A stretch of 64,000 nucleotides of DNA, taken from assembly GCA_026770705.1 (NCBI GenBank), contig JANJGN010000163.1:868001-932000 (forward strand), written 5' to 3'. Under the pieces are notes generated by a model. That model did not search any database and was not told the DNA's origin. It saw only the letters and a program-made list of their open reading frames with translations. This document shows positions 1-64,000 of the stretch, piece by piece; position 1 is the first letter of the stretch; the number at the start of each line of letters is the position of its first letter. This stretch comes from Isurus oxyrinchus. Its lineage: Eukaryota. Position numbers and translations under genes: made by a program.

Positions 1-3000
1 AATGAGTGAATGAAGGGTAGAGCTGTCTTGTCAATGAGTGATTGAAGTGTAGAGCTGTCTTGTCAATGAGTGACTGAAGGGTAGAGCTGTCTTGTCAATG
101 AGTGACTGAAGGGTAGAGCTGTCTTTTCAATGAGTGACGGAAGGGTAGAGCTGTCTTGTCAATGAGTGACTGAAGGGTAGATCTGTCTTGTCAATGAGTG
201 ACTGAAGGTTAGAGCTGTCTTGTCAATGAGTGACTGAAGGGTAGAGCTGTCTTGTCAATGAGTGAATGAAGGTTAGAGCTGTCTTGTCAATGAGTGACTG
301 AATGGTAGAGCTGTCTTGTCAATGAGTGACTGTTGTGTAGAGCTGTCTTGTCAATGATTGATTGAAGGGTAGAGCTGTCTTGTCAATCAGTGACTGAATG
401 GTAGAGCTGTCTTGTCAATGAGTGACTGAAGGGTAGAGCTGTTTTGTCAATCAGTGACTGAAAGGTAGAGCTGTATTGTCAATGAGTGACTGAATGGTAG
501 AGCTGTCTTGTCAATGAGTGACTGAAGCGTAGAGCTGTCTTGTCAATGAGTGACTGAAGGGTCGAGGTGTCTTGTCAATGAGTGACTGAAGGGTAGACCT
601 CTCTTGTCAATGAATAACTGAAGGGTAGAGCTGTCTTGTCAATGAGTAACTGAAGGGAAGAGCTGTCCTGTCAATGAGTGACTTAAGCTAAGAGCTGTCT
701 TGTTAATCAGTGACTGAAGGGTAGAGCTGTCTTGTCAATGAGTGACTGAATGGTAGAGCTGTCTTTTCAATGAGTGACTGAAGGGTAGATGTGTCTTGTC
801 AATGATTGACTGAAGGGTAGAGCTGCCTTGTCAATGAGTGAATGAAGGTTAGAGCTGTCTTGTCATTGAGTGACTGAATGGTAGAGCTGTCTTGTCAATG
901 AGTGACTGTTGTGTAGAGCTGTCTTGTCAATGATTGATTGAAGGGTAGAGCTGTCTTGTCAATCAGTGACTGAATGGTGGAGCTGTCTTGTCAATCAGTG
1001 ACTGAAGGGTAGAGCTGTTTTGTCAATCAGTGACTGAAGGGTAGAGCTGTATTGTCAATGAGTGACTGAATGGTAGAGCTGTCTTGTCAATGAGTGACTG
1101 AAGGGTAGAGCTGTCTTTTCAATGAGTGACTGAAGGGTCGAGGTGTCTTGTCAATGAGTGACTGAAGGGTAGACCTCTCTTGTCAATGAATAACTGAAGG
1201 GTAGAGCTGTCTTGTCAATGAGTAACTGAAGGGTAGAGCTGTCTTGTCAATGAGTGACTGAAGGGTAGAACTTTCTTGTCAATGAGTGACTGAAGGGTAG
1301 AGCTGTCTTGTCAATGAGTAACTGAAGTGTAGAGATGTCTTGTCAATGAGTGACTGAACGGTAGAGCTGTCTTTTCAATGAGTGACTGAAGGGTAGAGCT
1401 GTCTTGTCAATCAGTGACTGAATGGTAGAGCTGTCTTGTCAATCAGTGACCGAAGGGTAGAGGTGTCTTGTCAATGAGTGACTGAAGGGTAGAGCTGTCT
1501 TGTCAATGAGTGACTGAAGGGTAGAGCTGTCTTGTCAATGAGTGACTGAAGGGTAGAGCTGTCTTGTCAGTCAGTGACTGAAGGGTAGACCTCTCTTGTC
1601 AATGAGTGACTGAAGGGTTGAGCTGCCTTGTCAATGAGTGACAGAAGGGTAGAGTTGTCTTGCCAATGAGTGACAGAAGGGTAGAGTTGTCTTGTCAATG
1701 AGTTACTGAAGGGTAGAGCTCTCTTGTCAATGAGCGACTGAAGGGTAGAGCTGTCTTGTCAATGAGTAACTGAAGGGTAGAGCTGTCTTGTCAATGAGTA
1801 ACTGAAGGGTAGAGCTGTCTTGTCAATGAGTGACTGAAGGGTAGTGCTGTCTTTTCAATGAGTTACTGAAGGGTAGATCTGTCTTGTCAATGAGTGACTG
1901 AATGGTAGAGCTATCTTGTCAATGAGTGACTGAAGGGTAGAGCTGTCTTGTCAATGAGTGACTGAAGCATAGAGCTGTCTTGTCAATGAGTGACTGAAGG
2001 GTAGAGCTGTCTTGTCAATGAGTGACTGAAGGGTAGAGCTGTCTTGTCAATCAGTGACTGAATGGTAGAGCTGTCTTGTCAATGAGTGACTGAAGGGTAG
2101 AGCTGTCTTGTCAATGAGTAACTGAAGGGTAGAGCTGTCTTGTCAATGAGTGACTGAAGGGTAGAGCTGTCTTGTCAATGAGTAACTGAAGGGTAGAGCT
2201 GTCTTGTCAATCAGTGACTGAAGGGTAGAGCTGTCTTGTCAATGAGTGACTGAATGGTAGATGTGTCTTGTCAATGAGTGACTGAAGGGTAGAGCTGTCT
2301 TGTCAATGAGTGACTGAAGGGTAGAGCTGTCTTGTCAATGACTGAATGAAGGGTAGAGCTGTCTTGTCAATGAGTGACTGAAGGGTAGAGCTGTTTTGTC
2401 AATGAGTGACTGAAGGGTAGAGCTGTCTTGTCAATGAGTGACTGAAGGTTAGAGGAGTCTTGTCAATGAGTGACTGAAGGGTAGAGCTGTCTTGTCAATG
2501 AGTGAATTAAGGTTAGCGCTGTCTTGTCAATGAGTGACTGAAGGGTAGAGCTGTGTTGTCAATCAGTGACTGAATGGTAGATGTGTCTTGCCAATGAGTG
2601 ACTGAAGGGTTGAGCTGTCTTGTCAATGAGTGACCGAAGGGTAGAGATGTCTTGTCAGTGAGTAACCGAAGGGTAGAGCTGTCTTGTCAATGAGTAACTG
2701 AAGGGTAGAGCTGTCTTGTCAATGAGTGACTGAAGGGTAGAGCTGTCTTGTCAATGAGTGACTGAAGGGTAGATCTGTCTTGTCAATGAGTGACTGAAGG
2801 GTAGAGGTGTCTTGTCAATGAGTGACTGAAGGGTAGAGCTGTCTTGTCAATGAGTGAATGAAGGTTAGAGCTGTCTAGTCAATGATTGACTGAAGGGTAG
2901 AGCTGTCTTGTCAATGAGTGAATGAAGGTTAGAGCTGACTTGTCAATGATTGACTGAAGGGTAGAGCTGTCTTGTCAATGAGTGACTGAAGGGTAGAGCT

Positions 3001-6000
3001 GTCTTGTCAATCAGTGACTGAAGGGTAAAGCTGTCTTGTCAATGAGTGACTGAAGGGTAGAGCCGTCTTGTCAATGAATAACTGAAGGGTAGAGCTGTCT
3101 TTTCAATCAGTGACTGAAGGGTAGTGCAGTGTTGTCAATGAGTAACTGAAGGGTAGACCTGTCTTATGAATGAGTGACTGAAGGGTAGTGCAGTGTTGTC
3201 AATGAGTAACTGAAGGGTAGAGCTGTCTTGTCAATGAGTGACTGAAGGGTAGAGCTGTCTTGTCAATGAGTAACTGAAGGGTAGAGCTGTCTTGTCAATC
3301 AGTGACTGAAGGGTAGAGCTGTCTTGTCAATGAGTAACTGAAGGGTAGAGCTGTCTTGTCAATGAGTGACTGAAGGGTAGAGCTGTCTTGTCAAAGAGCA
3401 ACTGAAGAGTAAAGCTGTCTTGTCAATGAGTGAATGAAGGGTAGAGCTGTCTTGTCAATGAGTGATTGAAGTGTAGAGCTGTCTTGTCAATGAGTGACTG
3501 AAGGGTAGAGCTGTCTTGTCAATGAGTGACTGAAGGGTAGAGCTGTCTTTTCAATGAGTGACGGAAGGGTAGAGCTGTTTTGTCAATGAGTAACTGAAGG
3601 GTAGAGCTGTCTTGTCAATGAGTGACTGAAGGGTAGAGCTGTCTTGTCAATGAGTAACTGAAGGGTAGAGCTGTCTTGTCAATCAGTGACTGAAGGGTAG
3701 AGCTGTCTTGTCAATGAGTGACTGAATGGTAGAGCTGTCTTGTCAATGAGTGAATGAAGGTTAGAGCTGTCTTGTCAATGATTGACTGAAGGGTAGAGCT
3801 GTCTTGTCAATGAGTGAATGAAGGTTAGAGCTGTCTTGTCAATGATTGACTGAAGGGTAGAACTGTCTTGTCAATGAGTGACTGAAGGGTAGAGCTGTCT
3901 TGTCAATCAGTGACTGAAGGGTAGAGATGTCTTGTCAGTCAGTGACTGAAGGGTAGAGCTGTCTTGTCAATGAGTGACTGAAGGGTAAAGCTGTCCTGTC
4001 AATGAGTGACTGAAAGGTAGAGCTGTCTTGTCAATGAATAACTGAAGGGTAGAGCTGTCTTTTCAATCAGTGACTGAAGGGTAGTGCAGTGTTGTCAATG
4101 AGTAACTGAAGGGTAGAGCTGTCTTTTCAATGAGTGACTGAAGGGTAGTGCAGTGTTGTCAATGAGTAACTGAAGGGTAGAGCTGTCTTGTCAATGAGTG
4201 ACTGAAGGGTAGAGCTGTCTTGTCAATGAGTAACTGAAGGGTAGAGCTGTCTTGTCAATCAGTGACTGAAGGGTAGAGCTGTCTTGTCAATGAGTAACTG
4301 AAGGGTAGAGCTGTCTTGTCAATGAGTGACTGAAGAGTAGAGCTGTCTTGTCAAAGAGTAACTGAAGAGTAAAGCTGTCTTGTCAATGAGTGAATGAAGG
4401 GTAGAGCTGTCTTGTCAATGAGTGATTGAAGTGTAGAGCTGTCTTGTCAATGAGTGACTGAAGGGTAGAGCTGTCTTGTCAATGAGTGACTGAAGGGTAG
4501 AGCTGTGTTGTCAATCAGTGACGGAAGGGTAGAGCTGTCTTGCCAATGAGTGACTGAAGGGTTGAGCTGTCTTGTCAATGAGTGACTGAAGGGTAGAGAT
4601 GTCTTGTCAGTGAGTAACCGAAGGGTAGAGCTGTCTTGTCAATGAGTAACTGAAGGGTAGAGCTGTCTTGTCAATGAGTGACTGAAGGGTAGAGCTGTCT
4701 TGTCAATGAGTGACTGAAGGGTAGAGCTGTCTTGTCAATGAGTGACTGAAGGGTAGAGGTGTCTTGTCAATGAGTGACTGAAGGGTAGAGCTGTCTTGTC
4801 AATGAGTGAATGAAGGTTAGAGCTGTCTTGTCAATGATTGACTGAAGGGTAAATGTCTTGTCAATGAGTGAATGAAGGTTAGAGCTGTCTTGTCAATGAT
4901 TGACTGAAGGGTAGAGCTGTCTTGTCAATGAGTGACTGAAGGGTAGAGCTGTCTTGTCAATCAGTGACTGAAGGGTAGAGATGTCTTGTCAGTCATTGAC
5001 TGAAGGGTAGAGCTGTCTTGTCAATGACTGACTGAATGGTAAAGCTGTCTTGTCAATGAGTGACTGAAGGGTAGAGCTGTCTTGTCAATGAATAACTGAA
5101 GGGTAGAGCTGTCTTTTCAATCAGTGACTGAAGGGTAGTGCAGTGTTGTCAATGAGTAACTGAAGGGTAGAGCTGTCTTTTCAATGAGTGACTGAAGGGT
5201 AGTGCAGTGTTGTCAATGAGTAACTGAAGGGTAGAGCTGTCTTGTCAATGAGTGACTGAAGGGTAGAGCTGTCTTGTCAATGAGTAACGGAAGGGTAGAG
5301 CTGTCTTCTCAATCAGTGACTGAAGGGTAGAGCTGTCTTGTCAATGAGTAACTGAAGGGTAGAGCTGTCTTGTCAATGCATGACTGAAGGGTAGAGCTGT
5401 CTTGTCAAAGAGCAACTGAAGAGTAAAGCTGTCTTGTCAATGAGTGACTGAAGGGTAGAGCTGTATTGTCAATGAGTAACTGAAGGGTAGAGCTGTCTTG
5501 TCAATGAGTGACTGAAGGGTAGAGCTGTCTTGTCAATGAGTAATTGAAGGGTAGAGCTGTATTGTCAATCAGTGACTGAAGGGTAGAGCTGTCTTGTCAA
5601 TGAGTAACTGAAGGGTAGAGCTGTCTTGTCAATGCATGACTGAAGGGTAGAGCTGTCTTGTCAAAGAGCAACTGAAGAGTAAAGCTGTCTTGTCAATGAG
5701 TGAATGAAGGGTAGAGCTGTCTTGTCAATGAGTGAGTGAAGTGTAGAGCTGTCTTGTCAATGAGTAACTGAAGGGTAGAGCTGTCTTGTCAATGATTGAC
5801 TGAAGGGTAGAGCTGTCTTGTCAATGAGTGAATGAAGGTTAGAGCTGCCTTGTCAATGATTGACTGAAGGGTAGAGCTGTCTTGTCAATGAGTGACTGAA
5901 GGGTAGAGCTGTCTTGTCAATCAGTGACTGAAGGGTAGAGATGTCTTGTCAGTCAGTGACTGAAGGGTAGAGCTGTCTTGTCAATGAGTGACTGAAGGGT

Positions 6001-9000
6001 AAAGCTGTCTTGTCAATGAGTGACTGAAGGGTAGAGCTGTCTTGTCAATGAATAACTCAAGGGTAGAGCTGTCTTTTCAATCAGTGACTGAAGGGTAGTG
6101 CAGTGTTGTCAATGAGTAACTGAAGGGTAGAGCTGTCTTTTCAATGAGTGACTGAAGGGTAGTGCAGTGTTGTCAATGAGTAACTGAAGGGTAGAGCTGT
6201 CTTGTCAATGAGTGACTGAAGGGTAGAGCTGTCTTGTCAATGAGTAACTGAAGGGTAGAGCTGTCTTGTCAATGAGTGACTGAAGGGTAGAGCTGTCTTG
6301 TCAATGAGTAACTGAAGGGTAGAGCTGTCTTGTCAATCAGTGACTGAAGGGTAGAGCTGTCTTGTCAAAGAGTAACTGAAGAGTAAAGCTGTCTTGTCAA
6401 TGAGTGAATGAAGTGTAGAGCTGTCTTGTCAATGAGTGATTGAAGTGTAGAGCTGTCTTGTCAATGAGTGACTGAAGGGTAGAGCTGTCTTGTCAATGAG
6501 TGACTGAAGGGTAGAGCTGTCTTTTCAATGAGTGACGGAAGGGTAGAGCTGTCTTGTCAATGAGTGACTGAAGGGTAGAGATGTCTTGTCAATGAGTGAC
6601 TGAAGGTTAGAGCTGTCTTGTCAATGAGTGACTGAAGGGTAGAGCTGTCCTGTCAATGAGTGACTTAAGGTAAGAGCTGTATTGTTAATCAGTGACTGAA
6701 GGGTAGAGCTGTCTTGTCAATGAGTGACTGAATGGTAGAGCTGTCTTTTCAATGAGTGACTGAAGGGTAGAGGTGTCTTGTCAATGAGTGAATGAAGGTT
6801 AGAGCTGTCTTGTCAATGATTGACTGAAGGGTAGAGCTGTCTTGTCAATGACTGAATGAAGGTTAGAGCTGTCTTGTCAATGATTGACTGAAGGGTAGAG
6901 CTGTCTTGTCAATGAGTGACTGAAGGGTAGAGCTGTCTTGTCAATCAGTGACTGAAGGGTAGAGATGTCTTGTCAGTCAGTGACTGAAGGGTAGAGCTGT
7001 CTTGTCAATGAGTGATTGAAGGGTAAAGCTGTCTTGTCAATGAGTGACTGAAGGGTAGAGCTGTCTTGTCAATGAATAACTGAAGGGTAGAGCTGTCTTT
7101 TCAATCAGTGACTGAAGGGTAGTGCAGTGTTGTCAATGAGTAACTGAAGGGTAGAGCTGTCTTTTCAATGAGTGACTGAAGGGTAGTGCAGTGTTGTCAA
7201 TGAGTAACTGAAGGGTAGAGCTGTCTTGTCAATGAGTGACTGAAGGGTAGAGCTGTCTTGTCAATGAGTAACTGAAGGGTAGAGCTGTCTTGTCAATGAG
7301 TGACTGAAGGGTAGAGCTGTCTTGTCAATGAGTAACTGAAGGGTAGAGCTGTCTTGTCAATGAGTGACTGAAGGGTAGAGCTGTCTTGTCAAAGAGTAAC
7401 TGAAGAGTAAAGCTGTCTTGTCAATGAGTGAATGAAGGGTAGAGCTGTCTTGTCAATGAGTGATTGAAGTGTAGAGCTGTCTTGTCAATGAGTGACTGAA
7501 GGGTAGAGCTGTCTTGTCAATGAGTGACTGAAGGGTAGAGCTGTCTTTTCAATGAGTGACGGAAGGGTAGAGCTGTCTTGTCAATGAGTGACTGAAGGGT
7601 AGATCTGTCTTGTCAATGAGTGACTGAAGGTTAGAGCTGTCTTGTCAATGAGTGACTGAAGGGTAGAGCTGTCTTGTCAATGAGTGAATGAAGGTTAGAG
7701 CTGTCTTGTCAATGAGTGACTGAATGGTAGAGCTGTCTTGTCAATGAGTGACTGTTGTGTAGAGCTGTCTTGTCAATGATTGATTGAAGGGTAGAGCTGT
7801 CTTGTCAATCAGTGACTGAATGGTAGAGCTGTCTTGTCAATGAGTGACTGAAGGGTAGAGCTGTTTTGTCAATCAGTGACTGAAAGGTAGAGCTGTATTG
7901 TCAATGAGTGACTGAATGGTAGAGCTGTCTTGTCAATGAGTGACTGAAGCGTAGAGCTGTCTTGTCAATGAGTGACTGAAGGGTCGAGGTGTCTTGTCAA
8001 TGAGTGACTGAAGGGTAGACCTCTCTTGTCAATGAATAACTGAAGGGTAGAGCTGTCTTGTCAATGAGTAACTGAAGGGAAGAGCTGTCCTGTCAATGAG
8101 TGACTTAAGCTAAGAGCTGTCTTGTTAATCAGTGACTGAAGGGTAGAGCTGTCTTGTCAATGAGTGACTGAATGGTAGAGCTGTCTTTTCAATGAGTGAC
8201 TGAAGGGTAGAGGTGTCTTGTCAATGAGTGACTGAAGGGTAGAGCTGCCTTGTCAATGAGTGAATGAAGGTTAGAGCTGTCTTGTCATTGAGTGACTGAA
8301 TGGTAGAGCTGTCTTGTCAATGAGTGACTGTTGTGTAGAGCTGTCTTGTCAATGATTGATTGAAGGGTAGAGCTGTCTTGTCAATCAGTGACTGAATGGT
8401 GGAGCTGTCTTGTCAATCAGTGACTGAAGGGTAGAGCTGTTTTGTCAATCAGTGACTGAAGGGTAGAGCTGTATTGTCAATGAGTGACTGAATGGTAGAG
8501 CTGTCTTGTCAATGAGTGACTGAAGGGTAGAGCTGTCTTTTCAATGAGTGACTGAAGGGTCGAGGTGTCTTGTCAATGAGTGACTGAAGGGTAGACCTCT
8601 CTTGTCAATGAATAACTGAAGGGTAGAGCTGTCTTGTCAATGAGTAACTGAAGGGTAGAGCTGTCTTGTCAATGAGTGACTGAAGGGTAGAACTTTCTTG
8701 TCAATGAGTGACTGAAGGGTAGAGCTGTCTTGTCAATGAGTAACTGAAGTGTAGAGATGTCTTGTCAATGAGTGACTGAACGGTAGAGCTGTCTTTTCAA
8801 TGAGTGACTGAAGGGTAGAGCTGTCTTGTCAATCAGTGACTGAATGGTAGAGCTGTCTTGTCAATCAGTGACCGAAGGGTAGAGGTGTCTTGTCAATGAG
8901 TGACTGAAGGGTAGAGCTGTCTTGTCAATGAGTGACTGAAGGGTAGAGCTGTCTTGTCAATGAGTGACTGAAGGGTAGAGCTGTCTTGTCAGTCAGTGAC

Positions 9001-12000
9001 TGAAGGGTAGACCTCTCTTGTCAATGAGTGACTGAAGGGTTGAGCTGCCTTGTCAATGAGTGACAGAAGGGTAGAGTTGTCTTGCCAATGAGTGACAGAA
9101 GGGTAGAGTTGTCTTGTCAATGAGTTACTGAAGGGTAGAGCTCTCTTGTCAATGAGCGACTGAAGGGTAGAGCTGTCTTGTCAATGAGTAACTGAAGGGT
9201 AGAGCTGTCTTGTCAATGAGTAACTGAAGGGTAGAGCTGTCTTGTCAATGAGTGACTGAAGGGTAGTGCTGTCTTTTCAATGAGTTACTGAAGGGTAGAT
9301 CTGTCTTGTCAATGAGTGACTGAATGGTAGAGCTATCTTGTCAATGAGTGACTGAAGGGTAGAGCTGTCTTGTCAATGAGTGACTGAAGCATAGAGCTGT
9401 CTTGTCAATGAGTGACTGAAGGGTAGAGCTGTCTTGTCAATGAGTGACTGAAGGGTAGAGCTGTCTTGTCAATCAGTGACTGAATGGTAGAGCTGTCTTG
9501 TCAATGAGTGACTGAAGGGTAGAGCTGTCTTGTCAATGAGTAACTGAAGGGTAGAGCTGTCTTGTCAATGAGTGACTGAAGGGTAGAGCTGTCTTGTCAA
9601 TGAGTAACTGAAGGGTAGAGCTGTCTTGTCAATCAGTGACTGAAGGGTAGAGCTGTCTTGTCAATGAGTGACTGAATGGTAGATGTGTCTTGTCAATGAG
9701 TGACTGAAGGGTAGAGCTGTCTTGTCAATGAGTGACTGAAGGGTAGAGCTGTCTTGTCAATGACTGAATGAAGGGTAGAGCTGTCTTGTCAATGAGTGAC
9801 TGAAGGGTAGAGCTGTTTTGTCAATGAGTGACTGAAGGGTAGAGCTGTCTTGTCAATGAGTGACTGAAGGTTAGAGGAGTCTTGTCAATGAGTGACTGAA
9901 GGGTAGAGCTGTCTTGTCAATGAGTGAATTAAGGTTAGCGCTGTCTTGTCAATCAGTGACTGAAGGGTAGAGCTGTGTTGTCAATCAGTGACTGAATGGT
10001 AGATGTGTCTTGCCAATGAGTGACTGAAGGGTTGAGCTGTCTTGTCAATGAGTGACCGAAGGGTAGAGATGTCTTGTCAGTGAGTAACCGAAGGGTAGAG
10101 CTGTCTTGTCAATGAGTAACTGAAGGGTAGAGCTGTCTTGTCAATGAGTGACTGAAGGGTAGAGCTGTCTTGTCAATGAGTGACTGAAGGGTAGATCTGT
10201 CTTGTCAATGAGTGACTGAAGGGTAGAGGTGTCTTGTCAATGAGTGACTGAAGGGTAGAGCTGTCTTGTCAATGAGTGAATGAAGGTTAGAGCTGTCTAG
10301 TCAATGATTGACTGAAGGGTAGAGCTGTCTTGTCAATGAGTGAATGAAGGTTAGAGCTGACTTGTCAATGATTGACTGAAGGGTAGAGCTGTCTTGTCAA
10401 TGAGTGACTGAAGGGTAGAGCTGTCTTGTCAATCAGTGACTGAAGGGTAAAGCTGTCTTGTCAATGAGTGACTGAAGGGTAGAGCCGTCTTGTCAATGAA
10501 TAACTGAAGGGTAGAGCTGTCTTTTCAATCAGTGACTGAAGGGTAGTGCAGTGTTGTCAATGAGTAACTGAAGGGTAGACCTGTCTTATGAATGAGTGAC
10601 TGAAGGGTAGTGCAGTGTTGTCAATGAGTAACTGAAGGGTAGAGCTGTCTTGTCAATGAGTGACTGAAGGGTAGAGCTGTCTTGTCAATGAGTAACTGAA
10701 GGGTAGAGCTGTCTTGTCAATGAGTGACTGAAGGGTAGAGCTGTCTTGTCAATGAGTAACTGAAGGGTAGAGCTGTCTTGTCAATGAGTGACTGAAGGGT
10801 AGAGCTGTCTTGTCAAAGAGCAACTGAAGAGTAAAGCTGTCTTGTCAATGAGTGAATGAAGGGTAGAGCTGTCTTGTCAATGAGTGATTGAAGTGTAGAG
10901 CTGTCTTGTCAATGAGTGACTGAAGGGTAGAGCTGTCTTGTCAATGAGTGACTGAAGGGTAGAGCTGTCTTTTCAATGAGTGACGGAAGGGTAGAGCTGT
11001 CTTGTCAATGAGTAACTGAAGGGTAGAGCTGTCTTGTCAATGAGTGACTGAAGGGTAGAGCTGTCTTGTCAATGAGTAACTGAAGGGTAGAGCTGTCTTG
11101 TCAATCAGTGACTGAAGGGTAGAGCTGTCTTGTCAATGAGTGACTGAATGGTAGAGCTGTCTTGTCAATGAGTGAATGAAGGTTAGAGCTGTCTTGTCAA
11201 TGATTGACTGAAGGGTAGAGCTGTCTTGTCAATGAGTGAATGAAGGTTAGAGCTGTCTTGTCAATGATTGACTGAAGGGTAGAACTGTCTTTTCAATCAG
11301 TGACTGAAGGGTAGTGCAGTGTTGTCAATGAGTAACTGAAGGGTAGAGCTGTCTTTTCAATGAGTGACTGAAGGGTAGTGCAGTGTTGTCAATGAGTAAC
11401 TGAAGGGTAGAGCTGTCTTGTCAATGAGTGACTGAAGGGTAGAGCTGTCTTGTCAATGAGTAACTGAAGGGTAGAGCTGTCTTGTCAATCAGTGACTGAA
11501 GGGTAGAGCTGTCTTGTCAATGAGTAACTGAAGGGTAGAGCTGTCTTGTCAATGAGTGACTGAAGGGTAGAGCTGTCTTGTCAAAGAGTAACTGAAGAGT
11601 AAAGCTGTCTTGTCAATGAGTGAATGAAGGGTAGAGCTGTCTTGTCAATGAGTGATTGAATGGTAGAGCTGTCTTGTCAATGAGTGACTGAAGGGTAGAG
11701 CTGTCTTGTCAATGAGTGACTGAAGGGTAGAGCTGTGTTGTCAATCAGTGACGGAAGGGTAGAGCTGTCTTGCCAATGAGTGACTGAAGGGTTGAGCTGT
11801 CTTGTCAATGAGTGACTGAAGGGTAGAGATGTCTTGTCAGTGAGTAACCGAAGGGTAGAGCTGTCTTGTCAATGAGTAACTGAAGGGTAGAGCTGTCTTG
11901 TCAATGAGTGACTGAAGGGTAGAGCTGTCTTGTCAATGAGTGACTGAAGGGTAGAGCTGTCTTGTCAATGAGTGACTGAAGGGTAGAGGTGTCTTGTCAA

Positions 12001-15000
12001 TGAGTGACTGAAGGGTAGAGCTGTCTTGTCAATGAGTGAATGAAGGTTAGAGCTGTCTTGTCAATGATTGACTGAAGGGTAAATGTCTTGTCAATGAGTG
12101 AATGAAGGTTAGAGCTGTCTTGTCAATGATTGACTGAAGGGTAGAGCTGTCTTGTCAATGAGTGACTGAAGGGTAGAGCTGTCTTGTCAATCAGTGACTG
12201 AAGGGTAGAGATGTCTTGTCAGTCATTGACTGAAGGGTAGAGCTGTCTTGTCAATGACTGACTGAATGGTAAAGCTGTCTTGTCAATGAGTGACTGAAGG
12301 GTAGAGCTGTCTTGTCAATGAATAACTGAAGGGTAGAGCTGTCTTTTCAATCAGTGACTGAAGGGTAGTGCAGTGTTGTCAATGAGTAACTGAAGGGTAG
12401 AGCTGTCTTTTCAATGAGTGACTGAAGGGTAGTGCAGTGTTGTCAATGAGTAACTGAAGGGTAGAGCTGTCTTGTCAATGAGTGACTGAAGGGTAGAGCT
12501 GTCTTGTCAATGAGTAACGGAAGGGTAGAGCTGTCTTCTCAATCAGTGACTGAAGGGTAGAGCTGTCTTGTCAATGAGTAACTGAAGGGTAGAGCTGTCT
12601 TGTCAATGCATGACTGAAGGGTAGAGCTGTCTTGTCAAAGAGCAACTGAAGAGTAAAGCTGTCTTGTCAATGAGTGACTGAAGGGTAGAGCTGTATTGTC
12701 AATGAGTAACTGAAGGGTAGAGCTGTCTTGTCAATGAGTGACTGAAGGGTAGAGCTGTCTTGTCAATGAGTAATTGAAGGGTAGAGCTGTATTGTCAATC
12801 AGTGACTGAAGGGTAGAGCTGTCTTGTCAATGAGTAACTGAAGGGTAGAGCTGTCTTGTCAATGCATGACTGAAGGGTAGAGCTGTCTTGTCAAAGAGCA
12901 ACTGAAGAGTAAAGCTGTCTTGTCAATGAGTGAATGAAGGGTAGAGCTGTCTTGTCAATGAGTGAGTGAAGTGTAGAGCTGTCTTGTCAATGAGTAACTG
13001 AAGGGTAGAGCTGTCTTGTCAATGAGTGACTGAAGGGTAGAGCTGTCTTTTCAATGAGTGACGGAAGGGTAGAGCTGTCTTGTCAATGAGTAACTGAAGG
13101 GTAGAGCTGTCTTGTCAATGAGTGACTGAAGGGTAGAGCTGTCTTGTCAATGAGTAACTGAAGGGTAGAGCTGTCTTGTCAATCAGTGACTGAAGGGTAG
13201 AGCTGTCTTGTCAATGAGTGACTGAATGGTAGAGCTGTCTTGTCAATGAATAGCTGAAGGGTAGAGCTGTCTTTTCAATCAGTGACTGAAGGGTAGTGCA
13301 GTGTTGTCAATGAGTAACTGAAGGGTAGACCTGTCTTTTCAATGAGTGACTGAAGGGTAGTGCAGTGTTGTCAATGAGTAACTGAAGGGTAGAGCTGTCT
13401 TGTCAATGAGTGACTGAAGGGTAGAGCTGTCTTGTCAATGAGTAACTGAAGGGTAGAGCTGTCTTGTCAATCAGTGACTGAAGGGTAGAGCTGTCTTGTC
13501 AATGAGTAACTGAAGGGTAGAGCTGTCTTGTCAATGAGTGACTGAAGGGTAGAGCTGTCTTGTCAAAGAGCAACTGAAGAGTAAAGCTGTCTTGTCAATG
13601 AGTGAATGAAGGGTAGAGCTGTCTTGTCAATGAGTGATTGAAGTGTAGAGCTGTCTTGTCAATGAGTGACTGAAGGGTAGAGCTGTCTTGTCAATGAGTG
13701 ACTGAAGGGTAGAGCTGTCTTTTCAATGAGTGACGGAAGGGTAGAGCTGTCTTGTCAATGAGTAACTGAAGGGTAGAACTGTCTTGTCAATGAGTGACTG
13801 AAGGGTAGAGCTGTCTTGTCAATCAGTGACTGAAGGGTAGAGATGTCTTGTCAGTCAGTGACTGAAGGGTAGAGCTGTCTTGTCAATGAGTGACTGAAGG
13901 GTAAAGCTGTCCTGTCAATGAGTGACTGAAAGGTAGAGCTGTCTTGTCAATGAATAACTGAAGGGTAGAGCTGTCTTTTCAATCAGTGACTGAAGGGTAG
14001 TGCAGTGTTGTCAATGAGTAACTGAAGGGTAGAGCTGTCTTTTCAATGAGTGACTGAAGGGTAGTGCAGTGTTGTCAATGAGTAACTGAAGGGTAGAGCT
14101 GTCTTGTCAATGAGTGACTGAAGGGTAGAGCTGTCTTGTCAATGAGTAACTGAAGGGTAGAGCTGTCTTGTCAATCAGTGACTGAAGGGTAGAGCTGTCT
14201 TGTCAATGAGTAACTGAAGGGTAGAGCTGTCTTGTCAATGAGTGACTGAAGGGTAGAGCTGTCTTGTCAAAGAGTAACTGAAGAGTAAAGCTGTCTTGTC
14301 AATGAGTGAATGAAGGGTAGAGCTGTCTTGTCAATGAGTGATTGAAGTGTAGAGCTGTCTTGTCAATGAGTGACTGAAGGGTAGAGCTGTCTTGTCAATG
14401 AGTGACTGAAGGGTAGAGCTGTCTGTTCAATGAGTGACGGAAGGGTAGAGCTGTCTTGTCAATGAGTGACTGAAGGGTAGATCTGTCTTGTCAATGAGTG
14501 ACTGAAGGGTAGAGCTGTCTTGTCAATGAGTGACTGAAGGGTAGAGCTGTCCTGTCAATGAGTGACTTAAGGTAAGAGCTGTCTTGTTAATCAGTGACTG
14601 AAGGGTAGAGCTGTCTTGTCAATGAGTGACTGAATGGTAGAGGTGTCTTGTCAATGAGTGAATTAAGGTTACCGCTGTCTTGTCAATCAGTGACTGAAGG
14701 GTAGAGCTGTGTTGTCAATCAGTGACTGAATGGTAGATGTGTCTTGCCAATGAGTGACTGAAGGGTTGAGCTGTCTTGTCAATGAGTGACTGAAGGGTAG
14801 AGATGTCTTGTCAGTGAGTAACCGAAGGGTAGAGCTGTCTTGTCAATGAGTAACTGAAGGGTAGAGCTGTCTTGTCAATGAGTGACTGAAGGGTAGAGCT
14901 GTCTTGTCAATGAGTAACTGAAGGGTAGAGCTGTCTTGTCAATCAGTGACTGAAGGGTAGAGCTGTCTTGTCAATGAGTGACTGAATGGTAGAGCTGTCT

Positions 15001-18000
15001 TGTCAATGAATAACTGAAGGGTAGAGCTGTCTTTTCAATCAGTGACTGAAGGGTAGTGCAGTGTTGTCAATGAGTAACTGAAGGGTAGACCTGTCTTTTC
15101 AATGAGTGACTGAAGGGTAGTGCAGTGTTGTCAATGAGTAACTGAAGGGTAGAGCTGTCTTGTCAATGAGTGACTGAAGGGTAGAGCTGTCTTGTCAATG
15201 AGTAACTGAAGGGTAGAGCTGTCTTGTCAATCAGTGACTGAAGGGTAGAGCTGTCTTGCCAATGAGTAACTGAAGGGTAGAGCTGTCTTGTCAATGAGTG
15301 ACTGAAGGGTAGAGCTGTCTTGTCAAAGAGCAACTGAAGAGTAAAGCTGTCTTGTCAATGAGTGAATGAAGGGTAGAGCTGTCTTGTCAATGAGTGATTG
15401 AACTGTAGAGCTGTCTTGTCAATGAGTGACTGAAGGGTAGAGCTGTCTTGTCAATGAGTGACTGAAGGGTAGAGCTGTCTTTTCAATGAGTGACGGAAGG
15501 GTAGAGCTGTCTTGTCAATGAGTAACTGAAGGGTAGAGCTGTCTTGTCAATGAGTGACTGAAGGGTAGAGCTGTCTTGTCAATGAGTAACTGAAGGGTAG
15601 AGCTGTCTTGTCAATCAGTGACTGAAGGGTAGAGCTGTCTTGTCAATGAGTGACTGAATGGTAGAGCTGTCTTGTCAATGAGTGACTGAAGGTTAGAGCT
15701 GTCTTGTCAATGATTGACTGAAGCGTAGAGCTGTCTTGTCAATGAGTGAATGAAGGTTAGAGCTGTCTTGTCAATGATTGACTGAAGGGTAGAACTGTCT
15801 TGTCAATGAGTGACTGAAGGGTAGAGCTGTCTTGTCAATCAGTGACTGAAGGGTAGAGATGTCTTGTCAGTCAGTGACTGAAGGGTAGAGCTGTCTTGTC
15901 AATGAGTGACTGAAGGGTAAAGCTGTCCTGTCAATGAGTGACTGAAAGGTAGAGCTGTCTTGTCAATGAATAACTGAAGGGTAGAGCTGTCTTTTCAATC
16001 AGTGACTGAAGGGTAGTGCAGTGTTGTCAATGAGTAACTGAAGGGTAGAGCTGTCTTTTCAATGAGTGACTGAAGGGTAGTGCAGTGTTGTCAATGAGTA
16101 ACTGAAGGGTAGAGCTGTCTTGTCAATGAGTGACTGAAGGGTAGAGCTGTCTTGTCAATGAGTAACTGAAGGGTAGAGCTGTCTTGTCAATCAGTGACTG
16201 AAGGGTAGAGCTGTCTTGTCAATGAGTAACTGAAGGGTAGAGCTGTCTTGTCAATGAGTGACTGAAGGGTAGAGCTGTCTTGTCAAAGAGTAACTGAAGA
16301 GTAAAGCTGTCTTGTCAATGAGTGAATGAAGGGTAGAGCTGTCTTGTCAATGAGTGATTGAAGTGTAGAGCTGTCTTGTCAATGAGTGACTGAAGGGTAG
16401 AGCTGTCTTGTCAATGAGTGACTGAAGGGTAGAGCTGTCTGTTCAATGAGTGACGGAAGGGTAGAGCTGTCTTGTCAATGAGTGACTGAAGGGTAGATCT
16501 GTCTTGTCAATGAGTGACTGAAGGTTAGAGCTGTCTTGTCAATGAGTGACTGAAGGGTAGAGCTGTCCTGTCAATGAGTGACTTAAGGTAAGAGCTGTCT
16601 TGTTAATCAGTGACTGAAGGGTAGAGCTGTCTTGTCAATGAGTGACTGAATGGTAGAGGTGTCTTGTCAATGAGTGAATTAAGGTTACCGCTGTCTTGTC
16701 AATCAGTGACTGAAGGGAAGAGCTGTGTTGTCAATCAGTGACTGAATGGTAGATGTGTCTTGCCAATGAGTGACTGAAGGGTTGAGCTGTCTTGTCAATG
16801 AGTGACTGAAGGGTAGAGCTGTCTTTTCAATGAGTGACGGAAGGGTAGAGCTGTCTTGTCAATGAGTAACTGAAGGGTAGAACTGTCTTGTCAATGAGTG
16901 ACTGAAGGGTAGAGCTGTCTTGTCAATCAGTGACTGAAGGGTAGAGATGTCTTGTCAGTCAGTGACTGAAGGGTAGAGCTGTCTTGTCAATGAGTGACTG
17001 AAGGGTAAAGCTGTCCTGTCAATGAGTGACTGAAAGGTAGAGCTGTCTTGTCAATGAATAACTGAAGGGTAGAGCTGTCTTTTCAATCAGTGACTGAAGG
17101 GTAGTGCAGTGTTGTCAATGAGTAACTGAAGGGTAGAGCTGTCTTTTCAATGAGTGACTGAAGGGTAGTGCAGTGTTGTCAATGAGTAACTGAAGGGTAG
17201 AGCTGTCTTGTCAATGAGTGACTGAAGGGTAGAGCTGTCTTGTCAATGAGTAACTGAAGGGTAGAGCTGTCTTGTCAATCAGTGACTGAAGGGTAGAGCT
17301 GTCTTGTCAATGAGTAACTGAAGGGTAGAGCTGTCTTGTCAATGAGTGACTGAAGGGTAGAGATGTCTTGTCAAAGAGTAACTGAAGAGTAAAGCTGTCT
17401 TGTCAATGAGTGAATGAAGGGTAGAGCTGTCTTGTCAATGAGTGATTGAAGTGTAGAGCTGTCTTGTCAATGAGTGACTGAAGGGTAGAGCTGTCTTGTC
17501 AATGAGTGACTGAAGGGTAGAGCTGTCTGTTCAATGAGTGACGGAAGGGTAGAGCTGTCTTGTCAATGAGTGACTGAAGGGTAGATCTGTCTTGTCAATG
17601 AGTGACTGAAGGGTAGAGCTGTCTTGTCAATGAGTGACTGAAGGGTAGAGCTGTCCTGTCAATGAGTGACTTAAGGTAAGAGCTGTCTTGTTAATCAGTG
17701 ACTGAAGGGTAGAGCTGTCTTGTCAATGAGTGACTGAATGGTAGAGGTGTCTTGTCAATGAGTGAATTAAGGTTACCGCTGTCTTGTCAATCAGTGACTG
17801 AAGGGTAGAGCTGTGTTGTCAATCAGTGACTGAATGGTAGATGTGTCTTGCCAATGAGTGACTGAAGGGTTGAGCTGTCTTGTCAATGAGTGACTGCAGG
17901 GTAGAGATGTCTTGTCAGTGAGTAACCGAAGGGTAGAGCTGTCTTGTCAATGAGTAACTGAAGGGTAGAGCTGTCTTGTCAATGAGTGACTGAAGGGTAG

Positions 18001-21000
18001 AGCTGTCTTGTCAATGAGTAACTGAAGGGTAGAGCTGTCTTGTCAATCAGTGACTGAAGGGTAGAGCTGTCTTGTCAATGAGTGACTGAATGGTAGAGCT
18101 GTCTTGTCAATGAATAACTGAAGGGTAGAGCTGTCTTTTCAATCAGTGACTGAAGGGTAGTGCAGTGTTGTCAATGAGTAACTGAAGGGTAGACCTGTCT
18201 TTTCAATGAGTGACTGAAGGGTAGTGCAGTGTTGTCAATGAGTAACTGAAGGGTAGAGCTGTCTTGTCAATGAGTGACTGAAGGGTAGAGCTGTCTTGTC
18301 AATGAGTAACTGAAGGGTAGAGCTGTCTTGTCAATCAGTGACTGAAGGGTAGAGCTGTCTTGTCAATGAGTAACTGAAGGGTAGAGCTGTCTTGTCAATG
18401 AGTGACTGAAGGGTAGAGCTGTCTTGTCAAAGAGCAACTGAAGAGTAAAGCTGTCTTGTCAATGAGTGAATGAAGGGTAGAGCTGTCTTGTCAATGAGTG
18501 ATTGAAGTGTAGAGCTGTCTTGTCAATGAGTGACTGAAGGGTAGAGCTGTCTTGTCAATGAGTGACTGAAGGGTAGAGCTGTCTTTTCAATGAGTGACGG
18601 AAGGGTAGAGCTGTCTTGTCAATGAGTAACTGAAGGGTAGAGCTGTCTTGTCAATGAGTGACTGAAGGGTAGAGCTGTCTTGTCAATGAGTAACTGAAGG
18701 GTAGAGCTGTCTTGTCAATCAGTGACTGAAGGGTAGAGCTGTCTTGTCAATGAGTGACTGAATGGTAGAGCTGTCTTGTCAATGAGTGACTGAAGGTTAG
18801 AGCTGTCTTGTCAATGATTGACTGAAGCGTAGAGCTGTCTTGTCAATGAGTGAATGAAGGTTAGAGCTGTCTTGTCAATGATTGACTGAAGGGTAGAACT
18901 GTCTTGTCAATGAGTGACTGAAGGGTAGAGCTGTCTTGTCAATCAGTGACTGAAGGGTAGAGATGTCTTGTCAGTCAGTGACTGAATGGTAGAGCTGTCT
19001 CGTCAATGAGTGACTGAAGGGTAAAGCTGTCCTGTCAATGAGTGACTGAAAGGTAGAGCTGTCTTGTCAATGAATAACTGAAGGGTAGAGCTGTCTTTTC
19101 AATCAGTGACTGAAGGGTAGTGCAGTGTTGTCAATGAGTAACTGAAGGGTAGAGCTGTCTTTTCAATGAGTGACTGAAGGGTAGTGCAGTGTTGTCAATG
19201 AGTAACTGAAGGGTAGAGCTGTCTTGTCAATGAGTGACTGAAGGGTAGAGCTGTCTTGTCAATGAGTAACTGAAGGGTAGAGCTGTCTTGTCAATCAGTG
19301 ACTGAAGGGTAGAGCTGTCTTGTCAATGAGTAACTGAAGGGTAGAGCTGTCTTGTCAATGAGTGACTGAAGGGTAGAGCTGTCTTGTCAAAGAGTAACTG
19401 AAGAGTAAAGCTGTCTTGTCAATGAGTGAATGAAGGGTAGAGCTGTCTTGTCAATGAGTGATTGAAGTGTAGAGCTGTCTTGTCAATGAGTGACTGAAGG
19501 GTAGAGCTGTCTTGTCAATGAGTGACTGAAGGGTAGAGCTGTCTGTTCAATGAGTGACGGAAGGGTAGAGCTGTCTTGTCAATGAGTGACTGAAGGGTAG
19601 ATCTGTCTTGTCAATGAGTGACTGAAGGTTAGAGCTGTCTTGTCAATGAGTGACTGAAGGGTAGAGCTGTCCTGTCAATGAGTGACTTAAGGTAAGAGCT
19701 GTCTTGTTAATCAGTGACTGAAGGGTAGAGCTGTCTTGTCAATGAGTGACTGAATGGTAGAGGTGTCTTGTCAATGAGTGAATTAAGGTTACCGCTGTCT
19801 TGTCAATCAGTGACTGAAGGGAAGAGCTGTGTTGTCAATCAGTGACTGAATGGTAGATGTGTCTTGCCAATGAGTGACTGAAGGGTTGAGCTGTCTTGTC
19901 AATGAGTGACTGAAGGGTAGAGATGTCTTGTCAGTGAGTAACCGAAGGGTAGAGCTGTCTTGTCAATGAGTAACTGAAGGGTAGAGCTGTCTTGTCAATG
20001 AGTGACTGAAGGGTAGAGCTGTCTTGTCAATGAGTGACTGAAGGGTAGAGCTGTCTTGTCAATGAGTGACTGAAGGGTAGAGGTGTCTTGTCAATGAGTG
20101 ACTGAAGGGTAGAGCTGTCTTGTCAATGAGTGAATGAAGGTTAGAGCTGTCTTGTCAATGATTGACTGAAGGGTAGAGCTGTCTTGTCAATGAGTGAATG
20201 AAGGTTAGAGCTGTCTTGTCAATGATTGACTGAAGGGTAGAGCTGTCTTGTCAATGAGTGACTGAAGGGTAGAGCTGTCTTGTCAATCAGTGACTGAAGG
20301 GTAGAGATGTCTTGTCAGTCATTGACTGAAGGGTAGAGCTGTCCTGTCAATGACTGACTGAATGGTAAAGCTGTCTTGTCAATGAGTGACTGAAGGGTAG
20401 AGCTGTCTTGTCAATGAATAACTGAAGGGTAGAGCTGTCTTTTCAATCAGTGACTGAAGGGTAGTGCAGTGTTGTCAATGAGTAACTGAAGGGTAGAGCT
20501 GTCTTTTCAATGAGTGACTGAAGGGTAGTGCAGTGTTGTCAATGAGTAACTGAAGGGTAGAGCTGTCTTGTCAATGAGTGACTGAAGGGTAGAGCTGTCT
20601 TGTCAATGAGTAACTGAAGGGTAGAGCTGTCTTCTCAATCAGTGACTGAAGGGTAGAGCTGTCTTGTCAATGAGTAACTGAAGGGTAGAGCTGTCTTGTC
20701 AATGCATGACTGAAGGGTAGAGCTGTCTTGTCAAAGAGCAACTGAAGAGTAAAGCTGTCTTGTCAATGAGTGACTGAAGGGTAGAGCTGTATTGTCAATG
20801 AGTGACTGAAGGGTAGAGCTGTCTTGTCAATGAGTGACTGAAGGGTAGAGCTGTCTTGTCAATGAGTAACTGAAGGGTAGAGCTGTATTGTCAATCAGTG
20901 ACTGAAGGGTAGAGCTGTCTTGTCAATGAGTAACTGAAGGGTAGAGCTGTCTTGTCAATGCATGACTGAAGGGTAGAGCTGTCTTGTCAAAGAGCAACTG

Positions 21001-24000
21001 AAGAGTAAAGCTGTCTTGTCAATGAGTGAATGAAGGGTAGAGCTGTCTTGTCAATGAGTGATTGAAGTGTAGAGCTGTCTTGTCAATGAGTAACTGAAGG
21101 GTAGAGCTGTCTTGTCAATGAGTGACTGAAGGGTAGAGCTGTCTTTTCAATGAGTGACGGAAGGGTAGAGCTGTCTTGTCAATGAGTAACTGAAGGGTAG
21201 AGCTGTCTTGTCAATGAGTGACTGAAGGGTAGAGCTGTCTTGTCAATGAGTAACTGAAGGGTAGAGCTGTCTTGTCAATCAGTGACTGAAGGGTAGAGCT
21301 GTCTTGTCAATGAGTGACTGAAGGTAGAGCTGTCTTGTCAATGAGTGAATGAAGGTTAGAGCTGTCTTGTCAATGATTGACTGAAGGGTAGAGCTGTCTT
21401 GTCAATGAGTGAATGAAGGTTAGAGCTGTCTTGTCAATGATTGACTGAAGGGTAGAACTGTCTTGTCAATGAGTGACTGAAGGGTAGAGCTGTCTTGTCA
21501 ATCAGTGACTGAAGGGTAGAGATGTCTTGTCAGTCAGTGACTGAAGGGTAGAGCTGTCTTGTCAATGAGTGTCTGAAGGGTAAAGCTGTCCTGTCAATGA
21601 GTGACTGAAAGGTAGATCTGTCTTTTCAAACAGTGACTGAAGGGTAGTGCAGTGTTGTCAATGAGTAACTGAAGGGTAGAGCTGTCTTGTCAATCAGTGA
21701 CTGAAGGGTAGAGCTGTCTTGTCAATGAGTAACTGAAGGGTAGAGCTGTCTTGTCAATGAGTGACTGAAGGGTAGAGCTGTCTTGTCAAAGAGTAACTGA
21801 AGAGTAAAGCTGTCTTGTCAATGAGTGAATGAAGGGAAGAGCTGTCTTGTCAATGAGTGATTGAAGTGTAGAGCTGTCTTGTCAATGAGTGACTGAAGGG
21901 TAGAGCTGTCTTGTCAATGAGTGACTGAAGGGTAGAGCTGTCTGTTCAATGAGTGACGGAAGGGTAGAGCTGTCTTATCAATGAGTGACTGAAGGGTAGA
22001 TCTGTCTTGTCAATGAGTGACTGAAGGTTAGAGCTGTCTTGTCAATGAGTGACTGAAGGGTAGAGCTGTCCTGTCAATGAGTGACTTAAGGTAAGAGCTG
22101 TCTTGTTAATCAGTGACTGAAGGGTAGAGCTGTCTTGTCAATGAGTGACTGAATGGTAGAGGTGTCTTGTCAATGAGTGAATTAAGGTTACCGCTGTCTT
22201 GTCAATCAGTGACTGAAGGGTAGAGCTGTGTTGTCAATCAGTGACTGAATGGTAGATGTGTCTTGCCAATGAGTGACTGAAGGGTTGAGCTGTCTTGTCA
22301 ATGAGTGACTGAAGGGTAGAGATGTCTTGTCAGTGAGTAACCGAAGGGTAGAGCTGTCTTGTCAATGAGTAACTGAAGGGTAGAGCTGTCTTGTCAATGA
22401 GTGACTGAAGGGTAGAGCTGTCTTGTCAATGAGTGACTGAAGGGTAGAGCTGTCTTGTCAATGAGTGACTGAAGGGTAGAGGTGTCTTGTCAATGAGTGA
22501 CTGAAGGGTAGAGCTGTCTTGTCAATGAGTGAATAAAGGTTAGAGCTGTCTTGTCAATGATTGACTGAAGGGTAGAGCTGTCTTGTCAATGAGTGAATGA
22601 AGGTTAGAGCTGTCTTGTCAATGATTGACTGAAGGGTAGAGCTGTCTTGTCAATGAGTGACTGAAGGGTAGAGCTGTCTTGTCAATCAGTGACTGAAGGG
22701 TAGAGATGTCTTGTCAGTCATTGACTGAAGGGTAGAACTGTCTTGTCAATGAGTGACTGAAGGGTAAAGCTGTCTTGTCAATGAGTGACTGAAGGGTAGA
22801 GCTGTCTTGTCAATGAATAACTGAAGGGTAGAGCTGTCTTTTCAATCAGTGACTGAAGGGTAGTGCAGTGTTGTCAATGAGTAACTGAAGGGTAGAGCTG
22901 TCTTTTCAATGAGTGACTGAAGGGTAGTGCAGTGTTGTCAATGAGTAACTGAAGGGTAGAGCTGTCTTGTCAATGAGTGACTGAAGGGTAGAGCTGTCTT
23001 GTCAATGAGTAACTGAAGGGTAGAGCTGTCTTGTCAATCAGTGACTGAAGGGTAGAGCTGTCTTGTCAATGAGTAACTGAAGGGTAGAGCTGTCTTGTCA
23101 ATGCATGACTGAAGGGTAGAGCTGTCTTGTCAAAGAGCAACTGAAGAGTAAAGCTGTCTTGTCAATGAGTGACTGAAGGGTAGAGCTGTATTGTCAATGA
23201 GTGACTGAATGGTAGAGCTGTCTTGTCAATGAGTGACTGAAGGGTAGAGCTGTCTTGTCAATGAGTAACTGAAGGGTAGAGCTGTCTTGTCAATCAGTGA
23301 CTGAAGGGTCGAGCTGTCTTGTCAATGAGTAACTGAAGGGTAGAGCTGTCTTGTCAATGCATGACTGAAGGGTAGAGATGTCTTGTCAAAGAGCAACTGA
23401 AGAGTAAAGCTGTCTTGTCAATGAGTGAATGAAGGGTAGAGCTGTCTTGTCAATGAGTGATTGAAGTGTAGAGCTGTCTTGTCAATGAGTGACTGAAGGG
23501 TAGAGCTGTCTTGTCAATGAGTGACTGAAGGGTACAGCTGTCTGTTCAATGAGTGACGGAAGGGTAGAGCTGTCTTGTCAATGAGTAACTGAAGGGTAGA
23601 GCTGTCCTGTCAATGAGTGACTGAAGGGTAGAGCTGTCTTGTCAATGAGTAACTGAAGGGTAGAGCTGTCTTGTCAATCAGTGACTGAAGGGTAGAGCTG
23701 TCTTGTCAATGAGTGACTGAATGGTAGAGCTGTCTTGTCAATGAGTGAATGAAGGTTAGAGCTGTCTTGTCAATGATTGACTGAAGGGTAGAGCTGTCTT
23801 GTCAATGAGTGAATGAAGGTTAGAGCTGTCTTGTCAATGATTGACTGAAGGGTAGAGCTGTCTTGTCAATGAGTGACTGAAGGGTAGAGCTGTCTTGTCA
23901 ATCAGTGACTGAAGGGTAGAGATGTCTTGTCAGTCAGTGACTGAAGGGTAGAGCTGTCTTGTCAATGAGTGACTGAAGGGTAAAGCTGTCTTGTCAATGA

Positions 24001-27000
24001 GTGACTGAAGGGTAGAGCTGTCTTGTCAATGAATAACTGAAGGGTAGAGCTGTCTTTTCAATCAGTGACTGAAGGGTAGTGCAGTGTTGTCAATGAGTAA
24101 CTGAAGGGTAGAGCTGTCTTTTCAATGAGTGACTGAAGGGTAGTGCAGTGTTGTCAATGAGTAACTGAAGAGTAGAGCTGTCTTGTCAATGAGTGACTGA
24201 AGGGTAGAGCTGTCTTGTCAATGAGTAACTGAAGGGTAGAGCTGTCTTGTCAATGAGTGACCGAAGGGTAGAGCTGTCTTGTCAATGAGTAACTGAAGGG
24301 TAGAGCTGTCTTGTCAATGAGTGACTGAAGGGTAGAGCTGTCTTGTCAAAGAGTAACTGAAGAGTAAAGCTGTCTTGTCAATGAGTGAATGAAGGGTAGA
24401 GCTGTCTTGTCAATGAGTAACTGAAGGGTAGAGCTGTCTTGTCAATCAGTGACTGAAGGGTCGAGCTGTCTTGTCAATGAGTAACTGAAGGGTAGAGCTG
24501 TCTTGTCAATCATTGACTGAAGGGTCGAGCTGTCTTGTCAATGAGTAACTGAAGGGTAGAGCTGTCTTGTCAATGCATGACTGAAGGGTAGAGATGTCTT
24601 GTCAAAGAGCAACTGAAGAGTAAAGCTGTCTTGTCAATGAGTGAATGAAGGGTAGAGCTGTCTTGTCAATGAGTGATTGAAGTGTAGAGCTGTCTTGTCA
24701 ATGAGTGACTGAAGGGTAGAGCTGTCTTGTCAATGAGTGACTGAAGGGTACAGCTGTCTGTTCAATGAGTGACGGAAGGGTAGAGCTGTCTTGTCAATGA
24801 GTAACTGAAGGGTAGAGCTGTCCTGTCAATGAGTGACTGAAGGGTAGAGCTGTCTTGTCAATGAGTAACTGAAGGGTAGAGCTGTCTTGTCAATCAGTGA
24901 CTGAAGGGTAGAGCTGTCTTGTCAATGAGTGACTGAATGGTAGAGCTGTCTTGTCAATGAGTGAATGAAGGTTAGAGCTGTCTTGTCAATGATTGACTGA
25001 AGGGTAGAGCTGTCTTGTCAATGAGTGAATGAAGGTTAGAGCTGTCTTGTCAATGATTGACTGAAGGGTAGAGCTGTCTTGTCAATGAGTGACTGAAGGG
25101 TAGAGCTGTCTTGTCAATCAGTGACTGAAGGGTAGAGATGTCTTGTCAGTCAGTGACTGAAGGGTAGAGCTGTCTTGTCAATGAGTGACTGAAGGGTAAA
25201 GCTGTCTTGTCAATGAGTGACTGAAGGGTAGAGCTGTCTTGTCAATGAATAACTGAAGGGTAGAGCTGTCTTTTCAATCAGTGACTGAAGGGTAGTGCAG
25301 TGTTGTCAATGAGTAACTGAAGGGTAGAGCTGTCTTTTCAATGAGTGACTGAAGGGTAGTGCAGTGTTGTCAATGAGTAACTGAAGAGTAGAGCTGTCTT
25401 GTCAATGAGTGACTGAAGGGTCGAGCTGTCTTGTCAATGAGTAACTGAAGGGTAGAGCTGTCTTGTCAATGAGTGACCGAAGGGTAGAGCTGTCTTGTCA
25501 ATGAGTAACTGAAGGGTAGAGCTGTCTTGTCAATGAGTGACTGAAGGGTAGAGCTGTCTTGTCAAAGAGTAACTGAAGAGTAAAGCTGTCTTGTCAATGA
25601 GTGAATGAAGGGTAGAGCTGTCTTGTCAATGAGTGATTGAAGTGTAGAGCTGTCTTGTCAATGAGTGACTGAAAGGTAGAGCTGTCTTGTCAATGAGTGA
25701 CTGAAGGGTAGAGCTGTCTTTTCAATGAGTGACGGAAGGGTAGAGCTGTCTTGTCAATGAGTGACTGAAGGGTAGATCTGTCTTGTCAATGAGTGACTGA
25801 AGGTTAGAGCTGTCTTGTCAATGAGTGACTGAAGGGTAGAGCTGTCCTGTCAATGAGTGACTTAAGGTAAGAGCTGTCTTGTTAATCAGTGACTGAAGGG
25901 TAGATCTGTCTTGTCAATGAGTGACTGAAGGGTAGAGCTGTCCTGTCAATGAGTGACTTAAGGTAAGAGCTGTCTTGTTAATCAGTGACTGAAGGGTAGA
26001 GCTGTCTTCTCAATGAGTGACTGAATGGTAGAGCTGTCTTTTCAATGAGTGACTGAAGGGTAGAAGTGTCTTGTCAATGAGTGACTGAAGGGTAGAGCTG
26101 TCTTGTCAATGAGTGAATGAAGGTTTGAGCTGTCTTGTCAATGAGTGACTGAATGGTAGAGCTGTCTTGTTAATCAGTGACTGAAGGGTAGAGCTGTCTT
26201 GTCAATGAGTGACTGAATGGTAGAGCTGTCTTTTCAATGAGTGACTGAAGGGTAGAGGTGTCTTATCAATGAGTGACTGAAGGGTAGAGCTGTCTTGTCA
26301 ATGAGTGAATGAAGGTTAGAGCTGTCTTGTCAATGAGTGACTGTTGTGTAGAGCTGTCTTGTCAATGATTGATTGAAGGGTAGAGCTGTCTTGTCAATCA
26401 GTGACTGAATGGTAGAGCTGTCTTGTCAATGAGGGACTGAAGGGTAGAGCTGTTTTGTCAATCAGTGACTGAAGGGTAGAGCTGTATTGTCAATGAGTGA
26501 CTGAATGGTAGAGCTGTCTTGTCAATGAGTGACTGAAGGATAGAGCTGTCTTGTCAATGAGTGACTGAAGGGTCGAGGTGTCTTGTCAATGAGTGACTGA
26601 AGGGTAGACCTCTCTTGTCATTGAATAACTGAAGGGTAGAGCTGTCTTGTCAATGAGTGACTGAAGGGTAGAGCTGTCTTGTCAATGAGTGACTGAAGGG
26701 TAGAACTGTCTTGTCAATGAGTGACTGAAGGGTAGAGCTGTCTTGTCAATGAGTAACTGAAGTGTAGAGATGTCTTGTCAATGAGTGACTGAAGGGTAGA
26801 GCTGTCTTTTCAATGAGTGACTGAAGGGTAGAGCTGTCTTGTCAATGAGTGACTGAAGGGTAGATCTGTCTTGTCAATCAGTGACTGAATGGTAGAGCTG
26901 TCTTTTCAATCAGTGACCGATGGGTAGAGGTGTCTTGTCAATGAGTGACTGAAGGGTAGAGCTGTCTTGTCAATGAGTGACTGAAGGGTAGAGCTGTCTT

Positions 27001-28930
27001 GTCAATGAGTGACTGAAGGGTAGAGCTGTCTTGTCAGTCAGTGACTGAAGGGTAGACCTCTCTTGTCAATGAGTGACTGAAGGGTTGAGCTGTCTTGTCA
27101 ATGAGTGACAGAAGGGTAGAGTTGTCTTGCCAATGAGTGACAGAAGGGTAGAGTTGTCTTGTCAATGAGTTACTGAAGGGTAGAGCTCTCTTGTCAATGA
27201 GTGACTGAAGGGTAGAGCTGTCTTGTCAATGAGTAACTGAAGGGTAGAGCTGTCTTGTCAATGAGTAACTGAAGGGTAGAGCTGTCTTGTCAATGAGTGA
27301 CTGAAGGGTAGTGCTGTCTTGTCTATGAGTTACTGAAGGGTAGATCTGTCTTGTCACTGAGTGACTGAATGGTTGAGCTATCTTGTCAATGATTGACTGA
27401 AGGGTAGATCTGTCTTGTCAATGAGTGACTGAAGCGTAGAGCTGTCTTGTCAATGAGTGACTGAAGGGTAGAGCTGTCTTGTCAATGAGTGACTGAAGGG
27501 TAGAGCTGTCTTGTCAATCAGTGACTGAATGGTAGAGCTGTCTTGTCAATGAGTGACAGAAGGGTAAAGCTGTCTTGTCAATGAGTGACTGAAGGGTAGA
27601 GCTGTCTTGTCAATGAGTGACTGAAGGGTAGAGCTCTCTTGTCAATGAGTGACTGAAGGGTAGAGCTGTCTTGTCAATGAGTAACTGAAGGGTAGAGCTG
27701 TCTTGTCAATGAGTGACTGAAGGGTAGAGCTGTGTTGTCAATCAGTGACTGAATGGTAGATGTGTCTTGCCAATGAGTGACTGAAGGGTTGAGCTGTCTT
27801 GTCAATGAGTGACTGAAGGGTAGAGCTGTCGTGTCAATGAGTGACTGAAGGGGAAAGCTGTCTTGTCAATGAGTAACCGAAGGGTAGAGCTGTCTTGTCA
27901 ATGAGTAACTGAAGAGTAGAGCTGTCTTGTCAATGAGTGACTGAAGGGTAGAGCTGTCTTTGCAATGAGTGACTGAAGGATAGAGCTGTCTTGTCAATGA
28001 GTGACTGAATGGTAGAGCTGTCTTGTCAATGAGTGACTGAAGGGTAGAGCTGTCTTGTCAATGAGTGACTGAAGGGTAGAGCTGTCTTGTCAATGAGTGA
28101 CTGAAGGGTAGAGCTGTCTTGTCAATCAGTGACTGAAGGGTAGAGCTGTCTTGTCAATGAGTGACTGAAGGGTAGAGCTGTCTTGTCAATGAGTGACTGA
28201 AGGGTAGAGCTGTCTTGTCAATGAGTGACTGAAGGGTTGAGCTGTCTTGTCAATCAGTGACTGAAGGGTAGAGCTGTCTTGTCAGACAGTGACTGAATGG
28301 TAGAGCTGTCTTGTCAATGATTGACTGAAGGGTAAAGCTGTCTTGTCAATTAGTGACTGAAGGGTAGAGCTGTGTTGTCAATGAGTGACTGAAGGGTAGA
28401 GCTGTCTTGTCAATGAGTGACTGAAGGGTAGAGCTGTCTTGTCAATGAGTGACTGAAGGGTAGAGCTGTCTTATCAATGAGTGACTGAAGGGTAGAGCTG
28501 TCTTGTCAATGAGTGACTGAAGGGTACAGCTGTCTTGTCAATGAGTGACTGAAGGTTAGAGCTGTCTTGTCAATAAGTGACTGAAGGGTAGAGCTGTCTT
28601 GTCAATCAGTGACTGAATGGTAGAGCTGTCTTGTCAATGAGTGACTGAAGGGTAGAGCTGTCTTGTCAATGAGTGACTGAAGGGTAGAGCTGTCTTGTCA
28701 ATCAGTGACTGAATGGTAGAGCTGTCTTGTCAATGAGTGACTGAATGGTAGAGCTGTCTTGTCAATGAGTGACTTAAGGGTAGAGCTCTCTTGTCAATGA
28801 GTGACTGAAGGGTAGAGCTGTCTTGTCAATGAGTGACTGAAGGGTAGAGCTGTCTTGTCAATGAGTGACTGAAGGGTAGATCTGTCTTGTCAATGAGTGA
28901 CTGAAGGGTAGAGCTCTCTTGTCAATCAGT
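1..28930. repeat. 32-bp satellite array, ~900 copies, consensus AATGAGTGACTGAAGGGTAGAGCTGTCTTGTC; open at the 5' window edge
   Basis: Phase recurs every 480 bp (15 x 32). Monomers differ mostly by substitutions, with rare indels (2-bp deletions near 4852 and 12082, 1-bp near 21323). No ORFs in the track. Confidence 0.99.
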
Positions 28931-29120
28931 GAAGGAATTCTTCGGACTTTAGTTGTTCTGGAGCCACATGTGACTGCCGGCCCAGGGAAATCTGGCTGGC
29001 TCTTTAACTGCCCTGAAATGGCGCCGGAAATCATGGTTTATCCCATCCGTCATTGTAATGGACTGGAGAGGTTAGTGGAGCTGCTCAATGACACACTCTC
29101 AAGGAGAATTGGATGTTGGA
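28920..29120 (+). mobile_element. Degenerate internal fragment of a SINE, same family as 50658-50908
   Basis: gtgaaggaattct...ctggagccacatgtgactgccggccca...aatctgg aligns by eye with gggagggaaatct...ctggcctacatgtgactccagaccca...aatgtgg at 50738-50805, including exact acatgtgact. Confidence 0.6.
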
Positions 29121-29244
29121 GTTGGCAGCGATGGGTAGGCCCTATAAATAATAAACCAACAGAACACATTATTGTGCTCATCAGTGCCTGAAATAGATCT
29201 TATTTTTGTCTTGAATTGACATTTGGATTGATAGGTGTCTGTAT

Positions 29245-29480
29245 ATTATTATTGATGGGCCATCAGCATTGTCACCTGTACCAATCCATCTCTCCTCACC
29301 TGCTCATCCCCTAAAGAGCTCCTATTTCATTGTGCAGTTGTTATTTTTTTATCCAATTCAGCTCCCTCAACTCGGCCAGGCAGAAAATTCCAGATCACAA
29401 CATCTCCCTGCGTAGAAAAGAAACTCTCCTTCTGCGCTCTCTTCAGCTTTTGCTAATTCCCTTCACTCTATGGACTCTAT
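29245..29480 (-). mobile_element. Old CR1-like LINE 3' fragment
   Basis: ggcagaaaattccagatcacaac...ctgcgtagaaaa...cttttgctaatt...ctatggactct resembles, from memory, the reverse complement of elasmobranch CR1 3' ends. Confidence 0.45.
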
Positions 29481-29645
29481 TGTTTATAGACGACACGCTC
29501 GGCGGATTGACTCTCCTTATCACCTCTATCCAATCACTCCTGACAGTAGCTAACTGTGATAATATCACCCCGCCTATCCTACTGTCCTGTATAATTGTGT
29601 AAACGTACCGACAGAAGCAATGTGGGGGAGGCTGGTTTCTCAGAC

Positions 29646-29677
29646 AGTGACGTTTGCACCATAATAACCAGCAGATG
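29646..29677 (+). promoter_or_regulatory. Putative V-gene promoter: CRE/decamer-like AGTGACGT, AT-rich box and E-box
   Basis: AGTGACGTTT at 29646 matches 8/10 of the TCR V-beta decamer AGTGAYRTCA, 130 bp upstream of the leader ATG. ATAATAA at 29661, CAGATG at 29672. Confidence 0.55.
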
Positions 29678-29775
29678 CTCCGAGTGTAACCAGTCCCAGC
29701 AGAGACGCTGCCCTCACATGGGTTATTGGGCTACACTCCAATCACACATCGACCTGGGTGTCGAAGGAATAGATC

Positions 29776-29824
29776 ATGCTTCCCGGAGTTTACTCTCTCA
29801 TCTCGGTGGCTGCGATTTTGCCAC
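29776..29824 (+). CDS. TRBV: Leader (signal peptide) exon of a TCR-beta-like V gene, MLPGVYSLISVAAILP+1 nt
   Basis: ATG at 29776, 16 mostly hydrophobic codons plus 1 nt (49 bp, a common TRBV leader-exon length), donor C|GTATGT. The phase-1 junction joins in frame to the V exon (C+GA = Arg). Confidence 0.75.
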
Positions 29825-29884
29825 GTATGTCAAAGTTCACCAGGTAGTGGGGGGAGGGGGGGGGTAATTGTTTCTGATACTGAG

Positions 29885-29990
29885 TTGCGATTTAGTCGGT
29901 AGAAACTCTCACATCTGAGTGAGTAGGTGAGAGGAAGGAGATTCACTCCAGACGGTTTGAGCTTGAAGCCAAGGCTGGAAACTCCATGTG
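29885..29990 (+). mobile_element. 5' tRNA-derived head of a Deu-domain (SacSINE1-like) SINE, interrupted by the 22-bp array
   Basis: ttagtcggtagaaactctcacatctgagt...cactccaga...ttgagc...aggctggaaactcca follows the recalled consensus tcagttggtagcactctcgcctctgagt...cactccag...ttgagc...aggctgacactcca. Confidence 0.6.
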
Positions 29991-32900
29991 TCACTACTGA
30001 ACTCTCCATGTGTCACTACTGAACTCTCCATGTGTCACTACTGAACTCTCCATGTGTCACTACTGGACACTCCATGTGTCACTACTGAACTCTCCATGTG
30101 TCACTACTGAACTCTCCATGTGTCACTACTGGACACTCCATGTGTCACTACTGGACACTCCATGTGTCACTACTGAACTCTCCACGTGTCACTACTGAAC
30201 TCTCCATGTGTCACTACTCGACACTCCATGTGTCACTACTGAACTCTCCATGTGTCACTACTGAACTCTCCATGTGTCACAATTGAACTCTCCATGTGTC
30301 ACTACTGAACTCTCCACGTGTCACTACTGAACTCTCCATGTGACACTACTCGACACTCCATGTGTCACTACTGAACTCTCCATGTGTCACTACTGAACTC
30401 TCCATGTGTCACTACTCGACACTCCATGTGTCACTACTGAACTCTCCATGTGTCACTACTGGACAATCCATGTGTCACTACTGAAATCTCCATGTGTCAC
30501 TACTCGACACTCAATGTATCACTACTGAACGCTCCATGTGTCACTACTGGACACTCCATGTGTCACTTCGGGACACTCAATGTGTCACTACTAAACTCTC
30601 CATGTGTCACTACTGGACATTCCATGTGCCACTACTGAACTCTCCATGTGTCACTACTGGACACTCCACGTGTCACTACTAGACACTCCATGTGTCACTA
30701 CTGGACATTCCATGAGTCACTACTGAACTCTCCATGTGTCACTACTGAACTCTCCATGTATCACTACTGGACACTCCATGTGACACTACTAGACACTCCA
30801 TGTGTCACTACTGGACGCTCCATGTGTCACTACTGGACATTGCATGTGTCACTACTGAACTCTCCATGTGTCAGTACAGAACTCTCCATGTGTCACTACT
30901 CGACACTACATGTGTCACTACTGAACTCTCCATGTGTCACTACTGGACACTCCATGTGTCACTACTGTACATTCAATGTGTCACTACTGAACTCTCCACG
31001 TGTCACTACTGGACACTCGATGTGTCACTACTGAACTCCCCATGTGTCACTACTCGACACTCCATGTGTCACTACTGAACTCTCCATGTGTAACTACTGA
31101 ACAATAGGTGTCACTACTGAACTCTCCATGTGTCACTACTGGACTCTCCATGAGTCACTACTGGACACTCCATGTGTCACTACTGGACACTCCATGTTTC
31201 ACTACTGAACTCCCCATGTGTCACTACTGGACACTCCATCAGTCACTACTGGACACTCCATGTGTCACTACTGAACTCTCCATGTCTCACTACTGAACTC
31301 TCCATGAGTCACTACAGGACACTCCATGTGTCACTACTGAACTCTCAATGTGTCACTACTGGACACTCCATGTGTCACTACCCGACACACCATGTGTCAC
31401 TACTGGACACTTCATGTGTCACTGCTGGATACTCCATGTGTCACTACTGAACTCTCCATGTGTCACTACTGGACACACCATGTGTCACTACTGGACACTC
31501 CATGTATCACTACCGAACTCTCCATGTGTCATTACCGGACACTCCATGTGTCATTACTGGACACTCCATGTGTCACTACTGGACACTCCATGTGTCACTA
31601 CTGGACACTCCATCTGTCACTACTGAACTCTCCATGTGTCACTACTGAACTCTCCATGTGTCACTGCTGGACACTCCATGTGTCACTACTGAACTCTCCA
31701 TGTGTCACTACTGGACACTCCATGCATCACTACTGAACTCTCCATGCGTCACTACTGGACACTCCATGTCACACAATTGAACTCTCCATGTGTCACTACT
31801 CGACACTCTATGTATCACTACTGAACGCTCCATCTGTCACTACCGGACATTCCATGTGTCACTACTGGACACTCCATGTGTCACTACTGAACTCTCCATG
31901 TGTCACTACTGGACACTCCAAGTGTCACTACCGGACACTCCATGTGTCACTACCGGACATTCCATGTGTCACTACTGAACTCTCCACGTGTCACTACTAG
32001 ACACTCCACGTGTCACTACTGAACTCTCCATGTGTCACTACTGAACTCTCCATGTGTTACTACTGAACTCTACATGTGTCACTACTGAACTCTCTATGTG
32101 TCACTACTGAACTCTCCATGTGTCACTACTGAACTCTCCATGTGTCACTACTGAACTCTCCATGTGTCACTACTGAACTCTCTATGTGTCACTGCTGAAC
32201 TCTCCATGTGTCACTACTGAACTCTCTATGTGTCACTGCTGAACTCTCCATGTGTCACTACTGAACTCTCCATGTGTCACTACTGAACTCTCCATGTGTC
32301 ACTACTGGACACTCCAAGTGTCACTACTGAAGTCTCCATGTGTCACTACTGAGCTCTCCATGTGTCACTACTGAACTCTCCATGTGTCACTACTGGACAA
32401 TCCATGTGTCACTACTGAAATTTCCATGTGTCACTACTCGACACTCAATGTATCACTACTGAACGCTCCATGTGTCACTACTGGACATTCCATGTGTCAC
32501 TACTGAACTCTCCATGTGTCACTTCTGGACACTCCACGTGTCACTACTAGACACTCCATGTGTCACTACTGGACATTCCATGAGTCCCTACTGAACTCTC
32601 CATGTGTCACTACTGAACTCTCCATGTGTCACTACTGGACACTCCATGTGACACTACTAGACACTCCATGTGTCACTACTGGACACTCCTTGTGTCACTA
32701 CTGGACATTGCATGTGTCACTACTGAACTCTCCATGTGTCACTACAGAACTCTCCATGTGTCACTACTCGACACTACATGTGTCACTACTGAACTCTCCA
32801 TGTGTCACTACTGAACTCTCCATGTGTCACTACTGGACACTCCATGTGTCTCTACTGAACTCTCCATGTGTCACTACTGAACTCTCCATGTGTCGCTACT

Positions 32901-35900
32901 GGACACTCCATGTGTCACTACTGAACTCCCAATGTGTCACTACTCGACACTCCATGTGTCACTACTGAAATCTCCATGTGTAACTACTGAACTCTAGGTG
33001 TCACTACTGAACTCCCCATGTGTCACTACTGGACTCACCATGAGTCACTACTGGACGCTCCATGTGTCACTACTGGACACTCCATGTGTCACTACTGAAC
33101 TCTCCATGTGTCACTACTGAACTCTCCATGTGTCACTACTGGACACTTCATGTGTCACTACTGAACTCTCCATGTGTCACTACTGGACATTCCATGTGCC
33201 ACTACTGAACTCTCCATGTGTCACTACTGGACACTCCACGTGTCACTACTAGACACTCCATGTGTCACTACTGGACATTCCTTGAGTCACTACTGAACTC
33301 TCCATGTGTCACTACTGAACTCTCCATGTATCACTACTGGACACTCCATGTGACACTACTAGACACTCCATGTGTCACTACTGGACGCTCCATGTGTCAC
33401 TACTGGACATTGCATGTGTCACTACTGAACTCTCCATGTGTCAGTACAGAACTCTCCATGTGTCACTACTCGACACTACATGTGTCACTACTGAACTCTC
33501 CATGTGTCACTACTGGACACTCCATGTGTCACTACTGTACATTCAATGTGTCACTACTGAACTCTCCACGTGTCACTACTGGACACTCGATGTGTCACTA
33601 CTGAACTCCCCATGTGTCACTACTCGACACTCCATGTGTCACTACTGAACTCTCCATGTGTAACTACTGAACAATAGGTGTCACTACTGAACTCTCCATG
33701 TGTCACTACTGGACTCTCCATGAGTCACTACTGGACACTCCATGTGTCACTACTGGACACTCCATGTTTCACTACTGAACTCCCCATGTGTCACTACTGG
33801 ACACTCCATGAGTCACTACTGGACACTCCATGTGTCACTACTGAACTCTCCATGTCTCACTACTGAACTCTCCATGAGTCACTACAGGACACTCCATGTG
33901 TCACTACTGAACTCTCAATGTGTCACTACTGGACACTCCATGTGTCACTACCCGACACACCATGTGTCACTACTGGACACTTCATGTGTCACTGCTGGAT
34001 ACTCCATGTGTCACTACTGAACTCTCCATGTGTCACTACTGGACACACCATGTGTCACTACTGGACACTCCATGTATCACTACCGAACTCTCCATGTGTC
34101 ATTACCGGACACTCCATGTGTCATTACTGGACACTCCATGTGTCACTACTGGACACTCCATGTGTCACTACTGGACACTCCATCTGTCACTACTGAACTC
34201 TCCATGTGTCACTACTGAACTCTCCATGTGTCACTGCTGGACACTCCATGTGTCACTACTGAACTCTCCATGTGTCACTACTGGACACTCCATGCATCAC
34301 TACTGAACTCTCCATGCGTCACTACTGGACACTCCATGTCACACAATTGAACTCTCCATGTGTCACTACTCGACACTCTATGTATCACTACTGAACGCTC
34401 CATCTGTCACTACCGGACATTCCATGTGTCACTACTGGACACTCCATGTGTCACTACTGAACTCTCCATGTGTCACTACTGGACACTCCAAGTGTCACTA
34501 CCGGACACTCCATGTGTCACTACCGGACATTCCATGTGTCACTACTGAACTCTCCACGTGTCACTACTAGACACTCCACGTGTCACTACTGAACTCTCCA
34601 TGTGTCACTACTGAACACTCCATGTGTTACTACTGAACTCTACATGTGTCACTACTGAACTCTCTATGTGTCACTACTGAACTCTCCATGTGTCACTACT
34701 GAACTCTCCATGTGTCACTACTGAACTCTCCATGTGTCACTACTGAACTCTCTATGTGTCACTGCTGAACTCTCCATGTGTCACTACTGAACTCTCTATG
34801 TGTCACTGCTGAACTCTCCATGTGTCACTACTGAACTCTCCATGTGTCACTACTGAACTCTCCATGTGTCACTACTGGACACTCCAAGTGTCACTACTGA
34901 AGTCTCCATGTGTCACTACTGAGCTCTCCATGTGTCACTACTGAACTCTCCATGTGTCACTACTGGACAATCCATGTGTCACTACTGAAATTTCCATGTG
35001 TCACTACTCGACACTCAATGTATCACTACTGAACGCTCCATGTGTCACTACTGGACATTCCATGTGTCACTACTGAACTCTCCATGTGTCACTTCTGGAC
35101 ACTCCACGTGTCACTACTAGACACTCCATGTGTCACTACTGGACATTCCATGAGTCCCTACTGAACTCTCCATGTGTCACTACTGAACTCTCCATGTGTC
35201 ACTACTGGACACTCCATGTGACACTACTAGACACTCCATGTGTCACTACTGGACACTCCTTGTGTCACTACTGGACATTGCATGTGTCACTACTGAACTC
35301 TCCATGTGTCACTACAGAACTCTCCATGTGTCACTACTCGACACTACATGTGTCACTACTGAACTCTCCATGTGTCACTACTGAACTCTCCATGTGTCAC
35401 TACTGGACACTCCATGTGTCTCTACTGAACTCTCCATGTGTCACTACTGAACTCTCCATGTGTCGCTACGGGACACTCCATGTGTCACTACTGAACTCCC
35501 AATGTGTCACTACTCGACACTCCATGTGTCACTACTGAAATCTCCATGTGTAACTACTGAACTCTAGGTGTCACTACTGAACTCCCCATGTGTCACTACT
35601 GGACTCACCATGAGTCACTACTGGACACTCCATGTGTCACTACTGGACACTCCATGTGTCACTACTGAACTCTCCATGTGTCACTACTGAACTCTCCATG
35701 TGTCACTACTGGACACTTCATGTGTCACTACTGAACTCTCCATGTGTCACTACTGGACACTCCATGTGTCACTACTGGACACTTCATGTGTCACTACTGA
35801 ACTCTCCATGTGTCACTACTGAACTCTCCATGTGTCACTACTGGACACTCCATGTGTCACTAAAGACTCTCCATGTGTCACTACTGAACTCTCCATGTGT

Positions 35901-38900
35901 CACTACTGGACACTCCATGTGTCACTGCTGAACTCTCCATGTGTCACTACTGAACTCTCCATGTGTCACTACTGGACACTCCATGTGTCACTGCTGAACT
36001 CTCCATGTGTCACTACTGAACTCTCCATGTGTCACTACTGAACTCTCCATGTGTCACTACTGGACACTCCATGTGTCACTGCTGAACTCTCCATGTGTCA
36101 CTACTGAACTCTCTATGTGTCACTGCTGAACTCTCCATGTGTCACTACTGAACTCTCCATGTGTCACTACTGAACTCTCCATGTGTCACTACTGGACACT
36201 CCATGTGTCACTACTGAACTCTCCATGTGTCACTACTGAGCTCTCCATGTGTCACTACTCGACACTCCATGTGTCACTACTGAACTCTCCATGTGTCACT
36301 ACTGGACAATCCATGTGTCACTACTGAAATCTCCATGTGTCACTACTCGACACTCAATGTATCACTACTGAACGCTCCATGTGTCACTACTGGATACTCC
36401 ATGTGTCACTACTGGACACTCAATGTGTCACTACTAAACTCTCCATGTGTCACTACTGGACATTCCATGTGTCACTACTGAACTCTCCATGTGTCACTGC
36501 TGGACACTCCATGTGTCACTACTGGACATTCCATGTGTCACTACTGAACTCTCCATGTGTCACTTCTGGACACTCCACGTGTCACTACTAGACACTCCAT
36601 GTGTCACTACTGGACATTCCATGAGTCCCTACTGAACTCTCCATGTGTCACTACTGAACTCTCCATGTGTCACTACTGGACACTCCATGTGACACTACTA
36701 GACACTCCATGTGTCACTACTGGACGCTCCTTGTGTCACTACTGGACATTGCATGTGTCACTACTGAACTCTACAAGTGTCACTACTGAACTCTCCATGT
36801 GTCACTACTGAACTCTCCATGTGTCACTACTGGACACTCCATGTGTCACTACTGAACTCTCCATGTGTCACTACTGAACTCTCCATGTGTCACTACTGGA
36901 CACTCCATGTGTCACTACTGGACACTCCATGTGTCACTACTGAACTCCCCATGTGTCACTACTCGACACTCCATGTGTCACTACTGAACTCTCCATGTGT
37001 AACTACTGAACTCTAGGTGTCACTACTGAACTCTCCATGTGTCACTACTGGACTCTCCATGAGTCACTACTGGACACTCCATGTGTCACTACTGGACACT
37101 CCATGTGTCACTACTGAACTCTCCATGTGTCACTACTGAACTCTCCATGTGTCACTACTGGACACTCCATGTGTCACTACTGAACTCTCCATGTGTCACT
37201 ACTGGACACTCCATGTGTCACTACTGGACACTTCATGTGTCACTACTGAACTCTCCACGTGTCACTACTGGATACTCCATGTGTCACTACTGAACTCCCC
37301 ATGTGTCACTACTCGACACTCCATGTGTCACTGCTGAACACTAGGTGTCACTTCTGAACTCTCCATGTGTCACTACTGGACTCTCCATGAGTCCCTATTG
37401 GACACTCCATGTGTCACTACTGAACTCTCCATGTGTCACTACCGAACTCTCCATGAGTCACTACAGGACACTCCATGTGTCACTACTGAACTCTCCATGT
37501 GTCACTACTGGACACTCCATGTGTCACTACTCGACACACCATGTGTCACTACTGGACACTCCATGTGTCACTGCTGGACACTCCATGTGTCACTACCGAA
37601 CCCTCCATGTGTCAGTACTGGACACTCCATGTATCACTACCGAACCCTCCATGTGTCATTACCGGACACTCCATTTGTCATTACTGGATACTCCATGTGT
37701 CACTACTGGACACTCCATGTGTCACTACTGGACACTCCATCTGACACTACTGAACTCTCCATGTGTCACTACTGAACTCTCCATGTGTCACCACTGGACA
37801 CTCCATGTGTCACTACTGGACACTCCATGCGTCACTACTGAACTCTCCATGTGTCACTACTGGACACTCCATGTCTCACAATTGAACTCTCCATGTGTCA
37901 CTACTGGACACTCCAAGTGTCACTACCGGACACTCCATGTGTCACTACCGGACATTCCATGTGTCACTACTGAACTCTCCATGTGTCACTAGTGGACACT
38001 CCACGTGTCACTACTGGACACTCCATGTGTCACTACTGAACTCTCCATGTGTCACTACTGAACTCTCCATGTGTCACTACTGGACACTCCATGTGTCACT
38101 ACTGAACTCTCCATGTGTCACTACTGGACACTCCATGTGTCACTACTGAACTCTCCACATGTCACTACTCGACAATCCATGTATCACTACTGAACACTCC
38201 ATGTGTCACTACTGGACACTCCATGTGTCACTACTGTACATTCAATGTGTCACTACTGAACTCTCCATGTGTCATTACTGGACACTCAATGTGTCACTAC
38301 TGGACATTTCACGTGTCACTACTAGACACTCCATGTCTCACTACTGGACATTCCATGTGTCACTACTGAACTCTCCATGTGTTACTACTGAACTCTACAT
38401 GTGTCACTACTGAACTCTCTATGTGTCACTACTGAACTCTCCATGTGTCTCTACTGAACTCTCCACGTGTCACTACTGAACTCTCCACGTGTCACTACTG
38501 AACTCTCTATGTGTCACTACTGAACTCTCTATGTGTCACTACTGAACTCTCCATGTGTCACTACTGAACTCTCTATGTGTCACTTCTGGACACTCCATGT
38601 GTCACTACTGAACTCTCCATGTGTCACTACTGCGCTCTCCATGTGTCACTACTCGACACTCCATGTGTCACTACTGAACTCTCCATGTGTCACTACTGGA
38701 CACTCCATGTGTCACTACTGAACTCTCCATGTGTAACTACTGAACTCTAGGTGTCACTACTGAACTCTCCATGTGTCACTACTGGAATCTCCATGAGTCA
38801 CTACTGGACACTCCATGTGTCACTACTGAACTCTCCATGTGTCACTACTGAACTCTCCATGAGTCACTACAGGACACTCCATGTGTCACTACTGAACTCT

Positions 38901-41900
38901 CCATGTGTCACTACTGGACACTCCATGTGTCACTACTCGACACACCATGTGTCACTACTGGACACTCCATGTGTCACTGCTGGACACTCCATGTGTCACT
39001 ACTGAACTCTCCATGTGTCAGTACTGGACACTCCATGTATCACTACCGAACTCTCCATGTGTCATTACCGGACACTCCATGTGTCATTACTGGATACTCC
39101 ATGTGTCACTACTGGACACTCCATGTGTCACTACTGGACACTCCATCTGTCACTACTGAACTCTCCATGTGTCACTACTGAACTCTCCATGTGTCACCAC
39201 TGGACACTGCATGTGTCACTACTGGACACTCCATGCGTCACTACTGAACTCTCCATGCGTCACTACTGGACACTCCATGTCTCACAATTGAACTCTCCAT
39301 GTGTCACTACTCGACACTCCATTTATCACTGCTGAACGCTCCATCTGACACTACCGGACATTCCATGTGTCACTACTGGACACTCCATTTGTCACTACTG
39401 AACTCTCCATGTGTCACTACTGGACACTCCATGTGTCACTACCGGACACTCCATTTGTCACTACCGGACATTCCCTGTGTCACTACTGAACTCTCCATGT
39501 GTCACTACTGGACACTCCATGTGTCACTACTAGACACTCCATGTGTCACTACTGAACTCTCCATGTGTCACTGCTGGACACTCCATGTGTCACTACTGGA
39601 CACTCCATGTGTCACTACTGAACTCTCCATGTGTCACTACTGCACTCTCCATGTGTCACTACTCGACACTCCATGTGTCACTACTGAACTCTCCATGTGT
39701 CACTGCTGGACACTCCATGTGTTACTACTGGACACTCCATGTGTCACTACTGAACTCTCCATGTGTCACTACTGCACTCTCCATGTGTCACTACTCGACA
39801 CTCCATGTGTCACTACTGAACTCTCCATGTGTCACTGCTGGACACTCCATGTGTCACTACTGAACTCTCCATGTGTAACTACTGAACTCTAGGTGTCACT
39901 ACTGAACTCTCCATGTGTCACTACTGGACTCTCCATGAGTCACTACTGGACACTCCATGTGTCACTACTGAACTCTCCATGTGTCACTACTGAACTCTCC
40001 ATGAGTCACTACAGGACACTCCATGTGTCACTACTGAACTCTCCATGTGTCACTACTGGACACTCCATGTGTCACTACTCGACACACCATGTGTCACTAC
40101 TGGACACTCCAGGTGTCACTGCTGGACACTCCATGTGTCACTACTGAACTCTCCATGTGTCAGTACTGGACACTCCATGTATCACTACCGAACTCTCCAT
40201 GTGTCATTACCGGACACTCCATGTGTCATTACTGGATACTCCATGTGTCACTACTGGACACTCCATGTGTCACTACTGGACACTCCATCTGTCACTACTG
40301 AACTCTCCATGTGTCACTACTGAACTCTCCATGTGTCACCACTGGACACTCCATGTGTCACTACTGGACACTCCATGCGTCACTACTGAACTCTCCATGC
40401 GTCACTACTGGACACTCCATGTCTCACAATTGAACTCTCCATGTGTCACTACTCGACACTCCATTTATCACTGCTGAACGCTCCATCTGACACTACCGGA
40501 CATTCCATGTGTCACTACTGGACACTCCATTTGTCACTACTGAACTCTCCATGTGTCACTACTGGACACTCCATGTGTCACTACCGGACACTCCATTTGT
40601 CACTACCGGACATTCCCTGTGTCACTACTGAACTCTCCATGTGTCACTACTGGACACTCCATGTGTCACTACTAGACACTCCATGTGTCACTACTGAAAT
40701 CTCCATGTGTCACTGCTGGACACTCCATGTGTCACTACTGGACACTCCATGTGTCACTACTGAACTCTCCATGTGTCACTACTGCACTCTCCATGTGTCA
40801 CTACTCGACACTCCATGTGTCCCTACTGAACTCTCCATGTGTCACTGCTGGACACTCCATGTGTCACTACTGAACTCTCCACATGTCACTACTCGACACT
40901 CCATGTATCACACTGAACACTCCATGTGTCACTACTGGACACTGCATGTGTCACTACTGGGCATTCCACGTGTCACTACTAGACACTCCATGTCTCACTA
41001 CTGGATATTCTATGAGTCACTACTGAACTCTCCATGTGTCACTACTGAACTCTACATTTGTCACTACTGGACACTCCATGTGACAATACTAGACACTCCA
41101 TGTGTCACTACTGGACCCTACTTGTGTCACTACTGGACATTGCATGTGTCACTACTGAACTCTCCATGTGTCACTACAGAACTCTCCATGTGTCACTACT
41201 CGACACTACATGTGTCACTACTGAACTCTCCTTTTATTTGTACTGAACTCTCCATGTGTCACTACTGAAATCTCCATGTGTCACTACTGGACACTCCATG
41301 TGTCACTACTGAACTCTCCATGTGTCACTACTGAACTCTCCATGTGTCACTACTGGACACTCCATGTGTCACTACTGAACTCTCCATGTGTCACTACTGA
41401 ACTCCCCATGTGTCACTACTCGACACTCCATGTGTCACTACTGAACTCTCCATGTGCAACTACTGAACTCTAGGTGTCACTACTGAACTCTCCATGTGTC
41501 ACTACTGGACTCTCCATGAGTCACTACTGGACACTCCATGTGTCACTACTGAACTCTCCATGTGTCACTACTGAACTCTCCATGAGTCACTACAGGACAC
41601 TCCATGTGTCGCTACTGAACTCTCCATGGGTCACTACTGGACACTCCATGTGTCACTACTGGACACTCCATTTGTCACTACCGGACATTCCCTGTGTCAC
41701 TACTGAACTCTCCATGTGTCACTACTGGACACTCCACGTGTCACTACTAGACACTCCATGTGTCACTACTGGACACTCCATGTGTCACTGCTGGACACTC
41801 CATGTGTCACTACTGAACTCTCCATGTGTCAGTACTGGACACTCCATGTATCACTACCGAACTCTCCATGTGTCATTACCGGACACTCCATGTGTCATTA

Positions 41901-44900
41901 CTGGATACTCCATGTGTCACTACTGGACACTCCATGTGTCACTACTGGACACTCCATCTGTCACTACTGAACTCTCCATGTGTCACTACTGAACTCTCCA
42001 TGTGTCACCACTGGACACTCCATGTGTCACTACTGGACACTCCATGCGTCACTACTGAACTCTCCATGCGTCACTACTGGACACTCCACGTCTCACAATT
42101 GAACTCTCCATGTGTCACTACTCGACACTCCATGTATCACTACTGAACGCTCCATCTGTCACTACCGGACATTCCATGTGTCACTACTGGACACTCCATG
42201 TGTCACTACCGGACACTCCATTTGTCACTACCGGTCATTCCCTGTGTCACTACTGAACTCTCCATGTGTCACTACTGGACACTCCACGTGTCACTACTAG
42301 ACACTCCATGTGTCACTACTGAACTCTCCATGTGTCACTGCTGGACACTCCATGTGTCACTACTGGACACTCCATGTGTCACTGCTGGACACTCCATGTG
42401 TCACTACTGAACTCTCCATGTGTCAGTACTGGACACTCCATGTATCACTACCGAACTCTCCATGTGTCATTACCGGACACTCCATGTGTCATTACTGGAT
42501 ACTCCATGTATCACTACTGGACACTCCATGTGTCACTACTGGACACTCCATCTGTCACTACTGAACTCTCCATGTGTCACTACTGAACTCTCCATGTGTC
42601 ACCACTGGACACTCCATGTGTCACTACTGGACACTCCATGCGTCACTACTGAACTCTCCATGCGTCACTACTGGACACTCCATGTCTCACAATTGAACTC
42701 TCCATGTGTCACTACTCGACACTCCATTTATCACTGCTGAACGCTCCATCTGACACTACCGGACATTCCATGTGTCACTACTGGACACTCCATTTGTAAC
42801 TACTGAACTCTCCATGTGTCACTACTGGACACTCCATGTGTCACTACCGGACACTCCATTTGTCACTACCGGACATTCCCTGTGTCACTACTGAACTCTC
42901 CATGTGTCACTACTGGACACTCCATGTGTCACTACTAGACACTCCATGTGTCACTACTGAACTCTCCATGTGTCACTGCTGGACACTCCATGTGTCACTA
43001 CTGGACACTCCATGTGTCACTACTGAACTCTCCATGTGTCACTACTGCACTCTCCATGTGTCACTACTCGACACTCCATGTGTCACTACTGAACTCTCCA
43101 TGTGTCACTGCTGGACACTCCATGTGTTACTACTGGACACTCCATGTGTCACTACTGAACTCTCCATGTGTCCCTACTGCACTCTCCGTGTGTCACTACT
43201 CGACACTCCATGTGTCACTACTGAACTCTCCATGTGTCACTGCTGGACACTCCATGTGTCACTACTGAACTCTCCATGTGTAACTACTGAACTCTAGGTG
43301 TCACTACTGAACTCTCCATGTGTCACTACTGGACTCTCCATGAGTCACTACTGGACACTCCATGTGTCACTACTGAACTCTCCATGTGTCACTACTGAAC
43401 TCTCCATGAGTCACTACAGGACACTCCATGTGTCACTACTGAACTCTCCATGTGTCACTACTGGACACTCCATGTGTCACTACTCGACACACCATGTGTC
43501 ACTACTGGACACTCCAGGTGTCACTGCTGGACACTCCATGTGTCACTACTGAACTCTCCCTGTGTCAGTACTGGACACTCCATGTATCACTACCGAACTC
43601 TCCATGTGTCATTACCGGACACTCCATGTGTCATTACTGGATACTCCATGTGTCACTACTGGACACTCCATGTGTCACTACTGGACACTCCATCTGTCAC
43701 TACTGAACTCTCCATGTGTCACTACTGAACTCTCCATGTGTCACCACTGGACACTCCATGTGTCACTACTGGACACTCCATGCATCACTACTGAACTCTC
43801 CATGCGTCACTACTGGACACTCCATGTCTCACAATTGAACTCTCCATGTGTCACTACTCGACACTCCATTTATCACTGCTGAACGCTCCATCTGACACTA
43901 CCGGACATTCCATGTGTCACTACTGGACACTCCATTTGTCACTACTGAACTCTCCATGTGTCACTACTGGACACTCCATGTGTCACTACCGGACACTCCA
44001 TTTGTCACTACCGGACATTCCCAGTGTCACTACTGAACTCTCCATGTGTCACTACTGGACACTCCATGTGTCACTACTAGACACTCCATGTGTCACTACT
44101 GAAATCTCCATGTGTCACTGCTGGACACTCCATGTGTCACTACTGGACACTCCATGTGTCACTACTGAACTCTCCATGTGTCACTACTGCACTCTCCATG
44201 TGTCACTACTCGACACTCCATGTGTCACTACTGAACTCTCCATGTGTCACTGCTGGACACTCCATGTGTCACTACTGAACTCTCCACATGTCACTACTCG
44301 ACACTCCATGTATCACACTGAACACTCCATGTGTCACTACTGGACACTGCATGTGTCACTACTGGGCATTCCACGTGTCACTACTAGACACTCCATGTCT
44401 CACTACTGGACATTCTATGAGTCACTACTGAACTCTCCATGTGTCACTACTGAACTCTACATTTGTCACTACTGGACACTCCATGTGACACTACTAGACA
44501 CTCCATGTGCCACTACTGGACCCTACTTGTGTCACTACTGGACATTGCATGTGTCACTACTGAACTCTCCATGTGTCACTACAGAACTCTCCATGTGTCA
44601 CTACTCGACACTACATGTGTCACTACTGAACTCTCCTTTTATTTGTACTGAACTCTCCATGTGTCACTACTGAACTCTCCATGTGTCACTACTGGACACT
44701 CCATGTGTCACTACTGAACTCTCCATGTGTCACTACTGAACTCTCCATGTGTCACTACTGGACACTCCATGTGTCACTACTGAACTCTCCATGTGTCACT
44801 ACTGAACTCCCCATGTGTCACTACTCGACACTCCATGTGTCACTACTGAACTCTCCATGTGCAACTACTGAACTCTAGGTGTCACTACTGAACTCTCCAT

Positions 44901-46780
44901 GTGTCACTACTGGACTCTCCATGAGTCACTACTGGACACTCCATGTGTCACTACTGAACTCTCCATGTGTCACTACTGAACTCTCCATGAGTCACTACAG
45001 GACACTCCATGTGTCGCTACTGAACTCTCCATGGGTCACTACTGGACACTCCATGTGTCACTACTGGACACTCCATTTGTCACTACCGGACATTCCCTGT
45101 GTCACTACTGAACTCTCCATGTGTCACTACTGGACACTCCACGTGTCACTACTAGACACTCCATGTGTCACTACTGGACACTCCATGTGTCACTGCTGGA
45201 CACTCCATGTGTCACTACTGAACTCTCCATGTGTCAGTACTGGACACTCCATGTATCACTACCGAACTCTCCATGTGTCATTACCGGACACTCCATGTGT
45301 CATTACTGGATACTCCATGTGTCACTACTGGACACTCCATGTGTCACTACTGGACACTCCATCTGTCACTACTGAACTCTCCATGTGTCACTACTGAACT
45401 CTCCATGTGTCACCACTGGACACTCCATGTGTCACTACTGGACACTCCATGCGTCACTACTGAACTCTCCATGCGTCACTACTGGACACTCCACGTCTCA
45501 CAATTGAACTCTCCATGTGTCACTACTCGACACTCCATGTATCACTACTGAACGCTCCATCTGTCACTACCGGACATTCCATGTGTCACTACTGGACACT
45601 CCATGTGTCACTACTGAACTCTCCATGTGTCACTACTGGACACTCCATGTGTCACTACCGGACACTCCATTTGTCACTACCGGTCATTCCCTGTGTCACT
45701 ACTGAACTCTCCATGTGTCACTACTGGACACTCCACGTGTCACTACTAGACACTCCATGTGTCACTACTGAACTCTCCATGTGTCACTGCTGGACACTCC
45801 ATGTGTCACTACTGGACACTCCATGTGTCACTACTGAACTCTCCATGTGTCACTACTGAACTCTCCATGTGTCACTACTCGACACTCCATGTGTCACTAC
45901 TGAACTCTCCATGTGTCACTGCTGGACACTCCATGTGTCACTACTGAACTCTCCACATGTCACTACTCGACACTCCATGTATCACACTGAACACTCCATG
46001 TGTCACTACTAGACACTCCATGTCTCACGACTGGACATTCCATGTGTCACTACTGAACTCTCCATGTGTCACTACTGAACTCTACATGTGTCACAACTGG
46101 ACACTCCATGTGTCACTACTAGACACTCCATGTGTCACTACGGGACACTCCATGTGTCACTACTGGACATTCCATATGTCACTACATAACTCTCCATGTG
46201 TCACTACTGAACTCTCCATTTGTCACTACTCGACATTCCATGTGTCACTACTGAACACTCCATGTATTGCTACTGAACTCTCCATGTGTCACTACTGAAC
46301 TCTCCATGTGTCACTACTGAACTCTCCATGTGTCACTACTGAACTCCACATGTGTCACTACTGAACTCTCCATGTGTCACTACTGAACTCTCCATGTGTC
46401 ACTACTGAACTCTCCATGTGTCACTACTGAACTCCACATGTGTCACTACTGAACTCTCCATGTTTCACTACTGGACACTCCATGTGTCACTACTGAACTC
46501 TCCATGTGTCACTACTGAACTCTACATGTGTCACTACTGAACTCTGCATGTGTCACTACTGAACTCTACATGTGTCACTACTGGACACTCCATGTGTCAC
46601 TACCTAAGTCTGCATCTGTCACTACTGGACACTCCATGTGTCACTACTGAACTCTCCATGTGTCACTACTGAACTCTCCATATGTCACTACAGGACACTC
46701 CATGTGTCACTACCGGACACTCCATGTGTCACTACCGGACACTCCATTTGTCACTACTCGACACTCCATGTGTCACTATT
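29977..46780. repeat. 22-bp satellite array, ~760 copies, two main monomers GAACTCTCCATGTGTCACTACT and GGACACTCCATGTGTCACTACT
   Basis: Direct reading; both ends lie inside the window. The repetitive MCHYWTLHVSLL ORFs are its 66-bp translation cycle. Confidence 0.99.
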
Positions 46781-47150
46781 ACCGGGAACAACACCCTTCC
46801 CGAGTGACCATCTCTTTTGGGGGTGTGGGGGGGGCAGTGTGGGACATGAGACGGGTCCGTCCCCTCAGCTGTTGGAAAGTGACTCCATAGTACCTGTTGT
46901 TGTTGATGGGGAGGGGGAACAGCAGGGAGCTCCCCTGCGCCCTTTGCAAACTTCTGAAACCGACCAGCACCCTTTCAGCAAAGAAATAAATCCCCAAATC
47001 TATTGCCCGCTAATGGTATTTGCTGTCTGGAATCTTGCTGCCTGCAAATTGGCGCTGGCCTTATCCACAGTGACTGCTCTTTGAGAATAGAAACAGCCTT
47101 TGGGTGGGAAGCGCTCTGGAAAAGGCCTGAGGCTTTAATTTGTCTCTTTC
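46781..47150 (+). mobile_element. 3' part of the same Deu-domain SINE
   Basis: Blocks atgagacg, ccgtcccctcag, gaacagcagggagctcccc, ttgctgtctggaatcttgctgcctgcaaattggc, acagtgact and aagcgctctgga occur in the order recalled for this SINE's body and tail. Confidence 0.65.
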
Positions 47151-47215
47151 CAGGCACCCCTCCTTCATAGCAGCAGGACTGGAAATGTGAACCTACTCCA
47201 TGTTCCACTCCACAG

Positions 47216-47510
47216 GAATTCTGGCCTCTTATGTGGAGCAGTTCCCTTCTACCGAGTCTCTGTCAGCAGGAGAATCCACAACCCTCGAGTGCACTCTGAG
47301 CAGTACTGCATCTCGCTCCATGTCCTGGTACACACAACAGGCAGATCGGGCAATGGAAGCTCTGTTCTATTCTGCTGGGAAAGATATGGTGACAAATGAC
47401 ACCGCCGACTCTCTGAGCACCAACAGGTCCAGCGATACCCTGTTTACCCTGGAATTGAGAGGCGCCTCTCTCTCTCACGCCGCTCTCTGCTCCTGTGCTT
47501 GTAGTTATTG
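47216..47510 (+). CDS. TRBV: T-cell receptor beta-like V exon (TRBV30-like), open frame, atypical FR3
   Basis: Acceptor ttccactccacag|. Translation ILASYVEQFP...TLECTLSSTASRSMSWYTQQ...ALFYS...LFTLEL...HAALCSCACSY has the first Cys, the Trp 12 residues later and the second Cys. Followed immediately by an RSS. Confidence 0.9.
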
Positions 47511-47549
47511 CACAGCCAGTGAGAAAGCGGATCCGCAGGCACAAAAACC
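47511..47549 (+). other. V(D)J recombination signal sequence, 23-bp spacer
   Basis: Heptamer CACAGCC (47511-47517), exactly 23 nt, then consensus nonamer ACAAAAACC (47541-47549). Confidence 0.96.
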
Positions 47550-47581
47550 CGCATGGCATCGGTGGCCGGTTAGGGCACATT

Positions 47582-48080
47582 TCCACCTCCCCTCCCATCC
47601 CATTCCCCATCCCCCTCCTCCCCCCTCCCCCTCGTCCCCCTCCCCTCACCCCCTACCCCTCCCCTATCCTCCCCTCCCCCTCCCCTTGCCCTCCTAACCC
47701 TCCCCTCTCCTCCCTCCCCCTCCCCTATCCTCCCCTCCCACTCCCCTTGCCCCGCTAACCCTCCCCTCTCTCCCTTCGCCCTCCCCACCCCCCTCTCCCA
47801 TTCCCCCTCCCCTCGCCCCTTCCCCCTGCCGCACCCCTCCCCTCCCCCTCCCCTCACCACCCCACCCCCTCCCCTCCCCCCCCTCCCCTCGCCCCCCACC
47901 CTTCCCCTCAAACTCTCCCTCCCCTCGCACCCCCTCCCCCTCCCCCTTTCTTCTCCGCTCCCCTCGCCTCCCATCCCCTCCCCTCACCACCCTCCCCTCG
48001 CCCACACCCTCCTCCTTCACACCTCCACCCCCCTCCCCTCCCCCCCTCTACCCCTCCCCCCCACTCCTCCTCCCCCTTTC
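47582..48080. repeat. C-rich polypyrimidine low-complexity tract; a second tract at ~48233-48350
   Basis: Runs of C3-C6 separated by single T/A, with a short internal duplication (ctcccctatcctcccctccc...ccccttgccc...taaccc). Confidence 0.92.
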
Positions 48081-48163
48081 CTGCCAGTCGCCAGCAGTGG
48101 ATCATCGTTCAGGGCAAGTTTCCTTCCCAACAGGAGCTTGGAAACCACAGAATGAGACAGGGA

Positions 48164-48480
48164 GTGAATAAGCCCATCGTGTCCAGGCTGCTCCTTCCGG
48201 TGCCTGGAGAGAACTGCTCAGTAAATCACATACCCCACCCCACCCCCTCCCCCTCCGCCTCCCACCCTCCCCCCACTCGTCCCCCTCTCCACCCCCTACC
48301 CCCTCCCCACATCCCCAACCTCCTCCCCTTCCCCCTCCCCCACTCCCTCCTTGAACCTTCCAACAGTTCCCTCCATAGATCCACTCTTTTATCTTTCTGC
48401 AGGTATTCGCCAATCTTGCTCCCAACAGCGGTGCGTTCAAGGTCACGGAAATCATGACAGGTCCTGGCTCAGAATAGACA
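48164..48480 (+). pseudogene. Possible decayed TRBV relic, truncated before the 44-bp array
   Basis: Leader-like (V)NKPIVSRLLLPVP with no intact donor; strong acceptor ttttatctttctgcag| at 48402; then CVQGHGNHDRSWLR with Cys-Trp spacing of 11, as in TRBV CxQxxxHxxMxWYR. Confidence 0.3.
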
Positions 48481-48520
48481 TTTCCCCTACTCCCTACCAC
48501 CCCACCCTCCGCTGCTGCGG

Positions 48521-50674
48521 AGATATCAGACTTGGGATGTCAACCTGGAATTGACAATCTAATTAGATATCACACTTGGGACGTCAACCTAGACTTGACA
48601 ATCTAATTAGATATCAGACTTGGGATGTCAACCTGGAATTGACAATCTAATTAGATATCAGACTTGGGATGTCAACCTGGAATTGACAATCTAATTGGAT
48701 ATCAGACTTGGGATGTCAACCTGGAATTGACAATCTAATTAGATATCAAACTTGGGATGTCAACCTGGAATTGACAATCTAATTAGATATCAAACTTGGG
48801 ATGTCAACCTGGAATTGACAATCTAATTAGATATCAGACTTGGGATGTCAACCTGGAATTGACAATCTAATTAGATATCAGACTTGGGATGTCAACCTGG
48901 AATTGACAACCTAATTAGATATCAAACTTGGGATGTCAACCTGGAATTAACAACCTAATTAGATATCAAGCTTGGGATGTCAACCTGGAATTAACAATCT
49001 AATTAGATATCAAACTTGGGATGTCAACCTGGAATTGACAATCTAATTAGATATCAGACTTGGGATGTCAACCTGGAATTGACAATCTAATTAGATATCA
49101 GATTTGGGATGTCAACCTGGAATTGACAATCTAATTAGCTATCAGATTTGGGATGTCAACCTGGAATTGACAATCTAATTAGATATCAGACTTGGGATGT
49201 CAACCTGGAATTGACAATCTAATTAGATATCAGATTTGGGATGTCAACCTGGAATTGACAATCTAATTAGATATCAAACTTGGGATGTCAACCTGGAATT
49301 GACAATCTAATTAGATATCAAACTTGGGATGTCAACCTGGAATTGACAATCTAATTAGATATCAGACTTGGGATGTCAACCTGGAATTGACAATCTAATT
49401 AGATATCAGACTTGGGATGTCAACCTGGAATTGACAATCTAATTAGATATCAGACTTGGGATGTCAACCTGGTATTGACAATCTAATTAGATATCAAACT
49501 TGGGATGTCAACCTGGAATTGACAATCTAATTAGATATCAGACTTGGGATGTCAACCTGGAATTGACAATCTAATTAGATATCAAACTTGGGATGTCAAC
49601 CTGGAATTGACAATCTAATTAGATATCAGACTTGGGATGTCAACCTGGAATTGACAATCTAATTAAATATCAGATTTGGGATGTCAACCTGGTATTGACA
49701 ATCTAATTAGATATCAAACTTGGGATGTCAACCTGGAATTGACAATCTAATTAGATATCAGACTTGGGATGTCAACCTGGAATTGACAATCTAATTAGAT
49801 ATCAAACTTGGGATGTCAACCTGGAATTGACAATCTAATTAGATATCAAGCTTGGGATGTCAACCTGGAATTGACAATCTAATTATATATCGGACTTGGG
49901 ATGTCAACCTGGAATTGACAATCTAATTAGATATCAGACTTGGGATGTCAACCTGGAATTGACAATCTAATTAGATATCAGATTTGGGATGTCAACCTGG
50001 AATTGACAATCTAATTAGATATCAGACTTGGGATGTCAACCTGGAATTGACAATCTAATTAGATATCAGACTTGGGATGTCAACCTGGAATTGACAATCT
50101 AATTAGATATCAAACTTGGGATGTCAACCTGGAATTGACAATCTAATTAGATATCACACTTGGGATGTCAACCTGGAATTGACAATCTAATTAGATATCA
50201 AGCTTGGGATCTCAACCTGGAATTGACAATCTAATTAGATATCAGACTTGGGATGTCAACTTGGAATTGACAATCTAATTAGATATCAGACTTGGGATGT
50301 CAACCTGGAATTGGCAATCTAATTAGATATCAAAGTTGGGATGTCAACCTGGAATTGACAATCTAATTAGATATCAGACTTGGGATGTCAACCTGGAATT
50401 GACAATCTAATTAGATATCAGACTTGGGATGCCAACCTGGAATTGACAATCTAATTAGATATCAGACTTGGGATGTCAACCTGGAATTGGCAATCTAATT
50501 AGATATCAAAGTTGGGATGTCAACCTGGAATTGACAATCTAATTAGATATCAGACTTGGGATGTCAACCTGGAATTGACAATCTAATTAGATATCACACT
50601 TGGGATGTCAACCTGGAATTGACAATCTAATTAGATATCAGACTTGGGATGTCAACCTGGAATTGACAATCTAA
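48521..50674. repeat. 44-bp satellite, ~49 copies, AGATATCAGACTTGGGATGTCAACCTGGAATTGACAATCTAATT
   Basis: Head-to-tail, highly homogeneous units. Contains TGTCAA-N7-TTGACA and the perfect palindrome ATCTAATTAGAT across the unit junction. Confidence 0.99.
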
Positions 50675-50908
50675 CGATGACTATGAATCCAATATCGATT
50701 GTCGTAAAACCCCATCTGCCTCACCAATGTCCCTTGAGGGAGGGAAATCTGCTGTCCTTACCCCGGTCTGGCCTACATGTGACTCCAGACCCACAGCAAT
50801 GTGGTTAACTGTTAGAAACGCTCTCTGAACAAGGGCGGTTATGGATGGGTAAGAAATGCTGGCCTAGCCAGTGACACCCACATCCCATGAATGAATAGCA
50901 AAAGAAAT
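50658..50908 (+). mobile_element. 5'-truncated elasmobranch-type SINE with A-rich tail
   Basis: gatgactatgaa...cgattgtcgtaaaaccccatctg...ggcctacatgtgactccagacccacagcaatgtgg...aaatgctggcctagccagtgacacccacatcccatgaatgaata matches a recalled abundant shark repeat. Confidence 0.75.
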
Positions 50909-50934
50909 ACTCACTGGCCACGCCAGCAGCTGCT

Positions 50935-51450
50935 GTTCATTCCTGGTCGCCACTGGGGAGGGCGGGCTCGCGTTCCGCTTCTAGGTGGTAGGGACCGTGC
51001 GATTCGCAAGTGTGACTGAAGGAGCCTTGGTGGATTGTTTCTATGCATCTTGTATATTGTAGCGACTGTGTCCGTGTGTTGAATGTTGAAGGCGGCGGGT
51101 GCACTCACCATCCTGTTGGTCCGCTTTATCCTTCATTGCACAGAGCTCCTGGAGAATAATTGGGATCTGCACTTATCGGTGCAAATGGAGTGTGAGCCAT
51201 CACAGTGATGCCTTTTACCATGTAGTTGGAGGACAGGCTTTTTTAGTGCAGAATCCCCAGGCCCTGACCTGCTCCTGTAGCAGCAGCATTTACACCGATA
51301 GGCCGGTCCAGTTTCTGGTGAACGGTAACCCCTAGGGCGTTAGTGGCAGGGTTTAACTGATGTTCCTGTTGTTGAATATCTCGGTGCAATGGTTAGATTC
51401 TGTCTGTTGCAGACCATGGCCCATTGCCTGGGACATGTGTGTGCATGTGT
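50935..51450 (-). mobile_element. Degenerate non-LTR retrotransposon (CR1/L2-group) RT fragment
   Basis: Blocks gcatcttgta, tgaatgttgaagg, ggacaggcttt, ctgacctgctcctgtagc, cagtttctggtgaacggtaacccc and atggttagattct resemble a recalled shark LINE in antisense. No intact ORF. Confidence 0.6.
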
Positions 51451-51815
51451 CACCTGGCCAGGAAATGACCATTGTCCTACCGGTGCCGTGTTTGGGGGAA
51501 GGTTTGATGCATCTTCCTGGATGAAGAGGCAGGTGTGGTTTTGCCTTGTGCTGTTGTAGGAAGCAATTCAGTCAGTTAAAAGCTGAATGCGGCAGATGCT
51601 GGAAACCTGAAACATGCTTTTCCAGCTGGTCCACCGACCTCGGGTACTGAGGCCAATTGCATGGCTGTCGTGCTGCTACAATAGAATTGGAGGGACCCTG
51701 AGGGTCCAGGAATTACAGCGTGTAGCTTCAGTCCCAGCTTCAGTCCCAAATCTAACCATGGCCCTAATGTGGAACATATCTATCAGATCGGCACTCAGCT
51801 TGATCTGGCTGAATA

Positions 51816-52212
51816 ATGGCTGTCCGTGTTTCCTCGCTGCTACTTATACTGTCGGGTAAGAGCAATAGCTTGTTATGGGACGTCAAAGTCAGTTCCCTGT
51901 GCAGAGAGCCTGAGCTGCCGAGTGGAGACATTAGACCAACTCGAGAGGATTGGACAGGGTTTCCACATGAACTATCTCTCCACAGGCCACATGCGGCCAA
52001 CTGGTTCCAATCTTTGCAACCAATCATCTGTAACACAATGCACATTGCCAGGCAGCCTGACCACCTGTATTGTTAACCCCACCCAGTGACCAGGCAGGAA
52101 AGAGTCATCTGCCTTGTTTGGAGGGACAATGGGGGAGGGGGTTTTCTCTGGACCTCCATGATATGCAGCCACTTCCACAGCCAAGCGAAAGGCGGGGCGA
52201 CATTCAACAACC
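51816..52212 (+). pseudogene. Degenerate, internally deleted TCR V pseudogene (leader, 130-bp intron, V remnant, broken RSS)
   Basis: Leader MAVRVSSLLLILS+G|GTAAGA (51816-51855); acceptor tctctccacag| at 51985; remnants VTQCTL, ctgtattgttaa (cf. LYWY) and tatgcagcca (cf. CAA); CACAGCC at 52176, 21 nt, then TCAACAACC. Confidence 0.5.
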
Positions 52213-52742
52213 GAGGCAGGACCTTCCTAGGGCGCTTTGACTGGAACATTCCTTCCCAGTTAGGAACGGGCTATAATTGCTGGGCTGGGCCAGTGATTAT
52301 ACAGGGCAGCCCCCTCCCCCCGGCCTAACGCACCAATTTGAAACTGTTCTGAGGCTTCATCTCATTCCAGCAGTGCCTAATCTGTGCTTTTCCAATGTTC
52401 CCACAGACACTGCGGCTTGTCCCTGCGCTGCTGGTGTTCACAGGGACTCGGACATGAAACCAGGAGCCAGTCCTGATAGGGCTGTGAGCTGGTCAGCTCC
52501 AAATCTCCATGAAGAATCCATCATTAACCGCTCTCTCTCCTTTACCAAATTACCTCATTGTGAAATGGTAAAATCCAGCTGGCCAATCAAAAATAATATT
52601 AACAAATCAAACCAGAATAATAATCACCTTCCAAATGTGATATAAGCTGGCGCGTTAACACTTCAAATAAGAAGCGCAAGTCCTTTCGGGGAGGTTTGTG
52701 TGAAGCAAATCTTCATACACAGGCTGGAGGGAAACTAGCAAA

Positions 52743-53040
52743 CTCTCTCTCTCTCTCTCTCTACACCCAGCACATCCTCACCCCCCACTCCCCCCCTCCC
52801 CACTCACCCCACCCCCCCCCACCCCCCACTTCCCCCTCCCCAATCCACCCACCCCCCACTGCCTCCAATACCCCTAACCCCCCTCCCCCACCCCCCAGGC
52901 CCCTCTACCCCCTCCAACCACTCACCCTCCCTCCCACTGCCCCCACTCGCTCCCCCCACTCCCCCACTCACTGCACCCTCCCCCCCACACCCTCCCCCCC
53001 CCCTCCCCTGCTCCGTCCCCCCTCCTTCCACTCCCCCCTT
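52743..53040. repeat. (CT)n plus C-rich low-complexity tract at the 5' truncation point of Penelope copy A
   Basis: Direct reading; accounts for the Pro-rich N-terminus of ORF 52696..53952. Confidence 0.9.
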
Positions 53041-55292
53041 CCCGCTGACAAGGGTGGTGCTGTTGTTGTCTGGCGCACTGACCTCTACCTCACAGAGGCT
53101 GAGCGTCAACTCGCAGACACTTCCTCCTACCTCTCCCTGGACCATGACCCCACCACTGAACATCAAGCCATTGTTTCCAGGACTGTCACTGACCTCATCT
53201 CCTCTGGGGATCTCCCTCCCACAGCTTCCAACCTGATAGTCGCCCAACCTCGGACGGCCCGCTTCTATCTCCTACCCAAAATCCACAAACAGAACTGTCC
53301 CGGTAGACCGATCGTCTCAGCTTGCTCCTGCCCCACAGAACTCATTTCTCGTTATCTTGACTCCCTTCTCTCTCCCCTTGTCCAGTCCCTTCCCACCTAC
53401 ATCCGTGATTCCTCTGACACCTTACGTCACATCAACAATTTCCAGTTCCCTGGCCCCAACCGCTTCCTCTTCACCATGGACATCCAATCTCTCTACACCT
53501 CCATCCCCCACCAGGATGGTCTGAGGGCCCTTAGTTTCTTCCTCGAACAGAGGCCCGAACAATCCCCATCCACCACTACTCTCCTCCGTCTGGCTGAACT
53601 TGTTCTCACACTGAACAATTTCTCCTTCAACTCCTCTCACATCCTCCAAATAAACGCTGTGGCTATGGGTACCCACATGGGCCCCAGCTATGCCTGTCTC
53701 TTTATGGGGTATGTGGAACATTCCTTGTTACAGTCCTACCCCGGCCCCCTCCCACAACTTTTTCTCCGGTACATCGATGATTACTTCGGTGCCGCTTCAA
53801 GCTCTCGTCGGGACTTGGAAAAATTTATTAATTTTGCTTCCAAACTCCATCCCTCCATCATTTTCACGTGGTCCATCTCTGACACTTCCTTTCCCTTCCT
53901 TGACCTCGCTGTCTCAATCTCTGGTGATAGACTGTCCACCAATGTCCGTTAGAAAAATACCGACTCCCACAGCTACCTCGACTACAGTTCCTCACACCCC
54001 GCTTCCTGTAAGGACTCCATCCCATTCTCCCAGTTCCTTCGCCTTCGTCGCATCTGTTCCGATGATGCTACCTTCAAAAACAGTTCATCTGACATGTCCT
54101 CCTTCTTCCTTAACCGAGGTTTTCCACCCACGGTCGTTGACAGGGCCCTCAACCGTATCCAGCCCAACTCTGGCGTATTTGCCCTCACGCCTTCTCCTCT
54201 CTCCCAGAAACATGATAGTGTCCCCCTTGTCCTCACTTCTACCCCACCAGCCTCCGCATTCAAAGGATCATCCTCCGCCATTTCCGCCAACTCCAGCATG
54301 ATGCCACCACCAAACACATCTTCCCTTCACCCCCCTTATCGGCATTCCGTAGGGATCGCTCCCTCCGGGACACCCTGGTCCACTCCTCCATCACCCCCTA
54401 CTCCTCAACCCCCTCCTATGGCACCACCCCATGCCCACGCAAAAGGTGTAACACTTGCCCCTTCACTTCCTCTCTCCTCACCGTCCAAGGGCCCAAACAC
54501 TCCTTTCAAGTGAAGCAGCATTTCACTTGCATTTCCCCCAACTTAGTCTACTGCATTCGTTGCTCCCAATGTGGTCTCCTCTACATTGGAGAGACCAAAC
54601 GTAAACTGGGTGACCGCTTTGCAGAACACCTGCGGTCTGTCCGCAAGAATGACCCAAACCTCCCTGTCGCTTGCCATTTTAACACTCCACCCTGCTCTCT
54701 TGCCCACATGTCTGTCCTTGGCTTGCTGCATTGTTCCAGTGAAGCCCAACGCAAACTGGAGGAACAACACCTCATCTTCCGACTAGGCACCTTACAGCCT
54801 TCCGGTCTGAATATTGAGTTCAATAACTTTAGGTCGTGAGCTCCCTCCCCCATCCCCACCCCCTTTCTGTTTCCCACTTCCTTTTGTTTTTTTTCCAATA
54901 AATTATATAGATTTGTCTTTTTACCAGCTATTTCCATTATTTTTAAATATTTTTAAATCTTTTATGCTCCCCCACCCCCACTAGAGCTGTACCTTGAGTG
55001 TCCTACCATCCATTCTTAATTAGCACATTCGTTTAGATAATATCACCAACTTTAACACCTATGTGTTCTTTTGTTCTGTTGTCTGTGACATCTTTTGTTG
55101 ATCTGCTTCAATCGCTGCTTGTTTGTCCCTACAACCACACCACCCCCCTCCACTTCTCTCCCCCCACCCAACCCACACCTCTCCCCCCAACCCCCCACCC
55201 CCACCTTAAACCAGCTTATATTTCACCCCTTCCTTGGATTCACCTAGTTCTGTCGAAGGGTCATGAGGACTCGAAACGTCCTCTCTTTTCCT
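53041..55292 (+). mobile_element. Penelope-like element copy A (Neptune-type): 5'-truncated RT + GIY-YIG + 3' UTR, inactivated
   Basis: PADKGG, LPKIHK, GRPIVS, SLYT, AMG and YIDD RT motifs; in-frame TAG at 53950; 1-bp frameshift near 54240; Cys-rich linker CPRKRCNTC; LVYCIRCSQCGLLYIGET...PSGLN endonuclease ending at 54839. Confidence 0.95.
55246..55284 (+). ncRNA. Minimal hammerhead-ribozyme-like motif in the PLE 3' repeat
   Basis: CTGTCGA-A-GGGTC-ATGAG-GACTC-GAAAC-GTC. Core variant has U at position A6; the 3' strand of stem I is degraded in this copy. Confidence 0.55.
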
Positions 55293-55297
55293 CTGGT

Positions 55298-55397
55298 GGC
55301 GGGGGGAGGACTACAATTCCCAGAGGGCAACGTGGAGGGGAGGAAGTGAGATCACAGAGAGGAGGTGAGGGCCACAGAGGCGGCCCGCGCAAGCGCA
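55298..55397 (+). promoter_or_regulatory. Housekeeping-type promoter motif cluster: GC box, ZNF143/THAP11 site, ETS, NRF1-like
   Basis: GGCGGGG at 55298, ACTACAATTCCCAGAGGGC at 55310-55328, AGGAAGTG at 55341, GCGCAAGCGCA at 55387. Confidence 0.65.
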
Positions 55398-55422
55398 GCT
55401 CAACCGACAGGTCCACTAGGAG

Positions 55423-55621
55423 TCAAGGGTCAAAGAACAGGGGGTGCGGGGCTAACTGAGGGTCAACAAGGTGTGGGCAAGGGTGAAAGGACAGGGGGCT
55501 AACTGATGGTCAACAACGAGGGGGCAAGTGTCTAAAGACGGTGGGTGCAAACTTAGGGACAACAAGGAGGGGGCAAGGGTCAAAGAACGGGGGGTGCTAA
55601 CTGAGGGTCAACAAGGAGGGT
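55423..55621. repeat. Diverged minisatellite, ~4 copies of ~48-55 bp
   Basis: Recurring caagggtcaaagaac-gggg-tgctaactgagggtcaacaagg. Confidence 0.8.
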
Positions 55622-55694
55622 AGGGGAGAGGCGACGTGAGGGAGATGGGTTTGTTGAAGGTGTATTTGTTGGGTCAGTTGAACCTGAATCTAGA

Positions 55695-56386
55695 GCCAAA
55701 GCAAAAATAGCTGGAAAACTCTGGTGGTCGGACAGCGTCTGCGGAGAGAGAAACATTTAACGTCTCGAGTCCGAGTGACCCTTCCTCAGGACTAAGACAT
55801 ATAGAAATTAGATGAGATATAAGCTGGTAGACGGAGGTTGGGCAGGAGAGCTCGCTAGGGGGGCCCAGTGATAGGTGGAGGTCAAGAAGAATCTGCCAAA
55901 GACATCATAGACAAATGGACAATGGATGGTGACGGTGGTGATATTATCTAAAGGATGTGCTAATGGGGACATTAAGGGTAGCAAGCTAGTGGCTGATGGC
56001 CCTAGTGGGGGAGGGGTGGGGGGAAGGGATCAAAGCAGGCTAAAGGTGGAGATGAAACAATGGATCGAAATTAATTCAAAAATAGGAGGGAAAAGAAAAA
56101 AAATACAGTTATAAAAAAATTCTAAATGATTGGATAAAGGGGACCAGGAAGGGCGTGGGTTTGGAGGAGAGAGTTCATGTTCTGAAATTGTTGAATTCAA
56201 TATTCAGACCGGAAGGCTGTAAAGTGCCTAGTCGGAAGATGAGGTGTTGTTTCTCCAGTTTGCGTTGGGCTTCACTGGAACAATGCAGCAAGCCAAGGAC
56301 AGACATGTGGGCAAGAGAGCAGGGTGGAGTGTTAAAATGGCAAGCGACAGGGAGGTCTGGGTTAAGCTTGCGGACAGACCGAACCT
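55695..56386 (-). mobile_element. Penelope-like 3' fragment in antisense (GIY-YIG C-terminus + diverged 3' UTR)
   Basis: ORF 56175..56432 contains RSVRK...PVACHFN...LGTLQPSGLNIEF; hammerhead-like motif downstream on the same strand. Confidence 0.9.
55758..55789 (-). ncRNA. Degenerate hammerhead motif of the antisense PLE fragment
   Basis: Reverse complement CTGAGGA-A-GGGTC-ACTCG-GACTC-GAGAC-GTTA: canonical CUGAnGA, with GAAA changed to GAGA. Confidence 0.55.
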
Positions 56387-56414
56387 GAATCTCCCTGATT
56401 TGAAGAAAAATGCT

Positions 56415-56612
56415 GATAGACTTATACAGCACAGAAACAGGCCCTTCGGCCCATCGTGTCCATGCTGGCCATCCAGCCCCTATCTATTCTAATCCCATTT
56501 TTCAGCACTTGGCCCCCTAGCCCTGTGTGCTACAGTGTTTCAAGTGCCCATGGAAACACCTTATAAATGTTGTGAGGGTTTATGCCTCTGCCACCCCACC
56601 TCAGGCAGTGCC
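56415..56612 (-). mobile_element. CR1-like LINE 3' end
   Basis: acagcacagaaacaggcccttcggcccatcgtgtccatgctggcc...ctctgccaccccacctcaggcagtg is the recalled antisense 3' terminus of shark CR1-type LINEs. Confidence 0.75.
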
Positions 56613-56755
56613 TTCAAAAGGACTGCCTCCAGCCCTCCGACCACCACAAACCCGCCCGGCCCTGCACCGATCTTGGTCATGTGTCCATTGCGAGATTTGG
56701 GGATCAATCTTCTCTGAATGGACTGGAAACAGTGGAACCTGCCATGGACCTGCTT

Positions 56756-57666
56756 TCAGTTATTCGGTTTGTTCATGAACCGAATAATCGAAGTAACCGG
56801 GTATTTGGCAGCGCTCTTGACCTGCTCCCTGAACCTGGACTGAGTCACCCCATAAATAAATGTGTTTGTGCAGCAACTTAAATTCCGCAGCATATACCCG
56901 AATTGTTGAAATGTATATTCCGATACAGTGTAATAATTGATGTCTGTTCCTGTGATGGTGTAATATAAGAAATCGATAACGAACAGCAACCACAGGAGGA
57001 TGAAGCTGCCCGAGATGGTGAAGAGTAAAATCACAGACTTCCTTCTACTCTCCATCTCTGGGTCACTGTGATCCTGGCCCTTGCTCTGACCCCTCAGACC
57101 CTTACGGACCCGACTGGTCACTAAAATGTGTCTGACTGTCAGGGTGTTGAGGAACAGAATGAAAGCGATTGGGATCAATGGGGTTAAAACTGTATCAAAC
57201 CAGTCAAATCCAATCCATCCGGGATCAGTATAATAGCTTGGATTATCGTAACAGAACCACGGTACATTGTCGATTATCATTCCAGGTTCAAATGTGAAGT
57301 AGAAGGGGATGTTCTTTGCACAGAGCAGAGTGCCGGTTGTTGCTAGGACCACAGCCGCAGTTTTCCCGGTGCAATATTTTGTTTTCAGTTTCTGGCAGCA
57401 AATGGCCACAAATCGGTCACAGGAGAAAGTGACGGTGAACCAGACTGAACAGTCAATGGCTGCACGTCTCAGGATGTAGGTAACAGTACACACAGAGGTG
57501 ATGTCCAGGAAACACCTTGGGAAGTAATAAAAATTGACCTGAAACAGTATGACCTCAGTGATGATGACCAGTAAATCCGCTATTGCCATGGCCACCAGAT
57601 AACGAGTGATGCAGGTGGAGAGACCACACTTTCCCCTGGATAGGATCACAGTTGCCAGTAAATTAA
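56756..57666 (-). CDS. Class A GPCR, GPR139/GPR142-like, exon 2 (end of TM1 to stop)
   Basis: Acceptor ttttctctcttacag|TT. Motifs YLVAMAIADLL (TM2), SVWFTVTFSCDRFVAIC (TM3), RRKSVILLF..FILLW (TM6) and NTFIY (TM7). TGA at 56758-56756. Confidence 0.93.
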
Positions 57667-58892
57667 CTGTAAGAGAGAAAAGGGAAAATAGATGGACATG
57701 ACTGTACGACATTCTCTGTGCCTGAGCTAGACGATAATGACAGGATTTTAGGGCCATAAAAGTGTGGGTTGCGTTTGGGTCAGTCAATAATGTTTTTTAA
57801 AAATCAGAGATTTGTCAAACATGACTTCCCTTTCAAAATCAATGTCAACTCTTCCGAATCTTGCCCCATATTTCTAAGTGCCCAGTGCACATCATTTATA
57901 ATAGATCTGAGTACCACTGATGTCAGGCCAACATGTCTGTTATTGTTGTTATGTTCTCTCTCTCTGTCCCTTCATAAAGAGTGCTGACCCAAATCCTACA
58001 CATTAAGTCCAATATTAATCATGAGAAACAGATAATAAAACTCAGCACTCATGGCTCTCAGCTTGTCACAGATATGTTGGGGGAAGGGGATGAATTAACG
58101 TTATAACATGCAGAGTGTTTCCTGTAACAATACTCAGAATAAAGGATCCCCATGATACAGTCAATTTGATACTGTTAAATATTGATTTGAATCAATCAAT
58201 ATTGAATGTAAATATTGGACGTTATTGATACTGTTGCTGACCTGCTGGGTAACTGTCAGTAAATAGTTAAGTAACGTTCCTGTTTGGGTAGTTCGATAGA
58301 AAATGGAAAAATGTTGATGGATTTCAGTTTCTCCTCTTAGAGCGAAACTTCAACAATTGTGACCCCTTTGCAACTTATTACCATCTGTGGAAGAAGCGTC
58401 AGTTCAATGGGATGGAGAGGTCAATGACCTAAAATCAACATTTCAAAATGTATTTTAAAAGGACGCTTATTTTACTCAATTAATGGTCCATGCTCAGTAC
58501 TATTGTGCGCTCACAGGTGCTCCCAGTAACACAGTGAGGTCAGACGGAGCTTTTTGGTTGTGGATCCACACACAGTAAAATTCCACAATGACTCATGTCC
58601 CCTCCACAAAAATCCACAACAGTTTCCAGCACTGATTGTGCTGACCATATTCTACAGTATTACACTAAATGTGATCATTTCACTTGGCTATGGGTCTTAA
58701 ACAGAAATATTCATTTCCGTCAATTAATGTTGCAACAACTTTTTGATGCTCCTGTGTAGTGAGGCGATATCACGGGTCGGGTGTGTGGATACTGTGTACA
58801 CTGGATCCGCATTTAACATTATCAACCACAAATAAATCCAGAGAGGGGCACACACACACATTTGCACAGCTTCAATGGTTACAGTTGCTTAC

Positions 58893-58959
58893 CTTGAACA
58901 CCAATAACAGCAAGGATCATGTAATATATTTTCTGAGCGACTTGAATTGGGAGAAGCAT
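58893..58959 (-). CDS. GPR139-like GPCR exon 1, MLLPIQVAQKIYYMILAVIGVQ+1 nt; spliced CDS 978 nt = 325 aa
   Basis: ATG at 58959, donor CAAG|GTAAGC at 58892. The phase-1 junction matches exon 2 (G+TT = Val) and completes TM1 (IYYMILAVIGVQVNLL). Intron 1226 bp. Confidence 0.88.
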
Positions 58960-59271
58960 ATTCTGTGAAGTGATGTTTCCCTTGGTGCTTAAGGCAATCT
59001 CTCTGTATTTAACTGTGAGCTGATACAGTCCCAGATCCTCTAATTTATACCCTATGGGATCACCTCGGGGATAGAGAGGTTGTGACACTCTTTTCGAATG
59101 ATCAAGCACATATCGAGAGCGTGTTCGGTCCTTGTTGTGAAAACTTTGTTTTTGAGATTGAATCCAATAGCTCCAAAGTCTGGAAAATCCTGGTCACGCT
59201 AGTTGATCAGTAAAATTAGAAGCTGCTTTCATTCCCCAATGGACTGTCCATCAAACAAGATCAGTGCCATC

Positions 59272-59558
59272 TGTAGGGGGTGGTGGTGTGTGTGTCAGAT
59301 TCACCTCTGACTTCTGAGCGGTTCGAATCGCTCCCTCTCCCTGGGTTCTAGACCTTGGACTTATTTGGGGCTTGTGACAAAGTACAGCAGACACCTGGTT
59401 TTGATGCAAGAGAAAAACAGTTTATTCAAGTCACAAATGAATTTCTAACATTAGGATTACACTGAGATTATATAGACTTTCAAAGTACACTTGGTTAAGA
59501 ATGGGGAACACACGGCAGAATGAGGGAAAATCACACTACCAATCCCCTTACCCTTGTC
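59272..59558 (-). mobile_element. Possible partial LTR
   Basis: Starts TGTAG on the plus strand (...CTACA end on minus), with a minus-strand AATAAA near 59420. No partner LTR or TSD seen. Confidence 0.25.
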
Positions 59559-59559
59559 C

Positions 59560-60017
59560 CACCCTGGTCCACTCCTCCATCACTCTCTACACCTCAACCC
59601 CCTCCCACGGCACCTTCCCATGCAACCGCAGAAGGTGCAACACCTGCCCCTTCACTTCCTCTCTCCTCACCGTCCAAGGGCTCAAACACTCCTTTCAAGT
59701 GAAGCAACATTTCACTTGCATTTCCCTCAGTTTAGTCCTGTGCATTCGCAGCTCCCAATGTGGTCTCCTCTACATTGGAGAGACCAAACGTAAACTGGGC
59801 GACCGCTTTGTGGAACACCTGCGGTCTGTCCGCAAGAATGACCCAAACCTCCCTGTCGCTTGCCATTTTAACACTCCACCCTGCTCTCTTGCCCACATGT
59901 CTGTCCTTGGCTTGCTGCATTGTTCCAGTGAAGCCCAACGCAAACTGGAGGAACAACACCTCATCTTCCGACTAGGCACCTTACAGCCTTCCGGTCTGAA
60001 TATTGAATTCAACAACT
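59560..60017 (+). mobile_element. Penelope-like copy B: linker + GIY-YIG fragment, no 3' UTR
   Basis: ORF 59501..60088 contains TLVHSS...CNRRRCNTC...GLLYIGET...PSGLNIEFNN. Confidence 0.92.
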
Positions 60018-60028
60018 ATGAAAAAATA

Positions 60029-62130
60029 AACAGCTTCCAACTTCATTGTCTCCCAACCTCGGACGGCCCGCTTCTAACTCCTCCCTAAATCCACAAACAG
60101 AACTGCCTCGGTAGACCGATCGTGTCAACCTGTTCCTGCCACATGGAACTCATTTCTCCTGATCATGACTCTTTTCTCTGTCCCTTGTCCTGTTTGTTCC
60201 CACCTACACCCACGCTTCCTCTGATGCCCTACATCATATGAAGACTTCCCAGTTCCCTGGCCCCCAGCCTCCTCCTCTTTGCCATGGACATTCAATCCCT
60301 CTACACCTCTATCCCCTTCCGGCATGGGCTGAGGGATCTCTGCTCTTCCTCAAACAGACGCCTGAACCATCCCCATCCACCACTGCTCTCCTTCGTCTGG
60401 CTGAACTTGATCTCTCACTGAACAATCCCTCCCTAAACTTGTCTCACTTCCTCCAAATAAAAGGCGTGGCTGTGGGTACCCGCATGGCGCTCAGTAATGC
60501 CGGTATCTTTATGGGGTGTGTGGAACATTCCTTGTTCCAGTCCTATTGATGCCCCCTCCCACATCTCTCTCTCTGGTACATCGATGATTGCTTCGGTGCT
60601 GCTTCATGCTCTCGTCTGGACCGGGAAAAATCATTAATTTTGCTCCAATTTCCTCCCCTCGATCACTTTCACATAGTCCGTCATTGACACTTCCCTTCCC
60701 TTCTTTGACCTTCCTTTCTCCATTTGTGGGGATAGACTGTCCACCAATATCCATTACAAACCCACCGACTCCCACAGATACCTTGACTACAGCTCCTCAC
60801 ACCCCGCTTCCTGTAAGGACTCCATCCCATTCTCCCAGTTCCTTCGCCTCCGTCACATCTGTTCCGATGATGCTACCTTCAAAAACAGTTCCTCTGACAT
60901 GTCCTCCTTCTTCCTTAAGCGAGGTTTTCCACCCACGGTCGTTGACAGGGCCCTCAACCGTGTCCGGCCCATCTCCCGCGCATCCGCCCTCATGCCTTCT
61001 CCTCCGTCCCAGAAACATGATAGGGTCCCCCTTGTCCTCACTTATTACCCCACCAGCCTCCGCATTCAAAGGATCATCCTCCACCATTTCCGCCAACTCC
61101 AGCATGATGCCCCCACCAAACTCATCTTCCCTTCACCCCCCCTATCGGCATTTCATAGGGATCGCTCCCTCCGGGACACCCTGGTCCACTCCTCCATCAC
61201 CCCCTACTCCTCAACCCCCTCCTATGGCACCACCCCATGCCCACGCAAAAGATGTAACACCTGCCCCTTCACTTCCTCTCTCCTCACCGTCCAAGGGCCC
61301 AAACACTCCTTTCAAGTGAAGCAACATTTCACTTGCATTTCCCCCAACTTAGTCTACTGCATTCGTTGTTCCCAATGTGGTCTCCTCTACATTGGAGAGA
61401 CCAAACGTAAACTGGGCGACCGCTTTGCAGAACACCTGCGGTCTGTCCGCAAGAATGACCCAAACCTCCCTGTCGCTTGCCATTTTAACACTCCACCCTG
61501 CTCTCTTGCCCACATGTCTGTCCTTGGCTTGCTGCATTGTTCCAGTGAAGCCCAACGCAAACTGGAGGAACAACACCTCATCTTCCGACTAGGCACCTTA
61601 CAGCCTTCCGGTCTGAATATTGAATTCAACAACTTTAGGTCTTGAGCTCCCTCCCCCATCCCCACCCCCTTTCTGTTTCCCCCTTCCTTTTGTTTTTTTT
61701 CCAATAAATTATATAGATTTGTCTTTTTACCAGCTATTTCCATTATTTTTAAATATTTTTAAATCTTTTATGCTCCCTCCACCCCCACTAGAGCTATACC
61801 TTGAGTGCCCTACCATCTATTCTTAATTAGCACATTCGTTTAGATAATATCACCAACTTTAATACCTATGTGTTCTTTTGTTCTGTTGTCTGTGACGTCT
61901 TTTGTTGATCTGCTTCAATCGCTGCTTGTTTGTCCCTACAACCACACCACCCCCCTCCACTTCTCACCCCCCACCCAACCCACACCTCTCCCCCCAACCC
62001 CCCACCCCCACCTTAAACCAGCTAATATTTCACCCCTTCCTTAGATTCACCTAGTTCTGTCGAAGGGTCATGAGGACTCGAAACGTCAACTCTTTTCTAC
62101 TCCCCCGATGCTGGCAGTTTTTTGTTTTTA
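60029..62130 (+). mobile_element. Penelope-like copy C: heavily disrupted RT (60029-~60780), intact 3' ORF part to 61645, 3' UTR
   Basis: Collinear with copy A from acagcttccaac; multiple stops and frameshifts in the RT; ORF 60899..61645 is clean; UTR nearly identical to 54840-55290. Confidence 0.95.
62053..62091 (+). ncRNA. Minimal type I hammerhead-ribozyme-like motif
   Basis: AGTT-CTGTCGA-A-GGGTC-ATGAG-GACTC-GAAACGTC-AACT: stem I AGTT/AACT, stem II, palindromic ACGT in place of stem III, GUC cleavage triplet. Confidence 0.65.
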
Positions 62131-64000
62131 TCTGTGATTAATTGACTGCCCCTGCTCTTCCAGAAATGCCTACCTCCTTGAAGAAGTTCTGTTCGTCTCT
62201 GCGACACGATGTCCATATCTCTCTTTTGCCTTGTTCACCTTCATTGCTTTCCATTTCTCTCCTGGTGTTTGACAAGGTGTTTACTAAAACCTGCTTTCAC
62301 AGCCATATCTCCTTTCTCATTGACTGTCTCTGTCTCCGTATTACCCCACGTGGATTTCAACTGAAATTCCACCTCTCATGGTTTCGAACCCACCCAGGAT
62401 TAGAGATATTTCCGGGACATAAACCGTTTCTCGGACTGGTGTTCCCGTCACATTCTGAAATCCACACTCAGTGCCATGCGCCGCCATATGAACACACTCG
62501 ACCTCTCCCTCCAGCAGCACCGCCGTACCCTTTTTCAAAGCTGCGCATGCCCCCAGTTTCATTTTATCCTTCGTCCTATCCGATGCCTCAACAAGAAACT
62601 TTTTCTCTTTCTCTCAAGTGCTAAGGAACACAAGCTCCAACAACTCATCGACACCCACAGCCATCTAGGACCCTCCACCCCAGCCTGTCCCTCCATCCCC
62701 ACCCCATCTTCCAATCCCAGCCCCAGCCGTGTATTCACTATACCCCCTGACCTTCCCCTCTCTGATGCTGAACGTTCAGTGCTCAGCAAAGGACTTAGTT
62801 TCATACCCTTACGCCCTCACCTCAATGAATTTCGGGCTCGGCATGATGCTGAACTCTTCTTCCGCCGTCTTCGTCTCCGGGCTCACTTCATTGGGCAGGA
62901 GTCCTCTCCCAGTTCAACGGATCCTTTTACCCTCCTCCAATATTCTCCCTCCACCTGGACCCCTCCCTCTGGATTCTTACCTTCTCTTGATCTTTTCATT
63001 GAGAACTGTCGGCGCGACATTAGTCGTCTCAATTTCTCTGCTCCTCTCACCCATTCTAACCTGTCTCTCTCTGAACTTACTGCACTCCATTCTCTCAGGT
63101 CCAACCCTGACATTGTCATCAAACCCCCTGACAAGGGTGGTGCTGTTGTTGTCTGGCGCACTGACCTCTACCTCGCGGAGGCTGAGCGTCAACTCACAGA
63201 CATTTCTTCCTACCTCTCCCTGGACCATGACCCCACCACTGAACATCAAGCCATTGTTTCCAGGACTGTCACTGACCTCATCTCCTCTGGGGATCTCCCT
63301 CCCACAGCTTCCAACCTGATAGTTGCCCAACCTCGGACGGCCCGCTTCTATCTCCTACCCAAAATCCACAAACAGAACTGCCCCGGTAGACCGATCGTCT
63401 CAGCTTGCTCCTGCCCCACAGAACTCATTTCTCGTTATCTTGACTCCCTTCTCTCTCCCCTTGTCCAGTCCCTTCCCACCTACATCCGTGATTCCTCTGA
63501 CACCTTACGTCACATCAACAATTTCCAGTTCCCTGGCCCCAACCGCTTCCTCTTCACCATGGACGTCCAATCCCTCTACACCTCCATCCCCCACCAGGAT
63601 GGTCTGAGGGCCCTTAGCTTCTTCCTCGAACAGAGGCCCGAACAATCCCCATCCACCACTACTCTCCTCCGTCTGGCTGAACTTGTTCTCACGTTGAACA
63701 ATTTCTCCTTCAACTCCTCTCACATCCTCCAAATAAAAGGTGTTGTTATGGGTCCCCACATGGGCCCCAGCTATGCCTGTCTCTTTATGGGGTATGTGGA
63801 ACATTCCTTGTTGCAGTCCTACTCCGGCCCCCTTCCACAACTCTTTCTCCGGTACATCGATGATTACTTCAGTGCTGCTTCATGCTCTTGTCGGGAGTTT
63901 GAAAAATTTATTAATTTTGCTTCCAATCTCCATCCCTCCGTCATTTTCACGTGGTCCATCTCTGACACTTCCCTTCCCTTCCTTGACCTCTCTGTCTCAA
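62131..64000 (+). mobile_element. Penelope-like copy D: 5' region and RT, running off the window
   Basis: ATG at 62166; frameshift near 62380 and TAG at 62401; then an open frame 62404-64000 with LSKGLSFIP, FFRRLRL, DKGG (63130) and YIDD (63853). Confidence 0.95.

Follow-up and report, generated by a model that had tools for sequence, protein, structure and literature searches.

A 22-bp satellite in the leader intron of a shark TCR-beta-like V gene very probably arose within a single decayed SINE copy

Comparison of the array and its flanks with a SINE consensus rebuilt from the genome confirmed, at the level of sequence, that a 22-bp tandem array in the leader intron of a T-cell receptor (TCR) beta-like V gene of Isurus oxyrinchus interrupts one decayed (~63% identical) copy of the SINE, with the two halves still in order on either side. 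The array very probably arose once, in this intronic SINE, when 22 bases of the decayed copy were duplicated in tandem. The window, meaning the whole stretch of DNA analysed, covers 64,000 nucleotides (positions 868,001–932,000 of contig JANJGN010000163.1 in GenBank assembly GCA_026770705.1), and all coordinates given without a contig or locus name refer to it.

The host V gene lies on the forward strand, and the leader exon, intron, V-set exon and 23-bp-spacer recombination signal sequence (RSS) of a TCR beta V gene are all present. The leader exon (29776..29824) runs from an ATG to a splice donor in an open spliced frame, and is followed by an intron of 17,391 bp (29825..47215) with GT and AG in the expected positions. 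The V exon (47216..47510) contains neither a stop nor a frameshift and encodes an Ig V-set domain (PF07686, E 1.7e-8). The adjoining heptamer, 23-bp spacer and nonamer (47511..47549), read from the sequence, fit the RSS consensus. Splicing the leader to the V exon gives an open frame of 114 residues, and the leader with its donor aligned to the corresponding part of a paralog, L079 on contig C31, at 74 of 107 positions (z 11.9). TCR V-beta chains ranked third to seventh among the PDB matches of the V exon product, mixed with antibody chains; the gene is likely to be of the TCR beta class. Of 973 candidates for a C1-set domain, 150 were scored, and none of these gave a match on C31 or C163.

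The SINE consensus was rebuilt from the I. oxyrinchus assembly (4.98 Gb) itself, using two separate sets of 30 loci. One set consisted of the first 30 loci seeded on a 23-mer taken from the original prediction, which has 779 exact matches in the genome (control 0), and it yielded a conserved block of 469 bp. The other was seeded on the SINE head motif (448 exact genome matches) and was adopted because random stretches gave only three copies across the monomer site in 400 kb; a single locus was common to both sets. Of 468 columns, 452 were identical between the two consensuses, and the 23-mer is present at positions 96–118 of the one seeded on the head, which had not been selected for it. In the 30 + 30 loci the family takes the form of a conserved block of ~470 bp that is short, interspersed, present in many copies and surrounded by unrelated flanks.

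Matches to the Pol III box patterns are found in the consensus at positions 11–22 (A box) and 55–65 (B box). Five SINE copies gave no tRNA match in Rfam, nor anything else relevant there, and ARAGORN called a tRNA only when relaxed and allowed to wrap around. A search of the fetched loci for a partner LINE of the L2 type, with which the 3′ tail would be shared, did not find one; it returned 21 tail-only matches, none of them with an upstream stop-free frame longer than 138 codons. The dispersed ~470-bp SINE of I. oxyrinchus is likely SacSINE1/DeuSINE, judged by the head type and length described for that family. SacSINE1 is a Deu-domain SINE of sharks, rays and chimaera, with copies that reach 463 bp in the whale shark, and the likeness to it, as far as it is described in the parts of that paper used here, lies in a tRNA-type head with A and B boxes, a length of ~465 bp, old age and abundance; the same parts make no mention of tandem arrays derived from SacSINE1 (PMC5499810).

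A single array was reported by TRF at 29975–46778, with a period of 22, 765 copies and 86% matches; all of it is on the forward strand, and its unit corresponds to SINE positions ~97–118. The 5′ part of the SINE (29883..29974, + strand) precedes it and comprises the head, in which the A and B box regions have decayed (consensus ~7–96), while the 3′ part (46779..47141, + strand) comprises the body and tail and includes a G-rich insertion and a weakly matched first 75 bases. The original prediction had read the left flank as a SINE head and the right flank as the body and tail. With both seeds excluded, the left flank (29904–29974) was identical to the head-seeded consensus at 45 of 68 positions (z 7.0, 0/300 shuffles) and the right flank (46779–47150) at 198 of 312 (z 8.4, 0/300 shuffles), in agreement with that reading. 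The flanks joined with one unit, a join that had been suggested as a check, were collinear with the rebuilt consensus (275/437, z 11.1, 0/200 shuffles), and the controls gave z −0.1 for the reverse strand and −0.3 for the wrong part of the consensus. The 22-bp unit fits exactly into the gap between the two aligned flanks, and the proposal that the monomer is the SINE segment at the point of interruption was thus upheld.

When nhmmer was used, 46855–47141 matched positions 178–440 of the SINE model (E 4.7e-7). The left flank alone, which did match in the pairwise alignment with shuffles, gave no nhmmer match at E<=10. The right junction is weak, with z 2.2 against the consensus for the first 42 bases (27/1000 shuffles) and z 2.1 for 120 bases. 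The bases just to the right of the array showed no similarity to L079 or L080, a second C31 paralog (z −1.4 and −1.2), or to the third internal unit of these two loci (z 1.0 and −0.1). In the sense of PMC10702118, the unit of a SINE-derived satellite is homologous to part of a SINE and shorter than the SINE, as it is here. At least four middle monomers should stand in tandem, and the array has 765 units; the terminal units continue into the SINE toward its end on both sides, with the immediate right junction weak. C163 is a 1.1-Mb contig with other tandem repeats at both ends, and a subtelomeric position is a reported tendency of SINE-derived satellites rather than part of their definition.

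What appears to be the starting state is found in paralogous V genes. A protein search gave 45 V matches, of which 30 were taken as loci. The closest full-length V genes outside the cassettes that carry the array are L079, L080 and L082 on C31 (55, 53 and 44% identity, respectively), and all three carry the SINE, without an array, at the corresponding place in the intron, with the register kept all the way from leader to V exon. Their leader introns are 549–606 bp long, against 17,391 bp in the window copy. The SINE gave no match in 16 other fetched C31 V loci, and no closely related empty-site paralog was found. In a tree of 19 rows, L079, L080 and L082 formed one group with the cassette V genes (support 100/99) to the exclusion of 10 other V rows. 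These unamplified intronic copies lend support to the order of events first envisaged, namely SINE insertion, then decay, then amplification.

The monomer site is 22 bases long in the array, L079 and L080, and 16 in L082. The dispersed copies used for comparison were those of the head-seeded set, in which 4 of the 30 do not cover the monomer site; a length of 22 was seen in none of the other 26, with 16 having 20 bases, two having 21 and eight being shorter. A 2-base insertion in the monomer is common to L079 and L080 and is absent from all 26 dispersed copies. Aligned without a gap, the monomer agrees with L079 and L080 at 18 of 22 bases, and these are its two best matches among 33 copies, by a margin of only 2 points over the consensus (score 28 versus 26). 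Since the insertion is common to L079 and L080 and absent from the dispersed copies, the 22-bp unit most likely derives from this V intron's own SINE copy, once decay had begun. L082 groups with L079 and L080 (89/83) yet does not have the insertion, which was therefore lost there or arose twice.

Other tandem repeats were seen in related V genes. L079 (~1045–1150) and the counterpart region of L080 contain a decayed triplication of their own, in which the repeated piece is the 33-bp segment that lies shortly downstream of the 22-mer site. L081 (on C4065) consists of the 3′ half of a related V exon and its RSS, preceded by a G-rich tandem repeat of another kind where the leader and intron would be.

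Searches with the flanks gave nine left and ten right matches, on C163, C1134 and C1481. The assembly holds ten arrays of the 22-mer, all of them in segmentally duplicated copies of one cassette and with the same flanks, which rules out an array at a single locus and the idea that the monomer might be confined to one. The arrays measure 2.2, 3.0, 3.2, 3.4, 3.8, 7.2, 7.2 and 16.8 kb, together with a partial 1.2-kb duplicate and one of 128,842 bp, and range from 100 to ~5,860 units among the cassette copies. The longest (C163:667348–796189) contains ~5,860 units with neither an N nor an interruption, at its length as assembled. All 1,101 forward and 79 reverse matches (1,180 in total) to a diagnostic 31-mer fell inside the ten known arrays. 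Being based on a single exact 31-mer from one of the unit classes, this test could miss a diverged array elsewhere. The left junction is the same in 9/9 copies compared and the right junction in 7/7. An adjacent locus, L111 (C163:796190–799400), is a partial cassette duplication that lacks a leader and in which a second V exon follows a 54-unit array beginning inside a C-rich tract.

Since all ten arrays are in copies of one cassette, birth would have occurred once, in the ancestral cassette, and the 765 copies would then represent the later length of the window copy. The predicted amplification in situ by ~760-fold is accordingly retained as a birth inside this SINE, and set aside as an account of how the window copy reached its present length. 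Flank divergence among the cassettes is 0–3.1%. One pair has 0.000 flank divergence and 98% of its 110-mers in common, and the two closest pairs may be haplotype duplicates.

Apart from the closest pairs, most of the paralogous arrays have <10% of 110-mers in common. Each array has therefore turned over independently, and they are not collapsed copies of one another. The window array is made up of two interspersed unit classes, with 159 and 107 exact copies among the 765; the second class matches the SINE, and is probably the ancestral one. Unequal exchange is suggested by exact duplications of whole blocks, which measure 2,570 and 3,405 bp in the window array and 3.4–10.3 kb in the 128,842-bp paralog. 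No fixed short higher-order period was found in the window array, where lag identity was 0.86–0.87 over lags 1–60 with one small peak, at lag 52.

Short-read contigs from a second species (organism B), obtained in three runs, span the right junction into monomers and are ~93% identical over 801 bases. Because these contigs cross from the right junction into the monomers, the array likely predates the split from organism B, its sharing being known from that junction. All three runs have a 1-base deletion in the V exon (at window 47415), so the organism B copy is probably a pseudogene.

The history that we propose would begin with a single SINE insertion in the V gene ancestral to this subfamily. 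The first duplication may have resulted from slippage between short CTG repeats that bound the unit; the distance between these is 19 bases in the family consensus, 21 bases in L079 and L080 and 22 in the array, where the right-hand repeat is now degenerate. The array would have been born earlier than both the segmental duplications and the split from a related species, and the individual copies would later have grown and shrunk by unequal crossover or conversion. The array would be neutral and without function, and nothing suggests that it has one.

It could instead be that the array was born in another SINE copy and then moved here through conversion or recombination, driven by homology, at the corresponding site, as this would likewise leave the SINE halves in register, and potential donors are plentiful in a family with 779 and 448 exact motif matches. 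We consider this improbable, because the monomer's insertion is seen in copies of this V lineage and in 0/26 dispersed copies, which disfavours conversion from elsewhere, and no donor array is present among the 1,180/1,180 31-mer matches. SVA elements carry an internal VNTR, and by analogy a SINE subfamily that already had an internal 22-bp tandem repeat may have retrotransposed into the intron, with the C31 paralogs having lost or never had that copy. However, no dispersed SINE copy with the 22-bp unit was found and the SINE in the C31 introns occupies the corresponding position and contains a single unit, making such an origin very improbable even though internal 33-bp arrays between the head and body are frequent in the same SINE family and L079 and L080 have a short internal triplication just downstream.

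An exceedingly improbable reading is that the likeness of the monomer to the SINE is due to chance, or that the long array is partly an assembly artefact. The unit sits precisely at the gap between the aligned flanks, which argues against chance, short as the unit is and weak as the right junction is. Two near-identical cassettes may be duplicated haplotypes and the array lengths rest on the assembly, but short-read contigs of two organisms span the right junction into monomers and most arrays have few 110-mers (<10%) in common. Birth of the array within this intronic SINE is thus the origin that we favour.

A second satellite derived from the same SINE is a 33-bp array (positions 111–143) that overlaps the 22-mer site. 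It was present in 2/40 random stretches, and its tandem junction, with 55,536 exact matches, is far commoner than the 22-mer; the first 100 of these matches lay in clusters, mid-chromosome or close to the ends, on C1 and C2. Examples are L035:8058–8516, L138:256–9982 and L170–L199. Five of the 16 loci examined were all array. Among the other 11, with a score of at least 30 for head or body taken to indicate SINE sequence, six were bracketed by it on both sides, three on one side and two on neither.

Further repeats and one further exon were recorded in the window. A 44-bp array at 48521–50900 (49 units, 96%) continues directly, at its 3′ half, into body and tail sequence belonging to a second SINE-like family, and no SINE head was found to its left. 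It is probably the second array in this cassette to derive, in its case partly, from a SINE. At 1–29030 there is a 32-bp array with at least 904 units here and 77–86 in two paralogs. Its right end adjoins a fragment of the second SINE-like family, and bracketing by a SINE on the left was rejected (z 0.1–0.2). An open 289-codon exon on the minus strand (56801–57667) encodes a rhodopsin-family GPCR (PF00001, E 4e-18). Several copies of one long interspersed repeat with a reading-frame-like composition, probably retrotransposon fragments, are found at 53040–54840 and 59560–64000.

A broader possibility, which we raise tentatively and think rather unlikely to hold, is that the head–body junction of this SINE is a built-in generator of tandem repeats. 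It would have seeded at least two satellites, the 22-mer once and the 33-mer at many loci, and contributed a real share of shark tandem DNA, with the V family recording the passage from one unit through a short triplication to 100–5,860 units while the leader, splice sites and RSS stayed intact. If this were true, a V gene with a satellite intron of 17–129 kb might still rearrange and splice.

The birth of satellites from SINEs is a process already known from reptiles and mammals, and this locus is a well-documented instance of it. No report of SINE-derived satellites in sharks came up in the literature searches, judged from titles and abstract openings, and the present case extends them to a cartilaginous-fish-type genome. 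A satellite's birth generally has to be reconstructed in the absence of the sequence from which it began. At this locus paralogous genes still show the unamplified state, which, together with the ~60-fold span in length of the daughter arrays, provides a clean natural series in which to study how fast minisatellites are born and grow.

The closest parallels are the SINE-derived satellites sSat1–3 of squamates, described from 56 genomes by Vassetzky, Kosushkin and Ryskov 2023, in which some loci have both SINE ends and up to ~1,000 units (PMC10702118). As far as the parts of that report used here describe them, the likeness is that a stretch taken from a tRNA-type SINE forms the tandem unit, that terminal units run into the SINE (to both ends in minor sSat variants), that unit subvariants are interspersed and that unit number varies between related loci. 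In contrast to the squamate units of ~70–290 nt, the unit here is 22 bp, and the host is a cartilaginous fish in which there is one birth locus, with spread only by segmental duplication, the starting state is kept in unamplified paralogs and one copy has ~5,860 units. Minisatellites derived from Alu and B1 in human and mouse (Jurka and Gentles; Bois et al.; Ahmed and Liang), listed in the part of PMC9659126 consulted, are similar in that short units have been amplified from within a SINE copy. The array described here differs from these in belonging to another SINE family, in arising from an old, ~63%-identical copy, in its location in the intron of an antigen-receptor V gene and in forming arrays of tens of kb.
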